Source: Methanomassiliicoccaceae archaeon (lineage in GTDB: Archaea; Thermoplasmatota; Thermoplasmata; Methanomassiliicoccales; Methanomassiliicoccaceae). Taken from it: a DNA stretch of 64,000 nucleotides. Position numbers and translations under genes: made by a program. The DNA lies in assembly GCA_040776945.1 (NCBI GenBank), contig JAXGZN010000001.1, positions 672,001 through 736,000 of the forward strand. The letters are read 5' to 3'. The stretch's first letter is position 1, and the number at the start of each line of letters is the position of its first letter. This document shows positions 1-64,000 of the stretch, one piece after another. The notes beneath the pieces were generated by a model. That model made no database searches and had not been told where the DNA came from. It saw only the letters and a program-made list of their open reading frames with translations.

Positions 1-128
1 TGAACATCGTGGTGGCCGGGCATATGGCCTCCGATTCGCTGGGCTGCAACCTGCTGGCCGACATCTTCGAGAGCAAGGGCCTGAGCATCGTCCCCTTCTC
101 GGGGTTCCACCGGGTGAGGCGCTCATGA
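1..128 (+). CDS. 3' end of NIF3-like (NGG1p-interacting factor) protein, partial
   Basis: Frame 3 reads NIVVAGHMASDSLGCNLLADIFESKG...RVRRS*; its stop overlaps the cdc6 start (ATGA). Confidence 0.55.
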   Translation, partial: NIVVAGHMASDSLGCNLLADIFESKGLSIVPFSGFHRVRRS

Positions 129-1303
129 CCTCGCAGCGCTATGACCGGGCGAGCCGCGTTCTGAAGGACCCCGCCAAGCTGTCGTTCGACTATGTGCCCG
201 AGCGCCTGGTACACCGTGACCGGCAGATGGAGCGGCTGTGGATGCTGTTCCGCCCGGTCCTGGAGTCCAGCGTCTCGCAGACCGCCTTCCTCATCGGGAA
301 CGTGGGCACCGGGAAGACCGCGACCAGCAAGCGCTTCTGCCTCGACCTGGTTAAGCAGGGACGAACGGAAGGTAAGGCCATCGACTTCATCGTGGTGAAC
401 TGCCGGCAGAGGAGCACCGAGTCCGCCGTGCTGCTCCGTCTGGTCAACTACTTCGATGAAAGGTTCCCCGACCGCGGTTTCTCCACCGCGGAGATGCTGC
501 GCACTTTGCACAAGCACCTGGAGAAGGAGAGGCTGCACCTCGTGGTCGTCCTCGATGAGGCGGACGTGCTGCTGCGCAAGGGCGCCGGGGACCTCATCTA
601 TCACCTGTCAAGGTTCGACGAGGAGAAGGTCGGCGGCCGAGCATCAATGTCGCTGATCATGATCTCGCAGAAGTACCTGCTGGACATGCTGGACCCCGCA
701 TCCCGCTCGACGTTCCGAAGAGCGAACGTCATCACCTTCGACAAGTACTCCGCGCCGGAGCTGAGAGACATCGTCGCCGACCGCGTGCAGCTTGCGTTCT
801 TCCCTGGAGCGGTGCCCGACAGCTCCATCGATCTCATCGCCGACGCATCGGCGGAGATGGGGGACGCGAGGTTCGCCATCGAGATCCTGGAGAAGGCGGG
901 CATGATGGCCGAAGAGGAGGGCAGCCCCCAGGTAACGCCGGAGAATGTGCGGGCCGCGAAGGCGCTCACCTACAACGTGGTCACCGGCACCAAGGTCGAA
1001 GAGCTGGACGTGCAAAGGAAGCTCGTCCTGCTGGCGGTCGCCCGAGCGTCCAGGGACCAAGCGTACGTGACCACTAGGGAGGTCGAGGGCGCTTACAAGA
1101 TCGCCGCCGAGGAGTATGGCGAGCGGGCCCGCGGACATACCCAGTTCTGGGCCTACCTGCAGCAGCTGGCGAACGAAGGCCTGGTAGAAACGAAGGTCAC
1201 CGGCGACCCGTCCGGCGGACGAACGACCTTCATATCTGTCCCGGACATGCCGGTGAAGGTCCTCAGGGAGATGCTGGAAAAGATGCTGGTGTCTAAAACC
1301 TAG
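125..1303 (+). CDS. cdc6: Orc1/Cdc6 replication initiator (AAA+ and winged helix)
   Basis: DYVPERLVHRD, Walker A GNVGTGKT, Walker B VVLDEAD, GDARFAI. Confidence 0.93.
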   Translation: MTSQRYDRASRVLKDPAKLSFDYVPERLVHRDRQMERLWMLFRPVLESSVSQTAFLIGNVGTGKTATSKRFCLDLVKQGRTEGKAIDFIVVNCRQRSTESAVLLRLVNYFDERFPDRGFSTAEMLRTLHKHLEKERLHLVVVLDEADVLLRKGAGDLIYHLSRFDEEKVGGRASMSLIMISQKYLLDMLDPASRSTFRRANVITFDKYSAPELRDIVADRVQLAFFPGAVPDSSIDLIADASAEMGDARFAIEILEKAGMMAEEEGSPQVTPENVRAAKALTYNVVTGTKVEELDVQRKLVLLAVARASRDQAYVTTREVEGAYKIAAEEYGERARGHTQFWAYLQQLANEGLVETKVTGDPSGGRTTFISVPDMPVKVLREMLEKMLVSKT

Positions 1304-1363
1304 ATGGTCCTAGGCGCATGCGTAGGATTTAATAGCCTACAGGCGCATTTGGTTTTTGTTCAT

Positions 1364-1729
1364 ATGCAAGGAAAGAAATGCTGCTGCCGGAAAAGGTGCG
1401 GACCGGGACGGCCCATGAAGCCGAGGAACATCGCTAAAGCTCCCGCGGCAACCCGCTTCGGCCCTTCGGGCGCCCAGCCCGCCTCCGCGCCCCTGATCAT
1501 GACGCTCGACGAGCTTGAGGCCTTGCGGCTGGTCGATTACGAAGGCCTCATGCAGGAGGAGGCGGCGGCGCGCATGGGGGTGTCGCGAGGCACGGTCTGG
1601 CGGTGCCTATCCAGCGCCCGGACCAAGACCGCCACCATGATGGTGGAGGCCAGGGGCCTCGAGATCTCCGACCTGAGCGCGGAACCGAAGGGTGGTGGGC
1701 CGCTCTCGCCACCGGAAGATATTAATTAG
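1364..1729 (+). CDS. DUF134/UPF0251 HTH protein
   Basis: GRPxKPR...DELEALRLVDYEGLMQEEAAARMGVSRGT; start placed at ATG 1364. Confidence 0.85.
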   Translation: MQGKKCCCRKRCGPGRPMKPRNIAKAPAATRFGPSGAQPASAPLIMTLDELEALRLVDYEGLMQEEAAARMGVSRGTVWRCLSSARTKTATMMVEARGLEISDLSAEPKGGGPLSPPEDIN

Positions 1730-1800
1730 TTTTGTTCATATGCACATTATACCCGCTGGCGGTTTCTTTCAAACTGCCGCGCGGGAAAGGAGATGAGCGC

Positions 1801-2124
1801 ATGAAGATGGCAATAACCTGCAACGGAGAGGGAGAGGACCAACCGATCGAGGAGCGCTTCGGGCGATGCTCCGTTTTCGCCCTCTATGATAGCGCCTCAG
1901 GAGCGTTGAGCTACGTCAACAACAAGGCAAAGGACGCCAGCAGCGGAGCCGGGGTCAAGGCGGCCCAGCAGCTGATCGACATGGGGGTTGAGCTGCTGAT
2001 AACCGGCCGGGTGGGGCCGGGAGCGAAGGAGGTCCTGGACGAGGGAGGAATAAGGGTGAAGGAGTGGACGGCGGGCACGGTGGGGGACGCGGTCCGCCGG
2101 TTCGGGGCCGCGGCCCCTTCATAG
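1801..2124 (+). CDS. NifB/NifX-family (FeMo-cofactor binding-like) protein
   Basis: MKMAIT...RFGRC...GAGVKAAQ...GPGA. Confidence 0.85.
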   Translation: MKMAITCNGEGEDQPIEERFGRCSVFALYDSASGALSYVNNKAKDASSGAGVKAAQQLIDMGVELLITGRVGPGAKEVLDEGGIRVKEWTAGTVGDAVRRFGAAAPS

Positions 2125-3030
2125 GCCCTTCAACCTTACGAGGCCTCCGGGCGGCGTTCTATCGAGGAGCGCCATAATGTTCTCCCAAGTGTCCCTGAGA
2201 GCTATCTCCGCGGGAGAGCCCGGGGCGTATACCGGAAGAGGCTGGCCATTGATGATGGCCTCGCCGACCAGCTCGTCGAAGGGCAACCTGCCAACTATCG
2301 TGATCTCCCTTCTAGCGCACTCCCTTTCGATGTCCTCGCTCTGGGCGGGGTTCAGGTCGTGCTTGTTTATGATGATCGCGCAGGGGATGCCAAAGTGGTC
2401 GGCTAGATCTACGACCCGTGAAAGGTCGTGCCCGCCGGAGACGGTCGGCTCGGTGACGATTATCGCCAGGTCCGTCCCGGTGATGCTGGAGATCACGGGG
2501 CATCCTGTGCCCGGCGGCCCGTCCACCAGCACAAGGCTGGCCCCCTGGAGCATTGCCTCCTCCCTCGCTACCGCTCTCACCCTCGCGGCCAGCTTCCCGG
2601 AGTTGGGCTCGCCCGGAAGCATGTCCGCGTCCACCACCGTGCCGTAAGGCGTGTCCCGCACGAATATGTCGCCGCTGACCGCTTCGCTGAGCTCGACGGC
2701 TCCCGAGGGGCAGACGATGTGGCATACCCCGCATCCCTCGCAGGCCATGCTGTCCACCTTCAGGTCCTTGATCGCTGAGAAACGGCAGTGCTCCTCGCAC
2801 TTCCCGCACCTGGAGCACCGGTCGGGGTCGATCCAGGCCTTCAGGCCCCCGATGAAAGGGGTTGATGACCGGACCTCTCCCTGCAGCAGAAGGGAGAGAT
2901 TGGAGGCATCCACATCACAATCGGCGATGACCTGCTTGCCAGCGTAGCAGGCGAAGCCCGCGGTCATGGTGGTCTTGCCCGTTCCCCCCTTGCCGCTGAG
3001 GACCACGACCTGACGGAGAGGCATGCTCAT
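2119..3030 (-). CDS. MinD-superfamily P-loop ATPase with 2x[4Fe-4S] ferredoxin insert
   Basis: SGKGGTGKTT, DCDVD, CxxCxxCxxxC twice, DGPPGTGCP. Confidence 0.9.
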   Translation of the reverse strand: MSMPLRQVVVLSGKGGTGKTTMTAGFACYAGKQVIADCDVDASNLSLLLQGEVRSSTPFIGGLKAWIDPDRCSRCGKCEEHCRFSAIKDLKVDSMACEGCGVCHIVCPSGAVELSEAVSGDIFVRDTPYGTVVDADMLPGEPNSGKLAARVRAVAREEAMLQGASLVLVDGPPGTGCPVISSITGTDLAIIVTEPTVSGGHDLSRVVDLADHFGIPCAIIINKHDLNPAQSEDIERECARREITIVGRLPFDELVGEAIINGQPLPVYAPGSPAEIALRDTWENIMALLDRTPPGGLVRLKGL

Positions 3031-3857
3031 GCCCTCACCTCCTCAAAGAGCTGGACCATGCTTTCCCGGAACCCTGGGTAGTTGTCCACCAGCACCTCCC
3101 CCCGCGAGTACAGCTCGGCGATCCGCCGATCGAACGGTATTCGCAGCAGCACTGGAATGCCGGACCTCTCGCAGAACTCCTCCAGCGGCCTGTAGGGGCC
3201 GCGGTCCCGATTGATGATTATGGCCGCGGGGATCCCCATCCTATCGAGGACTTTGGTCATTATCTTCAGGTCGTGCAGCCCGAAGGGGGTCGGTTCGGTC
3301 ACCATAAGGCACCGGTCGCACCCCTGCACGGCCTCCACCACCGGGCAGGAGGTGCCCGGGGGGCAATCGATGATAGTATGATCTCGCCCTCCGGCCAAGG
3401 CCTTGAGCTCTCGGATAATTGGCACGCTCAGCGCCTGGCCCACATCGAGCTCGCCTGAGGCAAAGGCCATCTCGCCGGCAAAGCCCTCGCTGACGGCCCC
3501 GACCCTCCGGGACTCCAGGACCAGCGCCCCGGTAGGGCATACCAGCTGGCATCCGCCGCATCCATGGCAGAGGTTGGGGATCACCTTGATCCGGTTCTTG
3601 ACCTTCACCAGGGCGCTGAAGCGGCAGGCATCTGCGCATTTGCCGCAGCCGTTGCATCGATCTATATCTATCCGGGGCGAAAGCACCCCTACCGGCCGAA
3701 CGCTGTTGATCTGAGGCCGGAGGAATATATGCGCGTTGGCCCCTTCCACATCGCAGTCCAGGAACTGGACATCTTCCTCTATGGCCAAAGCCAGGTTGAC
3801 CGCCACGGTAGTCTTGCCAGTACCTCCCTTGCCACTTGCCACCGCTATCCACAACAC
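3027..3857 (-). CDS. MinD-superfamily P-loop ATPase with 2x[4Fe-4S] ferredoxin insert (paralog)
   Basis: SGKGGTGKTT, DCDVE, two ferredoxin motifs, DCPPGTSCP. Confidence 0.9.
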   Translation of the reverse strand: MLWIAVASGKGGTGKTTVAVNLALAIEEDVQFLDCDVEGANAHIFLRPQINSVRPVGVLSPRIDIDRCNGCGKCADACRFSALVKVKNRIKVIPNLCHGCGGCQLVCPTGALVLESRRVGAVSEGFAGEMAFASGELDVGQALSVPIIRELKALAGGRDHTIIDCPPGTSCPVVEAVQGCDRCLMVTEPTPFGLHDLKIMTKVLDRMGIPAAIIINRDRGPYRPLEEFCERSGIPVLLRIPFDRRIAELYSRGEVLVDNYPGFRESMVQLFEEVRA

Positions 3858-3866
3858 ATCACCTGC

Positions 3867-4229
3867 CTAGTGGTGGCCGTGCTCCTGGCACGCGTTGTTC
3901 AGGCTGGCCGCTTCCAGCTCTCCTCTCTGCCACGCCTCGAGGGCGTCTCTTACCGTCCCACGGGCGCCGACGTAAACCTCGATGTTGAGCGACGCGAGCA
4001 TGTCCACTGCCTTGGGGCCCAGGTTGGAGCATGCCACCACGTTCACGCCGTTCTTTGCCAGCAGCTCCGGCGGGAACCCTACCCCTCCCAGATGCTCGCT
4101 GGTGTTCTTGATCGTGACCGCGGTCTTGCTCTCCGTGTCGTAGATCACATATCCGGGAGATTTGCCGAAGTGTCCGCCGACGATCTCGTCCAATCCCTTG
4201 TCGCCCATCACTGGTACCGATACTTTCAT
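3867..4229 (-). CDS. NifB/NifX-family protein
   Basis: MKVSVP...HFGKSP...GPKA, His-rich C-terminus. Confidence 0.85.
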   Translation of the reverse strand: MKVSVPVMGDKGLDEIVGGHFGKSPGYVIYDTESKTAVTIKNTSEHLGGVGFPPELLAKNGVNVVACSNLGPKAVDMLASLNIEVYVGARGTVRDALEAWQRGELEAASLNNACQEHGHH

Positions 4230-4511
4230 CCTGTTCACCTGCTGTATTGTTGCCTCGCCCGATGGCGAGTTAACACCTTGAATATTGTGCATAAGCTTAA
4301 AATTATCCCCTGCTCCTTCCGCTCGCAACGTAACATTTCCGAGCGGGAGCGCGCCTTTCCTGCCGGCGGCCAAGGGCCGGAGGAACAAGGCGCGTGGTCC
4401 AATATTTGAGTTTTTAAAAAAGTATTTCACCTCATACTTAATCAATCTCTTGTCCCGTCGGCCCGTTCATGCCGATGGGGAACGCATCTTGACCATCTGC
4501 GGGGTGAGGGC

Positions 4512-5429
4512 ATGGCGCTGGAAGAGGAGCATGTTGTGAAAAGGGGGAACGCGGGACCATCGCCCTTGGCCCCTGAGGATGCCATCGACGACGCCATCTC
4601 GAGGAACGTGGTCCACTTCGACCTCACCGCTTCCCGGGCCAGGAGATGGACCTATCTTGCCCTGATCGGGCTGGTCGGCGTCGCCATCACCGTCCTGGCA
4701 TGGCAGGCTGTGTCGATGTTGGTGTACGAGATGAAAGGCATCGTGTACCCCTCGCCCTTGGACACCGTGATGAGGCTCGGGGACCTCATTGCGGGAGCGA
4801 GGCTGTACGACCACACCATCGCCGAGCACATGTTCAGCAGCCTGGCCCGGTGGGGCATCGGGTACCTGCTGGCGGCGGCCTCGGGCATCGTCATGGGCAT
4901 GCTCATGGGCTCGAGCGCGGTGATCAACGGCATAGGCATGACCCCCATGACCGTGCTGCAGCTCATCCCCGGCCTGGCGTGGATACCGATCGCCCTGCTG
5001 TTGTTCGGTCTGGGCGAGACCGCGACGATCTTCATGATATACATGACCGTGCTGCCGGCGGTGGCCATCAGCACCGCCTCCGGGATAAGGGAGGCGCCCC
5101 CCGTCTATCGCCGGGCGGCCAGCATCCTGGGGACCTCCAGAACGGGCATGTTCTTCCGAGTGCTCCTGCCGGCCGGATCGCTGCAGATGCTCAACGGCCT
5201 TCGCATCGGCCTGGCCAATGGCTGGAGGGTGCTCATCGCCGCGGAGATGATCGTAGGCGTGGGCCTCGGCCTCGGCTACGTTCTGGTGCAGTCCCGGTGG
5301 ACCTTGGACTTCGAGGCGGCCTTCGTCTCCATCCTGGTCATCTGCGGCATCGGCCTGTTCATCGAGAAGATCCTTTTCAGCGTGGCCGAGAGGCGGTTGC
5401 GCGACCGCCTGGGCCTGGAGGTCGATTGA
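4512..5429 (+). CDS. ABC transporter permease (SsuC/TauC/NitT type)
   Basis: Multiple TM segments; GLRIGLANGWRVLIAAEM. Confidence 0.88.
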   Translation: MALEEEHVVKRGNAGPSPLAPEDAIDDAISRNVVHFDLTASRARRWTYLALIGLVGVAITVLAWQAVSMLVYEMKGIVYPSPLDTVMRLGDLIAGARLYDHTIAEHMFSSLARWGIGYLLAAASGIVMGMLMGSSAVINGIGMTPMTVLQLIPGLAWIPIALLLFGLGETATIFMIYMTVLPAVAISTASGIREAPPVYRRAASILGTSRTGMFFRVLLPAGSLQMLNGLRIGLANGWRVLIAAEMIVGVGLGLGYVLVQSRWTLDFEAAFVSILVICGIGLFIEKILFSVAERRLRDRLGLEVD

Positions 5430-5430
5430 G

Positions 5431-6249
5431 GTGCTTCGGTTCGACAACGTCTCCAAGGCCTTCGTGGACGAGGAGAGCGGACGGGGGCTCCTGGCCCTCA
5501 GGAACGTGGACCTGTCCATCGAGGAGGGGGAGTTCATCTGCATCATCGGCCCGTCCGGCTGCGGCAAGTCGACGCTGCTGAACCTGGCGGCCGGGTTCGA
5601 GCGGCCGTCGCGAGGACGGGTCACCCTGGACGGCAAGGAGGTAGCCGGCCCGCATCCCCGCATCGGAATGGTGTTCCAGGAGCAGAGCCTGTTCCCCTGG
5701 TTGTCCGTCCTGGACAATGTGGCCTTCGGGCTGCGGAACGCAGGGATGCCGAGGGCCGAGGCAAGGTCGCGGGCCAGGGATATGCTGGAGATGGTCGACC
5801 TGGCGAGGTTCGAGCGCACGCGCCCCAGCGCCCTGTCCGGCGGCATGCGGCAGAAGGTGGCGATCGCGCGGACGCTGGTCCTTGAGCCGGAGGTGCTCCT
5901 GCTGGACGAGCCGTTCGGGGCCCTGGACGAGCAGGGCCGCAAGCACATGGACCTTGAGCTGCTCAAGCTGTGGGAGGGCGGCGGACGAACGTTCCTGTTC
6001 ATCACCCACAACATCGAGGAAGCGATCGTGCTGGGCAGCCGCATCGTGCTCATGGGGACGAACCCTGGGCACGTGAAACGCGAGTGGCGCGTCGACCTTC
6101 CGAGACCGCGGGACCTGTTCCGCGAGGACACCGTGCGATTGAGAAAGGAGATATCTCGCTCCCTGCAGGACGTGCTGGCGGAGTGCGGGTGCAAGCGGAC
6201 GGAGCTGCTGGCACCGATCGAGATCAAGGACATGGAGATAAGAACATGA
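5431..6249 (+). CDS. ABC transporter ATP-binding protein (SsuB/TauB type)
   Basis: GPSGCGKST, LSGGMRQ, LLLDEPFGALD. Confidence 0.93.
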   Translation: MLRFDNVSKAFVDEESGRGLLALRNVDLSIEEGEFICIIGPSGCGKSTLLNLAAGFERPSRGRVTLDGKEVAGPHPRIGMVFQEQSLFPWLSVLDNVAFGLRNAGMPRAEARSRARDMLEMVDLARFERTRPSALSGGMRQKVAIARTLVLEPEVLLLDEPFGALDEQGRKHMDLELLKLWEGGGRTFLFITHNIEEAIVLGSRIVLMGTNPGHVKREWRVDLPRPRDLFREDTVRLRKEISRSLQDVLAECGCKRTELLAPIEIKDMEIRT

Positions 6250-7226
6250 AAATTGGAAAAGTGGCGTTGGTAGCGGCGGTCGTTGTCGTCCTGATAGCTG
6301 CCGCGGCGGGGGCCGTGCTCGTCATGAGCGCCCCTGTGGAGAAGAAGGACATGGAACTGAGGCTCACCTACTCGAACAAGATCGACTACGAGCCGCTGAT
6401 CATCGCCCAGGAGAAGGGCTTCTTCAAGGACGAGGGGCTGAACGTGACCGCGCTCGTCGTCAGCGGGGGAATCCAGTCCGCGGAGGCCCTGGCCACCGGC
6501 TCCGCGGACATGGGGGCCATGGGCGACGCGCCGGCGGTGACGCTGATGGCCAAGAACATGGGCGCCAAGATGGTCGCCAGGTACGGCGACGGCGAGGGGC
6601 AACACCGGCTGGTGGGATGGACAGACATCGGCAGCGTGAGCGATCTCGCGGGGAAGAAGGTGGGAGTGCAGTTCGGCTCCAGCAGCCAGGGCGCGTTCCT
6701 CCGCCTGCTGGAAGCGAACGGAATCAGCGCCGGTGACGTCACCCAGGTGCCCTTGAGCCCGGCGGACATGCCCAATGCAGTGAAGACGAGGCAGGTGGAC
6801 GCGATCATCGGCAGCGAGCCATGGCCGACCAACGTGGAGAACGCCAACGGCGCGGACGTTCACGAGATCGCCAACTCCAGCGGCCTGGGCAGCACCTACC
6901 CGCTGGCGCTGATGGTCACTCAGAAGCTCATCGACGAGAGGCCGGAGGCGGTGACCGCGGCCCTGAAGGCCATCGACCGGGCCATCAAGTACATGGAGAC
7001 CGACCGCGATGCGGCCATCACCCTGTGCGCCTCGAAGATCGGAATATCGGCCGAGGACGAGAAAAAGTGCCTGACCACCGTGAGCTACGATCTGGGGCTC
7101 AACGAGACGGACATCATCAGCCTGCGCTCGGTGGGCGAGTTCCTGGCGTCCAGCGGCAAGATCGCCGCCCTGCCGGACATCGAGGCCTCCATCGACCGCA
7201 CCTACCTGGACGCGGTGAAGGACTGA
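6246..7226 (+). CDS. ABC transporter substrate-binding protein (SsuA/TauA/NMT1 type)
   Basis: N-terminal anchor; AQEKGFFKDEGL, DLAGKKVGV. Confidence 0.87.
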   Translation: MKIGKVALVAAVVVVLIAAAAGAVLVMSAPVEKKDMELRLTYSNKIDYEPLIIAQEKGFFKDEGLNVTALVVSGGIQSAEALATGSADMGAMGDAPAVTLMAKNMGAKMVARYGDGEGQHRLVGWTDIGSVSDLAGKKVGVQFGSSSQGAFLRLLEANGISAGDVTQVPLSPADMPNAVKTRQVDAIIGSEPWPTNVENANGADVHEIANSSGLGSTYPLALMVTQKLIDERPEAVTAALKAIDRAIKYMETDRDAAITLCASKIGISAEDEKKCLTTVSYDLGLNETDIISLRSVGEFLASSGKIAALPDIEASIDRTYLDAVKD

Positions 7227-7237
7227 GCTCCGGAGGG

Positions 7238-8308
7238 ATGCCGATGAGACCGCGGGAGAGGATGGAGGCGGCGCTGCGAGGGGGAGCGCCGGACCGCGTC
7301 CCGGTGTTCCTGCGCGACCTCACCCTGGGCCTCGATGTCATCGGCGTCCCCACCCCGGAGGTGTGCTCTGGCAAGTTCAACGCCGAGCTGTCATCCAGGG
7401 CGGTGGTGGCAACGCAGCGAGCGCTCGGCCACGACGCGGTGGTCGGCAGCATCCAGTTCTGCGGGCTGGAGACCGAGATGCTGGGCGGCGAGCTGCATTT
7501 TCCAGAGCGGACGATACCGACGATCCTACACCCGCCGTTCGCTTCCCCCGAGGACGTGGACCGTGCCGAGCTGCCCGACCCCCTGAGGGACGAGCCGCTC
7601 TCGAACGTCGTGAAAGCGTACGAGCTCACCTCCTCGAGCGTCGGCGATGAAGTGGCCATTCTGGGCAACATCGAGGGTGCGGTGACCAAGGCGGGGATGC
7701 TCCGCGGGCTCGAGGCCCTGCTCATGGACCTGCTGACCGACCGCGGGTTGGCGGAGCGGACGATCGAGTTCGCCGCCCGCATGGGCGAGGATCTCGCTGA
7801 CGCGCTCGCATCACATGGTGTGAACAGCGCGCTGTTCGTCGCCGCCGCTTCCGACAACCCGGACATAATAGGCCCGGATGATTTTCGAAGGTACTCGCTT
7901 CCCGGGCTGAGGCGAGTGGTGGACGTCGTCAACGCTAACGGGCTGCCGACGGTGTTCCATCCCCATGGCATCTTCACCGAGCCGATGTTCTCGCCCCTGG
8001 TGTCGGAATCGATCGCGCAGGGCATCGCCGGCTTCCAGTTCGCCGAGCGCAACGACCTCGCGTTCGCGAAGCGGGAGTGGGGGAATGTGACATGCATACT
8101 GGGTGGAGTGGACGCGTTCACCACGCTGCTCCTCGGCCCGGAGGAGCGCATAATCAGGGAGACGGAGGACTGCCTTCGATCGTGCGGACCGTCTGGCTAT
8201 GTCATGATGTGCTCCTGCTCGCTGCACCGCGGCATGCCCCTTGGGAACGTCAAAGCGATGGTCGACGCCTGCCGCCGGTGGGACCCCGACCGCTTGAGAT
8301 CACCTTGA
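7238..8308 (+). CDS. Uroporphyrinogen decarboxylase / MtaA-CmuA methyltransferase family protein
   Basis: MRPRERM...PDRVPV start; ILGGVD; C-terminal CSCSL; RBS GGAGG. Confidence 0.75.
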   Translation: MPMRPRERMEAALRGGAPDRVPVFLRDLTLGLDVIGVPTPEVCSGKFNAELSSRAVVATQRALGHDAVVGSIQFCGLETEMLGGELHFPERTIPTILHPPFASPEDVDRAELPDPLRDEPLSNVVKAYELTSSSVGDEVAILGNIEGAVTKAGMLRGLEALLMDLLTDRGLAERTIEFAARMGEDLADALASHGVNSALFVAAASDNPDIIGPDDFRRYSLPGLRRVVDVVNANGLPTVFHPHGIFTEPMFSPLVSESIAQGIAGFQFAERNDLAFAKREWGNVTCILGGVDAFTTLLLGPEERIIRETEDCLRSCGPSGYVMMCSCSLHRGMPLGNVKAMVDACRRWDPDRLRSP

Positions 8309-8338
8309 GCTCGGAGCTCGCTTCTCCTCTCATTGGAC

Positions 8339-9718
8339 TCAGCAGAACCAATGGGCGCGAGGCTCGCAGGAGCGGTGGGCGACGATGGTCTTCTTCTTAG
8401 TGAACATCTGCAGCCTGCTCATCGACGAGGGGATGCCGCTCTGCTTCCACCCCTGGAAGTACTCGCCGCCGGGCAGCGTGCGGACGCACTCGTTGATCCA
8501 AACGTTGCCGACCTCGAGACGATTAGCGACGTCGAGGCCATCCTTAGGGTCTGATGTCCACACTGTCGCCCCCAGCCCGTACCTCGTGTTGTTGGCCAGG
8601 GCGATCGCTTCCTCATCATCGCGGACGGCGCGCACCGGGCACACCGGCCCGAAGGTCTCCTTTCGCACGAACTCGAGAGCGTCGTCCGTGTGCCGGAGCA
8701 CGGTCGGAGGGTAATAGAACCCAGGACCTTCAGGGATCTCGCCCCCGAACAGCAGCTCTGCGCCACGATCGACGGCATCCCGGACGACGCGGTGCACCTC
8801 ATCTCGGGCTTCCCCGCGTATCAGCGGGCCGACGTCCTCATCGAGGCTCAGGCGCCCGGCGATGCTGACCAGGCGACCCAGCAGCTCGTCGGTCACGGCC
8901 TCGTGCGCGTACACCCGCTTTATGCGCACGCACACCTGCCCCCCGCGGCTGAAGGTGCCGTAGGCGATGCCCCTGGCCGCCTGCTCGATGTCGGCGTCCT
9001 GGCGCACGATGCTGGCGTCGTTGCCCGAGAGCTCGAGGATCAGGGGCTTGATGCCGGCGTTCCTCGAGATGTCCAACCCGGTCTCGATTCCTCCGGTGAA
9101 GACGATGGCGTCGAGGTCGGAGGTGACCATCAGCTTCCCGATGTCCGCTCCCCCGACCACCGGGACGTAGAGGTCCTTGGGATAACCGGCCTCGCAGACC
9201 AGCTCGGCGATCTTCAGCCCGGACAGCGTGGACAGCTCCGACGGCTTGAACACCACGGCGTTGCCGGCGAGCAGCGCCGGAATGGCGGTGATCATCGTCT
9301 GCCAGAAGGGGAAGTTCCAAACTCCGATGTGGCCGATGACGCCGTGCGGGAGGAACGATATCGTCGCGTCGGTGGACGTCCATGATGAAGGAAGAGGATA
9401 CGGGCGGTCTCCCGTGGCCAGGTGCTCCTCGATGTAGTGATCGATCCCCGAGAGGGCGCTGTTGTACGCCCCAATCAGCGCCTTCTTTGGTATGCCGACC
9501 TCCTCGTGCATGAGGCCCACGACCTCATCGCGGCGGCGGAGGCAGACCGCTTCCAGGTCCTTGATCAGCGTGGCACGATCCTCCCGTGAGGTGCCGCGGT
9601 ACCACTCCTTCTGGCAACGCCTCGCCCGGGCCAGGGCGTCGCGGAGCTCGGCCGGTGTGGACGATGCGATCTCTCTTATTATCTGCCCCGTGCGGGGGTT
9701 GACGGAACGGACGACCAC
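8339..9718 (-). CDS. Aldehyde dehydrogenase family protein
   Basis: WNFP, GNAVVFKPSE, FTGG, LELSG, GQVC, ETFGPV. Confidence 0.92.
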   Translation of the reverse strand: MVVRSVNPRTGQIIREIASSTPAELRDALARARRCQKEWYRGTSREDRATLIKDLEAVCLRRRDEVVGLMHEEVGIPKKALIGAYNSALSGIDHYIEEHLATGDRPYPLPSSWTSTDATISFLPHGVIGHIGVWNFPFWQTMITAIPALLAGNAVVFKPSELSTLSGLKIAELVCEAGYPKDLYVPVVGGADIGKLMVTSDLDAIVFTGGIETGLDISRNAGIKPLILELSGNDASIVRQDADIEQAARGIAYGTFSRGGQVCVRIKRVYAHEAVTDELLGRLVSIAGRLSLDEDVGPLIRGEARDEVHRVVRDAVDRGAELLFGGEIPEGPGFYYPPTVLRHTDDALEFVRKETFGPVCPVRAVRDDEEAIALANNTRYGLGATVWTSDPKDGLDVANRLEVGNVWINECVRTLPGGEYFQGWKQSGIPSSMSRLQMFTKKKTIVAHRSCEPRAHWFC

Positions 9719-9803
9719 GAAGCTCTAATCCCGTGGCCGGTATTGATGCTTTGTCCGCCGGAGTCGAGCGATAGTCTCGAATCTATTCCGTTGAAGCTCT
9801 AGA

Positions 9804-9923
9804 TCACAACTCCACGACCTCCGCGCGCTTGCGGTCGATGAACCGCTTCCGCGTGCCGTTGCCGGAGCCCTTGTGAACGACCTTGACGCCCCAGGCTTTC
9901 TGCATGGTCTCCACCGACGCCAT
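9804..9923 (-). pseudogene. 3' remnant of family-A partner (putative immunity) gene
   Basis: MASVETMQKAWGVKVVHKGSGNGTRKRFIDRK aligns by eye with EAIREHWMVPVLDKGIGIGRMTKYMDGK at the C-terminus of 15039..15665. Confidence 0.55.
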
Positions 9924-9929
9924 GATCAA

Positions 9930-10122
9930 TTACGCTGGCCTGGGACCGGACTTCCGCCGCCAGCCTGGTAAGTATGGCCCCGAGGCCGGCCGCCCAGTCG
10001 ACCACTCCGTCCCAGATGTCCTCGATGATCGAGGTCAGCGGATCGAGGATAGTATCGCGGACGAGGTCGATGAGCCACGTCGCGAGCGAGGTCGTCTGCT
10101 TATTTACGATCTCGGTTCCGGC
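9930..10122 (-). pseudogene. Truncated orphan C-terminal cassette 4 of the polymorphic protein
   Basis: EIVNKQTTSLATWLIDLVRDTILDPLTSIIEDIWDGVVDW resembles the junction IVNAFQAFVTWAIEFITD...FGPFID; no start codon. Confidence 0.5.
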
Positions 10123-10131
10123 TTAAACGGA

Positions 10132-10510
10132 TCAGTAAGGCCGGTTCTTCCAGTCTCTTGGCAGCTCCGGCAGAGGACCGTGATACCTCTGGTACGCCGA
10201 TCTCATGGCCAACCCGATGTCGTAGGTCACGAGGATGGTCGATCTCTTTTTCTTCAGCCGTATTATACCTCTTCTCTTGTCCTTGCCGGTCACGGTGGTG
10301 TACTTGTTAGGAGAGACGTAGATCCACGCTATGTCTTCCCATCGGACGTCCTTTGGTTTAAAAAACGGTATTCGAGTTTCACCCCATCCTTGTCGATTCG
10401 CACTCGCAGCGGCCTTGAGACGTATTCCGTCTGTACAATAATAATTGGGACCATCAGGCTGCCGAAAAATCCGTATATCAGGAGAAGCGGGTTCGGCACT
10501 ATGATATATA
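10132..10510 (-). pseudogene. Frameshifted family-B partner membrane protein, 5' end cut by IS110
   Basis: ...GSLMVPIIIVQTEYVSRPLRVRIDKDGVKLEYRF, then a frameshift at the A-run ~10360, then KPKDVRWEDIAWIYVSP...AMRSAYQRYHG; homologous to 13474..13923. Confidence 0.65.
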
Positions 10511-10586
10511 ATTGAAAAAATGACCATCGGGCTAAAAGCGCGGCATTCGTTACCTAAAGTAGCCAAACAAAAGGAAGGAATGCCGC

Positions 10587-11593
10587 ATGAAATACTCTAG
10601 TTAGATACATAAAGATTGCACGACCGCCTGCGCGGTCAGCGCAGGCGGGAAGGCCGTGATGAGCGCCGAGGTCACCACCGACGCTGCCGGCCTCAGCGAA
10701 CTGCACGCGCGAATGAACGGTTGCGAGTACAGCGTGATGATGGAATCGAGCACCTACTCATACGTCGCCTATCGATTCTTCGAACGACTGGGCATCGAGA
10801 CGCACGTGGTCCACGCTCGTAGCTTGAAGATGATCACTGACAGCGACAAGAAGACCGACCGCTCGGACGCGGAATGGATCGGCCGCTGCCTGCGGCTGTG
10901 GAAGCTCGGCGAGATCGAGCTTTCGATGTCTTACTTTCCGACGGAGGTCGAGGCGGAGCTCAAGGACCTCTGCCGGTACAAGGAAGAGCTATCCTCCAAG
11001 CTGGGCGACGACGTGCGACGAATAAGATCGCACATGAGCCGCAATTGCCTGGAACTACCTCCACAGTTCCAGAACCTGTCGACCAGGAAGTCCAGGAACT
11101 TCATCATCGTGACATACGCGAACGATTACACCTTGGTGAAGCGAGTGAGCGGCTACGCCTCGCTGCTCATCGAGTCAGAACAAGTAGTCAAGGAGATCGA
11201 GAGCAGGGGAGCGAACGACATGAACGTCGAACTGCTTGAATCTATACCGGGCATAGGACGGCAGACCGCCGTGCAGCTGATGTCGATGATAGTGGACGTG
11301 ACCAGGTTCAAAGATCCCGAGCGGCTTTGCGCATACTTCGGCATGGTGCCTCGAGTTCGCGATTCGGGAGGCAAGGAACATCATGGCCGCATGACGACGA
11401 GGACAACATGATGCGCTCGATCATGGAACGAGTTACTTCGAGCCATATCCACTTCTGCGATTCGACGATAACCGCATACTTCGAACGCAAAGCGAAGGAG
11501 ATGGGGAACAAGAAGGCGCTCACTTCGGCAGCGAGGAAAATGCTGGTCGTGATCCACACGGTTCTGATGAGGAAAACGCCGTTCACCGCCTGA
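10587..11593 (+). pseudogene. IS110-family transposase/recombinase, with an in-frame amber at codon 6 and a frameshift at ~11400
   Basis: MKYSS*IHKDC..., MESS, KTDRSDA, ESIPGIG, AYFGMVPRVRDSGG; C-terminal AARKMLVVIHTVL lies in another frame. Confidence 0.85.
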
Positions 11594-11608
11594 GCTACCT
11601 CAGGCGGT
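11585..11608 (+). other. Perfect 10-bp hairpin over the transposase stop (accgcctgag-ctac-ctcaggcggt)
   Basis: Direct inspection; could belong to the element's non-coding RNA or be a terminator. Confidence 0.5.
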
Positions 11609-11918
11609 CTTACGTCCGATGTGCGCTCAACGAGATAAGAGGATAAGGACCGAGGACCATGCCGTCGACTGCTTTTGCGGGCCTTGAACGGATGCCGCCT
11701 TTAAAAATCATCGAGCTCAAAAGGTCCAGGCCTGGAATGTCATACTGCGGATCTTGCCGCCAAAGTAAATTAGGTTGTTCCTCGAACTCGGGAACACGCT
11801 CACGGACGAGCTTGCATAGCGTAAGCTATAAACAATGGGCATCACAATTCAGTAAAAGCCGCACTTTTAGCCTAAGTAAATCAGTGGATCGTGACAAAGG
11901 GCATCTTACGGGCCTCCC

Positions 11919-12188
11919 TTATGCGATATATATTAAGACCAGGGGATCACCGATCTGCACTTCCTTCGGGCGCCTTATAACCCCGAGGTAGGTGATTGGG
12001 ACGAGGAGCAATAGGGCAATAGCGGTGAAGAAAAAGATGCCTACCAATTGTGCCGCCCAGAAATCGGTGATGATGTACATTAACAGGCCGATGCAAAATA
12101 GGAAAATGGAGGAGAAAATCGCCAGGCCCATGAAATGGATGTCAGGGGGGTTTCTTATTTGTACCCTACTTTTCTCTGCGCCTTTCAT
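11919..12188 (-). pseudogene. Truncated family-B partner membrane protein
   Basis: Two TM helices, then YLGVIRRPKEVQI (compare EYRLKPKVVI, NYLRFPKLIDI), then a premature stop. Confidence 0.55.
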
Positions 12189-12192
12189 GCAA

Positions 12193-12663
12193 TCATCTAC
12201 TCATAATAAGTTCATCGCCAGGCAAAGTTCTCATCATCATTTTTTCATATTTCGCCTTGATGTCTGTCGCTAGTCGACTAGGGATTATATACGGATACAA
12301 CCGACCAGAGGCATACAGATGGCGCTCGTCCTTAAGTCCGATCGTTGTCTGCCTTTTCATTGATAGCTTACGAATATCTGAAAAACGAATTAAGACATCT
12401 GGCCCGACTACGAACCTCATGCAAATTTGGTTCTCCATAACAATGACAACTTTAGGCTTCAGACGATATTCCCTATAAGATGAGACGATTATTGGAGGCA
12501 CCCCGATAAACAGGGAGAGAAATATTCCACCTATGCCCCATACGCCGGCTAAAAATAGGAAAATGCCGCCAATAAGGAAACAAAGTCCAATGAGAATAAT
12601 AAAATAAAACTCAAATGGTTTTCCATTGTCGATTGAGCAAAGGCGCTCTTCCGTCTCACTCAT
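12193..12663 (-). CDS. Family-B partner membrane protein (2 TM plus PH-like domain), putative immunity protein
   Basis: ATG 2 nt after the cassette-3 stop; similar to 13474..13923 (YPY...KAKYEKMM). Confidence 0.65.
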   Translation of the reverse strand: MSETEERLCSIDNGKPFEFYFIILIGLCFLIGGIFLFLAGVWGIGGIFLSLFIGVPPIIVSSYREYRLKPKVVIVMENQICMRFVVGPDVLIRFSDIRKLSMKRQTTIGLKDERHLYASGRLYPYIIPSRLATDIKAKYEKMMMRTLPGDELIMSR

Positions 12664-12665
12664 TT

Positions 12666-13466
12666 TCAATCCCAATCACACCCCTCATATGACATCCATG
12701 CACCTATTCCACCGAATATGAGCGAGATGCCGCCCATATATGGGTCTACTACCGCTCCCGCAAGCGATATGATTAAGGATTCTATCGATATGAAGAAACC
12801 GATTATACCCATCGCAGCATCATTGGCGATGACCGAGTAGAGACCTAAAGCTAATGCGATTATGCCATCGGCTAGAATGATGCCGGACAAGATTTTTGTG
12901 GTAGAGACATAAAGCAGATCGGCAACGCCCAATATGCTAGTGAATACCCCCACGGCTGCAGCCCCCAAAGCCCAAGCGGTCTCGTCCGGAACCTGTTCGG
13001 TCCCGCCATTAGACGCGACATTGTAGGTCCAAGCTTGCCATGGCGCGACTCCATACATTGGAGTTCCCTGATCCCACTGAGCGGTAGACTGTATTCCTAA
13101 AGCATTATAAGCTATCACACCGACAATGCCCATCATCATGTAACCTACTAGGTTGGATGCTCCGAGCGTAATCACTTGGACCGATGTGCTCACGACCTTC
13201 GCAAGGACCGCTACAATCGAGAGAGCGGAATAGAACTCTCCATGAATGGCATCGGCAAGTTTGTTCGCAGTTCTTGGATCTATTGACCCAGATGTTTCCA
13301 GTTCTTCAACCACTAGGTGAGCCATGGACTGAACATGCTGGCAATATTGCATCCATTGCTCTCTAATCATATCGATGAGCGGGCTGAATACTTCTTCAAT
13401 AACGTTGTTAATGAACTCGATCGCCCACGTCACGAACGCCTGGAGAGCGTCGATGATGTCGTCGAT
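12666..13466 (-). CDS. Orphan C-terminal cassette 3 (hydrophobic multi-TM module)
   Basis: Begins *AIDDIIDALQAFVTWAIEFINN with no proper start upstream of the junction; low GC. Confidence 0.7.
   Translation of the reverse strand: MDDIIDALQAFVTWAIEFINNVIEEVFSPLIDMIREQWMQYCQHVQSMAHLVVEELETSGSIDPRTANKLADAIHGEFYSALSIVAVLAKVVSTSVQVITLGASNLVGYMMMGIVGVIAYNALGIQSTAQWDQGTPMYGVAPWQAWTYNVASNGGTEQVPDETAWALGAAAVGVFTSILGVADLLYVSTTKILSGIILADGIIALALGLYSVIANDAAMGIIGFFISIESLIISLAGAVVDPYMGGISLIFGGIGAWMSYEGCDWD
13411..13444. repeat. 34-bp junction core repeat (cassette 3)
   Basis: atgaactcgatcgcccacgtcacgaacgcctgga, identical to 14693..14726. Confidence 0.95.
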
Positions 13467-13473
13467 CGCTCAA

Positions 13474-13923
13474 CTACCGGCCTTGGTACTCCGGCGGATA
13501 GCGGCCCATGGCCTCGCGGTACTTGGCCCGGACGGCCTCGCTGATCTCGTAGCTGAGAGGATATGGACACATTTTCCCGTGGAGGAAGACGGAACCGCCC
13601 CTGGCCCACCGGCCCATGAACGTCGAGGAATTGCCGGGGTCCGAGTACACCGACTTGACCTGAGACCATCGAACCTCATTTTTCCTCGATAATGGAAATT
13701 GGAAGATGATGCCATCATCATTGATGTCGATGAGCTTTGGGAATCGGAGATAGTTCCTATCAAGGTTAGCTAAATAGAAGACAGATGGTAGGAGAATCGC
13801 GACTACCAGAGACAATAGGCCCCCTCCATCTAGATAGAAAGTCAGGCCAATGATGAGCAATATAGTGGCAATAATAAACAACCACGCCACATCCTTGGTC
13901 TGTCTCGGATTATCATATCTCAT
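13474..13923 (-). CDS. Family-B partner membrane protein (2 TM plus PH-like domain), putative immunity protein
   Basis: Starts 4 nt after the cassette-2 stop; PKLIDINDDGI...VRWSQV...YREAMGRYP. Confidence 0.7.
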   Translation of the reverse strand: MRYDNPRQTKDVAWLFIIATILLIIGLTFYLDGGGLLSLVVAILLPSVFYLANLDRNYLRFPKLIDINDDGIIFQFPLSRKNEVRWSQVKSVYSDPGNSSTFMGRWARGGSVFLHGKMCPYPLSYEISEAVRAKYREAMGRYPPEYQGR

Positions 13924-13927
13924 GTCA

Positions 13928-14790
13928 TCACTCCAGCGACTTTATAGAGCAGTAGATACCCACGCCCCCGAACAACGCCGACATGCCGGCGACGATCCTC
14001 GCCGATGGCAACGGTGTCATCCAGTGGAGACTGCCGAGTACACCAGCGGCACCGCGGACACGAAGATCGCCACCACCGAGAGGTTGAAGCTCCCGACGGC
14101 CATGGCGAGCCATCCCAGAGCGGAGCCCACGATGCTCAGCGCCAGGTAGAACGCCTCCTTCATGACCACCGCTCCGCTCAGCACCAGACCTCCGGCGCCG
14201 ACGAAGGTCCCGAGGATGCTCATGCATCCCCCGAACGCGCCCCAGGCCGTTTGCTCTTTTGACGAGGTGAAGGTCCAATCGCATAGTGACTCCAACACTA
14301 CCCTGGTCCAGGTCCTCAAGGTTTCCAGCGCATCGTCGACCGGACCGCTCAGCACCCCATCGTCCCCATTGATATATGAGAACACCTCGCTCAGTATCAG
14401 AGCAACGACCATCGGAGCGACGAACGCCACGATCATCCCGTAGACGCTGGTCACCGGGGTCAGGGCAATGAGCAGGATGTCGATTACGACCGCTATTCCC
14501 ATCAGCACCGTGAACAGCTCTCCGGTGAGCGCGCTGCCGAGAGCGCGCTGAGAGCCATCGCTGACCGTGCCGGTGCCGGAGAAGTCCAGGGCAGCCCGGT
14601 CGACCGCTGCGTTCACTCCTTCCAGATAATCGAAGATGTAGCTCTTGACGTCATCGATGAACGGCCCGAATATGTCGGTCACCAGATCGGTTATGAACTC
14701 GATCGCCCACGTCACGAACGCCTGGAACGCGTCGGCGATCTCGTTAACAGCCTGGACGAAGCTCGACGCGAGATTATGGGGCGCTGATCC
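13928..14790 (-). pseudogene. Orphan C-terminal cassette 2 (multi-TM), frameshifted near 14025
   Basis: LASSFVQAVNEIADAFQAFVTWAIEFITD...; the tail GMSALFGGVGIYCS in the next frame matches GISLIFGGIGAWMS of cassette 3. Confidence 0.7.
14693..14726. repeat. 34-bp junction core repeat (cassette 2)
   Basis: Identical to 13411..13444; 30/34 to 16409..16442. Confidence 0.95.
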
Positions 14791-14884
14791 ATGAAGACCA
14801 TCCAGTCGCAGATAGTTCTTACAAGTCGTCGATCGCTTCTCCCTTTGCTTGCCCGATTGTGCCCAGGCTCTCATTGCCTTGCTC

Positions 14885-14950
14885 ATCATTCATCGGTAGA
14901 CTCAATGGATATCGGCCCATGTGCTCTCGATACGCTTCCCTAACTACGTG
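14885..14950 (-). pseudogene. 3' remnant of family-B partner gene
   Basis: VREAYREHMGRYP versus VRAKYREAMGRYP in 13474..13923. Confidence 0.6.
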
Positions 14951-15038
14951 GTGATGGACCGCTTCATCGGAGAGTACCTCGCCTGTGCGTTCAAGAGGAG
15001 GTAGCCGTCCTTGGTGTGCCATCGATGCTTAGTCTTCA

Positions 15039-15665
15039 TTAATATGATGGCTTGCCATCCATATACTTAGTCATCCTCCCTATTCCGATCCCCTTATCCA
15101 GGACTGGGACCATCCAGTGCTCTCTGATCGCTTCGGTCAGGGTGATGATCTGGCCGGGAGGCTTGGGGCCAGAACGATACTGCTTGCCCCTCACCGTTAT
15201 CACCACGAAACCGATGGGCGCATCCTCCCAGAGAAGATCGCTGCGATTATTCACGTTCTGGCGTAGCTTGCCCCTCACGACTTCAATCAAAGTGACCTCG
15301 TCCCGGGGCACGAAACCGTCGAAGCCGAGTAAACGTTGGTACAGGAACGTATACATCTCGATGCCGTTCGACCTTAACCTCGTCTTCGTTGATGCTAGTC
15401 TCATATCACGGAAGTGATACTCACTGACCCATAGGAGAAGGACGATCCCTGAGCCTCCGCCGATAGCGGCTACATACCTCACATCTTCTCCACCGTAGAT
15501 TACGAGGTTTCCCATTAAAATGAGAATCGAAATGACACCCATTCGTATTAACCAAACGAAGGACATCACTTGAAGATGGTTTTGCAAGGTGGAGTCCAAG
15601 ACAAAGGGGGGCAATTGCTCCTCAAACAGGACCTCACCATCTGAAATACGTTTAGTTTCACGCAT
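15039..15665 (-). CDS. Family-A partner membrane protein (2 TM plus soluble domain), putative cognate immunity protein
   Basis: Start overlaps the stop of the large gene (ATGCGTGA); low GC. Confidence 0.7.
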   Translation of the reverse strand: MRETKRISDGEVLFEEQLPPFVLDSTLQNHLQVMSFVWLIRMGVISILILMGNLVIYGGEDVRYVAAIGGGSGIVLLLWVSEYHFRDMRLASTKTRLRSNGIEMYTFLYQRLLGFDGFVPRDEVTLIEVVRGKLRQNVNNRSDLLWEDAPIGFVVITVRGKQYRSGPKPPGQIITLTEAIREHWMVPVLDKGIGIGRMTKYMDGKPSY

Positions 15666-18600
15666 TCCTAGCCCTCTCAGCAGCCGTGTATAGACTGAAC
15701 GTCGAAACGCTGATATCAAATATGGCAAAGCCCAATAAGAATTTACCTACAGTCGGTAGCTTTACTGGTTTTACCAAATATATGGCGAATCCAAGTATGG
15801 ATAAAACAAATCCAATGCAACTCAGTTGCAAAGATTCCAGCGGATTCTCGACTGCCAACGACCATAGTGCTAAAGCGAAGCCGATGGTAGCAATGGCAAA
15901 TGATACGACTCCCAATGGATCGATGGCCATCAGCATCTGTATCTTTTCCGCCAAGAAATTGAAGATGGAGATGGAAAGCCCCAGGACTATTTCAATCTGG
16001 CTTGCTAGTTCGCTCCCGATGATGGTTTCCATCTGATTGCGCAGTTGATCGCCCCCGTTTATCAAACTCAATGGATTGAACCCTAATGCCGTTTGCAGAA
16101 CCGTGCTGACCATTAGCGTCAGCACCAAGGGGATGACTACCTCATTTATCAAGAATGAATATGGCATGAGCACGACGGACAGGATCATAATCGCCGCTGT
16201 TACCGCTGTAGCCACAATCATCAGGGCATCGATCATGTCAATGATGGGCGCTCCGATGGTAGCAGCCCCTTCATTCTCAGTCATACTCCCAGACTGTATG
16301 GATTGTGTTGCAACTGTAAGTAGCGATGAAATTACTCCGCAAGCTCCTGAACTCCCAATGCCGAGATTGCCTAAAACGCTCCCTACCGCCGTCTCTATTG
16401 TATCCGTGATGAAGTCGATCGCCCAGTCCACGAACGCCTGGAACGCGTTCACTATCTTCGTCACCGCCGTCTGTATGACCGATATGTAGGCGTTCGTGAT
16501 GGTGCTTATCAGCTTCACCCCGGCCTCGTACACCATCTCGGCGAGGTTGTAGAGCGTGGTGCCGATGGCGACGAGGCAGTCGAAGACGAACTCGAGGACC
16601 TCGCCGACGGTCAGATAGTCAGGCGCTTCACCTAGAGGTGACGACTGGATATTGTACGGTAACCTCGATTGGATATCGGCCGGCAGGTGGAGCAGGTACA
16701 GGTTGCTGGGCGAGATCACCACGCTGTTGCCGATCTGCGCGTTGGTCGGATCGTGCGTCAGCTTCCCTAGCAACTCTTCCGCCGCATAATTGCTCATCGT
16801 TTTCTCGAACACTGCAACGATGTGTCCTGAGCTGAACGCCTGCGAACCATCGGTCGAGTAGAACGATCCGCCGGAGAGCTCGCTCCCTGAGGGATTGGAG
16901 GTCAGCACATCGCTGAACTTTGATTCGAGCGCTAGGTAGCGAGGGACTATGATGGTGTTCACGCCGGGAGAGAAGTGCGCGCTAGATCCTTGGACAGTAA
17001 CGTACAGCATGTATACCTGCCCGTCGGCAGTATACCGGTAGTTGTTCGCGCCGATGACGTAGAGGTCGCTGTTCTCCTCGGTCGAATTGACGATGATGAG
17101 GTTGCTCTTCGGGGCGATCGCCGTCTCGACGAAGAATCCCACCTCACACTCGCTGTTCACGTTAAACCAGCCATCGCTTAGATCGCCATGTGAATAGTAC
17201 TCGGTATGTCCGTTGCTGTAGTAGAAAGTGAACGGATAATCGCAATGATTTGGGTCCGTGTCCTCCATGTCCAGCTTGATATCGTCGTATGCGGGAGGAT
17301 TGCCGGCGTTATCGGCCACCGCCATCATCACGAAACCCTTGCTCGTTCCGGTATCGTCCACCTGGATGTAATAGTTGAAGTTGAAGTACCGGTCCTCGTG
17401 CGTGTACACGTCGTACAGACGCTCGGTGGACAATGCGATCGTAGAATCGGTCACATCGTCGTAATAGGTAAGGACGAAGAAGATGTCGTGCACGTTACCC
17501 CAGTTTATGTCTTCCCACAGATTGAGGAAGTTGATGTTCACGTGCAGCATCATGTCCCCGAGATACTTGTCCACATTGTCTCGGAAGCCGTCCCCGTCGG
17601 TGTCCGCGCAGGTGGGGTCGAGAGGCTGGTTGCACGGCGTGATGCCCTCGATCTCGTCACGGTCCCAGATGCCGTCCCCGTCGGTATCATAGAGCACCGG
17701 GTTGGTGATCCACCCGTCCTCGCCGAAGCTCACCTCTTCGCCGTCCCAGATGCCGTCCCCGTCAGTATCTTTGACCAATGGGTTCGTTTTCCCCTCAAGC
17801 TGCAAGATGACGTACTGCACCTGGCCGTCCGATCCCGCGTAGTTCTGATCGGCGACCATGAACTCGAAGGTGCCTCCCTGGCGATAGAGCGAGATCGTAT
17901 AGTGCGGCGACAACGGTATGTAGGTCTCGAACACGTTCGCCCCGACATTCCATTGATCGTAGAGGCACAGGTTAGGCAAACCGGAGCCGACCTTGTACAT
18001 CCATACTTCGATGTCCTGGGCGCGGTCGGTGACGATGCCGACGTGCACCCTGACCGCGGTGATCTCCACCGACGCAGGAATGGAGGGGATGGTGATGGAC
18101 ATTATCGCACGGTCGCTCCACGAGCCGTTGGGCACTTTGTAGAACTTGTCGGTGGACCAGCTCTGCGACCATCGTTCCGCGCCGTCCATCAGGCCGTCGT
18201 CATCGGTGTCGGGGTCCCAAGGACTGGTGTGGCCGTAGATCGTTCCGAAGTATCCCTCGTCGGCGTCCTTGAGGCCGTCGGAGTCGGTATCGTCGGAGAA
18301 CGGATCGAGGTACCTATCGTTGGTCCGATCCGCTTCCATGCGATCGACCGCACCGTCGTTGTCGCTGTCGATCAGCAAGTGAAGCTCGGCGACCGACACC
18401 GAGGCGGTGCCGATCTTGAACAGGATGTTCAGCTGGGTGCCCCACATGTAATCGACGAAGGTCGAGGGATCGATGCGGAACGACGCGGTGGTCCACGAGG
18501 AACTCGCCTGAATGGTTTTCACGTCGACGAACGAAGTGCCGGTCCATTGCGATACCACGAACTGATTCTGGGAGCGATACACCAGCTCGACCTCGTGGAA

Positions 18601-19152
18601 GTTGCCGGATACAGGACCGTTCACGAAGAACAACGCGCTGCCATCGGTCGTGCTGCGGTAGGTGCGGCCTCCGTCCGAGAGGACCGAGGACCAGTGGCCG
18701 TTGTTGTAGATGTTGATGCCAGGGTTGCGGTACCGGCCGCTGTCGTCGTACACCCCGCCGACCACGGTGTACAGGTCGCACGGGCGCATGGTCACCGAAG
18801 TAACGTTAGAGATGGATGACACGAACCTCAGCCGAATGTTGTATCCCGGAGCGGAAGCGTCCGCGTCGTAGTACACGCCGCGCTGCAGGGAGATCACGGC
18901 CGAGTTGCCCCAGCGGTACAGGTTGCCGATGGTCACGTACCCATCGAAGGACAGCTGTTGTACCTCGATGTACTCCGCCGCATCGCTGTACGTGATCTCC
19001 AGCGTGAACACCATCGTCTGCACCGGGACGTTGACGAGCATCGTCGCCCCGGCGGTGCCGTTGGCCACCGTCCCGTCGAACGTCCATCCGGACTCGAACC
19101 CCACGCCGGGATTGTGGTACGAGGCCGGGGTGAAGCTGATAAGCACCATCAC
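15658..19152 (-). CDS. Large extracellular-type protein with DxDxDG Ca-binding repeats and a variable multi-TM C-terminal module (polymorphic toxin-like); probably 5'-truncated
   Basis: Six D(T/S)DxDG repeats, beta-rich domains, junction IVNAFQAFVDWAIDFIT, GC drop after the junction; no signal peptide; the ORF starts inside the inverted repeat. Confidence 0.75.
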   Translation of the reverse strand: MMVLISFTPASYHNPGVGFESGWTFDGTVANGTAGATMLVNVPVQTMVFTLEITYSDAAEYIEVQQLSFDGYVTIGNLYRWGNSAVISLQRGVYYDADASAPGYNIRLRFVSSISNVTSVTMRPCDLYTVVGGVYDDSGRYRNPGINIYNNGHWSSVLSDGGRTYRSTTDGSALFFVNGPVSGNFHEVELVYRSQNQFVVSQWTGTSFVDVKTIQASSSWTTASFRIDPSTFVDYMWGTQLNILFKIGTASVSVAELHLLIDSDNDGAVDRMEADRTNDRYLDPFSDDTDSDGLKDADEGYFGTIYGHTSPWDPDTDDDGLMDGAERWSQSWSTDKFYKVPNGSWSDRAIMSITIPSIPASVEITAVRVHVGIVTDRAQDIEVWMYKVGSGLPNLCLYDQWNVGANVFETYIPLSPHYTISLYRQGGTFEFMVADQNYAGSDGQVQYVILQLEGKTNPLVKDTDGDGIWDGEEVSFGEDGWITNPVLYDTDGDGIWDRDEIEGITPCNQPLDPTCADTDGDGFRDNVDKYLGDMMLHVNINFLNLWEDINWGNVHDIFFVLTYYDDVTDSTIALSTERLYDVYTHEDRYFNFNYYIQVDDTGTSKGFVMMAVADNAGNPPAYDDIKLDMEDTDPNHCDYPFTFYYSNGHTEYYSHGDLSDGWFNVNSECEVGFFVETAIAPKSNLIIVNSTEENSDLYVIGANNYRYTADGQVYMLYVTVQGSSAHFSPGVNTIIVPRYLALESKFSDVLTSNPSGSELSGGSFYSTDGSQAFSSGHIVAVFEKTMSNYAAEELLGKLTHDPTNAQIGNSVVISPSNLYLLHLPADIQSRLPYNIQSSPLGEAPDYLTVGEVLEFVFDCLVAIGTTLYNLAEMVYEAGVKLISTITNAYISVIQTAVTKIVNAFQAFVDWAIDFITDTIETAVGSVLGNLGIGSSGACGVISSLLTVATQSIQSGSMTENEGAATIGAPIIDMIDALMIVATAVTAAIMILSVVLMPYSFLINEVVIPLVLTLMVSTVLQTALGFNPLSLINGGDQLRNQMETIIGSELASQIEIVLGLSISIFNFLAEKIQMLMAIDPLGVVSFAIATIGFALALWSLAVENPLESLQLSCIGFVLSILGFAIYLVKPVKLPTVGKFLLGFAIFDISVSTFSLYTAAERARNA
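16429..16531. repeat. 103-bp inverted repeat, left copy
   Basis: Exact reverse complement of 19117..19219. Confidence 0.95.
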
Positions 19153-19219
19153 GAACGCCTACATATCGGTCATACAGACGGCGGTGACGAAGATAGTGAA
19201 CGCGTTCCAGGCGTTCGTG
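19117..19219. repeat. 103-bp inverted repeat, right copy, continuing into cassette-type TWAVEFFE
   Basis: Encodes YEAGVKLISTITNAYISVIQTAVTKIVNAFQAFV on the + strand. Confidence 0.95.
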
Positions 19220-19349
19220 ACGTGGGCGGTGGAGTTCTTCGAGGGGACCATTTTTAAGCTTCATGCCGACTTTCATCGATGAATTCAGAGTCCAGACATT
19301 TGGTGAAAGGGCGAGCAAATCATTTTAGCCGTCCTGGGTCTTCCTAAGG

Positions 19350-20501
19350 ATGTCCATGAAGCGCACTCCATTGTACGACGCCCATGTCGAATTAGGCGCC
19401 CGGATGGTCGAGTTCGGCGGCTGGGAGATGCCGGTCCAGTACACCAGTATCCTGGAGGAGCACCGAGCGGTCAGGGAGCGAGCGGGAATGTTCGACGTCT
19501 CCCACATGGGCGACCTGATCATCCGCGGGGCGGGAGCGGAGGACTCGCTTCGAGAGCTCCTTACCAACGACATCAAGGACCTCGCTCTGAGTAAGGGCAT
19601 CTACGCCCACATGCTGAACGAGGAAGGGAAGATCATGGACGACACCTTCACCTTCCGCGCAGGTTCTGACACCTACCTCCTGGTCCCGAACGCCTCGCAT
19701 GCCCAGCAGATCCATGAGTGGGTCCGCGACCACGTTCGAGGAGCGATCGTCACCAATGTCTCGGAGCGCGTGGCGGCCATCGCCCTGCAGGGGCCGAGAG
19801 CGCAGGAGGTGCTGCAGCGCCTCACCGACAAGGACCTGAAGAGCGTGAAGAGGCTATACAGCGATATCGTCAACCTCAAGGTCTCGTCGCCGAGCGGACC
19901 CGAGCGCTTCCTTCCCGATGTTCTAAACTTCCCCGCGCCCCTGCCCGGCACCACGCAGAGCTACGTCACCCGCACTGGCTACACCGGCGAGGATGGGTTC
20001 GAGATCCTCGTGGAGCGCGGAGCGGCGGTCGCGGTGTGGAACGCGCTGCTCGCCGCGGGCAAGGACCTCGGGCTCATGCCCTGCGGACTAGGGGCCAGGG
20101 ACCTCCTCCGCCTGGAGATGGGGTACCTGCTCTCGGGCACCGACTTCGACGGCACACAGAGCACCCTGGAGACCGGGCCTGCTTGGGCGATCAAGTGGGA
20201 CCATGCGTTCATCGGCCGGGAAGCGATGATGAAGCAGAAGGAGCGCGGCGGATATCGCAAGCTTGTTGGGCTCGAGCTCCAGAACAGGGGCATCCCCCGG
20301 CATGGCTATCCCGTCGTCGTCGGCAACCGTGAGGTCGGCATGGTGACCTCCGGTACTCTGTCACCCATCTTGCAGAAGGGCATTGCCCTCGCGTACGTGG
20401 ACGCGGAGCTCACCAAGGAGAACACCGAGCTCGCGGTGAGGATCAGGGACAATTATGTCCGTGCCATCGTGGTCAAACCGCCGTTCATCAGGAAGGGGTG
20501 A
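19350..20501 (+). CDS. gcvT: Glycine cleavage system aminomethyltransferase T
   Basis: KRTPLYDAH, FGGWEMPVQY, GMFDVSHMG, TRTGYTGEDGFE, GLGARDLLRLE. Confidence 0.93.
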   Translation: MSMKRTPLYDAHVELGARMVEFGGWEMPVQYTSILEEHRAVRERAGMFDVSHMGDLIIRGAGAEDSLRELLTNDIKDLALSKGIYAHMLNEEGKIMDDTFTFRAGSDTYLLVPNASHAQQIHEWVRDHVRGAIVTNVSERVAAIALQGPRAQEVLQRLTDKDLKSVKRLYSDIVNLKVSSPSGPERFLPDVLNFPAPLPGTTQSYVTRTGYTGEDGFEILVERGAAVAVWNALLAAGKDLGLMPCGLGARDLLRLEMGYLLSGTDFDGTQSTLETGPAWAIKWDHAFIGREAMMKQKERGGYRKLVGLELQNRGIPRHGYPVVVGNREVGMVTSGTLSPILQKGIALAYVDAELTKENTELAVRIRDNYVRAIVVKPPFIRKG

Positions 20502-20504
20502 GGG

Positions 20505-21560
20505 ATGAGGACCAAGGTCGTGGACACGCTGCAGGACCTGCTGGCCATGGACAGCGACCTGCACGCGGACATGAGCACCATCCTCAGGTTCACCCGCCGC
20601 AGACTGGAGTCCGCAGGAATGCGCGTCCGCCAGGTCGGGCCTCAGCGCTACCCGGCGCTCATCGCCACCTACGGCAAGAACGGCATGCTGTTCTCCGGGC
20701 ACCTGGACACGGTGCCGGTGGGCGACAACTGGACGATGTTCCAGGGGGAGGAGGACGGCAACCGCATCTACGGCCGCGGCACCTGCGACATGAAGGGCGC
20801 GTGCGCCGCCATGATCGAGGCCGCCGGCGAACTGGTGGACGACGACGTCCCGTTCAGCATCTGCCTCACCACCGACGAGGAGGAGCAGATGGAAGGCGTA
20901 GACGCCATCGTGAAGGAGGACATCGTGCGCAAGGCCAAGGGCGTCCTGATCATGGAGCCGACCGAGCTGGCGCCGGCGTACCGCGAGAAGGGTGTCTTCC
21001 GCTTCCGCCTGACGACACGAGGGCGCGCCGCGCACGCCAGCCAGCCGTGGCTGGGAGACGACGCGATACTCAAGATGCACTATTGCCTCGATCGGCTTCT
21101 CGACCTGGCGGAGATGTCCTCTCAGCGCTCAACGGGCATGACCGTCTGCTTCTCTACCATCCGGGGGGGCAACAAGAACAACGTGGTCTCGGACCACTGC
21201 AGCGTGGAGGTCGACATCCGGCATCCGTCCACGCAGACCGCCAATGACATCGAGGACATCATCGCGAACCGCCTGCGAGGCGAGGTGTACGAGATGGACA
21301 TCGAGTACACCCTGGGGGCGTTCGAGTCCGACCCGGATTCGGAGATCAGCCGGGAGCTGTCTAACTTTTTGGGCACCGATCCCATCGTCGTGCCCTACGC
21401 CACCGAGGCGCCGAAGTACGCGGCGGTGAACCCGCATGTGTACATCTGCGGGCCCGGCGACCCCCGCCTGGCGCACACCGTCGACGAGTACGTCGAGATA
21501 CAAGAGCTGGAGGAGGCGCACGACATGATCGTGCACCTGGCCAAGTACGTTCAGGGGTAG
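20505..21560 (+). CDS. M20 metallopeptidase (ArgE/DapE-like)
   Basis: SGHLDTVP, GRGTCDMKG, DEE, AHTVDEYV. Confidence 0.88.
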   Translation: MRTKVVDTLQDLLAMDSDLHADMSTILRFTRRRLESAGMRVRQVGPQRYPALIATYGKNGMLFSGHLDTVPVGDNWTMFQGEEDGNRIYGRGTCDMKGACAAMIEAAGELVDDDVPFSICLTTDEEEQMEGVDAIVKEDIVRKAKGVLIMEPTELAPAYREKGVFRFRLTTRGRAAHASQPWLGDDAILKMHYCLDRLLDLAEMSSQRSTGMTVCFSTIRGGNKNNVVSDHCSVEVDIRHPSTQTANDIEDIIANRLRGEVYEMDIEYTLGAFESDPDSEISRELSNFLGTDPIVVPYATEAPKYAAVNPHVYICGPGDPRLAHTVDEYVEIQELEEAHDMIVHLAKYVQG

Positions 21561-22843
21561 ACTCTGGAAACCGTCCGGGGGAACGGCACCGCGTCGCGGA
21601 TGTGCTCCAGCCCGCAGATGAACTTGACCACCCTCTCGATGCCGAGCCCGAACCCGGAGTGCGGCACCGAGCCGAAGCGGCGGAGATCGATGTACCACTG
21701 GTACGGCTCCATGCAGATGTCCTGCTCCCGCATCCTGGCGACCAGCTTGTCAAGGTCGGTCTCCCTCTCCGAGCCGCCGATGATCTCGCCAAAGCCGCCC
21801 GGAGCGAGGAGATCAGCGCAGGCGTAGGTGCGCGGGTCCTCGGGGTCCTCTTTCATGTAGAAGGCCTTGCACTCCTTAGGATAGTTCGTCACGAACACCG
21901 GAACGGTCTCCTCGGCGGTGAGCGCTCTTTCTTCGGGAGCGCCGAGGTCGCAGCCCCAGCCGATGTCGTAGCCCTGACCGCGCAGCTTATCCATTGCCTG
22001 GACGTAGGTCATGCGCTTGAACGGGGGGACGATCGCCTTCAGCGGCTCAATGTCCTTGCGCATCAGCGACAGTTCGTCGGCGGCGTTCTTGAGGACGGCC
22101 TCGACCATCGCTGTCACCATCTGCTCCTGGATCTCCATGTTGCCCCTGTTGTCCACCCACGCCTCCTCCAGCTCGAGGTGCCAATACTCGGTGAGATGCC
22201 TGGTGGTCCGCGATTTCTCGGCCCGGAAGGACGGGGTGATGGAATACACTCGGTCCAGCGAGAAGATCAGCGCCTCCAGGTACATCTGGGCGCTCTGGCT
22301 CAGGTAGGCGTCGCGGTCGAAGTACTTCAGTTTGAACAGCGTGGTCCCGCCCTCGCAGGCGTTCGTCGTCAGGATCGGCGGCGTCACCTCGGTGAAGTCA
22401 TTCTCCCTCAGCCAGTCCCTCGCGCCGGCCATAGCTGCGGCCTTGATGCGCATGACCGCCGTCTGCTCGCGGGAACGGATCCACAGGTGGCGGTTGTCGA
22501 GCAGCAGCTCCTCGCTCTGGTACTCGGTTATTGGGAAAGTGTCCGCCGGTCCCACCACGGTGAACGAGGACGCGCGAAGTTCCTTGCCCCCGGGGGCGCG
22601 CTTGTCGTCGAACAGCTTGCCTCTCACCTTGACCGACGATTCCACGGTCGCATCGTGCGCCGCCTCGAACTCCGTCTCCGGCAGGTTGCCCTTCTTCACC
22701 GTGACCTGGATGATGCCGGTGTGGTCCCGGAGGACGAGGAAAACGATCGCACCGCTGGACCGGGCCCGGTAGATCCATCCTCTTGCCTCGACCTCAGCGT
22801 CGGCAGGGGCGCTGAAAAGCCGCTTCACTGGAAGATAGGACAT
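21551..22843 (-). CDS. asnS: Asparagine--tRNA ligase
   Basis: LLDNRHLWIR, CEGGTTLF, YLSQSAQ, FRAEKSRT, GEIIGGSERE, PHSGFGLGIER. Confidence 0.93.
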   Translation of the reverse strand: MSYLPVKRLFSAPADAEVEARGWIYRARSSGAIVFLVLRDHTGIIQVTVKKGNLPETEFEAAHDATVESSVKVRGKLFDDKRAPGGKELRASSFTVVGPADTFPITEYQSEELLLDNRHLWIRSREQTAVMRIKAAAMAGARDWLRENDFTEVTPPILTTNACEGGTTLFKLKYFDRDAYLSQSAQMYLEALIFSLDRVYSITPSFRAEKSRTTRHLTEYWHLELEEAWVDNRGNMEIQEQMVTAMVEAVLKNAADELSLMRKDIEPLKAIVPPFKRMTYVQAMDKLRGQGYDIGWGCDLGAPEERALTAEETVPVFVTNYPKECKAFYMKEDPEDPRTYACADLLAPGGFGEIIGGSERETDLDKLVARMREQDICMEPYQWYIDLRRFGSVPHSGFGLGIERVVKFICGLEHIRDAVPFPRTVSRVYP

Positions 22844-22993
22844 CGGCCGTCCATCAGCGTTCAACTATCAAATCGTTTCGCCCCGCCAGTCGCTGGCATG
22901 GAGCTTGCATTATTGCCTCGCCAGGAGTAGGCCGTTCTGTGGGAGAGCAGAGGCAGCCCGATATCGTTCTGGGAGGGAACGGGATAGCAGTTC

Positions 22994-23503
22994 ATGATGT
23001 TGGTCAAGGTGCACGTTCAGGCCGGAGAAGAGCATTTATCCGGGTCTGGCCATCGGAGCAGCGTGAGGATACGGTCGGCCGGCATCGAGGAGCTGCCGGA
23101 GGTGCAGAACATCGAGAACTCCTGCTTCCAGGAGGAGCGCTACTCCACCGAGGTGCTCGCCGCCATGCTCGAAGAGGAGGGCTTCGAGACGTTCCTGGCC
23201 GAGGAGGACGGCGAGATCATGGGCTCCGCCACCGTGAACTATCGAGATGACCTTATCGCCGCGCAGCTGGTCTCCATCGCCGTGCTGCCTCAGCATCGCG
23301 GAAGGGGCGTGGCTAAGGCCTTGCTCTCCGAGGCGGAGGCCCGAGTAGTGCGAAGGGGCGCCGACATAATGGTCCTGCAGGCAGGAGTGACCAACATCGC
23401 CGCGCTGACCCTTTACCTGTGCTATGGGTACGTGCTCCGGGGCGTGATAGGCGATTACTATGGCCCCGGCCGGGATGCGTATTTCATGGACAAGATGCTC
23501 TAA
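22994..23503 (+). CDS. GNAT acetyltransferase (RimI-like); start uncertain
   Basis: SIAVLPQHRGRGVA, N..ALxLY, DYYGPGRDA. Confidence 0.85.
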   Translation: MMLVKVHVQAGEEHLSGSGHRSSVRIRSAGIEELPEVQNIENSCFQEERYSTEVLAAMLEEEGFETFLAEEDGEIMGSATVNYRDDLIAAQLVSIAVLPQHRGRGVAKALLSEAEARVVRRGADIMVLQAGVTNIAALTLYLCYGYVLRGVIGDYYGPGRDAYFMDKML

Positions 23504-23623
23504 TCGCAACCGGCGAGCTTCAAGCGTCCTACCAGTCCAGCGCGCTCGAGGAAAATCAATATATAGACATCGTAGTATTCGCCGTGCTGTCATCCCTTGT
23601 GGATGTTGGCCGGGTGAAGGAAG

Positions 23624-23791
23624 ATGGAAGAGACCCTATGTAATGTTGAATTCATCAAGGACAACAACGACTATATCGCAAGAGTTCAGAGCGAGATAGG
23701 CGGGGTGAGAGAGTACCGCAGCTCCTCCCTGGAAGAGGTGCTTGAGCAGGTCATCATCGATCTCCAAGAAGAGTTCGAGACCGCTGGATAA
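23624..23791 (+). CDS. Small acidic hypothetical protein (55 aa), not in the ORF track
   Basis: MEETLCNVEFIKDNNDYIARVQSEIGGVREYRSSSLEEVLEQVIIDLQEEFETAG; RBS GGGTGA. Confidence 0.7.
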   Translation: MEETLCNVEFIKDNNDYIARVQSEIGGVREYRSSSLEEVLEQVIIDLQEEFETAG

Positions 23792-23877
23792 GGCCGTTTC
23801 GGCCCCTTGTGAATAGAGCCGTTGCTATTCATAGGGCATATCTTCCTATACATCCTATAGTGTCAGGAGGTCATCCT

Positions 23878-24225
23878 ATGCATAACCGGGAAAAGTCCGA
23901 ATATGATTCGGTGATATCGAACTACTTTGGGGACGAGCAGGTCACCGCGCTGATCAACCTCAAAGTGGAGACCAAGGACGCCGACATCATCGCTGAGGCC
24001 ATTGCGGAACAGGACGCGGTCGATGACGTGTACCTGGTGACGGGAGACACAGATATCGTGGCGGCCGTCAAGTTCGATACCTATGGTCAGCTGAAGCGTT
24101 TCCTAATGGACACCGTGACCAGCATTCCAGGGGTGAAGGAGAGCAAGACCTTCATGGTGGTAACCACCTTCAAGAAGGGTGGCGAGCTCAGGTACGAGCG
24201 GACCGAAGGTCCGGAAAGCAAGTGA
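23878..24225 (+). CDS. Lrp/AsnC ligand-binding domain protein
   Basis: VYLVTGDTDIVA...IPGVKESKT. Confidence 0.85.
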   Translation: MHNREKSEYDSVISNYFGDEQVTALINLKVETKDADIIAEAIAEQDAVDDVYLVTGDTDIVAAVKFDTYGQLKRFLMDTVTSIPGVKESKTFMVVTTFKKGGELRYERTEGPESK

Positions 24226-24263
24226 TGAGGAGCAATCCTCCCCGCTCGACGGGGGTGAGACCA

Positions 24264-24518
24264 ATGGTAGACAACGTGAAACTCAAGCAGATAATGGACG
24301 TGTTGGACCAGTTGGCAGAGGACACCTCGGTGCCTCGCAACATACGACGCGGCGCTACCGACGCCAAGGGGCGGCTGCAGCAGACCAACGAGGCCATGGA
24401 CGTCAGGGCGGCCAGTGCCGTTCACATATTGGACGAGCTGGCCAACGACCCCAACATTCCCCTCCACGGAAGGACGCTGATCTGGAACATCATCAGCCAG
24501 CTAGAGACGGTCAAGTGA
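24264..24518 (+). CDS. UPF0147 family protein
   Basis: DTSVPRNIRR...NDPNIPLHGRTLIW. Confidence 0.9.
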   Translation: MVDNVKLKQIMDVLDQLAEDTSVPRNIRRGATDAKGRLQQTNEAMDVRAASAVHILDELANDPNIPLHGRTLIWNIISQLETVK

Positions 24519-24565
24519 GCCGCCTCAAAACCTTTTAATCAATCGTTCACAATCAGCCTCGACAG

Positions 24566-24637
24566 GCGGGCGTAGTCTAGTGGTTAGGACTTAAGCTTCC
24601 CAAGCTTGAAGCCCGGGTTCGAATCCCGGCGCCCGCA
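24566..24637 (+). tRNA. tRNA-Gly (CCC)
   Basis: Acceptor stem GCGGGCG/CGCCCGC, anticodon loop TTCCCAA, T-arm GGGTTCGAATCCC, upstream TATA-like ttttaat. Confidence 0.95.
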
Positions 24638-24950
24638 CACCTTATTAACATTCTCTGACTCTGCTGCAAAGCTCATCCAGTATGTTCGAGCGGATATTTT
24701 TATCCGCAATGGTAGCGAGGCGACCATGATGGCGACCAGATATGCCTGGATACGAGACTGCCATGGACCTTGGCCTATCGATCCGGACAATGAAATAGAC
24801 CGACCGAGTGAACATGATATCTAATTGTTGAACTATCTGGCCAACCTACATTTCCCTTGGAACGCAAATTTTGCAACGGTGCCCGAAACTATCCCTCCTC
24901 GTTCATAATTTAAGGATAACTGAGAAAAAACCCTACAGCCTTTCAGGGCC

Positions 24951-25820
24951 GTGGACCGAAGTGCCAGGACCCTATCGCTCGTCGTGATACTCTCGATCGT
25001 TCTGCCTCTCATCTTCGTCGCTTCCATGTCGGCCAGCGGAGCGGGGTCGGCGGACCTTGCAACGCAAGGGCTGATCCTCGCGATGACACTGCCCCTTCTG
25101 TCCCTATCGGTCTACATGTGGATCACCGGAAAGGGCGCCATGCTGATCGCCGGGCACAATACCTCACCCCGGGCCGTCAGGGACCTGTACGACTCCAGGG
25201 CCATGGCGAAGTTCGTCGGAAAGCTGGTAACGGCGTTCCTCATCCTCCTGCTGATAGGCCTGGAGTCCCTGATCCTTGGCCTGGGGTCCCTGTTCGCGCT
25301 CCTTCTCGCCGCTGCCATTGTCCTCATGGTCGCCAGCATCGTGTACATGAACACCGGCCGCAGGTTCCTCAAGGAGGGCGCGGACCCCTCCAAGGTCGTG
25401 ATGACGCCCGCGGACAAGAAGCGCAAGAGGATGGTCACGCTCGCTGCCCTGGGCGTTACCGGGGCCGTCCTGGCGATCGCGTTCTTCCTCAGCACCACGG
25501 GGAGCGTGAGCTTTTCGCTGGAGGACGATGCCTTTGTGGTCACCGCCCCATTCGTCGACGAGCGCATCCTCTTTGTTAACATCTCCGAGGTGGAGCTCCG
25601 GGAAAGCTTCGACAACGGCCGCCGGGTCAACGGGTTCGGAGGGACGGAGATAAGCAGCGGCAACTTCCAAAACGACGAGCTCGGACGCTACACCCTGGCG
25701 AGGTACAATGAAGTCGCGAGCTGCATCGTCGTGCGTTATGACGGAGAGGTGCTGGTCTTCAACCTGGCCACGGCCGAGGACACGGCCAGCGCCTATGAGC
25801 AGCTTGTGTCCAGAGCATGA
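24951..25820 (+). CDS. Membrane protein (DUF3784-like N-terminus, PH-like C-terminus)
   Basis: LIAGHNT...LYD; multiple TM; RVNGFGG...GNFQNDELGRYTL. Confidence 0.7.
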   Translation: MDRSARTLSLVVILSIVLPLIFVASMSASGAGSADLATQGLILAMTLPLLSLSVYMWITGKGAMLIAGHNTSPRAVRDLYDSRAMAKFVGKLVTAFLILLLIGLESLILGLGSLFALLLAAAIVLMVASIVYMNTGRRFLKEGADPSKVVMTPADKKRKRMVTLAALGVTGAVLAIAFFLSTTGSVSFSLEDDAFVVTAPFVDERILFVNISEVELRESFDNGRRVNGFGGTEISSGNFQNDELGRYTLARYNEVASCIVVRYDGEVLVFNLATAEDTASAYEQLVSRA

Positions 25821-25853
25821 AGGGCGCAGCAACCAGGACCGCCTCTTCAGCGC

Positions 25854-26846
25854 CTACTTGTCCCGGCCCGCCGCTATTCTGCACGTCGGCGAGTCCTCCG
25901 CGGCCCCAGCCGGCAGCGACTCCGCCTCGATGTACACCCTGTTCGTCTCGGAGTAAGCGCTCTTGAGGTCCGCCTCGATGCGGCGAATGGCCTGGTGCAT
26001 CTGCTCGGCCGTTGTCCCGGCGGTGAAGCACACGCCCATGTTCACCAGCAGGTCGTGGGGGCCCATGTACATGGTGAGTATGTCCCCGGCCCGCTCCACC
26101 GCGGGGTCCGCCTCCACCCTGCGGCGGATGTCCGCTAGCTCCTCGCGGCTGACGCCCTCGCCCACCAGCAGCCCCATGGTCCTCCTGATCAGGAACGCCG
26201 CCACGCTCATCAGCAGTAGGCCGATGGCGATGGACGCTATGCCGTCGAGGTGTGGGTTGTTGAGCAGATGCCCCAGGAATATGCCAAGGAAGGCGAAGAC
26301 CAGGCCGAGCAGGGCGGCACCGTCCTCCAGCACCACGGCGTACAGGCTGGGGTCCTTGGAGCCTTTCATGAACTGCACCGGGCTTGAACCGCCCCGGGCG
26401 GCACGGAACTGCCTGACCGCTACGGTAAAGGACGAGCCCTCGATCAGCATCGCCAGCGCGAGGACGATATACGCTGCCGTGGGGTCTCCCATCGCCACAT
26501 TCGGTGCGACGTGCCTTATGTGGGCTATGCCCTCGTAGACGGACATGCCGCCGCCAATACCGAAGATGGATATCGCGACGATGTTGGTGTAGAAGTACAA
26601 CGACTTGCCGTGGCCGAAGGGATGAGCCTCGTCAGCGGGCTGGGCGGCCTTCTTCAATCCGACCAGGAGCAGGAGGCCGTTGCCGGTGTCCACGAGCGAG
26701 TGTATGCCCTCCGAGACCATGGCCGACGAGCCGCTGATGGCCGCCGCCACGAACTTGATGATCGCGATCACCAGGTTGCCGATGACCGCCGCCACAACCG
26801 CTATCTTGGACTCGCCCTGGGCTGACAGATCGCTTTCCTGCTCCAT
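25854..26846 (-). CDS. Cation diffusion facilitator transporter
   Basis: SEGIHSLVD, HPFGHGK, LEDGAAL. Confidence 0.9.
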   Translation of the reverse strand: MEQESDLSAQGESKIAVVAAVIGNLVIAIIKFVAAAISGSSAMVSEGIHSLVDTGNGLLLLVGLKKAAQPADEAHPFGHGKSLYFYTNIVAISIFGIGGGMSVYEGIAHIRHVAPNVAMGDPTAAYIVLALAMLIEGSSFTVAVRQFRAARGGSSPVQFMKGSKDPSLYAVVLEDGAALLGLVFAFLGIFLGHLLNNPHLDGIASIAIGLLLMSVAAFLIRRTMGLLVGEGVSREELADIRRRVEADPAVERAGDILTMYMGPHDLLVNMGVCFTAGTTAEQMHQAIRRIEADLKSAYSETNRVYIEAESLPAGAAEDSPTCRIAAGRDK

Positions 26847-27045
26847 AGGAGCGAGGATGCAGATGCCTGGATGGTATTTCAACATTGAGCTGTCCGCGCC
26901 CGCACCCTTTCCGTCCAGGGGAGCGCTCGCGCCGGTCGCCTCCTCGCTGACCGGACGAGCGTCCGGAGGGTCCGTCCGTTCCGTCTCCGAAGTAACGGGC
27001 TGATGATTAAATAGCTGACATTAAAATCCCCCACGGGGAAGCCAG

Positions 27046-27670
27046 ATGCTCTGCACGAACTGCAACGCCCTGATCAGCGAAGGATCTTCCTTCTGCCCCC
27101 GATGCGGGAAGCCTGTGGTCACAGGCAACGGCGGGCAGCAGAAGGAGACGCCGACAGAACCGACCTCCATGGACCTGCCGCCGCGCCTCAATCAAGGAGT
27201 CCGGCCTGTTCAACAAGTCGTACTCGGCGATCGAGACCATCGCCCTGGAGGACCTCACCGGGGTGACCACGAAGAGGGGATTGTTCTCTTCGGCGCTGAT
27301 CATCAGCCACGAGCGCGGTGAGACCAAGATCGTGAACCTTTACAGCGTCGATCCCGCCGGAGATCCCCACGGCAAGGCAGTGGCCCCCGAGCTGGTGCAA
27401 CACCTGCTGAACAATGCCGCCCGCGGCAGGCTCGAGGATCTAGAGCGGGAGAAGCAGATGAGCCGGGTCCAGTACGTTCTCGACTTCTCCTTCCTGAGGT
27501 CGGAGATGGAGAAGGGCGGAATAGTGGTGCAGACCATCAAGTGCCCGGCGTGCGGAGCGGGGATGGCGCTCCCGCCCTCTGGCAATAATGCCAGGTGCCC
27601 CTACTGCGGGAGCATGGTCCAAGCCCAGGACATATTCGAGAAGATGAAAGGGCTGATAGGAGCGCTCTGA
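27046..27670 (+). pseudogene. Zinc-ribbon protein split by a frameshift or deletion near 27160
   Basis: N-terminal CxxC...CPxCG in one frame; C-terminal CPACG...CPYCG in another frame that is open back to ~27170. Confidence 0.55.
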
Positions 27671-27846
27671 ACCCGCTCCTGACGCGGCCTCGACCGCCCG
27701 ACGTCTGAAGCGTAGCCTGCAATCGCCCGATGATCATTTCCAGGCATGGCCAGCGGTCCGCTGTTATCAGGAACCGCCTCCGGACCGTCCTGTATTTTAT
27801 ATCCAATCATCAATTTTATAGCCCGAACCTACCTGGAGGCACCTGA

Positions 27847-28281
27847 TTGGCCAAGAGCAAGATGGATCTGGAGACGTTGCTGGGCTACTCCTTCAACGAG
27901 CCTGAGCTGATGGAGCGGGCCGTGGCTCGCGAGGGAACTGGTAAACGCGCCAAGGCGTCGGGCGCGAAGGACCCTGGCCTCAGAGTGCTCGGCGAGGCAG
28001 CTATCTGCTTCGCGGTGGTGAACCACTTCTACTCCCAGGGCATGAGCCCGAGCCAGATCGATGAAGAACGTGCGGCCAGGGTATGCCGGGAGAACTACGC
28101 CCGCGTTGCCGAGGAGATCGGTCTGGGGGATTGCCTCATACCCTCCGGCCCGCCGCGGGGAAGCTCTCTGGGAGAGAGGTTCGAACAGGTTATGGGCGCG
28201 GTGTACCTGGACGATGTCAACGCCGGCGGCACGGGGATCGGCGCCTGCTGGGAGGTCCTCCGGAAGATCAATTTGATCTGA
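27847..28281 (+). CDS. RNase III-like domain protein, degenerate signature
   Basis: LETLLGYSFNEPELMERA, LRVLGEAAI, FEQVMGAVYLD. Confidence 0.65.
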   Translation: MAKSKMDLETLLGYSFNEPELMERAVAREGTGKRAKASGAKDPGLRVLGEAAICFAVVNHFYSQGMSPSQIDEERAARVCRENYARVAEEIGLGDCLIPSGPPRGSSLGERFEQVMGAVYLDDVNAGGTGIGACWEVLRKINLI

Positions 28282-28527
28282 GCGGGCACGCCGCCACAGC
28301 ACCTCCCCCGCAGGGCGGCGGCCATCCGGGTCTGGCCAGCTTCAAGTACCGGCGGCCCCCAGGCGTCATGCCGGTCATAACATGGTCGACATCGGCGAGC
28401 TGATCGATCTGGTCGATAATGAGACGCTCCTCACCCTAGGTCAGAAAGCGCCCCCCTAGGCGGCCCGCCTGCCCTGGCGCGAAAAGGTCATTTGGCCCCT
28501 CCTTTCAAACCACCGTCGAGGCGAGCG

Positions 28528-28905
28528 ATGAGCCACACGGTCATACATTTCGAGATACCGGCGGACGACCCGAAGAGGATGAGGACGTTCTACGAGAGCT
28601 TGTTCGGCTGGAGGTTCTTCGATATCCCGGAGATGGGGTACACCACCATCCACACGGTCGATACCGACGATGATGGCATGCTGCGGGAGCCGGGGATTAA
28701 CGGCGGCATGTACAAGAGGACCGAGAGCGCCCAGGTGCCGCTGAACTACATCAGCGTGGAGGATGTGGACGATCTCATCGCCCGCGCGGTGAGCGGCGGC
28801 GGGAAGGTGCGCGCACCGAAGATGCGCGTTCCCAATGTGGGGGACATCGCGGTGATCGAGGACCCTGAGGGGAGCCCCCTGGGCATCATCCGTCCGGAGA
28901 TGTAG
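28528..28905 (+). CDS. VOC/glyoxalase family protein
   Basis: HFEIPADD...FYESLFGW...EDPEG. Confidence 0.88.
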   Translation: MSHTVIHFEIPADDPKRMRTFYESLFGWRFFDIPEMGYTTIHTVDTDDDGMLREPGINGGMYKRTESAQVPLNYISVEDVDDLIARAVSGGGKVRAPKMRVPNVGDIAVIEDPEGSPLGIIRPEM

Positions 28906-28985
28906 GCGCGCAGAGGCTTGCCGCCTCGGCCGCGCCGGCCGATGGATGAAAAGGCACATTACCCCTATGCTCCCAGTCATGGGGC

Positions 28986-31700
28986 ATGAGCAGCTGGCAC
29001 TCCCTCGACCTCAACGAGGTGCTGGACTCGCTGGACACGTCCGACTCGGGCCTCACCGCGGAGGAGGCCGAAGCGCGGCTGCAGAGGTACGGCCAGAACG
29101 AGCTGGTCGGGAGGAAGGGGCCGTCCCCCCTGACGATACTCGCCCGGCAGTTCACCGACCCCCTGGTCGTCATCCTGCTCATCGCGGCCGCGGTGTCCTT
29201 CCTGATCTGGCTGGTCGACCGCCGCCCGGACGAGCTCATCGACGCGGCGCTGATCGTGGCCATCGTGGTCATGAACGCCCTCCTGGGGTTCTACCAGGAG
29301 TACAAGGCCGAGCGCACCCTGGAGGCGCTGAGAGAGCTGGCCTCCCCCCGGGCCACCGTGGTCCGCGACGGTTCCGAGAGGGAAGTGCCCTCCAAGACCC
29401 TGGTCCCCGGGGACGTCATCGTCCTGGCGACCGGCGATAAGGTCTCGGCGGACGCCAGGCTGCTGGAGGCGGTGAACCTCGACGCGGCGGAGGCGTCCCT
29501 GACCGGCGAGTCCGCCCCGGTGAGCAAGGACGCCGGGAGCGTGGTGCCGGAGGACTCGCCCCTGGGTGACCGTACGGACATGGTGTTCTCCGGCACGTCG
29601 ATCGGCCAGGGGCGGGGGAGGGCGGTGGTGGTGGCCACCGGGATGGACACCGAGCTGGGCAAGATCGCCGGCCTGGTGGGGGAGGAGAGCATCGAAACGC
29701 CCCTGCAGAGAAAGCTGGCCCGCCTCGGCCGCCAGCTGGGCGTCGCCGTCCTGGTGATCGTGATCATGACCTTCCTTGTCGGCCTGTCGCGGTCGGCCGA
29801 TGTCCTGGAACTGTTCCTGTCCGCGGTGTCCCTGGCGGTGGCGGCGATACCGGAGAGCCTTCCCGCGGTGGTGACCGTCAGCCTCGCCCTAGGCCTTGCC
29901 CGCATGGCGAAGCGGAACGCCGTGGTGCGCTCCCTGCCCTCGGTGGAGAGCCTGGGGAGCGCCACGGTGATCTGCACCGACAAGACCGGGACGCTGACAA
30001 CCGGGGAGATGAGCGTCACCGATATCGCCCTCGTGGACCGCGGCATCGAGGTGACCGGGCAGGGCTACGAGCCGAGGGGCGAGCTGAGAGGAGAGAGCGA
30101 AAGATCAGGGGATGACGACGAGCTTACCTGGCTGGTGAGAGCGGGGGCGCTGTGCAACGATGCCCGGCTGGAGCATGACGGCCCCTGGACGGTCGCCGGC
30201 GATGCCACCGAGGGCACCCTCCTGGTCCTCGCCCTCAAGGCCGGGATGGACATCGAGGCGCTGCGCGCCGAGTTCCCCCGGGTGGACGAGATCCCCTTCG
30301 ACTCCAAGAGCAAGCGGATGACCACGGCGCACGTGCGCGAAGGGGAGCGCTACCTGTTCACCAAGGGAGCGGCGGAGTCTGTGCTCCCGCTCTGCGGCAC
30401 CGCCATGGTGGACGGCCGGACCGTGCCTCTGGACGACGGCATGCGCGGAACCATGATCGCAAAGGAGCGGCAGATGGCCGACCGCGCTCTGCGAGTGCTC
30501 GCTCTGTCGATGACCGCCGGGGCCGATGACGGCGTCGTGACGGAGGGGACGACCTTCCTCGGCCTGGTGGGCATGATCGACACCCCCCGCCCCGACGCCA
30601 TCGACGCCATCGGAGAGTGCCGCTCCGCGGGCATCAGGGTCATCATGATCACCGGGGACCACGGGCGCACCGCGGAGGCCATCGCCAGGCAGATGGGGAT
30701 CGGCGACGGCATCACCCCGGCGATCACCGGAAGGGAGCTGAGCGGCATGCCGGCCGAGGAGCTGGCCTCCCGGGTCCGCAAGGCCAGCGTGTTCGCCCGG
30801 GTCTCTCCGGAGCACAAGGTGAACATCGTGAGGGCGCTGCAGGCGAACGGCGAGGTGGTGGCCATGACCGGCGACGGGGTGAACGACGCACCGGCGCTGA
30901 AGCGCGCGGACATAGGGGTGGCCATGGGCATCACCGGGACCGACGTTGCCAAGGAGGCGGCGGACATCGTGCTGATGGACGATGACTTCGCCTCCATCGC
31001 CGGGGCGGTGGAGGAGGGGAGGGGCATCTACGACAACATCCGCAGGTTCGTCGCCTTCCTGCTGTCCTGCAACGGCGGCGAGATCGCGCTCATCTTCGCG
31101 GCCACGCTGCTGTACGCCCAGCCGGAGCTCCTGCCCTTCCTGCTGCCCATACAGATATTGTGGATCAACCTCCTGACCGATGGCTTCCCGGCGCTGGCCT
31201 TGGGCCTTGAGAGGGCTGATCCCGAGATCATGAAGCGATGTCCCCGGGACCCCCAAGAAGGGCCGGTGAACCGCATCATGGCCTACCGCATGGCGGTCCT
31301 GGGCGCGGTCATGGCCTTGGCCGGCCTGGTAGCGTTCCACATCAGCTTCACCGCTGACGGGGACGCCGGCCGGGCGCGGACGGTGGTGTTCTGCACCCTC
31401 GTGCTCACCCAGCTGTTCGCTGCCTTCTCCTTCCGCTCCGACCGTTCGGTCCTGGAGACCGGGCTGTGGGGCAATCCCCATCTTGTCTACGCGGTCCTCT
31501 TCTCCCTCGCGCTCCAACTGGCGGTGGTGTACCTGCCTCCCCTCAGCACGGCCTTCCGCTCCGCTCCCCTCGCCGGAGAGTGGCTGTACATCGTTCCCCT
31601 TTCCCTGCTCGGCCTGGTGGTCAACGAGGCAATCAAAAAGGTCATCATCAGGTATCGAGCTAAGAGGGACATCTGCGAGCTGAGGGACGATGGAAATTGA
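28986..31700 (+). CDS. P-type cation-translocating ATPase (type IIA, Ca2+-like)
   Basis: LTGES, DKTGTLT, MTGDGVNDAPALK. Confidence 0.95.
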   Translation: MSSWHSLDLNEVLDSLDTSDSGLTAEEAEARLQRYGQNELVGRKGPSPLTILARQFTDPLVVILLIAAAVSFLIWLVDRRPDELIDAALIVAIVVMNALLGFYQEYKAERTLEALRELASPRATVVRDGSEREVPSKTLVPGDVIVLATGDKVSADARLLEAVNLDAAEASLTGESAPVSKDAGSVVPEDSPLGDRTDMVFSGTSIGQGRGRAVVVATGMDTELGKIAGLVGEESIETPLQRKLARLGRQLGVAVLVIVIMTFLVGLSRSADVLELFLSAVSLAVAAIPESLPAVVTVSLALGLARMAKRNAVVRSLPSVESLGSATVICTDKTGTLTTGEMSVTDIALVDRGIEVTGQGYEPRGELRGESERSGDDDELTWLVRAGALCNDARLEHDGPWTVAGDATEGTLLVLALKAGMDIEALRAEFPRVDEIPFDSKSKRMTTAHVREGERYLFTKGAAESVLPLCGTAMVDGRTVPLDDGMRGTMIAKERQMADRALRVLALSMTAGADDGVVTEGTTFLGLVGMIDTPRPDAIDAIGECRSAGIRVIMITGDHGRTAEAIARQMGIGDGITPAITGRELSGMPAEELASRVRKASVFARVSPEHKVNIVRALQANGEVVAMTGDGVNDAPALKRADIGVAMGITGTDVAKEAADIVLMDDDFASIAGAVEEGRGIYDNIRRFVAFLLSCNGGEIALIFAATLLYAQPELLPFLLPIQILWINLLTDGFPALALGLERADPEIMKRCPRDPQEGPVNRIMAYRMAVLGAVMALAGLVAFHISFTADGDAGRARTVVFCTLVLTQLFAAFSFRSDRSVLETGLWGNPHLVYAVLFSLALQLAVVYLPPLSTAFRSAPLAGEWLYIVPLSLLGLVVNEAIKKVIIRYRAKRDICELRDDGN

Positions 31701-32733
31701 CGGTTCGTACGGAGAGGGCGGGGGGCAGATACTGCGCTGCTCGGTGGCGCTGTCGGCGCTGACCGGCAGGGAGGTCACGATCAACAACATCAGGGCCAAG
31801 AGAGGGAAGCCGGGCCTGGCGGCTCAGCACCTCGCCGCGGTGATGGGCGTGGCCGCACTGTGCGACGGGGACGTGGAGAACGCGTTCGTGGGCTCGACCT
31901 CGATCACCTTCCGACCCGGCAAGGTCCTGGGAGGAAGCCACGAGCTGGACGTGGGCACCGCGGGGAGCGTCACGCTGGTGCTGCAGTCCTGCCTGCTGGC
32001 CTCGCTGCGCGCGCCGGCGGCCACGGAGATCGAGGTGCGGGGCGGGACCAACGTGCAGATGTCGCCGCCGGCGGACTACTACCTCAACGTCCTCATTCCC
32101 CTGCTAGGCAGAATGGGCTACGATGTCCAGATGGACCTCCTCTCCCGTGGGTTCTATCCCCAAGGAGGGGGCGCGGTGCGTGCGTCCATCGCCCCTTGCC
32201 TCGGCCTCATGGCGCTGGACCTGGGAGAGCGGGGCAGGCTGGTGGAGGTGGGAGGGGAGTGCTTCACCCAGAACCTGCCGGAGCATGTCGCCCACCGCAT
32301 GGAGGACGCTGTCCGGCAATCGCTCGTGGACCATGAGCTCAGGCTCCGGACGCGCCGTACCACCGGCCATTCCACCGGGGCCGGGACGGCGCTGTACGCG
32401 AGGTACCAGAACACCGTGCTTGGCGCCGACGGGCTCGGGAAGAAGGGGGTGCCGGCGGAGCGGGTGGGGGAGGAGGCGGCGGCCAGGCTCCGGCAGGAGA
32501 TGGACGGCCCGGGCACTCTGGACGTGCACGCCGCCGATCAGCTCCTTCCGTACATGGCCTTGGCCGGCGGCCCCTCGGCGTTCAGGGTGCGGGAGGTCAC
32601 CGAGCACCTCACGACCCAGATGTGGCTGCTCCGGCAGTTCCTGGACGTCGAGTTCGTGATGGAGCGGGACAGGAGGGGAGCGAGGGTCGAAGTGATGCCT
32701 ACCCGTACATCCCGGGAGGGGCGACCCGCCTGA
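31690..32733 (+). CDS. rtcA: RNA 3'-terminal phosphate cyclase
   Basis: IDGSYGEGGGQILR, GFYPQGGG, DVHAADQL. Confidence 0.95.
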   Translation: MEIDGSYGEGGGQILRCSVALSALTGREVTINNIRAKRGKPGLAAQHLAAVMGVAALCDGDVENAFVGSTSITFRPGKVLGGSHELDVGTAGSVTLVLQSCLLASLRAPAATEIEVRGGTNVQMSPPADYYLNVLIPLLGRMGYDVQMDLLSRGFYPQGGGAVRASIAPCLGLMALDLGERGRLVEVGGECFTQNLPEHVAHRMEDAVRQSLVDHELRLRTRRTTGHSTGAGTALYARYQNTVLGADGLGKKGVPAERVGEEAAARLRQEMDGPGTLDVHAADQLLPYMALAGGPSAFRVREVTEHLTTQMWLLRQFLDVEFVMERDRRGARVEVMPTRTSREGRPA

Positions 32734-33466
32734 GCTCGGTCTCCTTGCCCGCCTTCTCGTACATGTCCTTGAGGCTGTCCTCTATGGCCTCCGCCTCCTT
32801 CACCAGCGGCCCGATGTCCAGCAGGTCCTTGAGCACAAGGCGGTTGATCGCCTTGGTCACCGCCGCTGCCGCCCGGGCGTCGGGGAACTCGGTGCTCGCC
32901 TCCGAGAGAATGGTTATCACGTCGAAGATGCGGTTCACCCCCTCGTTCAGCAGTACGCCGGAGAGCCCGACGATCACCCCTCCCTCGAATATGTCGACCC
33001 CGTTGTCCTTCAGCAGCCCTCTTGCCTCGGGGGTGGAGCCGACCCCCAGCACAAGGCCGCTGCCGTCGGCGTTCGGCGGCCGCCCGCTCTGCTTGGTGCT
33101 TATCCCCTCCGGGGAGATGATCATCCGGCACTTGTGGTCCTCCGCCCAGTCCATTATCGTCCTTCCCAGGTCCTTGATGATGTGCGGAGGGGGCTGAAAC
33201 TCCGAGACGAACACCACCAGACGGTCGCCGTCGTCACCGATCTCCCCGGCGTAGATGCGCACCGGGCTGTTGGGCACCCCGTTCCTTATCATGGACACCG
33301 CGGGGAAGGTGTCCGAGTCCACCACCGCGATCTGCCTCAGGCCAAGGGAGCCGACGATGTAGTTGGCGACTATGGAACCGACCAGGCCGATGGAGGGGAA
33401 CCCGTCGAGCACATAGGCGCCGCGGAGGTTCATCTCCTCTATCTCGATGATCTTGATGTAGCTCAT
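32699..33466 (-). CDS. PAC2-family proteasome assembly chaperone
   Basis: GFPSIGLVGSI...FPDARAAA. Confidence 0.88.
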   Translation of the reverse strand: MSYIKIIEIEEMNLRGAYVLDGFPSIGLVGSIVANYIVGSLGLRQIAVVDSDTFPAVSMIRNGVPNSPVRIYAGEIGDDGDRLVVFVSEFQPPPHIIKDLGRTIMDWAEDHKCRMIISPEGISTKQSGRPPNADGSGLVLGVGSTPEARGLLKDNGVDIFEGGVIVGLSGVLLNEGVNRIFDVITILSEASTEFPDARAAAAVTKAINRLVLKDLLDIGPLVKEAEAIEDSLKDMYEKAGKETELRRVAPPGMYG

Positions 33467-33568
33467 GCTGTTCCGATTCCAACCACGACGTAATAAAAAG
33501 TTGTCCGGCACGGCCCCTCGTCCAGCGCCTGGGGAAAGATTATACTTCGGGGCACCGTATTCAGAGCC

Positions 33569-34207
33569 GTGAGACCGACCGTCACCGTGAACTGCGCCAT
33601 GACCGCCGACGGCAAGATCGCCGGACGCTCCAGGAGGCAGCTCAGGATATCGTCGCCCGAGGACCTGGCAAGGGTGAAGGAGCTGCGGGCGGCCTCCGGC
33701 GCCATCCTGGTCGGCGTGGGCACGGTGATCGCGGACGATCCGCACCTGACGGTGAAAGATCTTCCGCCGGAGCGCAACCCCCTGAGGGTGGTCCTCGACC
33801 CTCGCGGCCGCACGCCGGACGGCGCGCGGGTCCTGGACGGCCGGGCCCGGACGCTCATCGTGACCTCGGAGGATTGCGAGCGGAACTGGGAGGGAGCGGA
33901 GACGCTGAGGGCCGGGAAGGGGAGGATCGACCTGGAGCTGATGCTGTCCCGCCTGCACGAGCGCGGAGTTCGTGACCTCATGGTCGAGGGGGGCGGCGAG
34001 ACCATCTTCTCGTTCTTCGAGAGCGGCCTCGTCGACCGCTACATGGTCTTCGTCGGCAGCATGATCGTCGGCGGCCGTGGCTCACCTACCCCCGCCGACG
34101 GCGACGGACTGCCCGAGGACCGCCCGGTGCGCCTACGCCTTGCCGGCTGCCGGCGCCTGGGCGACGGCGTGCTGCTCACGTATGAGGTCGGACATGGAGC
34201 GCCCTAG
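33569..34207 (+). CDS. 2,5-diamino-6-ribosylamino-4(3H)-pyrimidinone 5'-phosphate reductase (RibD C-terminal type)
   Basis: AMTADGKIA, ILVGVGTVIADDPHLTV, MVEGGG. Confidence 0.9.
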   Translation: MRPTVTVNCAMTADGKIAGRSRRQLRISSPEDLARVKELRAASGAILVGVGTVIADDPHLTVKDLPPERNPLRVVLDPRGRTPDGARVLDGRARTLIVTSEDCERNWEGAETLRAGKGRIDLELMLSRLHERGVRDLMVEGGGETIFSFFESGLVDRYMVFVGSMIVGGRGSPTPADGDGLPEDRPVRLRLAGCRRLGDGVLLTYEVGHGAP

Positions 34208-34658
34208 GTTCCTGGCCGACGAGATGCTGGGCACCCTGGCCAGGTGGCTGAGGATGATGGGCTACGACACCGAGTACGCGCGGGACCTTCTTGACAACGA
34301 GGTGCTCGAGCTGGCCAGGGCCGGGGGGCGCATCGTTCTGACCAGGGACCGGCAGCTCGCGGGGCGCGCCGGGAACGGAGGTCTGTTCATCACCAGCGAC
34401 GTGCTGGACGAGCAGTTGGAACAGGTGGTCTCGTTCTTCGGCCTGAGCGGCGGCGCACCGCTCACCAGGTGCACGGTGTGCAACGCGGAGCTCGAGCGGG
34501 CCGGTCGGGAGGCCATGGCCGGCAGGGTGCCGGACCGGGTGCTGTCGGCGCACCACGAGTTCTTCGTCTGCCCGAGGTGCGGACAAGTGTATTGGAAGGG
34601 CACCCACTGGACCAGCATAGTCCAGAGGATGGACAGGCTTCGTTCTCAGAGCCGATAG
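34194..34658 (+). CDS. Mut7-C RNase domain protein (DUF82)
   Basis: FLADEMLGTLARWLRMMGYDT, RCTVCN, CPRCGQVYWKGTH. Confidence 0.9.
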   Translation: MERPRFLADEMLGTLARWLRMMGYDTEYARDLLDNEVLELARAGGRIVLTRDRQLAGRAGNGGLFITSDVLDEQLEQVVSFFGLSGGAPLTRCTVCNAELERAGREAMAGRVPDRVLSAHHEFFVCPRCGQVYWKGTHWTSIVQRMDRLRSQSR

Positions 34659-35578
34659 TAGTCCTCACTGACGATCTTGCCGGAGCTGGCATTGACGATG
34701 ATTATGCCATGGACCCCTTCCACACACCATATCGGTATGTAATATATCCCGCGGTCCTCCAGGTGTATCTCCGCCTCGCGCGGGGTGACCCTCCGCTTCT
34801 CGGTGATGGTGACATGGTTCTCCTCGCGGATGCTCTCTTTGTCGTACGAGTTCACTCGCACAAGCTCGCGCTTCGCGATCCGCCTGGCGTCCTCGGTGGT
34901 TATGGCCGGCTCGAGGGTGCGATGGCTTATCTCCAGGGCGTAAACGACCTCGGTGCGGTCGTTCCACGATTCTACCTTGTGGGTTAGGGCGTTCACCGAG
35001 AGCGTTCCCCGCTCCACGCCCACCTTCTCCTCGCCCATGTAGAGCGGGCAGATGTAGCCGTAAACGTAATGGGGAACGAGCTCGAGGCGATATCGGAACC
35101 CGGATACGGTCTTGCGCGACAGCTCCCGGATGTCCTCGACCCCGAGCACTGGACGCACGATGCGCTCTCCCACCGAGGCGTCCTTGACGTCCTCGAGCAG
35201 CTCGGGCGAGACCAGACGGGGATAGTCCTCGGCCATCAGCTCGTCCACCAGTCCGTGGTCCCGCTCGCCGACGACGCGCTCGATCCGCGTCCTCCCGATC
35301 TCGTGCTCCAACGCGCCCCGGTCCCATACCGTCACCGAGCGGTCCAGGCCGTCCAGGAAGGCCGGGGGGATCGCCTCCAGGGTGGCGATCACTTTCTTGC
35401 CCCTGTGCCCCCTGCATTTTGCTATGAACGCATCGGCAGCAGCGCGGTCGACCGTGCCCATGAGGAATAAGAGAACTTCCTGGCCGTTCTTGCGGGCGAC
35501 CATGTGACCATCCCGCTCGATCACCTCGAAGTCACGAGCCTGCAAGATCTCCGCGACCACCTTGGCCAAGGATGTCAA
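34646..35578 (-). CDS. Hypothetical protein
   Basis: 310-aa ORF with host-like codon usage; no confident motif. Confidence 0.7.
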   Translation of the reverse strand: MTSLAKVVAEILQARDFEVIERDGHMVARKNGQEVLLFLMGTVDRAAADAFIAKCRGHRGKKVIATLEAIPPAFLDGLDRSVTVWDRGALEHEIGRTRIERVVGERDHGLVDELMAEDYPRLVSPELLEDVKDASVGERIVRPVLGVEDIRELSRKTVSGFRYRLELVPHYVYGYICPLYMGEEKVGVERGTLSVNALTHKVESWNDRTEVVYALEISHRTLEPAITTEDARRIAKRELVRVNSYDKESIREENHVTITEKRRVTPREAEIHLEDRGIYYIPIWCVEGVHGIIIVNASSGKIVSEDYYRL

Positions 35579-35730
35579 GAACGCACCCTGGCCCCCATAA
35601 TGGTGGGGTCATAAATACGTTTCCAGGAGCCTCAGGAACAGGGCACGCAATGGCCGGTTCCCAGTCCCTGGCCTGGGCATCGTGCCCTTTATCTATTCGA
35701 ACGACCTAGCGCTGAGGGAGAGGTTTTTCG

Positions 35731-38079
35731 GTGGACCGCAAGATGCTGGCCGCTGCCCTGATAGTGGTCTTGCTAATAGCCTCCGGTCTCGCCGCCGCGC
35801 TGCTGCTAACGCCAGGCCGGGGAAGCACGCCTCCGCTGGAGGAGCGGCGTTCCGTGCGAGCATGGGTCGACCTTTCCTCCGTCGCGGCCGGACCGGTTCG
35901 GGACGAGGACCGTTGGGGGAGCGTGGAGACCTTCGCCGGTTCGAGGTCCGGGACGTTGAGCTATTATCGTCAAGTGTCCCTCCGCCAGACCGCGGCGACC
36001 GAGTGCGTCTTACTGGGAGGCGAGGTTTGGTGCATGATGCGCTCCAACACGACCGATGAGGTCCTGATGCGATACACGCCGACCGTCCGGGGCCCGGGGT
36101 GGAACATCTCCTTCGAGTGCTATGCTCCTCAGGCGGGCGACGCCCTTGATCCTGCCAGAGGAGAGAAGCAGATCGGCCTGACCGGCGCCTTGATCGACCG
36201 CCGGGGCATCGCGCTCGCCGCTGTGGACCTGTCCTACGGTACGCCGGACGAGAACTACGTAAGGCTTCGGGACGCTGGAGCCGGGAACGCCACCTATTTC
36301 AGCGAGTCCATGCTCCCCTCGGCCACGTACCGGAACGAGAGGGAGGGCTTCGCCTCGGAGCGTTACCTGGTCTCGTTCCAGAGCATGGGCGATGGTCTCT
36401 GCACGATCACGGTGCTGCACACCTCCGGAACGATGGTCGGTAGGGGCGCCGTGACCATCCCTCCAGCGTGGGAGGGGCCGGCGCAGCTGGTGCTGAGCAC
36501 CACCTCCAAGGTGCTGGTGGTCCAGAGCACCGACCCGGCGGTACCGTGGATGACGGACACTCACAGCGGTGCGTGGATCGTTGACAATCTGGCATGCCGC
36601 GGCGCCACCGCCCCCTATCCCCTTGCGGGCCCGCTCTACGGTTATGCCTCCGATGCTTCCTCCGTACCATCTGGAAGCTTCCCGGCTGGCGCCCCGCGCG
36701 GGGACGCGGAGGTTACCATCGATGGTGTCAAGGCGGCGTTCAACGCCGCCACCGGAAGGTACGAGGCGGATGTGGCCGCCCGCACCATATGGGGTATGGG
36801 CGTGAACTACACCATATTGCTGGACGGCGTCACAGTGAACGACTCGATGGAGCTGACCACGACCCTCACGGCCCCCCACGCGACCGTCAGCGAATGGTGG
36901 AACGGTTGGGACTGGGTCAGCGTGTTCGGGCTGGACGACTGCGGGGGCCCGGACAGCGCCCTTAGCTCTTACCGGGACTACCACCACCCCCTTACTGCCT
37001 ACGTGATGTACGTAGGAGGGTCGTCCTCCCAGACCCTGGCATATCCATACTTGGAGATAGGGCTGCACGCCCCGCACGATTGGCAGGGAGGAGCGATAAA
37101 GTTCTGGCGCGACGCTGCCAGGCAAGCCGACGACGGTGTGGGCATGCTGAGGGAAAACTACACCTTCGCCAGTCGATGGGACGCGCCCGCCAACGGGGGG
37201 AGGGGAGATACATACATCTCAATGGCCAATCCCGGGAACAAGGCCACCTACCAGCAACTGTACGCGCTGTACGCGGCCGGCATTCGCATCGACGGACGCT
37301 CCTCGGACAAGGAGGCGGGGTCCCCGGGGAACCATACCCAACTGGGCTCGTGGTACGACGCCGGAGGGTATCAAGGCACCGGTGCCGGGTGGACGGCCTA
37401 CCGGCCGATGGATCTCATGGACGCGGCCCGCCTGCTCAGCTGGGACCATGAACGGCCGTGGAACGAATCTTTCGGCCTCGTTAACAGCGTCGCGGAGAAC
37501 CATGGCGTGCTGCGGGTCTATGGGCACCCCAACCGGGCCATCTCCATGCCCGAGCTGCTCCACTGGATCGACGACCCTAAGACCAACTACTCGCTGGAGA
37601 ACTGGAAGGCGACCGACGGGGAGGTCGCCAGCTACATCTACGGGCGATGGTCCACGAGCCTGAGCTACGACACCGGACGCTCGGACGCGTCTACCTGGAC
37701 GTACAACGTCGGCCGGGGCAGCGCCGCCGATGCGGGAGTGTGGAACGTGCCGGTCACCATAGCCATCGATATCCATGGCAGGACGGTAAGGGACATCACG
37801 GTCAAGGACGGGGGAAGGACGATGAGGATGAGCAGCGGCTCTCTGACCGATCTGCACGGCGCCAGGATCATGGATTCTGGGTACGACCTCAGGAATGGGA
37901 TGCTATACGTGTCCGGCATGTGGGCCAACGGCTCTAGCATCTCGGTGACCTTCGCCGACCCTGCCCCTTCGGCCCTTGAAGTGGCATGCTCGGCGCCCCT
38001 GATCATGCGGGCTGATCGACCAGCAGGAACATATCGCGGCGGAGACATGATGGCGGTATGGACCCCTGCCGCTCAGTGA
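35731..38079 (+). CDS. Secreted or anchored protein with a polysaccharide deacetylase-like domain
   Basis: N-terminal TM; FGLDD, EIGLH, VLRVYGHP resemble NodB motifs. Confidence 0.6.
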   Translation: MDRKMLAAALIVVLLIASGLAAALLLTPGRGSTPPLEERRSVRAWVDLSSVAAGPVRDEDRWGSVETFAGSRSGTLSYYRQVSLRQTAATECVLLGGEVWCMMRSNTTDEVLMRYTPTVRGPGWNISFECYAPQAGDALDPARGEKQIGLTGALIDRRGIALAAVDLSYGTPDENYVRLRDAGAGNATYFSESMLPSATYRNEREGFASERYLVSFQSMGDGLCTITVLHTSGTMVGRGAVTIPPAWEGPAQLVLSTTSKVLVVQSTDPAVPWMTDTHSGAWIVDNLACRGATAPYPLAGPLYGYASDASSVPSGSFPAGAPRGDAEVTIDGVKAAFNAATGRYEADVAARTIWGMGVNYTILLDGVTVNDSMELTTTLTAPHATVSEWWNGWDWVSVFGLDDCGGPDSALSSYRDYHHPLTAYVMYVGGSSSQTLAYPYLEIGLHAPHDWQGGAIKFWRDAARQADDGVGMLRENYTFASRWDAPANGGRGDTYISMANPGNKATYQQLYALYAAGIRIDGRSSDKEAGSPGNHTQLGSWYDAGGYQGTGAGWTAYRPMDLMDAARLLSWDHERPWNESFGLVNSVAENHGVLRVYGHPNRAISMPELLHWIDDPKTNYSLENWKATDGEVASYIYGRWSTSLSYDTGRSDASTWTYNVGRGSAADAGVWNVPVTIAIDIHGRTVRDITVKDGGRTMRMSSGSLTDLHGARIMDSGYDLRNGMLYVSGMWANGSSISVTFADPAPSALEVACSAPLIMRADRPAGTYRGGDMMAVWTPAAQ

Positions 38080-38456
38080 GGCTGTCCGGCGCGATCGTGA
38101 TCGTGATAGGCGCCGCCCTCATGGCATATGCAGCACTGGAGGGAGAGCTGTCCTTCGCCCTGGTGCTGATAGTGCCAGTTATCTACGGCTCCGGGCCGCT
38201 GGCCGCTCTGGCCGCCCTCATGGTCTTCGCCGGCGCGGCGCTCGTTTTCCTGTCGTTCCTCCTGGCCGCGGTTCGTGCAGGCGCCGAACCGGCGCCGGGA
38301 AGGAAAGTGAAGGAATGGGGCGCGGTGGTCCTGATCGGACCGGTGCCCATAATCATCGGGTCGGGCGGAGCGTTGAGGAGCAAATGGGCGCTCGTCCTGC
38401 TGGCCATCCTCTCCTTTCTCTTTTTTGCGCTGTTCCTTCTCATCTATCTTCGGTGA
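38058..38456 (+). CDS. DUF131/TIGR00304 membrane protein
   Basis: GAVVLIGPVPIIIGS. Confidence 0.8.
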   Translation: MDPCRSVRLSGAIVIVIGAALMAYAALEGELSFALVLIVPVIYGSGPLAALAALMVFAGAALVFLSFLLAAVRAGAEPAPGRKVKEWGAVVLIGPVPIIIGSGGALRSKWALVLLAILSFLFFALFLLIYLR

Positions 38457-38655
38457 GCCGCCGGGCGCACGCCTCGGTGCTCTCGCCTTTGCGGCGGGAG
38501 CCCCTGACCTCCGAGGTTATGAGGACGTAGCGCTCGAAATCAAGGCCCCGGTTGCGCAGCACCCGCCCTAGAGCGTGCTCCACCTCCTCCTTGCGCAGCT
38601 TGACGTCAAGCGCTTCCTTCAGCAGCTTCAGGTCCTCGGCGCTCAGCGGTGCCAT
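38440..38655 (-). CDS. Small hypothetical protein
   Basis: Overlaps the guaAA stop; host-like codon usage. Confidence 0.6.
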   Translation of the reverse strand: MAPLSAEDLKLLKEALDVKLRKEEVEHALGRVLRNRGLDFERYVLITSEVRGSRRKGESTEACARRLTEDR

Positions 38656-39215
38656 TCCTCGACCACCTTCAGGAAGTTCTTGAAGATCTCATAGCCGTGC
38701 TCGGTGTTCTCCACCTCGGGATGGAACTGCAGGCCGTAGAACGGTCGGTCCTTGACCTTGATGGCCTCCACCGGGCAATCGATGGTGTGGGCGAGCACCT
38801 CGAAGCTTTCCGGCACCCGCTTCACCTCGTCATTGTGGCTCTGCCATACCACGAACTCCTTCGGCAGCCCGAGGAAGATGTCGTCCTCTTGGTCGACCGT
38901 CAGCGTGGCCTTCCCGAACTCCGGCCTTCCCGCGGGAGCGGTGGCGCCGCCAAAGTGGTTGGTCATGAAGTGGAGGCCAGCGCATATGCCGAGTATCGGA
39001 AAATCGGCGCGGTCAAGGTACTCGCCGTTGCGGCCCATCTTCTCGTTCTCGTCGGCGACGTGCGGAGACCCGCCGGAGAGCACCAGGGCGTCGACGTCCA
39101 ACCGTTCCAAGGGCGTGGTGTTCGGCACGATCTTGGTCTCCACGTCCAGATACTTCAGCACCCGCCATTCACGGTGGGTCCATTGGCCGCCGTTGTCCAC
39201 GACGTAGACGCGCAT
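38643..39215 (-). CDS. guaAA: GMP synthase subunit A (glutamine amidotransferase)
   Basis: VVDNGGQWTHRE, ILGICAG, LQFHPEV. Confidence 0.95.
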   Translation of the reverse strand: MRVYVVDNGGQWTHREWRVLKYLDVETKIVPNTTPLERLDVDALVLSGGSPHVADENEKMGRNGEYLDRADFPILGICAGLHFMTNHFGGATAPAGRPEFGKATLTVDQEDDIFLGLPKEFVVWQSHNDEVKRVPESFEVLAHTIDCPVEAIKVKDRPFYGLQFHPEVENTEHGYEIFKNFLKVVEEWHR

Positions 39216-39315
39216 GGGATTTGTGAAGACAAGCGCTTAGATAAACACTCTCATTCACCTGGAACGTGACTGAAAAAAGACGGTTTATCTACTTGTCCGC
39301 CATTGTAAAAAGGCG

Positions 39316-40029
39316 ATGAAAGCGGTTCTGTTCGACCTCGGCCACACGCTCATCGACTACTATTGTGACTGGAAGGCCCCTGAGGACCGCGGCATCGCCG
39401 GCATATATGAAATCGTCCGCGAGTCCGCATCTAGGGTGGACCGCCAGGAGTTCACTGACTTCCTGGCGGAAAGGCTGCGCCGGTCCAGGAGCATGAAGTT
39501 CGACCATTATGTGGAGATCCCCCTGGCCGACCTAATGGGGGAATGTCTGGACCGGTACGGATGCTTGGACGAGGACAACCTCCAGAGAAGCCTGGAGGTG
39601 TTCTATGGGGTGCTTCTGGAGGACCGGCAGTTGGTCAACGGAGCGGTGGAGCTTCTGGCCTCGATCAAGGACCGCGGTCTGAGCGTCGGCCTGATCTCGG
39701 ACGTGGCGTGGGGTTTGCCGTCAGAGTTCCCCATGCGGGACATCCGGCACTTCGGGATGGACCGCTACTTCGACGACTACGTGTTCAGCACCGACGTCGG
39801 CCTCCGGAAGCCGCACCCCAAGATGTTCAAGATCGCGTTGTCGAACCTTGGCGTCGACGCGTCGGAGGCGATGTACGTAGGCAACTCGCTGGCCCAGGAC
39901 ATCAAGGGCGCGAAGGGCGTGGGCATCAAGGCGGTGCTGAAGTGCTCGGCCTTCTGCCCCCAGGCCGAAGGGGTCGTCCCCGACCACACCGTGGGGACGC
40001 TGGCGGAGATCGAGGGGCTGCTCGAGTAG
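39316..40029 (+). CDS. HAD-family hydrolase
   Basis: FDLGHTL, RKPHP, YVGNSLAQDIKGA. Confidence 0.88.
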   Translation: MKAVLFDLGHTLIDYYCDWKAPEDRGIAGIYEIVRESASRVDRQEFTDFLAERLRRSRSMKFDHYVEIPLADLMGECLDRYGCLDEDNLQRSLEVFYGVLLEDRQLVNGAVELLASIKDRGLSVGLISDVAWGLPSEFPMRDIRHFGMDRYFDDYVFSTDVGLRKPHPKMFKIALSNLGVDASEAMYVGNSLAQDIKGAKGVGIKAVLKCSAFCPQAEGVVPDHTVGTLAEIEGLLE

Positions 40030-40039
40030 GATTCGCACT

Positions 40040-41365
40040 TTCGGTGACCTCCCCCCGGAGGACGTATAAATTCGGTGGTACCAATCAATTTCGATGAGAA
40101 GGCTCACCTTCGAGTATCGGCTCTATCCTAACAAACAACAGGAAGCTTGCCTCATCCGGTCATTTTCTTCAGCCCAGGAGATGTACAACCTTCTGTTGGA
40201 GAAGGCCATCAGCGTTTATGAGACAGAGGGAAAAAGGCTGAGCAAATATGATATGTGCAAATATGTAAAAACCATTAAAGACCGGGACGAAACGTTCTAC
40301 GCGACCTATTCTCAAGTGCTTCAGAACTGCGCCGACCGGCTGTCAAAGGCTTTCGATAATTTCTTCAGGCGGGTAAAGGAGAACAAGGAGGGAAAGCGCC
40401 AGAAGCCAGGTTTCCCTAGGTTCAAGAGGTCGATCAAGAGCATTACATATCCTCAGGACGGATTCAAGATCGATCATGGCGGAAGGACGATCTCCATCTG
40501 CAAGATAGGAAGGGTCCGGGTCCGGCTACATCGGCCGATCATCGGACAGATAAAGACAATGACCATCGTGAGGCGGAGATCTGGAAAGTGGTTCGTTCTT
40601 TTCTCCTGCATCATCGATGATGAAACGGTTCCGCCGAAAAAGGGGCCGGAGATAGGTATCGACCTAGGGGTCCGGCATTTCATCACCACTTCCGAGGGCG
40701 AGCACATCGATCATCTGGTATTGTCGGACTATGAAAGAAGAAAGCTGAAACGGCTCTAGAGGAACATCGACAGGAAGCCGATGGGCAGTCATAACCGGGA
40801 GAAGGCCCGCATCACGTTCGCAAAAGCAAAAGAGAAGGAGACCGACCAGAGACATGATTTCCTTCACAAGATCAGCCGGGACCTGGTCGATAGGCATGGC
40901 ATCATCGCCCTGGAGTCGTTGGATATCAAGCAACTGATCCAGCTGAGCCCATGTCCGGATGATATCAATCGATCGGCCTGGGGGGGGGCCTGACACAGAT
41001 GATCGAGTACAAGGCTGAAAGTGCTGGTACTCGCCTGTTGTTCGTGGACAGGTATGACCCCACGTCCCAGATATGCTCTGGATGCAAAGAGATCGGGATG
41101 ATCGGCAGAAGACAGACCGTGTATCATTGTCCGAAATGTGGGCTCTCTTTGGACAGGGACATCAATGCCGCGATTAACATACTAAGGATAGCAAAAATTA
41201 GGGCGGGGCACGCCCGAAGTGACGCCTGGGGAGAGGGGACCTCCACATCTCAGATCGTTGAGATGCGAGTTCCCTCGTTGAACCCGGAACCAGAGGTCGG
41301 GACCGAGGTCCTGATCACCTCGTCTTTCAGATGTACTGGATGCCACTCCCACTCTATTGTTGGTC
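40040..41365 (+). mobile_element. IS200/IS605-family (IS1341-like, tnpB-only) element
   Basis: AT-richer tnpB with no tnpA, between the HAD gene and the guaAB 3' end; ends approximate. Confidence 0.75.
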
Positions 41366-41409
41366 ACTCCCACTCTATTGTTGAAGGTGGTTTGTTCGTT
41401 ATATCGTAG
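40094..41409 (+). pseudogene. tnpB: TnpB RNA-guided nuclease, with an in-frame TAG at 40757 and a G9 frameshift at 40980-40988
   Basis: YRLYPNKQQ, GFPRFK, IGIDLG, ALESL, TSQICSGC, CPKCG, DRDINAAINI. Confidence 0.9.
41344..41383. repeat. Tandem 19-bp direct repeat cactcccactctattgttg (41344..41362 and 41365..41383)
   Basis: The second copy is the 3' end of guaAB. Confidence 0.9.
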
Positions 41410-42311
41410 ACCACCCGGTTGACGTCGCTCTTCATCTCGTTGGTGATGCGCACCGAGATGCGCTCCAGCACCTCGTGCGGGATGCGGGAGTACGAGGCGC
41501 TCATGCCGTCGATCGACTCCACCGAGCGCACCGCGATCGTCCGCCCGTACGCGCGGTTATCGCCTTGGACGCCGACCGACTGGCAGGGCAGCAGGACGGC
41601 GAAGTACTGCCACGGCCGGGGCATCTTCCCGGCGGCGGACGCCAGCTCGATCTCCTCCTCCACGATGGCGCAGGCCTCCCTTACGATGCCGACCGACTCC
41701 GGCGTCACCTCTCCGATGACCCGGACCGCCAGCGCCGGGCCGGGGAACGGCTGACGCTCCGACACTGGCACCTTGAGGTAGCGGGCAACGACGCGCACCT
41801 CGTCCTTGTACAGGTCGCGGAGGGGCTCCACCAGCTCCATCTCCATGTCCTTCGGCAGGCCTCCGACGTTGTGGTGGCTCTTGATGACGTCCCGCACTCC
41901 GTCCCCGCTCTCGATCCAGTCCGGAGCGATCGTGCCCTGCACCAGGTACTTGGCCCCGAACTCCTTGGCGGTGCGCTCGAAGACGCGGATGAACCTCTCG
42001 CCGATTATCTTGCGCTTCCTCTCCGGATCGGTGACGCCCTTCATCGCGGCAAAGAACTCGTCGGCTGCGTCGACCAGCAGGTAGTTCACTCCCAAGCTGT
42101 CGAATATCTTGCTGACCGCCTCGGTCTCGTTCTTGCGCATGAAGCCATTGTTCACGTACACCGTGAGGAGCCGATCGCCGATGGCCTTGGACGCCAGGGC
42201 GGCGGCCACGGTGCTGTCCACGCCCCCGGAGCAGGCGATTATCGCCTTCCCCTTGATCTGGGCCCTCATCCTCTCGATCTGCTCATTGACGAACTGCTCA
42301 ACCTTGAACAT
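41364..42311 (-). CDS. guaAB: GMP synthase subunit B
   Basis: [36 protein letters not shown]. Confidence 0.95.
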
Positions 42312-42777
42312 CGTTGCCCACCTCCTCGGAGTCCCGCTCCACCGCCTCGACCATTTCCCTGCGGTGCTTCTCCAGCTTTGCCGCTATGCCCTCGTCGCGC
42401 AGCCCAAGGATCTGCAGCGCCAGCAGCGCGGCGTTGTCTCCGCGGTCCAGCCCCACGCCCGCTACCGGTATTCCGGCCGGCATCTGCACGATCGACAATA
42501 TCGAGTCCAAATTCACCTTGCCGCTCACTGGGACGCCGATGACCGGCCTCACCGTGGCCGCGGCGACCGCGCCGGGCAGCGCGGCGGACAGTCCGGCTAT
42601 GGCGATGAACACCTCGGCATCACTGCCGGCTACCAGCTCCCGGACGCGGTCCGGGGTGCGGTGGGCGGAGGCGACCACGATCTTCGAGGTCACGCCGAAC
42701 TCCTTCAGAACGTCGGAGGCCTTGTTGGCCACGGGCGCATCGCTCTTGCTGCCCAGGATGATCAGGACGCGAGGCAT
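42298..42777 (-). CDS. purE: N5-CAIR mutase / AIR carboxylase
   Basis: [25 protein letters not shown]. Confidence 0.95.
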
Positions 42778-42836
42778 GTGCCAAGCAAAGTGAGACCTGA
42801 TAAAAAAGGTTGTGATGTAAAGGGTTTCGTCCTTGT

Positions 42837-43142
42837 TCAGGACTTCATGATGGCCAGCAGGAAGACGCCTATGGCGATAAGGGCGCCGATGAGCGCCGCC
42901 AGGATGTACAGGAAGGCCACCCAGATGGTCTCGGTTATGCTGATGTTGATCAGCCCGGCGGAGGTCGGGTCCATTAGCCTGAGGCCGACCCAGATGATGC
43001 CGATGAGCAGGCCGACGACTAGGAGCACTACACCGATGGTGCGGCTCTTGCCGCTACCGAAGTAGGCGGTGAACACTCCGGCCAGGATCAAGAAGAGGCC
43101 CAAAGTCATAAGAAGTATGGTCAGGAATTCCATCAGTTGCAT
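42837..43142 (-). CDS. Small membrane protein (3 TM)
   Basis: Hydrophobic [22 protein letters not shown]. Confidence 0.8.
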
Positions 43143-43155
43143 TTTTTCACCTGTG

Positions 43156-43389
43156 TCAGAACTTAATGCCTGTGAGCGTCTTGGTGTCTATGACCCCGGA
43201 TATCGTCCGTATCTGGTCCACCACCACCTGGCCGAGGCGATTGAAGTCCTCGGCCTCGATCTTGGCGATCAGGTCGAACTCCCCGAACAGGGGATGGAGC
43301 TCCACGACCTCCTTGACCTTAAGGAGCTCGTTGTAGACCTCGTGCTCCTTGGCCGGCGCCGTGCTGATAAGAACGAACCCCACTGCCAA
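43156..43389 (-). CDS. Lrp/AsnC ligand-binding domain protein
   Basis: AVGFVLI...HPLFGEFDLIAK...DTKTLT; TTG start after GGTGA. Confidence 0.88.
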   Translation of the reverse strand: MAVGFVLISTAPAKEHEVYNELLKVKEVVELHPLFGEFDLIAKIEAEDFNRLGQVVVDQIRTISGVIDTKTLTGIKF

Positions 43390-43854
43390 ACTCTCACCTT
43401 GCTGACCCATTAGTTTATGTGCTATAATAAATGTTTTCGTCATGTTATTTGTCCTTAGGCATTGGCCAGTTGTTTTCGTAAGGATGGTCCCGTTCGTCTG
43501 ACCGTCCTCTTCCTCTCCACGGACGCGGCGCCGAGGCCCATCTTCAGCATGGGATTGCCGCTGTTGCGGTCGAACGGCCCGACGAAATTGGTGGCGGTCG
43601 AGATGACGGAAACCGCCAAGACGGTTATGGCGGCCGCCGCACCGAACCTAACGGCCTCCCAGAACTGCGGATGCTCTTGTTCGCACATCGATTGTGTGGA
43701 AGCGTGCAGAGCAGGGCGGCATGCCTCCTTCATCCGTTCGGATGAGCGGCCGTTGGGTCGGCCCAGTGGCGCGTACGCTGCGGACCTGGTCCTGAACACC
43801 GTCCAGAACAAGGTCGTCAGCTCAGCCCACCAGCAACGACCGCTCCCGCCGCTC

Positions 43855-44781
43855 CTACCGCGGGAGGGACGCGAGCGTGTCGGCCGCGCGCTCCTCGACC
43901 GACTCCCAGGTCGGGAGGTTGGTGACCGCTCCCCGGGCCTCGAGGACGAAGGACGCCGCGGCGTTGCCGTAGGCGACCGATTCCAGGAGGTCCTTTCCAC
44001 GGTACTGGCCAGCATAGAAGCCGGCTCGGAAGGCGTCTCCCGCGCCGGTGGGGTCGATGACCTTCGACGGTCTCGCCGCCGGCACCGTCCATGAGCCCTT
44101 GCCGGTCGACACCATCGCGCCGTCCCTGCCCATGGTGGTGATGACCTCCGTGACGTGCTCTAAAAGACCTTCAGGGCCGGAGGCGTTCATGTATTCCAGC
44201 GCAACGCGCAGCTCGCTGCGGTTGCTGAAGAACCGGTCCGCCAGCGGGAGCGCCTCGCGGAAGGTCCCGCGGTCCCAGATGCGCTGGACCTCCTGCGCCG
44301 GATCGAAGGACACGCTCTTGCCCAGCCTCTTGCACTCGAGCATCACCGGTACGTAGTACTCCGGCCGGCCGGTGGAGACGTGCACGTGCTTGGACCGCCT
44401 GGCCGAGTCAAGGCGGAGCTCGAACCTCCCCATGTCGCGCATCGGACCCTGGTATACGTAAGCGATCTGAGCCTCCTGGGAATCGTTGACCACGATGACC
44501 GTCGAGCTCTCATAGCCTTCCACGGTGATAAGCTCGCTCAGGTCGACGCCCTTCGAGACCATGAACTGGCGGAAGTCATCCGGGAGGTCTGGCCCGACGT
44601 ACGAGACCAGGGCGGTCGGGACGCCGAGCGCCGCGGCGGCGGTGGCGATGTTGGCGCCTGTCCCGCCGAAGTAGCGGTGCTTCTCCCGGATGTCCACCGA
44701 GGTGTTCGGTTCGGGGAACCGCTCCAGGTCCAAGATCTGGTCCAGGCACACGTGGCCGTATACGGTAAGGAACGGCCTCAT
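43855..44781 (-). CDS. PfkB-family carbohydrate/nucleoside kinase
   Basis: FGGTGANIA, DPTGAGDAFRAG. Confidence 0.9.
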   Translation of the reverse strand: MRPFLTVYGHVCLDQILDLERFPEPNTSVDIREKHRYFGGTGANIATAAAALGVPTALVSYVGPDLPDDFRQFMVSKGVDLSELITVEGYESSTVIVVNDSQEAQIAYVYQGPMRDMGRFELRLDSARRSKHVHVSTGRPEYYVPVMLECKRLGKSVSFDPAQEVQRIWDRGTFREALPLADRFFSNRSELRVALEYMNASGPEGLLEHVTEVITTMGRDGAMVSTGKGSWTVPAARPSKVIDPTGAGDAFRAGFYAGQYRGKDLLESVAYGNAAASFVLEARGAVTNLPTWESVEERAADTLASLPR

Positions 44782-46016
44782 GTGCCCTCTTGCCACCCTC
44801 GGAGGTATCTCCTCTGCTCCTCGGTCAGCTCGTCGATCTCGATGCCCATCACTTTTAGCTTGGTGCGTGCGACCTGCTGGTCCAGCTCCTCCGGAACGTT
44901 GTGCACCTTGGCCTCCATGCGCATGTGGTTCTTTACGAGATGCTCGAGCGACAGCACCTGAATGGAGAAGCTCATGTCCATGATCTCCACGGGGTGTCCC
45001 TGCCCGGCGGCGAGGTTCATCAACCGACCCTCGGCGATCAGGTAGGCCTTGCGGCCGTCCTTGAAGGTGTACTGGTCGACCGAATCGCGGACCCTCACGC
45101 CCTTCCCTGCGAGCGCCTCCAGCCCTGTCTTGGAGATCTCGTTGTCAAAGTGGCCGGAGTTGCCCATGATGCAGCCGTCCTTTAAGACCTCGAGATGCTC
45201 CCGCCGGATGATGTCCTTGTTGCCGGTGGCGGAGATGATTATGTCCGCCTGCTTCGCCGCCTCGATCATGGGCATGACCTCGTAGCCGTCCATCCGGGCC
45301 TCGATGGCCCTGATGGGGTCCACCTCGGTGACGATGACGTTGGCCCCCATCCCTTGGGCCCGCATGGCTATGCCTCGCCCGCACCAGCCGTAGCCTGCCA
45401 CCACCAGGTGCTTACCGGCTATCAGCAGGTTCGTCGCGTTCATGAACCCATCGAAGGTCGACTGCCCGGTGCCATAGCGGTTGTCGAACATGAACTTCAT
45501 GTGGGCGTCGTTGACCGAGATGACCGGGAACTCCAATTTGCCCTCGGCGGCCATGGAGCGCAGCCGGACCACGCCGGTGGTCGTTTCCTCGTTCCCCCCT
45601 TTGACTCCGGACAGGAGGTCCCTTCGGTCGGTGTGCAGTATGGTGATCAGGTCCGCACCGTCATCGATGACGAAGTCCGGCCGCATGTCCAGGACCGAGT
45701 TCAGGTTGGCGTAGTACTCCTCGTTGGTCTGCCCTTTCTTGGCATAGGTGTCCAGACCATAGTGGTGCTTGAGCGCGGCGGCCACCGAGTCGTCGGTGGA
45801 CAGGGGATTGCAGCTGGCCAGCCGCACCTTGGCCCCGGCCTCGGCAATGGTGAGGGCGAGGATGCCGGTCTTGGCCTCGACGTGCAGCGCCATGCCCACC
45901 TTGATCCCTTCCAGCGTCCTCTCTCTGACCAGGCGGCTGCGTATGTCCTCGAGCACCTTCATATGCGCCCGCGCCCACTCCAGCCGCCTTACGCCCTTCT
46001 CTATGAGCTGATCCAA
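44778..46016 (-). CDS. ahcY: Adenosylhomocysteinase
   Basis: SCNPLST, EETTTGV, FDNRYGTGQS, GYGWCG, GHFDNEI. Confidence 0.96.
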   Translation of the reverse strand: MDQLIEKGVRRLEWARAHMKVLEDIRSRLVRERTLEGIKVGMALHVEAKTGILALTIAEAGAKVRLASCNPLSTDDSVAAALKHHYGLDTYAKKGQTNEEYYANLNSVLDMRPDFVIDDGADLITILHTDRRDLLSGVKGGNEETTTGVVRLRSMAAEGKLEFPVISVNDAHMKFMFDNRYGTGQSTFDGFMNATNLLIAGKHLVVAGYGWCGRGIAMRAQGMGANVIVTEVDPIRAIEARMDGYEVMPMIEAAKQADIIISATGNKDIIRREHLEVLKDGCIMGNSGHFDNEISKTGLEALAGKGVRVRDSVDQYTFKDGRKAYLIAEGRLMNLAAGQGHPVEIMDMSFSIQVLSLEHLVKNHMRMEAKVHNVPEELDQQVARTKLKVMGIEIDELTEEQRRYLRGWQEGT

Positions 46017-46109
46017 TGGAACACCAGCCGAGGATTGGGCCTCGCCCTAATAAATTGTACCGCCAGGGCAGCTTCCCCAGATAAGCGGGCCGCTCCATGG
46101 CGAGGCCGA

Positions 46110-46844
46110 TCACCTCAGGGCGCGGCACATCTCTTCCCTGGACCGGCGGAGGTTCTCGGCGTTGTCGAACTCCATGATCAGCCGCTTCCTCTCGTCCCGG
46201 CGGTCCCTCAGCTCGCGGACGGCTCGCTCGATGTTGGGCACCGCCCTGGTGAGCTCGTCCACCACCGCGACGCGCGATCCCGCCGCCGTGCGGGACAGCG
46301 GGTTGAGGTCGATCGCCAGAACGGTCTTTCCGGCCCTCTCCAGCGCGGCGGCGCGGTCCCCGTCCTCCAGAGGGATGAGCACGACGTCGGCGGAGTATAT
46401 TCCCTCCGTGCAGCACATCGCCCGGTCCGAGGCGATCCCTTCCAGCTTCGATCCCTGCTCCCGCCCCAGGATGTCCTTCCCGCCCAGGCCTTCCAGGTAG
46501 GCGATAACCTTCTCCACCCTCTCCGGGGAGCGGTGGAACAGGTTCACCTCGACCTTCGCCGGAACGGCCCTGGCCAGGGACAGCAGGCCCTCGCCGCACA
46601 GGCCGGCGGCGTTGCCGTTGATGGTGATGACCGGACGCTTTGCTTCCAGCAGGAACGCCGCGGCGGCGCGCTCGGCCTCCGCGGCCGTCTCCGTGGTTCG
46701 CTCGCCCAACATGTAGTCGAACGCCTCCCCCCGCCCGTGCGCGATGAGCCCTGTGGGCGCTACCACGCCCTGCCTGACCAGCTCGGACATCCTCTCCCTC
46801 ACTATCAAAGAACGGTAGCGGGGGTGGTCCCTGGATATCTCCAT
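46110..46844 (-). CDS. 4-phosphopantoate--beta-alanine ligase (archaeal PPS)
   Basis: HPRYRSL, AHGRGEAFDY, PLEDGDR, IDLNPLSRT. Confidence 0.92.
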   Translation of the reverse strand: MEISRDHPRYRSLIVRERMSELVRQGVVAPTGLIAHGRGEAFDYMLGERTTETAAEAERAAAAFLLEAKRPVITINGNAAGLCGEGLLSLARAVPAKVEVNLFHRSPERVEKVIAYLEGLGGKDILGREQGSKLEGIASDRAMCCTEGIYSADVVLIPLEDGDRAAALERAGKTVLAIDLNPLSRTAAGSRVAVVDELTRAVPNIERAVRELRDRRDERKRLIMEFDNAENLRRSREEMCRALR

Positions 46845-47005
46845 GGACAGGCTATGGGAACTATCATAGATGGTTTTTCCGTCAGAATGCCGCGGCCTAG
46901 CCAACGTCCATTCTCGGACAACAAAATCTAATAAAGCCTATCGTAAAGTACATATACTCGATTCCCAATGTACTTGAACATGCCGGTCTTCGGACCCGCT
47001 GGTGA

Positions 47006-47278
47006 ATGATGAAACTTTTGGGCGTTATCCAAGACATCGGTTTTGATGGCAAGCTCATCGTGAGGGGCACGTTCGCCCCCGGACCACGTGATAGGGTCCT
47101 AGACAATCGGAGCAAACCGCTTGGCTATGTCCGAAGGGTGTTCGGGCCAGTGGAGTCGCCGTACATCATGGTCGAACCGGCAGGAAAAAGCAACCTGCTC
47201 GCAGCTGTGGGGAAGCAGGTATACGTCGAGGAGGGCGGACATCATGCCAAAAGTAAGAGAAGGGACCGAAGAGATTGA
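47006..47278 (+). CDS. gar1: Gar1/Naf1 H/ACA RNP component
   Basis: [10 protein letters not shown]; position upstream of tfb. Confidence 0.8.
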
Positions 47279-48176
47279 GAAGTGCCCAGAGTGCGGCGGA
47301 AAGCACCTCGTCAGGGATTACGAGCGGGGCGAGCTGATCTGCGAAGACTGCGGCCTGGTTCTGGACGACCAGTTCATCGACCAGGGGCCGGAGTGGAGGG
47401 CCTTCGACGTCGAGCAGGGAGAGAAGAGGGCGCGCACGGGCGCGCCGATGACCTACACCATCCATGACAAGGGCCTTTCGACCGAGATCTCGTGGAAGAA
47501 CAAGGACAGCTATGGCAAGAGCATTCCTACCCGGAACCGCGCCCAGCTATACCGCTTGCGGAAGTGGCAGCGCAGGATCAGGGTCTCCAACGCAACGGAG
47601 AGGAACCTGGCGTTCGCGTTGTCAGAGCTGGACCGCATGGCCTCGGCCATGGGCCTTCCCCGGAACGTCCGTGAGACGGCGGCGATGGTCTACCGCAAGG
47701 CGGTCAACAAGAACCTCATCCGAGGACGCAGCATCGAGGGCGTGGTGGCCGCTTCTCTGTACGCGGCCTGCCGCCAGTGCAATGTGCCGAGAACGCTTGA
47801 CGAGGTGGCCAACTCCTCGCGCGTGGGAAGGAAGGAGATCGGTCGGACCTATCGGTTCATGACCCGTGAGCTGAAGCTCAAGCTGATGCCCACGAGGCCG
47901 CAGGACTATGTTCAGAGGTTCTGCTCGGAGCTGAAGCTCAGCGGCGAGGTGCAGTCCAAGGCCGCGGAGATCCTCAAGGACGCGGCCAAGAAGGAGCTGA
48001 CCTCCGGGCGCGGTCCCACCGGGGTCGCGGCGGCCGCGATCTACATCGCCTCCATCCTGTGCAACGAGCGCAGGACCCAGCGCGAGGTGGCGGACATCGC
48101 AGGGGTGACCGAGGTCACCATACGGAACCGCTACAAGGAGCTAACGGAGAAGCTCGGCATCGAGATACAGCTATGA
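47244..48176 (+). CDS. tfb: Transcription initiation factor IIB
   Basis: CPECG...[26 protein letters not shown]. Confidence 0.97.
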
Positions 48177-48291
48177 GGAGGCGGGGGCCGATGCCCCCTA
48201 TCCTTTTTCCCCGCGCCCCCTGCCACGGGACGGCGAGCTTTCCTTCAATACCTTTTTCTAGCGACGATGGGTTGGGTACCGCGGTGCGACA

Positions 48292-49260
48292 GTGGCAGAA
48301 ACTAGCGCATTGTTGAAGCCGATGGGCGCGTGGTACACCATCGGCGGCCTGATCACCATGGCAAGCGCGGTCGTTGTCAGCCTGGTCGAGTTCAAGCTCG
48401 GCGCCATCCTGGCCATACCTGGCTTCATCGTCCTCGCCCTCATCGGCACGATGGAGTTCTCAGCCGGGCGGACCATCTGGCGCTCCGAGGTGGGCTCCTG
48501 GAAGAGCGTCATCACCACTTCCATGATCACTCTGCTGGCCAGGGCCATGTTCGTTCTCCTGCTCTACCCGGCGGTGTTCACCCGCCAAGGCATCATAGGT
48601 TTCTGGGAGAGCGGTTCCTTCGGGGTTTGGCTGTTCTACCTCAATGCAATATGGATCGCCGGCGAGACGATATTCTTCATCTATCTCTACCTGCACCCCG
48701 GCCTCTTCATGCTGGAAGAGTGCGAGGGTTCCCGGCCCGATCTGGCCAGCTGCGCCGTGAAGAGCGTTTCCGAGTGCCCTCGCTGCCATGAGGTGGTGGA
48801 GACCTGGTGGCAGTCCTGTCCTTATTGCGGTACGAAGCTACCTAGGAACTGCGGCGAGTGCGGAGGGGAGCTGAGCGAGGTCATGTCGAAATGTCCCCAC
48901 TGCGGCAACGAGGTGGTGCAGTCCATCTCCATGGCCAAGACGGTGGAGATGTTCCGGAGGCTGACCGAAGAGAAGGCCCTGCCGGAGACCCAGGCAGTGC
49001 ATCACGCCAGGCTCGCGGAGGCGTTGCTGAAGAACGGTCAGCCCGAGGAGGCCGTCGACGCGTACCGCAAGGCCATATCCCTCACCTCGTACCCGCGGAA
49101 GCGCACCAACTTCATGGTGCAGGCCGCGAGGATATTGGCCAACACCGGCCACGAGGCGGAGGCGGCCAAGCTGCTGGACGAGGCCATGGCCATCGATCCC
49201 GCGGACATCGCCGGGGCCCAGGCGGTGCGCTCGGAGATGGGCGCGCCCTCGCCCCTGTGA
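48292..49260 (+). CDS. Membrane protein with double zinc ribbon and TPR-like repeats
   Basis: 4 TM, four CxxC pairs, AEALLKNGQPEEAVDAYRKAI. Confidence 0.75.
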   Translation: MAETSALLKPMGAWYTIGGLITMASAVVVSLVEFKLGAILAIPGFIVLALIGTMEFSAGRTIWRSEVGSWKSVITTSMITLLARAMFVLLLYPAVFTRQGIIGFWESGSFGVWLFYLNAIWIAGETIFFIYLYLHPGLFMLEECEGSRPDLASCAVKSVSECPRCHEVVETWWQSCPYCGTKLPRNCGECGGELSEVMSKCPHCGNEVVQSISMAKTVEMFRRLTEEKALPETQAVHHARLAEALLKNGQPEEAVDAYRKAISLTSYPRKRTNFMVQAARILANTGHEAEAAKLLDEAMAIDPADIAGAQAVRSEMGAPSPL

Positions 49261-50316
49261 TCATGGCCGGACCCGTGACAGGCGCATGTACTCGGCACGG
49301 TCATCGGCTACCCTGGCGAGGAGCATCTCCTTCTTGACCCCATGGGCCAGTCTGACCGCCCTCGATATCTCCGGCCATGTGCTCTCGTACGCTTCAGGAA
49401 CGGCATGGACGAGCCACCGGGCATGGGAGCGTTCGGGGTCGTCCTCGTAGACCCGGAAGTGTGAGCCATACTTGAAGCCGGTCTTCACCACCAGTCCACG
49501 CGACCTCAGGTCATCGTAGGCCTTGAGCCGCAGGTCGAAGTCCTTCTGGAACTTCAGTGCCCGCTTCTTGAAGCGGTCGGGCCGGACCGCGCGGCCGGAG
49601 ATGATGTTGTACACTTCCAGGCGGCCCCGCTCCATCAGGTGCGCGGCCTCGATGAGAGACAGCTGCAGAGCGCTGCCCAGCCTCTTGCCGTAGAACCCGT
49701 GGTCATACAGCCTCTTGGCCCCGGCCTCGTCGAAGACCATGACCCGGTCCTCGAGGAGCGCGGCCCGCGCCGGCGGGCCGTCCCACTCGCGGGACGCGGT
49801 CCCCTTGGGCTCACTGCGGTCGGCGTGGTAGAAGGTGATGTCCCCCTCCTCGTCCACGATGGCGATCAGGAGCTCCTTCCTTGTCCGCTCGGAGCGGTCC
49901 ATGACCTCGATGAACGGAGCGATGGCGAACACCGATCGCTCGGATATCGCGGACACCCAGCTCTTCGTCTGCGCGCTGTTGGGGCTGCCCCCGCGAGGAA
50001 AGACGCGAAAATCGAACTCCTCGCCCGCCGGCTTGACCAGGAACCCGCGCCCACGGAGGTCGCGGTACACGATGTACTTGATCTCGAAGTCGCGGTGGGC
50101 CTCGGACGCCGACGCCACCAGCTCCTCAAGGGTGATGGGTTCTCCTTCCTTGCGGACCTCCAGGCGGCCGCACTCCACCAAGTACACCGCCTCCAGCAGG
50201 TCCATCTCCAGGCCGCCGCCGGACATGGGATATCCGTAGTAGCCCTTGTTGTAGATCTGGCTGGCCTCGGTCCGATCGGCCACGATCACGCTGTCCTTGA
50301 CCAGCTCTCCGGGCAT
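49261..50316 (-). CDS. endA: tRNA splicing endonuclease (alpha2 type)
   Basis: Two repeated units; KTGFKYGSHFRVY, RLAHGVKK. Confidence 0.93.
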   Translation of the reverse strand: MPGELVKDSVIVADRTEASQIYNKGYYGYPMSGGGLEMDLLEAVYLVECGRLEVRKEGEPITLEELVASASEAHRDFEIKYIVYRDLRGRGFLVKPAGEEFDFRVFPRGGSPNSAQTKSWVSAISERSVFAIAPFIEVMDRSERTRKELLIAIVDEEGDITFYHADRSEPKGTASREWDGPPARAALLEDRVMVFDEAGAKRLYDHGFYGKRLGSALQLSLIEAAHLMERGRLEVYNIISGRAVRPDRFKKRALKFQKDFDLRLKAYDDLRSRGLVVKTGFKYGSHFRVYEDDPERSHARWLVHAVPEAYESTWPEISRAVRLAHGVKKEMLLARVADDRAEYMRLSRVRP

Positions 50317-50432
50317 GCTACTCGCAGAACGGCCGGCGCTTTAAAACCTTTCCACCGTCCCTCCCTTGAAGTTCGCAGGGCGCGAAGGGACCGGGAAAGG
50401 ATTTATCTACAGCATAGTACCGTATAAGGTAT

Positions 50433-50447
50433 ACAACTTACAGTTAA
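50433..50447 (+). promoter_or_regulatory. Candidate heat-shock repressor operator ACAACT-TAC-AGTTAA
   Basis: About 30 nt after a TATA-like tttatcta; matches the 51395 palindrome. Confidence 0.55.
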
Positions 50448-50466
50448 TATCTATCAGGTGAGCTAA

Positions 50467-51078
50467 ATGGTCGGATTAGACGCCCTCCTATCGGTCATCG
50501 AGAACCCCGCCCGGCGGAAGATCCTCGAGGCCCTCGCCCGGGAGCCCCACTATCCATTGCAGCTGTCCAAGGAGCTGGGGATGAGCCAGCAGGCGGTGAT
50601 GAAACACCTTAGGGTGTTGGAATCATGCGGCCTGGTGAAGAGCTACCGCGAGGAGAGCGACCTCGGGGGACCAAAGCGGAACAAATACTATCCAACGGTC
50701 AACTTCACCATCGTCGTGGACGTGGGGACGAACATCTTCCATGCGGAGCTGACGACGAGGGAGCACGAGCCGTCCCCTGGACCGGGCGAGGAGGTTAAGG
50801 CCGCCGAGGCCCGGGCCTCCGATCTCCGGGACAGGATGAGGGAGATCGATGACAAGCTCCTCCAGATCCAGCGCCAGCGGGAGGAGCTGATCGAGGAGAA
50901 GGAGAGCATCATGGAGGAGGTGTCCAGGTTCACCTCCGGCCTGCAGGACTATCAGGCCAGAAGGGCGATGTACGAGTTCATCAGCAGGCCGAACCTCGAC
51001 CCCCGGGAGATCGCCCGGGAGCTGTCCCTGCGCGACGAGGTGGTCCTGCGATATATCAGGCAGTGGCTGGAGGAATGA
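50467..51078 (+). CDS. ArsR-type HTH regulator (HSR1/Phr-like heat-shock regulator)
   Basis: IENPARRKIL...SQQAVMKHL...GPKRNKYY plus coiled coil; lies upstream of cdc48-hsp20. Confidence 0.8.
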   Translation: MVGLDALLSVIENPARRKILEALAREPHYPLQLSKELGMSQQAVMKHLRVLESCGLVKSYREESDLGGPKRNKYYPTVNFTIVVDVGTNIFHAELTTREHEPSPGPGEEVKAAEARASDLRDRMREIDDKLLQIQRQREELIEEKESIMEEVSRFTSGLQDYQARRAMYEFISRPNLDPREIARELSLRDEVVLRYIRQWLEE

Positions 51079-51079
51079 C

Positions 51080-51394
51080 ATGAGCAGAGGGCGAGCGGTT
51101 CCCTATGGGACGGTTGGCCTCGAGCGCTTGGCCCGGGAGGCCTGCAAGGCCATGGGCCGGACGATGGGGCGGTTGGAGACCATCGCCCAGCAGATGGTCT
51201 TGGCTGCATCGAGGGAGGCAGGCGCCGACGCCCGCGACCTCCTTAGGCGGACGTGCGTTGTAATGGACGATATTAGGGGCGAGCTGCCCCGCCTTAGGGC
51301 CGAGGCAAGGGAGATCGAGGCTCGGGCGCAAGACAGGCTAAGATGGGTCTTAGAGAATAGTTTATATAGAAGCGCAATCATTGAGAGCAAGTAG
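51080..51394 (+). CDS. Hypothetical helical protein
   Basis: Starts immediately after the regulator stop. Confidence 0.5.
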   Translation: MSRGRAVPYGTVGLERLAREACKAMGRTMGRLETIAQQMVLAASREAGADARDLLRRTCVVMDDIRGELPRLRAEAREIEARAQDRLRWVLENSLYRSAIIESK

Positions 51395-51409
51395 ACAACT
51401 AAAAGTTGT
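51395..51409 (+). promoter_or_regulatory. Perfect palindrome ACAACT-AAA-AGTTGT, candidate operator
   Basis: About 30 nt after TATA tttatata at 51361. Confidence 0.6.
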
Positions 51410-51431
51410 ATACTGTGAAATTGGAGGACAG

Positions 51432-51593
51432 ATGAACCCTGACGTTCCTGAGAGAGAGCGCAACCCGGTGCCCAAGCGCCGATGGAAACCGCTCAACGAA
51501 CCGGACAGGAGAACAAGCGAGCCGGGCCTGGCATTCGCCGAGGGCGTGGCAGGCCAGCCATATGACATGCGGTTCCAGTGGAGCGGACATTAA
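51432..51593 (+). CDS. Small ORF (53 aa) upstream of cdc48
   Basis: GGAGG RBS; follows TATA and operator. Confidence 0.4.
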   Translation: MNPDVPERERNPVPKRRWKPLNEPDRRTSEPGLAFAEGVAGQPYDMRFQWSGH

Positions 51594-51633
51594 ATAACCG
51601 CTCCAATAACGTAGTACAAAGAGAGGGAGAAGC

Positions 51634-53817
51634 ATGGAATCAACGGAAAAGGTATTGAGGGTCTCCGAGGCCAAGTCCAAGGATGCCGAGCGCGGCATCG
51701 CCCGAGTGGACCCCACGGTGATGGACGATCTCGGCATCACGGCCGGCGACGTCATCCAGATCGAAGGCAAAAAGCGGACCGTGGCCATCGTCTGGCCCGG
51801 ATACCCGGAAGATGCCAACCGGGGGGTCATCCGCATCGACGGCACCATCCGCAGGAACGCTCAGACGAGCATCGACGAGAAGGTCTCCATTCGAAAGGTC
51901 GCGGTCAAGGAGGCCCGCAAGATCACCTTCGCGCCGACCGAGCCGCTGCGCATCATGGGCGGCGAGGAGTACCTCAGCCAGAGCCTGGAGGGCAGGGCGG
52001 TCACCCGCGGCGACGTCATACAGATAAATGTGATGGGCCGGAAGATCGACCTGATCGTGGTCTCTTTCAGTCCCACTTCTGACGCGGTGCTGGTGCACCG
52101 CACCACCGAGGTGAAGATCAGCGAGAAACCGGTCAAGGAAACGCAGTCCAACATCCCCAAGGTCACCTATGAGGACATCGGAGGGCTGGGGGACGAGGTC
52201 AAGCGCGTCCGGGAGATGATCGAGCTGCCGCTCCGTCACCCCGAGCTGTTCGAGCGCCTGGGAGTGGAAGCGCCCAAGGGCGTGCTGCTGCACGGACCGC
52301 CTGGCACCGGCAAGACGCTGTTGGCGAAGGCGGTAGCGGGCGAGACCAACGCCAACTTCGTCACCATAGGCGGGCCGGAAATCATGTCCAAGTTCTACGG
52401 CGAGAGCGAGGAGCGCCTGCGGGAGATCTTCAAGCAGGCCCAGGAGAACGCTCCGACCATCATCTTCATCGATGAGATCGATTCCATCGCTCCCAAGAGA
52501 GAGGAGGTCAGCGGGGAGACCGAGAGGCGGGTGGTCGCCCAGCTCCTGTCGCTCATGGACGGCCTGGAGGCGAGAGGCAAGGTGGTGGTCATCGGAGCGA
52601 CCAACAGGCCGAACGCTCTGGACCCGGCCATCCGCAGGCCCGGCCGCTTCGACCGGGAGATCGAGATCAACCCTCCCAACCGCGAGGGGAGACTGGACAT
52701 CCTGCAGATCCACACCCGGGGCATGCCTCTGGAAGGGGACGTCGAGCTCGAGACCTTGGCCGATCTCACCCATGGGTACGTCGGCGCAGACCTCTCGGCG
52801 CTGACCAAGGAGGCCGCCATGCACTCGCTGCGCCGCGTGCTCCCGGAGATGGACCTTGACGTGGAGCAGATCCCCATGGACGTGCTCAGCAAGATCACCG
52901 TCACCAAGGACGATTTCTTCGCCGCGCTGAGGGAGATGCAGCCTTCAAGCCTCAGGGAGGTGTTCATCGAGACTCCCAACGTCAAGTGGGAGGAGATCGG
53001 CGGCCTCGTGGAGGCGAAGCGCGAGCTCCAGGAGGCGGTGGAGTGGCCTCTGAAGTACGCTTCGGTGTTCGAGCACATGAGCGCCACGCCCCCCAAGGGC
53101 GTGCTGCTGTACGGGCCCCCGGGCACCGGGAAGACGCTCCTGGCGAAAGCGGTGGCGACCGAGTCGCAGGCCAATTTCATCAACGTCAAGGGGCCGGAGT
53201 TCCTGAGCAAGTGGGTCGGCGAGTCCGAGAAAGCGGTCCGGGAAACGTTCCGCAAGGCCAGGCAGGCGTCGCCCTGCATCATATTCATGGACGAGATCGA
53301 CTCCATCGCTCCGGTGAGGGGCGGGGAGGCGGACAGCCATGTCACCGAGCGGGTGATATCCCAGATGCTCACTGAGATCGACGGGCTGCAGAGCCTGCAT
53401 AATGTGGTGGTGATCGCCGCCACCAACCGGCCGGACATGCTTGACCCGGCGCTCCTGCGCCCGGGGCGGTTCGACCGTCTGGTGCGCATACCGGCGCCGG
53501 ACCTGGAGGGCAGGAAGCAGATCCTGCACATCCATACCGCCAAGAAGCCCCTGGCCGATGACGTTGAGATAGATGACCTGGCGAGGAGGACCGATGGCTA
53601 CTCCGGTGCCGACCTCGCGGCCCTTACCAACGAGGCGGTGATGCTGGCGATCCGCGCCCTGGTGGCGAAGAACAAGGACATAACACCGGACGAGCTGAGC
53701 GAGGCCAAGATATCCATGGCCTATTTCAATCAGGCCCTGGAAAAGGTAAAGCCGGTCAGCCGCAGCGACCTGGGCAGGTACCCCAAGGTCGCCGAGGACT
53801 ACGTGTATGTGAGGTGA
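51634..53817 (+). CDS. cdc48: CDC48/VAT AAA+ ATPase
   Basis: N-domain plus two AAA modules (GPPGTGKT twice, RPGRFDR twice). Confidence 0.96.
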
Positions 53818-53822
53818 GAGAT

Positions 53823-54353
53823 ATGGCAGATGACAAGAGAAGGAGGCGGCGAACCTCCTGGGACGACCTCTTCGGCAGCTTCGACAAGGAGTTCGAGGAG
53901 ATGCGCGAGCGCATGGACGCACTGATGGAAGGCTTCATGAGCGGACGGATCGACACGAGCATGAACCAGCCGTTCGTCTACGGCTTCAGCATGCGGGTCG
54001 GACCGGACGGTAAGCCTCACATCCAGGAGTTCGGCAACGCTCCCCCCGAGGCCGCCGGGCAGGAAGGCACCAGGGAGCCGCTGACCGACATAATCGAGGA
54101 GCAGGAGCGCGTCCGCATCATCGTCGAGCTGCCGGGTGTTGACAAGGAGGACATCCAGCTCCATGTGGAGGACCGCCTCCTGGACATATCTGTGGACAGG
54201 GAGGACCGCAAGTTCTCCAAGAAGCTCGAGATGCCCTCGGCGGTGGACCCCGATTCAGCGTCCGCTTCCTACAAGAACGGCGTGCTGGAGGTGACCCTGA
54301 GAAAGGTCGCGCCGAAGAAACGCGGAAAGGCTGTCAAGATAGAGGGCCAATAG
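53823..54353 (+). CDS. Hsp20/alpha-crystallin small heat shock protein
   Basis: PFVYGFSMRVGPDGKP, ELPGVDKEDI, ASYKNGVLEV. Confidence 0.93.
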   Translation: MADDKRRRRRTSWDDLFGSFDKEFEEMRERMDALMEGFMSGRIDTSMNQPFVYGFSMRVGPDGKPHIQEFGNAPPEAAGQEGTREPLTDIIEEQERVRIIVELPGVDKEDIQLHVEDRLLDISVDREDRKFSKKLEMPSAVDPDSASASYKNGVLEVTLRKVAPKKRGKAVKIEGQ

Positions 54354-54376
54354 GCCCTCGGCCCCATTTTTTTATT
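54348..54376 (+). terminator. Probable terminator (short GC stem and T-tract) after hsp20
   Basis: ggccctcggcccc followed by a T-run. Confidence 0.45.
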
Positions 54377-54450
54377 AATGCCTCCAGACGATGCGGGGCC
54401 TTGACGCCGGTGCGGTAACGCTCTTATAGAGGCCTTGAATTATTAAGGGC

Positions 54451-55413
54451 GTGCAGAGGGACGAGCTAATAGAGGCGGTACGGTCGGTACTGACCCGGTC
54501 AGGCTTCTTCGTCTCCCGGCCCTTGGCCATGCGGGGGATCAGCTTCGACGTTGTTGCGAGGCGGGACGATACCCTCCTTATTGTGAAGATACTCAGCAAT
54601 GTCGACGCCTTCTCCAAGGAGAACGCCGAAGAGATGCTTACGCTGGCCGAGGCGCTCGGCGCGTCACCGCTGCTCATCGGCGAGCGGTCCGGGTCCGGCG
54701 AGATCGACGAGAGCATAGTTTACTCGAGGTTCGGAGTGCCCATCATCTCCCTGACCACCCTGACCGATCATCTGTTGGAGGGCGTGCCGCCTTTCATCTT
54801 CGCCGCGCCGGGGGGGCTGTACGTCAAGCTCGACAGCCAAATGCTGCGCCAGCTGCGGGAGGAGAGGAACATCTCCCTCGGCACGCTGGCCGAGATAGCA
54901 GGGGTGTCGCGCCGCACGATCCAGATGTACGAGGGGGGCATGGGCGCGATGATCGATGTGGCCATCCGTCTCGAGGAGTTCCTCAACCAGCCCATCGTCA
55001 CGCCGGTCAATCCGTTCCAGCACTGCTCGGCGCCTAAGAGCCAAGAGAAGGATAAGGTTCCCGCGCGCGCCTCCGACGTGTTCGGGCAGGAGGTTTTCGA
55101 TCAACTTGCCAGGATGGGATTCTCCATCGTTCCCACCGCCCGCTGCCCGTTCGAGGCCCTCAGCAAGGACAAGCACATACTCATCCTCACCGGACTGGGC
55201 AAGGATGATGCCAGGCTCAAGGACAAGGCCATGGCCGTGGCCGACATCTCCAAGGTCACGGAGCGCTGCTCGGTCATCTTTATCGAGAAGTCAAGGAGCA
55301 GGCACAACATCGGGGGCACCCCCATCGTAGGGAAGGACGAGCTCCGCAAGATCGCTGAGGCGTGCATCCTGTACGAACTGGTAGGGTCGAGGACGGAAGA
55401 TGAGGGTCGTTGA
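54451..55413 (+). CDS. Archaeal HTH transcriptional regulator (COG1395-like)
   Basis: FDVVARR, AAPGGLYV, SLGTLAEIAGVSRRTIQMYE. Confidence 0.85.
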   Translation: MQRDELIEAVRSVLTRSGFFVSRPLAMRGISFDVVARRDDTLLIVKILSNVDAFSKENAEEMLTLAEALGASPLLIGERSGSGEIDESIVYSRFGVPIISLTTLTDHLLEGVPPFIFAAPGGLYVKLDSQMLRQLREERNISLGTLAEIAGVSRRTIQMYEGGMGAMIDVAIRLEEFLNQPIVTPVNPFQHCSAPKSQEKDKVPARASDVFGQEVFDQLARMGFSIVPTARCPFEALSKDKHILILTGLGKDDARLKDKAMAVADISKVTERCSVIFIEKSRSRHNIGGTPIVGKDELRKIAEACILYELVGSRTEDEGR

Positions 55414-56053
55414 GATAGGGACCTCGAGGATTGCCGTTCTCCCAGTGGTCAGAGGGTTGGTTAGCGAGGCCGAGGCGGTAAGCAGGGCCTTCGTCCAGAT
55501 GGCCCCTGATGCCGTGGCCGTCTCCATCTCCAGAGAGGAGCTGGACGCGCTCCGCGTGCGGGACGACCTTGATCTCTACGATCCCTCGGACCTGGAGATC
55601 GTCTACCAGGCCATTCTGGAGAGGTTCGGGGAGGTCCGCATCCCCCCTCCGGCGTTCGTTTCGGCGCTGGAGGTCGCAGAACGGGCCGGGACGACCATCA
55701 TCCCGCTGGACATGAATGACGAGCTGTACACCGAGACGTACTGCGACAAGGTCAGCACCCTCGACATGGTCCGCGAGTCATTTTTCTCCAGGAGGGCGAC
55801 GAGCAAACGGTACGACCTGTCGAGCGCCCAGGCGTTCGCGGTCAGCTGGGACCGCATGGTCAACCGTTCCGGGTTTCGGGACCTGGAACAGGCAAGGGAG
55901 GCGCACATGGCAGGCGTCCTGCGCAAGCTGGGCGGCAGGTACGGTAACATCCTGGCGGTCATCGAGTGCGAGCGATGCGAAGGCATTGTGAAGCTGCTTC
56001 AGAGCAATGCCTTCAGCTTGGACCGCCCACGGAGCGATGGCCTCGTTCCCTGA
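55400..56053 (+). CDS. Hypothetical protein
   Basis: Coupled ORF with host-like codon usage. Confidence 0.7.
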   Translation: MRVVEIGTSRIAVLPVVRGLVSEAEAVSRAFVQMAPDAVAVSISREELDALRVRDDLDLYDPSDLEIVYQAILERFGEVRIPPPAFVSALEVAERAGTTIIPLDMNDELYTETYCDKVSTLDMVRESFFSRRATSKRYDLSSAQAFAVSWDRMVNRSGFRDLEQAREAHMAGVLRKLGGRYGNILAVIECERCEGIVKLLQSNAFSLDRPRSDGLVP

Positions 56054-56104
56054 GCGCGGAGTTGGCCACCGAGCTTTATTATAACCTCTGGCCGATGGAC
56101 CGGC

Positions 56105-57784
56105 ATGCGGGACCGCGCTCCTCCGGGCAATCGGCTGGCCGAGGGCATAGACCGCCTGGTCCTGTACCTGGAGCGGGACCGGCTGCCCATCATCGGCATC
56201 TTCCTGTACGTCCTGGCGGTCGCCCTGGTGCGGGACATCTCGGAGTATTATCTCCTCGACACCGCCTTCGTCATCGAGCCGCATCCCTGGATATACAGCA
56301 TAGCGCACCACGTGGTGTTCTACTTCCTCACCTTCTTCGGCCTTGTCCTGCTGCTGTCGGCGTTCTCCCGGAGAGGCGTGAGGAGGTCCGTTAACTTCGT
56401 GTCCACGTTCTTCTGGATCGTCGTTTTGCCGCCGTACTTGGACCGCTTCCTGTTCGGCTCCAGCTCCAACTACGCGTACTTCTCTCCGACGGACTTCCTG
56501 AACTACATCCTGCACTTCAGCGGAGCCGCCTTCCATCCCGGTCAAGCGTTCGAGATCGTTGCTGTGCTCTTCGGCATCGTATCCTACGTCGTGTGGACGA
56601 AGAGAGCGAGCTTTGGCTCCATCGGCGGGCGGACGGTGATCGCGGTGGAGGTCTCGCTGTTGCTGCTCTTCACCCTGATGTCCCTGTTCATAATGGCCAC
56701 CCCGGGATCGTACCTTCCTGTAGGGAGCGAGAACGGCATGCCATCGTTCCCCAGTTTCGATGTCACCCGGTACTTCCAGTACCACCTGTTCATTTTCTCC
56801 TATTACATGGTGCTGCTGTTGGGCATCCTGGCCTCCTTGGCGTATCTGAACTACCCGCGGGCGGTCAAGGACCTGGCGCTGAGCCTGCGTCCGTGGCAGA
56901 CGGTCATGTTCATGGGCATCGTTGCCGCCGGCATCGCCGCTGGGTGGTCCGAGCTCGCCGGCGCTGATTATGTCTACAACATCCTGAACAAGCCATACTG
57001 GGTCAACCTGAGCTTCGTCATCCTGGCACTGCTGAGCTCGATGCTGGCCTGGATCGTCACCACGATGTGGAACGACCTCAGCGATCACGCCGATGATGAG
57101 CCGGGGCGGGCGGGGCGGGCCCTCGCCTCCGGCGTGGTCGGACGGAGGGAGCTGGCGGAGGTGTCGGTGGTGCTGGCGGGCATGTCCCTGGTCATGGGAG
57201 CGCTGCTGTCCTGGCACCACGTTCTCCTTCTTGCCGTGATCTTCGCCCTCGGCGCGATATACTCGTTCAGGCCGATGAGGTTCAAGGAGCGCATCCTCAG
57301 CCCCCTGCTGCTCGGCGCCGGCGCTCTCCTGGCGTTCATATATGGCTTCATGACCCCCCTGAGCCCGGTGCGGCTGTACCAGGGAGATCCGTCCATGGTC
57401 TATCCTGACAGCTGGACGCCCATTTTCCCAACGCCGACGTTCCAGGCGTTGGTGTTGGGCATGTACATGTTCATCGGCCTGGTGGTCGGGTCCATGGTCA
57501 CTGACATTGATGGGTACCGGGAGGATCTCAAGGGGAAGGTGGACACCTTGTACACGAGGTTCGGCTTGGAGCGTGGCAAGAAGGCCGTTTCGGCGCTGGT
57601 GCTCATCACCGCGCTCACTCCCCTGGCGCTGTTCCGGAATATCGGCGATCTCGTCCTCTTTCCGCTTCTGGGCGTGGCCGCATCGGCGGCCCTCCTGCGA
57701 ACTGGCCGGTCGAGGTACGTGCTCGCGATCGCGCTCGTCGGCATGCTGTACGCCGCCTGGCGCTTCCTGCCCGCGCTGTCCTAG
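56105..57784 (+). CDS. UbiA-family prenyltransferase with an N-terminal membrane extension
   Basis: WNDLSDHADD, RALASG, TDIDGYREDLKG. Confidence 0.8.
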   Translation: MRDRAPPGNRLAEGIDRLVLYLERDRLPIIGIFLYVLAVALVRDISEYYLLDTAFVIEPHPWIYSIAHHVVFYFLTFFGLVLLLSAFSRRGVRRSVNFVSTFFWIVVLPPYLDRFLFGSSSNYAYFSPTDFLNYILHFSGAAFHPGQAFEIVAVLFGIVSYVVWTKRASFGSIGGRTVIAVEVSLLLLFTLMSLFIMATPGSYLPVGSENGMPSFPSFDVTRYFQYHLFIFSYYMVLLLGILASLAYLNYPRAVKDLALSLRPWQTVMFMGIVAAGIAAGWSELAGADYVYNILNKPYWVNLSFVILALLSSMLAWIVTTMWNDLSDHADDEPGRAGRALASGVVGRRELAEVSVVLAGMSLVMGALLSWHHVLLLAVIFALGAIYSFRPMRFKERILSPLLLGAGALLAFIYGFMTPLSPVRLYQGDPSMVYPDSWTPIFPTPTFQALVLGMYMFIGLVVGSMVTDIDGYREDLKGKVDTLYTRFGLERGKKAVSALVLITALTPLALFRNIGDLVLFPLLGVAASAALLRTGRSRYVLAIALVGMLYAAWRFLPALS

Positions 57785-58959
57785 GTAAGGGATGAGAAGA
57801 ACAGGTATGGGAAGCGGCGGGCGATCACGCCGAGCAGCGCTTCCCAGCTCCTTTCCCCCTTGGAGATGTCCAGGCATATAGAGACCAGCTCGGCGTCGCC
57901 GCTCATCTTCCTCATGAGCACCGAGGTGTCCACGATCCCCATCAGCCACTGGGCCTGCGGCGATATGGTCCTCGAGGCGCGGAGCACCGGGAGGATGTCC
58001 GTGGCCACCATTCGACGGTAGGATGACAGGGGGCGATCGTCGTGAATGAGACCGCTGACCGCCTCTGCGGCATGTGCCGCGCTGCGGAACGCATTGGTCA
58101 TCCCCTCGCCGGAAAGGGGACTGGCGAAGCCAGCGGCGTCGCCGATCAGGACGCATCTTCTCGTCGCCAGCTTACGGCGGGGGACCATGGGGATGGGGTG
58201 GGCCGATATGCGAGTCTCCGATGCCTCACCGTACTTCCTCTCGACCTCCTTTTGGAGGGCGTCCAGAGCATCTCGGTAAACCGCCCCCCCGAGGTCCTTT
58301 CCCGTCACCCCGATGTTCGCTCCTCCCTTAGTGGCGAACATCCATCCGTTGAGTGGGAACTTGAACCGAAAGGGAAACCTCTCTATGGGCGTGCCCATCA
58401 AGTAATACTCCATACGGCCTCCAGGATCACGTGGTAGGGTACAGGTCATGGCGATGCCTATGCCCTGGTTCCGTCCAGGGTACGGCCCGAACAGCGCGGA
58501 GGCGGTGCGGCTGATGGCCCCCTCGGCCACGATGAGGGCTCGGGACCTGATGCTCCTGCCCCCAATGACGATCTCCAGGCCCTCGGTGGACTCCCTGACC
58601 TTGGATATCGATGACGAGGTCCACATCTCCGCTCCGGACCTCTCGGCCCTCTCCACGAGGTAGGCGTCGAAAACAGAGCGGCGAACGGTGACCGCCGCCC
58701 GGGTCGGGAGCTCGAAATCCGTACGGAAGTCCCGGTGGATCAGCCCCACCGAGGTTATCTCCTGTTCGATGACGCGGTCTGGCAACGGCTCGCCCAACAG
58801 GCCGGAGGCTCGGTCCAGCAGCCCGCCGGCACAGCACTTCTCCCTGGGGACCGCTTCCCGTTCCAGGAGCAGGGCGCGCAGCCCCTGGCGGGCGCACAGG
58901 CTCGCCGCCCGCGCTCCCGCCGGCCCTGCTCCGCTGATGACCACGTCGTAATCGCCGAT
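57781..58959 (-). CDS. Geranylgeranyl reductase family flavoprotein
   Basis: YDVVISGAGPAG, KCCAGGL, RSVFDAYL, LIGDAAGFASPLSGEG; start ambiguous. Confidence 0.85.
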   Translation of the reverse strand: MGDYDVVISGAGPAGARAASLCARQGLRALLLEREAVPREKCCAGGLLDRASGLLGEPLPDRVIEQEITSVGLIHRDFRTDFELPTRAAVTVRRSVFDAYLVERAERSGAEMWTSSSISKVRESTEGLEIVIGGRSIRSRALIVAEGAISRTASALFGPYPGRNQGIGIAMTCTLPRDPGGRMEYYLMGTPIERFPFRFKFPLNGWMFATKGGANIGVTGKDLGGAVYRDALDALQKEVERKYGEASETRISAHPIPMVPRRKLATRRCVLIGDAAGFASPLSGEGMTNAFRSAAHAAEAVSGLIHDDRPLSSYRRMVATDILPVLRASRTISPQAQWLMGIVDTSVLMRKMSGDAELVSICLDISKGERSWEALLGVIARRFPYLFFSSLT

Positions 58960-61900
58960 TACTTCCTCCTCCCTCTCCAGCGCTCCATCGCTTGACCGGT
59001 CGCGATGATCGCAACCATGCCGAAGACCGGCAGGAAGATCGTCAGGTCTATGAAACCAGTGGTGACGTTGATCACCGACTCGCCTCTTGTGGCGACCGAG
59101 CTTATGGGCGTCTCGGTGAACCTCCAGTTCCCTGAGATCATGTTGTTGTTGGTGTACTCCCACAGCGTCGGTCCGGTGCCGGGGTCCCTGCCCATCTGGG
59201 CGCCGACAACCAGAACAATGTCAAGGTCCTGGTCGCCGTCGAGGTCTCCAAGCTCGACACCGTGTATCTCGTAGTATCCCGAGGGCGGGCACAGGATGGC
59301 CAGCTTGTCGGTGCCCAGGGATTGGGCCGAGAAGGAGCCGAAGGACGACTGCTGGATGATGAACAGCTTTCCGCTGGACGCGATGTTGCCGCCGAGCGCC
59401 ACGACGATGTCGTTGGGCTCGTTGACCACGTTCGAGCCAAGATACTTCTTCATGTCCCCTACGGCGATGGCCGAGATGTAGTTGCTGCTCGTGGACCAGA
59501 CCTTGCTGGGCGAGCTGCTCCACTTCACCATGGGAGAGTTATGATAGATCACCAGGCGGTCCAGGGTCAGGACGCTCTTGGCGGTGTCGGTCACCGACCG
59601 GTCGAGGTCTAGGAACCTTATGTAATAGTACGCGTTGGAGGTGTAGGTCAGATCGTAGCTCTGCTCGACGTTGGTGGTCGATCTGATGACACCTAGATCG
59701 AACCAGGTGGCGTTGTCCACCGAGTACTGGACCTGGAATCCCTCCAGATCGCTGGTCCTTCCATTTATCGTCAGCACTTGGTAGGCGGCCGGCGCGTTGG
59801 TTATCTGGTACACCCAGCCGAGCGCCTGGGTCTTGATGAAGGTGACCTCTGTCCATACGTAGTCGAAGTGGACCGTGGAGGAGCCCGAGGGGTTCACGAA
59901 CCTGATCGCCAGCCCGGAGGTTATGCTGGTGAACGATGTGCTCTCGGTGCCGGGGAGGTCGAACGAGGCCGTCACCAGCGAGGTATGGGAGGGTTTGGGC
60001 TGAATGTTGGTGTTGGTCCATGTCGCGCCGTTATTGAACGAGTACTGCACGTACCCTGTACCGGTGTAGGAGGGGTCCACATAGTACTGGACCACTAGGC
60101 GGGAGCCCTTTATGGGCGTGGTCAGGTTGTCCAGCGGCAGCGAGAACTTGTTCAGCTGCATCGTGGTCCCCTGCCCGACGTCGTAGAACACATCGTCGTC
60201 CAACCATACGTTGTTGATCGGAGAGCCGGTGTCGTCAAGGAACTTGACGCCAGTGGCATTGAACGGGTCGTAAAGCACGTCTACCTCGGTCAGGGTCTCG
60301 AACCTGCTGTTGACGGTCTCCAGATTGGCCATTGAGCCGCCGGTGGTGGCGCGGTAGGCCGGGCTCACCTCGAACTCATAGGACGGCGCGTGCATCGGAA
60401 TGGCGGAGATCTCCTGCTGCGTGTAATAGATGTACACCGCGTAGTCGCCGCTCCGGACATTGGTGCGCACGATGTCCGGGAACCCGTCCCCGTTCATGTC
60501 CGCGACGCGGACCTTGGGCATGATCTGATTGTGGCTCCATGGAGTGTTCCCTGTGATTCCGCTAATCGGTCTAAGAGAGTTGGAAGTGCTGAAGGCCTGG
60601 TCCTTCTGACCTGCGTTCTTGACCCACATGTTGAGCCAGACCTTGGTCTGACCATCCTCGTAGACGGCAACGATGTCATCATAGCCGTCGTTGTTGAAAT
60701 CACCTATCGCGAGGTCGGCGGCCGCCGGGTTCTTGTCACCGTTGGCCTGGAAGTTGACGTCAGAGGCGGTCTTCCAGTCCAGAGTTCCATATAAGGGGGT
60801 CATCTCCCAATTGTCGCTGCCGTCGTTCCAGAATACGTACACGCCGCGGTTGAAGAACATGCCCCAGCTGTTGCTTGGATTGGCGTTCCCTTCGCTGGTG
60901 GCCGAGGTATAGACCACCACGTGGATGAAGCTGGCGACCACGTCCGCATAGCCGTCATTGTTTAGGTCGGCGACCGCCAGGGCGGTGCACATTTCGTTCT
61001 GGCAATAATAGCCAGAGTAGAACTCGCCACCTCCTGATCTTGTTGCCCATACGGATGCGTCCTCATTGATATTGCCCTTGCTGCTGGTGTACGCTGCCTG
61101 CAGGCCAGGCAGCGCGTCGAAGGGGTAGGAAATCGGCCTGGCGTTGCTCCATTCCGAGCCGTCGTTCTTGGAGTTCTCATACCAGAACAGGTTGGCCCTG
61201 GAGGTGTCCTGCGCTCCGACCACCAGATCGTTTCGGCCGTCACCGGTGAGGTCTTCCAGGTACAGGCCCAGGGGGCCGCTGCTGGGGTTCGAATCGATTA
61301 TCTTCTCGTTCCACTTGTCGCCGCCTTTGAACCAGGCGATGGCGTTGTTCTGCCAGGTCGCCCCGGAGGAGCTCCAGGTGAACGAGCCGGACCCGATGGC
61401 CGCGGCCACGTCCATGGTCGTTAGCGGCGCGGTGACGGTGAACTGACAGCTGAGCATGCTGTAGGTCTCACCCATCGTTCCGCCGGTCCCTCTGTCGAAG
61501 AAGGTCGTTATCTTCAGCGTATACGAGTTCGTCTTGGGGAGCCACCATCCCTGATTAGCGTCCTTGAGAGTGATCCTCAGCGTGTACACGCCGTTGTTGG
61601 TGTTCTCCCCATACCTGGAAATGGTGAGCCCGTTGGTCTTGTACAGCGACGATAGCGGCGCGCTGTACGCCGGGTCCTGGCCCATGGCCGGCACAGCGGT
61701 GGGGGCCTTCATTATGACGTAGCTGCCGGTGTAATCATCGACCTCGATGCCGCTGATGTACACCGTATCAGTATACTTGTCAACGTCCTTGGTACGGATT
61801 ATCAGATAGAGGTCGTCGGTATGGTTGAAGCTGGTGGTGCGCACCAGGTTGTTGCCGTTGGCCACGTACGTCTCCAGCTGGGGATAGTCCGCGCCATTGA

Positions 61901-63173
61901 CGTTGATGTAATCGGCCACGTTGAAGGTGTTGCCCTGATTGTCCTTCACTATGATCTGGAACGGGTAGCGGTAGGAGGCGCCAGGAGCGGTGAAGTTGAA
62001 CAGGAACTGCCGGAACGTCGAGAACGTCTCGCCGATCCTGAAAGCCGTGTCCGTGGACGGCGCGATGGGGTTCACTCCCAGCAGAGGGTGGTAGAGGTAG
62101 AATGAGTTCTGCCCGGCAACGTTGTTCAGAGTATCGCTCCATATCTCGATGGTCACGCCCTCGGAGTTCGTGAAGTTCCTGGTGATCGTGCCGTCGGAGG
62201 TCCGCTTGATGTAGTAGAACGTGATCCCGAGCGAGCTGCCGGCCTCACCGCCGGATGCATCTGGGGGATATGTGCCGTTGGTGAAGAAGTCCGGATAGTT
62301 CGCGTATGGTCCGGTGCCCGAGCCGGTGCCGGCGTATACTTCCAGCACCATCATCTGAGTGACCCGCCGGCCGGCGGTGTCGCTTGCGCACACCAGGACG
62401 TTGGACCTGTCCCATGCGAGCTTCGCGGTGACGTACTCGGAAACGTACAGGTTGAGGGAGGAGTTGTAAGTGAGCTGAAGGACCGGAGACAGGCCTATGG
62501 ACGATGCATTGACGAAAACGCTGGTGTTGTCAAGCTTTCCATAGGGGTCGCTGATCTGAGCATAGAACCGGACCGGACGGCCGTCGTAGGCGGGGGACGG
62601 GGTCAGCCCGCGGTCGGCAATTATGGGGAGAGTGGTCGCCGCTTGGTTCCCACCCTGGAGCGGGGCACTGTAGACCACGGTATTGGCCACGGTATCCACG
62701 ATCATGACGCTCAGCTTGGTGGTCGGCAAGACCCCAGAGAGCATATAGGACCATGTCATGCCGGTGGGCCAGGAATCCCCGACTATGTTCCCGTCGGTGA
62801 TGCTGCGGGTCTGGGGGACCTCGTCCACGAACAGATAGATGTGCGTCCGATACTTGTATAGAGGCTCCCCGCCCTTGTGCGTGATGTTTATATAGGCGTC
62901 GTTGCCGGAGTTCCCTAGCAGCTTCAAGGAGGGGGAGAAGTCGGTGTACACCTTCTCGCTGGGGCCGGGCAAGGAGGTCACGAAGAACAGCACTCCGGTG
63001 AACAGGGTGACTGTGATCGCCAGGATGAGCAGGTTGCCGATGATGTCGGAGACACCATAACGGCTCCAGCACTTGCGCTTCCTGAACGTTCCCTGGACAC
63101 GGGAGCGGTCGCTGAACGAGCCCGGCCGGCCTGTTGGCCGACCATTAGGTATAGCTCTCTTTTGGGCTATCAT
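58959..63173 (-). CDS. Giant type IV pilin-signal surface protein with FG-GAP-like repeats and a C-terminal TM
   Basis: G/VSDIIGNLLILAITVTLF class III signal; DLTGDGRNDL, DLNNDGYADV, DFNNDGYDDI, DMNGDGFPDI, DLDGDQDLDI. Confidence 0.85.
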   Translation of the reverse strand: MIAQKRAIPNGRPTGRPGSFSDRSRVQGTFRKRKCWSRYGVSDIIGNLLILAITVTLFTGVLFFVTSLPGPSEKVYTDFSPSLKLLGNSGNDAYINITHKGGEPLYKYRTHIYLFVDEVPQTRSITDGNIVGDSWPTGMTWSYMLSGVLPTTKLSVMIVDTVANTVVYSAPLQGGNQAATTLPIIADRGLTPSPAYDGRPVRFYAQISDPYGKLDNTSVFVNASSIGLSPVLQLTYNSSLNLYVSEYVTAKLAWDRSNVLVCASDTAGRRVTQMMVLEVYAGTGSGTGPYANYPDFFTNGTYPPDASGGEAGSSLGITFYYIKRTSDGTITRNFTNSEGVTIEIWSDTLNNVAGQNSFYLYHPLLGVNPIAPSTDTAFRIGETFSTFRQFLFNFTAPGASYRYPFQIIVKDNQGNTFNVADYINVNGADYPQLETYVANGNNLVRTTSFNHTDDLYLIIRTKDVDKYTDTVYISGIEVDDYTGSYVIMKAPTAVPAMGQDPAYSAPLSSLYKTNGLTISRYGENTNNGVYTLRITLKDANQGWWLPKTNSYTLKITTFFDRGTGGTMGETYSMLSCQFTVTAPLTTMDVAAAIGSGSFTWSSSGATWQNNAIAWFKGGDKWNEKIIDSNPSSGPLGLYLEDLTGDGRNDLVVGAQDTSRANLFWYENSKNDGSEWSNARPISYPFDALPGLQAAYTSSKGNINEDASVWATRSGGGEFYSGYYCQNEMCTALAVADLNNDGYADVVASFIHVVVYTSATSEGNANPSNSWGMFFNRGVYVFWNDGSDNWEMTPLYGTLDWKTASDVNFQANGDKNPAAADLAIGDFNNDGYDDIVAVYEDGQTKVWLNMWVKNAGQKDQAFSTSNSLRPISGITGNTPWSHNQIMPKVRVADMNGDGFPDIVRTNVRSGDYAVYIYYTQQEISAIPMHAPSYEFEVSPAYRATTGGSMANLETVNSRFETLTEVDVLYDPFNATGVKFLDDTGSPINNVWLDDDVFYDVGQGTTMQLNKFSLPLDNLTTPIKGSRLVVQYYVDPSYTGTGYVQYSFNNGATWTNTNIQPKPSHTSLVTASFDLPGTESTSFTSITSGLAIRFVNPSGSSTVHFDYVWTEVTFIKTQALGWVYQITNAPAAYQVLTINGRTSDLEGFQVQYSVDNATWFDLGVIRSTTNVEQSYDLTYTSNAYYYIRFLDLDRSVTDTAKSVLTLDRLVIYHNSPMVKWSSSPSKVWSTSSNYISAIAVGDMKKYLGSNVVNEPNDIVVALGGNIASSGKLFIIQQSSFGSFSAQSLGTDKLAILCPPSGYYEIHGVELGDLDGDQDLDIVLVVGAQMGRDPGTGPTLWEYTNNNMISGNWRFTETPISSVATRGESVINVTTGFIDLTIFLPVFGMVAIIATGQAMERWRGRRK

Positions 63174-63328
63174 GAAGTCACCACCGGCCCCATATTCCGG
63201 CGCAAATCGGTCTACCCCCTTTGTTTCTATAAATATGTATACTTCTGATTTTCAATAAAGTGAATTTTTAATTCCACATGAATAGAAATGCCATTGTTTT
63301 ATTAGTCTGGCATCACCTTCCACAGGAT

Positions 63329-63844
63329 ATGATGGAGATCGAGATCAAGAGCCCCTGCGAGGACCTTGACGGCGTCGAGAGGCGGCTCCTTGAGCTGGGG
63401 GCCGGGTTCCGCGGAGAGACCGCGCAGGCTGACCTGTACCTGTCCCATCCTTGCCGCGACTTCGCACGGACGGATGAAGCGCTGCGCCTGAGGAGGGAGG
63501 GCAACAGGGCCACCCTTCACTATAAGGGACCCAAGATCGATGCTGGGACCAAGTCGCGGGAGGAGATCGGCATGTCCCTCGGGGAGCCTGACGCGATGAT
63601 GTCCATCCTGGACCGTCTTGGCTTCAGACCGGTGGCCGAGGTCAGAAAGGTGCGCCGCAACTACGGGATCGGAAACATTGAGGTCTCCCTGGACCGCGTT
63701 TCCGGGCTGGGAGGGTTCGTGGAGCTGGAGGTCCAGGACCTCCCTGTGGAGGAAGGGCGCCGGATGCTGTTCAGCCTCTTGGCCGAACTGGGACTGGAAA
63801 GAACGGAGAGAAGGTCCTACCTGGAGCTTTTGCTGGAGAAGTGA
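63329..63844 (+). CDS. cyaB: CYTH-family (class IV adenylate cyclase-like) protein
   Basis: EIEIK, DEALRLR, YKGPK, FVELE. Confidence 0.88.
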   Translation: MMEIEIKSPCEDLDGVERRLLELGAGFRGETAQADLYLSHPCRDFARTDEALRLRREGNRATLHYKGPKIDAGTKSREEIGMSLGEPDAMMSILDRLGFRPVAEVRKVRRNYGIGNIEVSLDRVSGLGGFVELEVQDLPVEEGRRMLFSLLAELGLERTERRSYLELLLEK

Positions 63845-64000
63845 TCAGATGTTCTGTATGTGTTCCGCTAGGAACTTGCGGACCTCTTCCTCATCAGGTA
63901 TGCTTATCGATGACTTGTAGCGCTCGGAGCCGTCCTTCATCGTATATCCGCGGCTCAGCGAGATGAACTCCGTGGTGCCGCTCTTGCTGACCGCTCGCTT
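63845..64000 (-). CDS. 3' part of a small hypothetical protein (partial)
   Basis: KRAVSKSGTTEFISLSRGYTMKDGSERYKSSISIPDEEEVRKFLAEHIQNI*. Confidence 0.65.
   Translation of the reverse strand, partial: KRAVSKSGTTEFISLSRGYTMKDGSERYKSSISIPDEEEVRKFLAEHIQNI

What the first reader, a model, noticed from the sequence alone, without database searches (positions are those of the whole stretch)
9800..19282. Candidate archaeal polymorphic toxin/immunity system with an array of swappable membrane-active C-terminal cassettes
Seen: the 1164-aa DxDxDG-repeat protein has a junction IVNAFQAFVDWAIDFIT. After it, GC falls and a ~250-aa multi-TM module follows, translationally coupled to a 2-TM partner gene. Downstream on the same strand the junction recurs at the start of orphan modules that lack a proper start: ADAFQAFVTWAIEFIT (~14.7 kb), IDALQAFVTWAIEFIN (~13.4 kb) and a degenerate SLATWLIDLV (~10.1 kb). 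Each orphan has a different hydrophobic tail and its own partner gene(s). Known: this is the layout of CdiA/Rhs/MafB loci with orphan toxin-immunity pairs. Inference: the tails are pore-forming or membrane-active toxins and the partners are immunity proteins. I do not recognise this carrier or junction from any described system. Antigenic or adhesin variation is the alternative reading.
Basis: partly seen in the sequence, partly recalled or inferred. Interest (0 to 1): 0.92.

Follow-up and report, generated by a model that had tools for sequence, protein, structure and literature searches.

The report
Decayed archaeal swappable membrane-tail cassette locus
A methanogen's genome holds the worn-down remains of a gene system in which a giant surface protein can exchange its membrane-embedded end, each version paired with its own small membrane partner, which looks like an archaeal counterpart of bacterial toxin and immunity cassettes but is untested.

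Summary
Window 9.8-19.3 kb is a low-GC island in a Methanomassiliicoccus-type genome. It holds a 1164-aa TSP3-repeat protein, a conserved junction helix, and four same-strand copies of that junction. Each junction leads into a ~250-aa five-helix membrane tail, and each tail is followed by a small two-helix membrane partner.

New points:
- All tails belong to one homologous family (~20% identity), not unrelated domains.
- Partners fall into two families, p1 and p2. p2 is a two-helix anchor plus a PH-like domain (pLDDT 90.5).
- Tail-then-partner order holds in 25 of 29, 13 of 13 and 14 of 17 tails in relatives.
- Cassette 2 is 96% identical in DNA to a cassette in another species whose carrier is only ~30% identical. 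The homology starts inside the junction.
- The 1164-aa gene is itself 5'-truncated. It lacks about 790 residues, including the signal peptide, and abuts an inverted junction copy.
- The locus also carries an IS110, two frameshifts and a deletion.

Best reading: a decayed polymorphic cassette locus. Its tail/partner pairs most likely act as cognate membrane toxin/immunity or kin-recognition pairs, like CDI ionophores with CdiI. Toxicity, binding and delivery are untested, and no known toxin fold was found.

The parts
19117..19282 (+). Inverted junction copy (J2, 19117-19251) read on the + strand, followed by about 10 unrelated codons and a stop at 19280-19282. It abuts codon ~12 of the main ORF on one side and gcvT (19350-20501) on the other.
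   Evidence: Inverted repeat I1, 135 nt, 91%. The + strand ORF 18905-19282 carries the junction motif. Tail profile E 4.3e-12.
15658..19152 (-). Main ORF, 1164 aa: the 5'-truncated carrier (TSP3 repeats, P-domain-like region), then a hydrophobic helix, the junction and tail 1.
   Evidence: Relatives align only from its residue 9-12 onward and have open frames of up to 2815 aa. The G010 homolog is 1751 aa with a signal peptide. The missing N-part was not found elsewhere in the genome.
16534..16602 (-). Hydrophobic helix just before the junction (aa ~851-873), a likely first membrane span.
   Evidence: Highest 19-aa Kyte-Doolittle window is 1.57 here and 1.34-2.43 in 17 relatives' pre-junction regions.
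16396..16485 (-). Junction helix J1 (aa 890-919), the conserved recombination point.
   Evidence: Nucleotide homology to G010 (79%) stops at 16409. Homology to G007 and G002 covers only 16608-16409.
15661..16395 (-). Tail 1 (aa 920-1164): a helical stretch followed by about 5 hydrophobic helices.
15039..15728 (-). Partner 1 (p1 family, two membrane helices plus a conserved C-domain). The probable start is the ATG at 15665 (208 aa), overlapping the main ORF's end by 8 nt.
   Evidence: a 208-aa database form, 100% identical. p1 profile E 1.5e-83. Contigs from RNA libraries cover it.
14822..15028 (-). Weak relic of the C-terminus of a p2 partner.
   Evidence: p2 profile E 0.0017 over 17 residues. 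Weak.
14017..14889 (-). Orphan 2: junction at 14686-14752 plus tail 2. Frameshifted at about 14017-14020, so the last ~30 codons lie in another frame (13928-14020).
   Evidence: It is 91.5% identical in protein to the tail of a 692-aa ORF in G002, which reads through, and 96% identical in DNA over 14744-13431.
13474..13923 (-). Partner 2 (p2 family): two membrane helices plus a PH-like domain.
   Evidence: AlphaFold2 pLDDT 90.5. PH/FERM-F3/PTB chains top both fold searches. 94% identical to the G002 partner.
12666..13469 (-). Orphan 3: junction at 13404-13470 plus tail 3. There is no start codon before the junction; a GTG lies at 13433.
   Evidence: Tail profile E 1.6e-72.
12193..12675 (-). 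Partner 3 (p2 family).
   Evidence: p2 profile E 5.7e-38.
11919..12188 (-). Truncated p2 partner (89 aa: two helices and the first strand only).
   Evidence: p2 profile E 5.9e-13, model positions 4-82.
10597..11879 (+). IS110-family insertion sequence. Its transposase is split over two frames (10656-11411 and 11327-11593).
   Evidence: Pfam DEDD_Tnp_IS110 and Transposase_20 score above their cut-offs. Metagenome contigs break at 10596 and 11871-11879. A second copy, 79% identical, lies on contig 2.
10132..10566 (-). Frameshifted p2 partner, split over two frames (10329-10499 and 10132-10566).
   Evidence: p2 profile E 2.7e-21 and 6.1e-11 in two frames. 86% nt identity to a G007 partner.
9943..10088 (-). 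Orphan 4 relic: the junction end and the first ~45 codons of a tail. The rest is deleted.
   Evidence: Tail profile E 3.2e-12. 88% nt identity to G002 tails.
9804..9951 (-). C-terminal relic of the p1 partner of orphan 4. It is joined to the orphan 4 relic by a ~1.15-kb deletion relative to G002 contig 11. The conserved flank (aldehyde dehydrogenase, 8339-9718) follows.
   Evidence: p1 profile E 3.6e-13. 82% nt identity to L033 3876-4329. Shared flank.

Best explanation
The island is the decayed remnant of a cassette system that, among the Thermoplasmatota genomes sampled, is strong only in Methanomassiliicoccales.

Intact form (seen in relatives):
- A Sec-exported giant surface protein of 1400-3600 aa, with variable outer domains and a conserved ~900-aa TSP3-repeat stalk.
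- It ends in a membrane module: a hydrophobic helix, a conserved amphipathic junction helix, then a highly variable ~250-aa tail with about five membrane helices.
- Directly downstream lies a small partner with a two-helix membrane hairpin and a soluble domain. The domain is PH-like in family p2 and a different conserved domain in family p1.
- Further 5'-truncated junction-tail-partner cassettes are stacked behind.
- Recombination at the junction swaps or displaces cassettes, within a genome and between species.

Proposed function (inferred, not shown): each tail and its partner form a cognate membrane pair. The tail would perturb the membrane (ionophore-like) or mark identity, and the partner would neutralise or recognise only its own tail in the bilayer or on its cytoplasmic face. 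This would work like CDI alpha-helical ionophores with two-helix CdiI proteins.

State in this genome: the carrier has lost its first ~790 codons, including the signal peptide. Cassette 2 and partner 5 are frameshifted, cassette 4 is mostly deleted, and an IS110 has landed in the array. The locus is probably a graveyard or archive, with the partner genes perhaps still useful.
For: Shown directly:
- Five junction copies lie in the island.
- The profile built from 26 tails finds 26 of 261 genomes of the order. In a 401-genome phylum sample, the 7 matching genomes outside the order give only weak matches, best E 3.5e-13.
- The same profile finds 467 cluster representatives among 1.84 billion proteins. 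In 148 of the best 150 the tail lies at the C-terminus. Pre-junction lengths are spread evenly from 0 to 500 aa, as expected for truncated orphans.
- Full-length relatives begin with signal peptides (L023, L024, L025). 13 of 26 representatives of 1000 aa or more have a hydrophobic N-terminus by my Kyte-Doolittle measure.
- A partner follows the tail on the same strand in 25 of 29 tails, in 13 of 13 tails in ten further genomes, and in 14 of 17 tails in metagenome loci.
- Six of the 7 relatives' tails that aligned with tail 1 along most of its length are followed by a p1 partner, as tail 1 is.
- Tail identity and partner identity co-vary: Mantel r 0.80 for 19 p2 pairs (0 of 2000 permutations reach it) and r 0.98 for 6 p1 pairs (3 of 2000).
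- Cassette exchange: window 14744-13431 is 96% identical over 1315 nt to G002, although the two carriers share ~30% protein identity. The homology begins in one junction and ends in the next.
- Homology between carriers stops sharply at 16409.
- Partner genes occur without tails: 43 of 261 genomes have p2 against 26 of 261 with tails. G003 has 11 p2 hits and no tail.
- The p2 model is a two-helix hairpin plus a PH-like sandwich.
- The decay features rest.

From the literature: CDI ionophore toxins are five-helix membrane bundles sharing only 20-39% identity. Their polymorphic two-helix CdiI proteins protect only against the cognate toxin (PMC11630599, abstract and passages read).
Against: - No toxicity, binding or delivery has been shown.
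- The tails match no toxin family in Pfam, NCBIfam or PDB sequences. The tail model is poor (pLDDT 64.6), so the fold search says little.
- Unlike classical polymorphic toxins, all tails are one family with one architecture.
- The hydrophobic helix before the junction suggests that the tail is an integral part of the producer's own membrane, at the cell-proximal end of the protein. No releasing protease or cleavage motif was seen.
- Co-variation of tail and partner also follows from simple linkage.
- Many orphans have their own ATG. dN/dS between the G000 and G002 copies of cassette 2 is 0.42 for the tail and 0.68 for the partner, so some orphans may be ordinary expressed genes.
- p2-like genes without tails could belong to a wider family with another role.
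- Makarova et al. 2019 (mBio), the main survey of archaeal polymorphic toxins, is not held. Its text and supplements may already list this family.
Confidence: 0.5

Rival explanations
1. Non-toxic surface-protein module. The tail is only a polytopic membrane anchor or base of a giant adhesin or cell-surface protein, and the partner is a dedicated stabilising or assembly subunit. The short forms are independently expressed paralogues. High divergence reflects weak constraint on membrane helices rather than conflict.
For: - The tail is always C-terminal and follows a probable membrane span.
- All tails share one architecture.
- Many short forms have an ATG, and dN/dS is below 1.
- The basic unit in several genomes is one carrier plus one partner, with no array.
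- The carrier's repeats resemble those of cell-cohesion and gliding proteins, though far below the family cut-offs.
Against: - It does not explain stacked 5'-truncated copies with evenly spread truncation points.
- It does not explain start-less orphans such as 12666-13469.
- It does not explain inter-species transfer of one tail+partner unit bounded by junctions.
- It does not explain partner-only islands or the patchy distribution of 26 of 261 genomes.
Confidence: 0.25
2. Self or kin recognition without killing. Tail and partner form an identity lock-and-key in the membrane, comparable to Proteus IdsD/IdsE (recalled from memory, no call). The giant ectodomain mediates cell-cell contact, and cassettes diversify recognition types.
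For: - The same layout evidence as for the best explanation applies.
- The variable parts are membrane-embedded or cytoplasm-facing in both proteins.
- The ectodomain carries adhesion-type repeats.
Against: No evidence that tails pass between cells. No phenotype data. On sequence alone this cannot be told apart from the toxin reading.
Confidence: 0.15
3. Surface sensor coupled to a membrane effector for defence. Binding of a virus or other agent to the ectodomain would trigger the tail to depolarise the cell, with the partner as its brake. Diversity would come from an arms race with viral inhibitors.
For: Only general features: a low-GC island, patchy distribution, an IS and decay.
Against: - The PADLOC library was not scanned, so defence families were not tested.
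- The junction was not found in viral contigs.
- Orphan cassette arrays are not typical of such systems.
Confidence: 0.05

Closest known systems
CDI alpha-helical ionophore toxins (CdiA-CT of the EC93 type) with CdiI (PMC11630599, abstract and passages read)
   Same: - Hydrophobic C-terminal module of about five membrane helices on a giant surface protein.
- One homologous toxin family diverged to 20-39% identity.
- Small partner with a two-helix membrane hairpin encoded directly downstream, polymorphic and cognate-specific.
- A conserved motif marks where the variable part starts.
   Different: - No CdiB transporter, FHA repeats or VENN motif were found by Pfam.
- Archaeal, Sec-type signal peptide.
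- The partner carries an extra PH-like or p1 domain.
- The tail is probably anchored in the producer's own membrane behind a membrane span.
- Activity is untested.
Rhs / CdiA / MafB loci with orphan toxin-immunity cassettes (Zhang et al. 2012, PMC3482391, abstract and passages read)
   Same: - Arrays of 5'-truncated C-terminal cassettes that keep a piece of the conserved upstream sequence.
- Each cassette has its own downstream small gene.
- Exchange by recombination.
- Low-GC, horizontally moved cassettes.
   Different: - No RHS/YD, HINT or other listed carrier or toxin domain.
- The tails are one membrane-domain family, not many unrelated enzymatic toxins.
- That paper's passages describe archaeal systems as few and embedded within bacterial radiations, whereas strong matches to this family came only from Methanomassiliicoccales among the genomes searched.
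VARTIG module of Thermococcales (PMC8416519, abstract and passages read)
   Same: An archaeal hypervariable locus: a large secreted protein with a variable C-terminal part, followed by small, mostly membrane proteins. Its organisation resembles polymorphic toxin systems and its function is unknown.
   Different: There the variable part is an Ig domain and the downstream genes are heterogeneous. Here it is a five-helix membrane tail with two defined partner families. No sequence relation was seen.
Membrane-anchored bacterial PH-domain proteins (Pfam bPH_6, PH_40, DUF6560; Ycf4-like layout)
   Same: Two N-terminal membrane helices followed by a PH-like sandwich.
   Different: Only 1 of 25 p2 members touches bPH_6 (E 6e-4). 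None was checked against a curated cut-off; the window's own partner 2 scores 13.8 bits against a cut-off of 22. No role as partner of a swappable tail is known to me.

Membership tests
Polymorphic toxin systems (sensu Zhang et al. 2012) | Secreted multidomain carrier with an N-terminal trafficking signal | tested here: not met
   The window's own gene lacks it. Its open frame reaches only 2 codons beyond the start, and relatives align from its residue 9-12. Relatives do have signal peptides.
Polymorphic toxin systems (sensu Zhang et al. 2012) | Conserved region or motif after which C-termini vary between homologs | tested here: met
   The junction is conserved across 32 ORFs. Identity is about 60% in the junction against about 20% in the tails. 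Breakpoints fall at the junction.
Polymorphic toxin systems (sensu Zhang et al. 2012) | C-terminal domains are diverse toxin domains of known or predictable toxic activity | tested here: not met
   All tails form one family. No toxin domain was found in Pfam, NCBIfam or PDB sequences.
Polymorphic toxin systems (sensu Zhang et al. 2012) | Small gene directly downstream of each toxin module that confers immunity | tested here: inconclusive
   Adjacency is met (25 of 29, 13 of 13, 14 of 17). Immunity function cannot be tested here.
Polymorphic toxin systems (sensu Zhang et al. 2012) | Stand-alone (orphan) toxin cassettes with immunity genes downstream of the main gene | tested here: met
   Seen in the window and in relatives.
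Contact-dependent inhibition (CdiB/CdiA/CdiI) | TpsB transporter, FHA-type repeats and a VENN pre-toxin motif | tested here: not met
   No such Pfam domains in the window's carrier or in two full-length relatives. CdiB itself was not searched for in the genome.
Rhs/YD-repeat toxins | RHS/YD repeats and a PxxxxDPxGL-type core end | tested here: not met
   No RHS hits in Pfam or NCBIfam.
Colicin-type pore-forming domain | Ten-helix bundle with a hydrophobic hairpin; Pfam colicin pore domain | tested here: inconclusive
   No Pfam hit. The Foldseek search of the tail model gave nothing at E 0.001 or better, but the model is weak (pLDDT 64.6).
PH-like fold (partner family p2) | Seven-stranded sandwich capped by a C-terminal helix | tested here: met
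   Model pLDDT 90.5. The top Foldseek rows are PH/FERM-F3/PTB domains at probability 0.94-0.99, though E is 0.017 or worse. The VIA-align top rows are almost all PH-superfold, Z 5.0-7.3 with 75-95 residues aligned. A Z in this range is middling.
Pfam bacterial PH families (bPH_6 and relatives) | Score above the curated cut-off | tested here: not met
   13.8 bits against a cut-off of 22. 1 of 25 members matches at E 6e-4.
IS110 family insertion sequence | DEDD_Tnp_IS110 plus Transposase_20 domains | tested here: met
   47.1 and 66.4 bits, above cut-offs of 29 and 21.3. The reading frame is split.

The most novel reading that the evidence does not exclude
An archaeal polymorphic system found, among the genomes sampled, almost only in Methanomassiliicoccales. 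Giant surface proteins would carry swappable five-helix membrane tails that act as ionophore-like toxins or identity tags, passed between neighbouring cells through direct membrane contact or transient fusion with topology preserved. This would be analogous to myxobacterial outer-membrane-exchange toxins. Membrane-anchored PH-like proteins would then be a new class of cognate immunity proteins acting inside the bilayer or on its cytoplasmic face.
Probability: 0.3. Interest if true: 0.85.

Novelty: new variant of a known kind. Interest (0 to 1): 0.6.

Why it matters
Antagonism and kin discrimination among archaea are almost unexplored experimentally. The archaeal polymorphic toxins predicted so far appear mostly borrowed from bacteria (passages of PMC3482391).

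This family is different in four ways:
- Its strong matches were confined to one order of methanogens that live in guts and anaerobic digesters.
- It uses a new carrier, a new junction and a new membrane tail.
- Its partner has a PH-like fold.
- It shows clear cassette traffic between species.

If the tails are toxic or identity-defining, this would give a first handle on how such methanogens compete or recognise kin. It would also add a new type of membrane toxin/immunity pair.

For this particular window the biological weight is lower, because the locus is visibly decaying.

Tried and rejected
- **Complex prediction, tail 1 with partner 1.** No answer (score 0.00). Not evidence either way.
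- **Fold search of the tail model and PDB sequence search with the tail profile.** Only generic helical bundles and one designed bundle. The model is too weak to conclude anything.
- **Protein atlas for the tail.** Best scores 0.77-0.82, within chance range.
- **Word-index search with partner 1.** Only itself and one 75%-identical protein, both unnamed.
- **Junction search in viral contigs.** No relatives.
- **Inversion switching by the inverted junction copy.** No inverted junction was found in ten further loci with carriers or in 12 metagenome loci. It is therefore not a general mechanism.
  - One contig from an RNA library joins 16429 to 19220 on opposite strands, which is the inverted form. 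Another skips 13410 to 14693, which is loss of cassette 2.
  - However, 103 and 34 nt fit both sides of these joints. I take these repeats to be long enough for an assembler to have crossed them, though the tool does not state a word length.
  - The DNA contigs listed break at every junction copy but one (13404-13470 in run X7) and cannot settle it.
- **Depth of RNA-library contigs.** It is higher over partner 1 (28.5 and 24.6) than over neighbouring DNA (mostly 0-6, up to 10.7). The tool warns that contig depth cannot rank genes and that DNA may be present in such libraries, so this is a hint at most. Parts without RNA cover prove nothing.
- **Habitat labels of the runs.** Not interpreted, since any of the 14 strong holders may be the source sample.
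- **Makarova et al. 2019.** Could not be read. A search for 'Methanomassiliicoccus' together with 'polymorphic toxin' found 0 papers in the held library. Supplements are closed.
- **Earlier findings of this scan.** Nothing held.
- **hhalign, p1 against p2.** Probability 65%, E 6e-5 over the second helix and the first strands. Suggestive of distant kinship only.

Full report
**What is in the window**

The window comes from a 2.17-Mb, ~65% GC genome. Its closest public relatives are Methanomassiliicoccus and Methanomassiliicoccaceae MAGs (record titles). Between an aldehyde dehydrogenase gene (8339-9718, minus strand) and gcvT (19350-20501, plus strand) lies a ~9.5-kb island. Its GC drops to 0.42-0.61, against 0.62-0.69 around it.

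On the minus strand the island holds a 1164-aa ORF (15658-19152). This ORF has calcium-binding TSP3-type repeats and a hydrophobic C-terminus.

- Its DNA recurs in direct orientation at 14686-14752 and 13404-13470 (78-79% identity).
- A fourth, degenerate copy lies near 10.0 kb. A profile of 26 tails detects it (E 1.6e-9; E 3.2e-12 locally), and it is 88% identical in DNA to tails of genome G002.

**Tails are one family**

I anchored a small junction profile in 32 ORFs from the window and 21 loci of relatives, then compared what follows it. Nearly all tails linked into one cluster (27 of 30). They also align along their whole length:

- the junction helix;
- a helical stretch of about 60 residues with a recurrent TGxVS-like turn;
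- a hairpin of two membrane helices;
- a variable loop;
- three more hydrophobic helices.

Tail length is steady at about 240-270 residues, while identity is only about 20%. So the tails are not unrelated domains. They are extreme variants of one membrane module.

The AlphaFold2 model of junction plus tail 1 is all-helical but weak (pLDDT 64.6). It matched nothing meaningful in the PDB.

A hydrophobic helix lies just upstream of the junction in the window and in 17 relatives (highest Kyte-Doolittle window 1.34-2.43). I infer from this that the ectodomain crosses the membrane once before the junction. The variable module would then lie within and beneath the producer's own membrane.

**Partners**

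Each tail is followed on the same strand, with a small gap or a short overlap, by one of two small membrane proteins.

- **Family p2** (~150-170 aa; here 13474-13923 and 12193-12675, plus the truncated copy 11919-12188 and the frameshifted copy 10132-10566). It has two membrane helices and a soluble domain. The model is confident (pLDDT 90.5). PH, FERM-F3 and PTB domains top both Foldseek (probability 0.94-0.99, E 0.017 or worse) and VIA-align (Z 5.0-7.3). The protein atlas points to membrane-anchored bacterial PH families, but no Pfam cut-off is reached.
- **Family p1** (~210-230 aa; here 15039-15728, plus a C-terminal relic at 9804-9951). It has two helices and a better conserved C-domain that matches no family.

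p1 and p2 may be distantly related (hhalign probability 65%).

Adjacency counts:

- 25 of 29 tails of at least 180 aa in the first set. The four exceptions are one at a contig end, one fused in frame to p2, one with an overlapping p1 fragment, and one with no partner found.
- 13 of 13 tails in ten further genomes.
- 14 of 17 tails in metagenome loci.

Six of the 7 relatives' tails that aligned with tail 1 along most of its length are followed by a p1 partner, as tail 1 is.

Tail identity and partner identity co-vary. Mantel r is 0.80 for 19 p2 pairs (0 of 2000 permutations reach it) and 0.98 for 6 p1 pairs (3 of 2000). Linkage alone would also produce this.

**Evidence for cassette exchange**

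- Window 14744-13431 (tail 2 plus partner 2) is 96% identical over 1315 nt to a cassette in G002, a different species of the genus. There the cassette hangs on a carrier fragment that is only ~30% identical to ours. The shared stretch starts inside one junction and ends inside the next.
- Homology between our carrier and its closest relative (G010, 79% in DNA) stops at 16409, just past the junction. G007 and G002 match only the 200 nt around the junction.
- The tail profile finds 467 cluster representatives among 1.84 billion proteins. In 148 of the best 150 the tail is C-terminal. Of those 150, 101 are shorter than 500 aa and 26 are 1000 aa or longer. The length of sequence kept before the junction is spread evenly from 0 to 500 residues. 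That pattern fits displaced, randomly truncated orphans rather than a gene with a defined start.
- Some orphans have no start codon before the junction, including 12666-13469 here. Others do have an ATG.

**The locus here is decayed**

Relatives' genes have open frames of up to 2815 aa and align with ours only from our residue 9-12 onward. The G010 homolog is 1751 aa and begins with a signal peptide. It has ~790 residues that ours lacks, and these were not found anywhere else in this genome.

At exactly that point our ORF abuts an inverted copy of the junction (19117-19251, 91% identical to 16397-16531). Read on the plus strand, that copy runs on for about 10 unrelated codons to a stop just before gcvT.

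Further damage:

- Orphan 2 is frameshifted near its end relative to G002.
- Partner 5 is frameshifted.
- Orphan 4 and its p1 partner are fused by a ~1.15-kb deletion relative to the syntenic array of G002.
- An IS110-family element with a split transposase sits at 10597-11879.

In G001 the same aldDH-gcvT site holds only relics, in both orientations. G010 has a degenerate inverted junction ~240 bp upstream of its intact gene. I therefore read the inverted copy as a relic of an oppositely oriented cassette or gene, not as a general switch. No inverted junction was seen in ten other carrier loci or in 12 metagenome loci.

**Sequencing runs**

Fourteen DNA runs from six studies of digester and sludge metagenomes hold at least 97% of the sampled words of 15600-19400. 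Any of them may be the source sample. In the two DNA runs laid, the contigs listed are identical to the window but break at every junction copy except 13404-13470, which one X7 contig bridges.

Contigs from two RNA libraries cover much of the island. One joins 16429 to 19220 on opposite strands. Another joins 13410 to 14693. These would be the inversion product and the cassette-loss product of junction recombination. However, 103 and 34 nt fit both sides of the joints, so assembler paths through the repeats are an equally good explanation.

**Function**

Shown:

- the architecture;
- the two partner families;
- cognate co-occurrence of tail type and partner type;
- cassette traffic between species;
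- patchy distribution: 26 of 261 genomes of the order have tails, and the 7 matching genomes outside the order in a 401-genome phylum sample give only weak matches;
- partner genes without tails: 43 of 261 genomes have p2, and G003 has 11 p2 hits and no tail.

Inferred: these traits together are the signature of cognate conflict or recognition pairs. The nearest worked example is the CDI alpha-helical ionophore family. Those toxins are five-helix membrane bundles that share only 20-39% identity, and each is neutralised only by its own two-helix CdiI (PMC11630599, abstract and passages).

Against a simple toxin reading:

- the tails form a single family;
- no toxin signature was found;
- the tail probably sits in the producer's own membrane;
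- no release or delivery mechanism is visible;
- dN/dS is below 1 between the two copies of cassette 2 (tail 0.42, partner 0.68, small counts).

My odds are about 0.5 for a toxin/immunity-type mechanism, 0.15 for recognition without killing, 0.25 for a non-conflict anchor plus assembly partner, and a small remainder for other readings.

**Comparison and novelty**

The system works like polymorphic toxin loci, but it fails two of their defining tests here: there is no export signal on this copy, and the tails are not diverse known toxin domains. It has none of the CdiA, Rhs or colicin markers.

The Thermococcales VARTIG module is a conceptual cousin (PMC8416519).

I found no paper that links Methanomassiliicoccus to polymorphic toxins in the held library. 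The key survey by Makarova et al. 2019 and all supplements were not available, so prior listing of the family cannot be excluded.

I rate it a new variant of a known kind. The family as a whole is interesting. This window's copy is a degraded example.

Noticed in passing
window 19117-19282 (+) with 16397-16531: A 135-nt inverted repeat (91%) of the junction flanks the truncated carrier body. One RNA-library contig (run X15) joins 16429 to 19220 on opposite strands, which is the inverted arrangement. However, 103 nt fit both sides, so it may be an assembly path through the repeat.
   Followed up: partly
window 13410 / 14693: One RNA-library contig (run X16) skips 1282 nt between the junctions of orphans 3 and 2, which would be loss of cassette 2. 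34 nt fit both sides, so this could also be an assembly artefact.
   Followed up: partly
L056-L060 (genome G003): G003 (96% complete) has 11 p2-type hits, and p1 genes at two of the five sites read. They lie singly or in tandem at several sites, and no tail was detected in that genome. Two of the p2 genes carry a zinc-ribbon-like N-terminal extension. These are partner-only islands.
   Followed up: partly
L061 (genome G001), syntenic aldDH-gcvT site: The same chromosomal site holds only about 2.9 kb of relics. A frameshifted p1 lies on one strand next to aldDH. A tail fragment plus p1 plus p2 lie on the other strand next to gcvT. No carrier gene remains.
   Followed up: partly
L023 (genome G010) 5871-11126: The closest full-length homolog (1751 aa, with signal peptide) sits inside a glycosyltransferase/sugar-modification gene cluster. 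Its tail is cut by a stop after about 64 residues, and no partner gene follows.
   Followed up: no
window 14697-15760: Contigs from two RNA libraries covering partner 1 have k-mer depths of 28.5 and 24.6, against mostly 0-6 (at most 10.7) elsewhere on the stretch. This may mean strong expression of the partner gene, but contig depth is a poor measure.
   Followed up: no
window 10597-11879; genome contig 2 at 327629-328901: The IS110-family element in the array has a second copy, 79% identical, on the other contig. Metagenome contigs show loose ends at 11166 and 11879, which suggests other insertion contexts in related strains.
   Followed up: partly
window 23000-25000 and 40000-41000: Two further low-GC patches (0.51-0.57). 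The first contains tRNA-Gly(CCC) at 24566-24638. Neither was examined.
   Followed up: no

Follow-up and report, generated by a model that had tools for sequence, protein, structure and literature searches.

A short DNA core at a protein junction as the probable homology patch for exchange of tail-plus-partner cassettes in a Methanomassiliicoccaceae archaeon

A short DNA core that recurs through a cassette array of a Methanomassiliicoccaceae archaeon encodes a junction peptide, and this DNA is probably used as a homology patch for the exchange of tail-plus-partner cassettes by homologous recombination or gene conversion. The window analyzed here is a stretch of 64,000 nucleotides (GCA_040776945.1, contig JAXGZN010000001.1, positions 672,001 to 736,000), in whose numbering all coordinates are given. 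Comparison with homologous proteins shows that the core is in the first place a protein motif shared throughout the family, A-F-x-A-F-V-x-W-A-(I/V)-(E/D)-F, which parts a conserved body from a highly variable, multi-helix membrane tail of ~260 aa in giant surface proteins (~1750-3600 aa) that carry a signal peptide and occur in Methanomassiliicoccus and related Methanomassiliicoccales. Here the carrier survives as a 5'-truncated remnant. The locus is made up of the following features:

19117..19282, plus strand: arm R, an inverted orphan remnant with pre-core arm, core, 17 more codons and a stop
16532..19116, minus strand: constant body of the large gene, 5'-truncated (ORF 19152..15658, 1164 aa), with TSP3-like Ca-binding repeats
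16397..16531, minus strand: arm L, the pre-core helical region plus core 16409-16442 of the large gene
15658..16408, minus strand: tail 1, the variable C-terminal region (~250 aa, 4-5 hydrophobic helices, GC 0.47)
15039..15665, minus strand: small partner gene 1 (208 aa, long class), its ATG overlapping the tail 1 stop; two hydrophobic helices
14017..14889, minus strand: orphan cassette 2, with a short unrelated leader, core 14693-14726 and tail 2
13474..13923, minus strand: small partner gene 2 (149 aa), two TM helices plus a PH-like domain; 94% identical to the copy in genome G002
12666..13469, minus strand: orphan cassette 3, core 13411-13444 plus tail 3 (GC 0.49)
12193..12675, minus strand: small partner gene 3 (160 aa, GC 0.41)
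11922..12200, minus strand: N-terminal fragment of another small partner gene (profile A6, E 2.3e-9)
10656..11411, plus strand: IS110-family (DEDD) transposase fragment (PF01548 2.7e-12, PF02371 3e-18) interrupting the distal array end
10135..10596, minus strand: frameshifted small-partner pseudogene, two frames matching two halves of profile A6
9807..10122, minus strand: oldest cassette remnant, with a decayed core, ~47 tail codons, an internal deletion of ~1.16 kb and the 3' end of a partner gene

Comparison of the core copies by script reproduced the coordinates and match counts of an earlier note on this DNA: 13411-13444 and 14693-14726 are identical (34/34), the carrier copy at 16409-16442 matches them at 30/34 and the reverse complement of 19206-19239 at 31/34. 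A 34-mer search allowing up to 3 mismatches recovered both identical copies, whereas 100 dinucleotide-preserving shuffles gave a mean of 0.00, and a codon-degenerate pattern recovered 4/4 copies with 0 expected. All four are indeed in the same codon phase, as that note had stated, reading A(F/L)QAFV(T/D)WA(I/V)(E/D)F; three are direct repeats and one is inverted. Near 10080-10100, on the minus strand, is a fifth copy that has decayed. Scanning all 2.17 Mb of the genome (2 contigs, 99.84% complete) revealed no copy of the core outside the locus by DNA search or by protein profile, each returning four matches, all local.

Matches to the large protein were present in 15 of 41 related genomes and 7 of 15 genera (G000 counted). 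Eleven genomes, belonging to more than one family, contain 23 instances of the junction motif, and the tails that follow it are 207-362 aa long. At E<=1e-3 a junction profile matched 278 of 1.84 billion representative proteins, and at E<=1e-10 it matched 66. Of these 66, seven measure 1438-3607 aa and carry the junction 165-260 aa ahead of the C-terminus; the remaining 59 fall below 1010 aa, most of them at 280-500 aa, and have it close to the N-terminus, a pattern to be expected of orphans or fragments. Identity over the 400 aa preceding the motif is 52-77% in 10 of 10 pairs of long homologues, whereas the post-motif regions of the same pairs share 20-33% identity or no match. The tails are homologous among themselves (20-29% identity) and alignable end to end, and the predicted tail model is poor (pLDDT 58.8). 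A small two-helix ORF directly follows the tail in 18 of 20 cases; of the other two, one extends past the end of the locus and the other is joined in frame to a protein of this kind.

Where do the boundaries of exchanged sequence fall? Positions 14744-13431 of the window, a tail-plus-partner block, are 95.97% identical over 1315 nt to G002:C1, in which the tail is joined to another body (32% identical). The start of the block lies 14 nt ahead of core 2, and its end 17 nt inside core 3. Five more homology blocks (G015 C3/C4, G025/G030 three times, and G002:C11/G000) end 15, 23, 24, 25 and 28 nt into the core; relative to the start of the motif, breakpoints range from -14 to +28 nt. The tail of P0154, a full-length protein, is 62% and 58% identical to orphans of two other genera but shares only ~22% identity with the tail of the protein whose body is most similar. 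In sequencing data, which here means Logan contigs, no rearranged junction was seen; these contigs themselves break exactly at the cores (13415-13440, 14697-14722, 16429-16531 and 19146/19190).

The breakpoints of the homology blocks bear on whether the core could be where a dedicated recombinase crosses over, deleting or inverting segments to switch tails in the manner of a shufflon or Hin/Gin/Cin. Short conserved DNA at every segment boundary, in a single phase and with one copy inverted, is what such a system would present, GCGTTC...GCGTTCGTG...TGGGCGATCGA is conserved at the DNA level across genera, and an IS110-family (DEDD) recombinase gene lies within the array. The latter, however, is a fragment at the decayed array end. 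No match to tyrosine or serine recombinases (PF00589, PF00239) was found inside the window, the contig's nearest tyrosine recombinase match lies at a distance of ~89 kb, and none of five relatives has a recombinase match over the family cut-off within 10 kb of its cassette locus. With three of the four cores as direct repeats, site-specific action would delete cassettes and not shuffle them. A site-specific system is thus highly improbable; because the breakpoints are scattered and no recombinase gene is nearby, homologous recombination or gene conversion fits better. The earlier note had proposed a likely recombination site, and as an exchange point the core is upheld by the core-to-core block shared with G002 and by the blocks ending within it, but not as a defined recombinase site. 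The core probably acts as a short homology patch. The longest perfect match between the body-gene core and the orphan cores is 18 nt, which is short for efficient homologous recombination.

Could selection on the peptide by itself account for the identity of the cores? Under this explanation AFQAFVTWAIEF is essential, GC-rich codons are reused and the DNA has no role in recombination; the example offered of an essential role is a place for AFQAFVTWAIEF in the long helix leading into the membrane domain. The motif is strongly conserved as protein throughout the order and falls within one long predicted helix in a low-confidence model. Core codons are largely retained between genera and families, with a same-codon share of 0.75 between genomes compared to 0.88 within; in six long homologues the core share is 64/83 (0.77) against 0.48 for the rest, but other conserved 13-codon windows of these bodies reach 0.70-0.79. 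Constraint and codon bias may therefore account for part of the DNA identity. Within the window, however, same-residue sites use the same codon in 24/27 cases in the core and 47/127 in the tails (Fisher p = 7e-7, over pairs that are not independent), a difference for which recombination or gene conversion is needed besides protein constraint. This same-codon count, by which synonymous identity is far higher in the core than in the tails, agrees with the earlier note's suggestion of recombination or gene conversion. The core-to-core block on a different body and the five other blocks terminating within the core already argue against the constraint-only reading on comparative grounds, as do an inverted-arm identity that halts mid-core and an arm patch that differs between two otherwise identical strains (both described below), and we regard constraint alone as distinctly improbable.

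The inverted core belongs to a larger inverted repeat, 16397-16531/19117-19251, which spans 135 nt at 91% complementarity and takes in both the carrier core and the inverted core. Within it, 16429-16531 is the perfect reverse complement of 19117-19219 over 103 nt, the identity stopping mid-core after ...TTCGTG. Arm R, with its motif codons at 19202-19240, adjoins gcvT, and the first ~12 codons of the large-gene ORF are antisense to it. Homologues of the large gene are 1751-2815 aa long, and their alignments begin at query residue 8-12 or later, never nearer the N-terminus; ~780 5' codons are missing in the window, together with the promoter-proximal part and the signal peptide, and a search with the first 780 aa of the G010 homologue finds no match elsewhere in this genome. 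The joint between body and arm R bears a clean 5-nt microhomology, and a deletion at this CGTAC microhomology beside the inverted orphan remnant removed the promoter and ~780 N-terminal codons of the body gene. A metagenome locus (L029), which spans ~600 nt of the gcvT coding sequence and is identical to the window there, has a near-identical remnant R with the same short tail and keeps an intact gene start (MVSVTVKLFAVACV) ~250 nt from it; a 36-nt patch in the arm differs between the two. The 5' truncation of the carrier, the absence of its signal peptide and its inverted-arm setting had been missed in the first reading of this DNA.

An arrangement of this kind could also be a whole-gene inversion switch, in which recombination between the inverted remnant upstream of the promoter and the arm at the 3' junction flips promoter and body, alternating the multi-helix tail with a 17-residue stub. 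The order of inverted remnant, ~190-250 nt intergenic region and gene start is common to G010 and L029, the window arms are perfect over 103 nt, and the change of arm sequence between two strains with identical gcvT shows recent exchange between the inverted arms. Yet the G010 arms are only 54% identical as protein and share no DNA repeat reaching 30 nt, no inverted arm was found at the other long genes inspected, and the flanked segment in the window lacks promoter and start. Contigs X2 (16502-19146) and X5 (18179-19146), which bridge the joint, are compatible with either orientation of the 2.6-kb segment. On balance such a switch is unlikely. These contigs also bear on a repeat mis-join in the metagenome-assembled genome as the origin of the inverted arm and truncated gene: the arms are repeats of the sort at which short-read graphs break, and the contigs of many relatives end at the junction, but X2 and X5, independent contigs from runs of two different studies, each cross the joint with 0 differences, and the microhomology there is clean. 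An assembly artefact is hardly credible.

The system in this genome is archival and decaying. Besides the headless body, orphan 2 is frameshifted, a 1-nt deletion relative to G002 bringing its stop ~31 codons early; orphan 3 is interrupted by a stop 7 codons ahead of the motif and lacks any start codon before its core; and the distal cassettes are fragments, broken up by the IS110 remnant. Decay is greatest in the most distal cassette, the remnant at 9807..10122, which is orthologous to the last cassette of G002:C11 and lies beside the same flanking gene. The earlier note had envisaged a crossover fusing the carrier in frame to a new tail; the frame is indeed kept, but with a 5'-truncated carrier the product would be headless, and no functional switching is therefore possible in this strain.

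For the family as a whole, exchange at the core by homologous recombination or gene conversion would take place within arrays and between genomes, probably through the host's own homologous recombination. Each tail travels with its downstream small gene, whose product has two TM helices and a PH-like domain, so that one cassette runs from core to next core, and the core with any retained pre-core arm is the only sequence common to all cassettes. Tail and small protein may form a toxin/immunity-like or lock-and-key pair. Complex prediction for tail 2 with small protein 2 gave 0.58 (three runs of 0.61, 0.58 and 0.00), the best of 3 controls scoring 0.00; the mark applied is reached by 58/80 solved complexes and 2/110 mismatched pairs, counts that are rough here as own alignments were used, and scores of <=0.60 came from only 7/80 solved complexes plus both passing mismatches. 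Across the runs contact agreement was at least 0% and partner pLDDT at least 63, and the models give weak support to pairing of tail and small protein.

Use of the core may be likened to that of the VENN-encoding sequences in bacterial cdiA-CT/cdiI orphan arrays. According to Poole et al. (2011; PMC3150448), inter-module homology in orphan modules runs from one VENN-encoding sequence to the next. The likeness extends to a large surface protein whose body is conserved and whose C-terminus varies, a short, conserved boundary sequence that codes for a peptide, tandem start-less orphan modules of tail plus small gene with variable upstream homology, inter-strain homology from one junction motif to the next, IS elements within arrays, and exchange proposed to occur via recombination at the motif. 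There is no sequence relationship to CDI, Pfam giving no DUF638/VENN, haemagglutinin repeats or other CDI family here. Unlike CDI, the host is an archaeon without outer membrane or CdiB partner, the partner is a two-TM, PH-like protein, and the tails form one diverged family of multi-helix membrane domains, not the unrelated toxin folds of CDI and classical polymorphic toxins.

The toxin-immunity cassette logic of polymorphic toxin systems is set out by Zhang et al. (2012; PMC3482391), from which Rhs/YD-repeat toxins with orphan rhs-CT resemble the present locus in a constant 5' body with 3' toxin-immunity cassettes, and in that a single recombination at the 3' tip brings a new tail and partner while older partners are strung downstream. 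Neither RHS/YD repeats nor the PxxxxDPxGL motif was found here, and toxicity of the tails is only putative. In the sequential displacement of Vibrio cholerae T6SS effector-immunity modules (PMC5361080), older, degraded modules are likewise reported to lie distally. Machinery and organisms differ there, and the order of events here is deduced from decay, not phylogeny. Among the full texts searched, none paired Methanomassiliicoccales with polymorphic toxins.

In the Gin/G segment of phage Mu and the R64 shufflon, C-terminal ends are swapped in frame at short conserved sequences by a dedicated recombinase encoded beside the segment, with inverted sites throughout. The locus shares in-frame C-terminal swapping at short conserved sequences and has one inverted core, but no tyrosine or serine recombinase is found in the window and 3/4 of its sites are direct repeats. 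Makarova et al. (2019; mBio 10:e00715-19) reportedly surveyed archaeal polymorphic toxin and self/non-self systems by computational prediction; as there, the system described here is a putative polymorphic, cassette-bearing conflict system predicted computationally in archaea.

The 34-bp core described in the earlier note was recovered exactly as reported. The copies at 13411-13444 and 14693-14726 are identical (34/34), the copy at 16409-16442 within the large gene matches at 30/34 positions, and the reverse complement of 19206-19239 matches at 31/34. Its further claim, that every copy is read in the same codon phase, also proved correct, as all (three minus-strand, one plus-strand) lie in open frames encoding A(F/L)QAFV(T/D)WA(I/V)(E/D)F. 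Neither the 34-mer nor a codon-degenerate pattern matching all four copies occurred in 100 dinucleotide-preserving shuffles. The proposed scan of the genome (2.17 Mb, 2 contigs, 99.84% complete) for more copies found none outside the locus, either by DNA search or with a junction protein profile, and added a fifth, decayed copy inside it at about 10080-10100. This distal core was considered as another mid-core breakpoint and excluded, because its alignment to contig C11 of the related genome G002 shows small internal deletions and no crossover. A metagenome scan with the core pattern returned eight loci, of which six are unrelated genes carrying FQAFVQWALV or FQAFVAWALV by chance.

Parts of the cassette locus in minus-strand order, right to left (window coordinates)
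19117-19282, plus strand: inverted remnant R, in which the pre-core arm and core are followed by 17 codons and a stop
19152..15658, minus strand: large ORF (1164 aa); the body has TSP3-like repeats, arm L includes the core, and tail 1 contains 4-5 hydrophobic helices
Minus strand, ATG overlapping the tail 1 stop: small gene 1
Minus strand, after small gene 1: orphan 2 (a cassette tail with no large body), then small gene 2
Minus strand, after the small gene 2 cassette: orphan 3, then small gene 3
Distal end: small-gene fragment, IS110-family transposase fragment, frameshifted small gene, and the last decayed cassette, adjoining an aldehyde dehydrogenase gene
10656-11411, with 11327-11593, plus strand: the IS110-family (DEDD) transposase fragment, 251 aa with a premature end, among the decayed distal cassettes

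The promoter-less orphan cassettes have nothing in common with the main gene beyond the junction and, in some cases, part of the sequence upstream of it. Upstream of the motif they carry 7-210 codons, and in orphan 3 a stop lies 7 codons ahead of it. Orphan 2 has a 1-nt deletion (14017-14050, minus strand) relative to the 96%-identical copy in G002 (L014, G002:C1), which brings its stop about 31 codons early; the G002 tail ORF continues and ends 7 nt before the small gene ATG. The region 10000-19000 is a low-GC island, at 0.45-0.61 per kb vs about 0.63-0.65 around it. GC of the tails and small genes ranges over 0.41-0.61 (flanks 0.63-0.64), and this variation among the cassettes suggests that they may have separate origins. 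Rfam gave no matches over 9500-20000. The sole tRNA gene in the window is tRNA-Gly(CCC) at 24566-24638 (plus strand). In the complete genome G009 (L020, G009:C1, 2811-6695) genes for an M20 peptidase and an aldehyde dehydrogenase are adjacent, unlike in the window, where they are separated by the cassette island and gcvT (8339-22864); the G009 cassettes are found about 2.5 kb further on, beside an Orc1/Cdc6-like gene.

Several comparisons point to the core as a recombination junction. Window 14744-13431, a stretch that takes in orphan 2 with small gene 2 and runs into the first part of orphan 3, is 95.97% identical to G002:C1 over 1315 nt; the block starts 14 nt before core 2 (14693-14726) and stops 17 nt into core 3 (13411-13444), with unrelated flanks. 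In G002 the same tail is fused in frame to another body, 32% identical to that of the window. All-against-all blastn of the fetched loci gave five more homology blocks, whose ends lie 15, 23, 24, 25 and 28 nt inside the core: one between the two G015 loci (95% over 259 nt), three between G025 and G030, and one between G002:C11 and the window. Arms L (16397-16531) and R (19117-19251), the inverted repeat flanking the body, are identical over 103 nt, and their identity ends after ...TTCGTG, in mid-core and at the end point of the G002 block. Tail types also do not track body phylogeny: the full-length homologue P0154 has a body 77% identical to that of the window and a tail about 22% identical to window tail 1, and its tail is 62% and 58% identical to orphans from two other genera.

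Could protein constraint account for this conservation? The earlier note had expected lower synonymous divergence in the core than in its flanks. Among the three window cassettes the same codon is used at 24/27 same-residue sites in the core vs 47/127 in the tail (Fisher p 7e-7, although the pairs are not independent). However, the same-codon share of the core is 0.75 between genomes vs 0.88 within, and among six long homologues the core scores 0.77, a value in the range of a few other windows (0.70-0.79; mean 0.48). The core-to-core block, the block ends within the core and the synonymous excess favor recombination, but the motif is also a strongly conserved peptide whose codons are largely kept between genomes, and thus constraint and recombination act together. 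The observation is real and the central interpretation, that of a recombination site at the cassette junctions, is largely correct.

Contigs from 4 runs end at every core; the locus is listed in 20 run entries of 7 studies, every one of them a digester or sludge metagenome. The junction repeat regularly breaks short-read assemblies, and cassette arrays are therefore probably under-assembled in MAGs. The contig joints listed fall in gcvT and come from other organisms. In sequencing run X2, a contig of low depth (3.66) joins window 18299 to 11225 via 39 foreign letters, and may derive from another organism or from a rearranged variant. Contigs of five relatives (e.g., G008:C18, G008:C3, G022:C45, G030:C2, G021:C2) end inside or at the large-gene junction arm.

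How might cassettes be exchanged at such a junction? Site-specific inversion in the manner of a shufflon, with the core as crossover site, is a highly improbable explanation. Such a system would call for a dedicated adjacent recombinase, a fixed crossover point and inverted sites, but no tyrosine or serine recombinase (PF00589, PF00239) was matched inside the window, in five relatives the 10 kb around the cassette loci hold no recombinase match above the family cut-off, breakpoints are spread from -14 to +28 nt about the motif start, and 3/4 cores are direct repeats. These same features favor host homologous recombination or gene conversion acting on a short patch of homology, which would fit the comparative data where a shufflon-like system does not. 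Exchange by this route would be rare in the G000 strain, the source of the window, since only 18 perfect nt are common to the body's core and the orphan cores. New cassettes may displace older ones sequentially along the array. The most distal cassette, orthologous to the last cassette of G002:C11 and beside the same flanking gene, is the most decayed, an order that fits such displacement.

The large gene, which a crossover was proposed to fuse in frame to a new tail, has lost its head in this genome. No homologue alignment reaches the N-terminus of the ORF: the earliest begin at residue 8-12 and the others further in, and the homologue frames reach roughly 500-1900 aa further upstream than the window ORF. 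The window protein corresponds to the 1751-aa protein of G010 from about residue 785 on, beginning YHNPGV. The missing 780 N-terminal residues, as present in the G010 homologue, had no match elsewhere in the genome, and the loss is therefore read as a deletion and not a relocation. The joint between body and arm R carries CGTAC microhomology. An assembly artefact at this joint is excluded, as contigs from runs of two different studies bridge it with 0 differences. The locus in the G000 genome is a decaying archive.

The state before this deletion is seen in L029, a 1129-nt metagenome contig that is identical to the window wherever it covers gcvT coding sequence (~600 nt). It has remnant R with the same short tail as in the window, and upstream of the arm an AT-rich spacer of about 250 nt is followed by an opposite-strand gene start, MVSVTVKLFAVACV; spacer and gene start are 85% identical to the upstream region and start of the G010 gene. 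Between the L029 arm and window arm R the differences are confined to a 36-nt patch plus a single other base, and at these positions window arm R equals window arm L. Two events have thus taken place since the two strains split: a deletion of ~2.6 kb took the promoter and N-terminus, and the inverted arms underwent an exchange that ended before mid-core.

In both L029 (289-456, plus strand) and G010 (L017:5443-5682, minus strand) the inverted remnant has its own ATG (MVY...) and forms an ORF of 56-62 aa that diverges from the large-gene promoter; it may encode a small protein or be a mere relic. In strains with an intact gene, the remnant upstream of the promoter and the 3' junction arm might form a recombinase-independent switch by whole-gene inversion. 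The layout of remnant, spacer and gene start common to L029 and G010 speaks for this reading, which we nevertheless consider unlikely. A flip of promoter and body would then toggle a giant surface protein between a multi-helix tail with a PH-like partner and a 17-residue stub, while the direct-repeat cores would load new tails. If true, a methanogen-related archaeon would show phase and antigenic-type variation driven by a coding homology patch of 34-135 bp.

Relatives of the large protein occur in 15/41 related genomes searched (G000 included) and in 7/15 genera. The closest, from a single-protein locus search, is titled Methanomassiliicoccus sp., and the homologues are named ‘hypothetical protein’ in databases, from Methanomassiliicoccus and Methanomethylophilaceae MAGs. 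Full-length homologues have a hydrophobic, signal-like N-terminal segment and are 1751-2815 aa long in relatives and up to 3607 aa in the representative library. The junction motif A-F-x-A-F-V-x-W-A-I-E-F was found in 23 instances in 11 genomes, and the junction profile matched 278 representatives at E<=1e-3, of which 66 pass E<=1e-10. Among these 66, seven are long proteins (1438-3607 aa) whose junction lies 165-260 aa from the C-terminus. The remaining 59 have fewer than 1010 aa; most are of 280-500 aa and carry the junction close to the N-terminus, which is what orphans or fragments should look like. All 10 pairs of long homologues are 52-77% identical in the 400 aa that precede the motif, whereas beyond it they show 20-33% identity or no match. 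The tails can still be aligned end to end at 20-29% identity and form one diverged family of multi-helix membrane domains. Pfam hits among the nine locus ORFs, the 1751-aa homologue and the G002 protein were limited to IS110 domains and, in the window protein, a TSP3_bac match below threshold; the 1751-aa homologue matched no Pfam family at E<=0.05 and had 0 matches in a PDB sequence search. The predicted tail structure is all-helical, with a pLDDT of 58.8 that is too poor for a fold search, and an Atlas search with the tail reached a best score of 0.80, the chance level. No homologues of tail 3 were found among longer proteins, which is weak evidence.

A small ORF with two hydrophobic helices directly follows 18 of the 20 tails examined; of the remaining two, one runs off its locus and one is fused in frame to such a small protein. 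The natural fusion at L023:1779-3050 (G030:C3) consists of a tail ORF and a small-partner-like C-terminus homologous to the separate small ORF L022:7976-8461, which argues that tail and small protein may work together. The small protein has no Pfam match. Its model (pLDDT 86.9) comprises two N-terminal TM helices, a PH-like beta-sandwich and a capping C-terminal helix, the layout of membrane-anchored bacterial-type PH (bPH) proteins, of which it is a candidate; the top-ranking PDB folds are, with few exceptions, PH or PH-like domains, none at E<=0.001 (best 0.022). In the Atlas, 0/30 nearest clusters have a common Pfam family; the nearest clusters with Pfam families are of PH families (bPH_6 47%, PH_40 97%) at scores of 0.93-0.94, which often arise by chance and offer no more than a lead. 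Co-folding of tail 2 with small protein 2, using custom alignments, scored 0.58 vs 0.00 for the best control. This is a weak result: the mark was reached by 58/80 solved complexes and 2/110 mismatches, and a score of <=0.60 was obtained by 7 of those 80 and both passing mismatches. Contact agreement across the runs was at least 0%, and partner pLDDT at least 63.

Methanomassiliicoccales live in digesters and guts and make methane by methyl reduction. Bacterial loci for polymorphic contact-dependent toxins, orphan cassettes included, have been studied in depth; to our knowledge, their archaeal counterparts are known almost solely through computational surveys. The locus offers a concrete, searchable example from Methanomassiliicoccales, with a junction motif encoded by a 34-bp core, a cassette unit that runs from core to core and joins a tail to a two-TM, PH-like partner, and direct comparative evidence for exchange between genomes. 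It also presents strain-level variation (intact vs headless gene, converted arms) in otherwise identical backgrounds. Through it, one can test whether polymorphic, membrane-active tails serve archaea in kin discrimination or competition, and whether short coding homology patches suffice for cassette switching by archaeal homologous recombination. A full-text search of the literature collection used found no paper joining Methanomassiliicoccales and polymorphic toxin, and the archaeal survey of Makarova et al. (2019) may already list the family.

An exported large protein with a variable C-terminus, a boundary motif, a downstream small gene, orphan cassettes and junction-bounded module exchange are all present. 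These are organizational features of polymorphic toxin systems with orphan cassettes, a likeness of organizational class and not of homology family, and any toxin/immunity role is putative. The arrangement fits the organization of such systems described by Zhang et al. (2012; PMC3482391), and the locus works like CDI/Rhs orphan arrays in this respect. Homology among cdiA-CT/cdiI orphans starts at one VENN-encoding sequence and stops at the next, as described by Poole et al. (PMC3150448), and the core-to-core G002 block matches this VENN-to-VENN pattern. However, Pfam found no DUF638/VENN, haemagglutinin repeats or CdiB match in the locus proteins and no RHS/YD repeats, and the boundary motif here is not PxxxxDPxGL; lacking these defining domains, the locus falls outside both the CdiA and the Rhs family. 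Its variable parts instead belong to one homologous membrane-domain family, paired with a PH-like partner.
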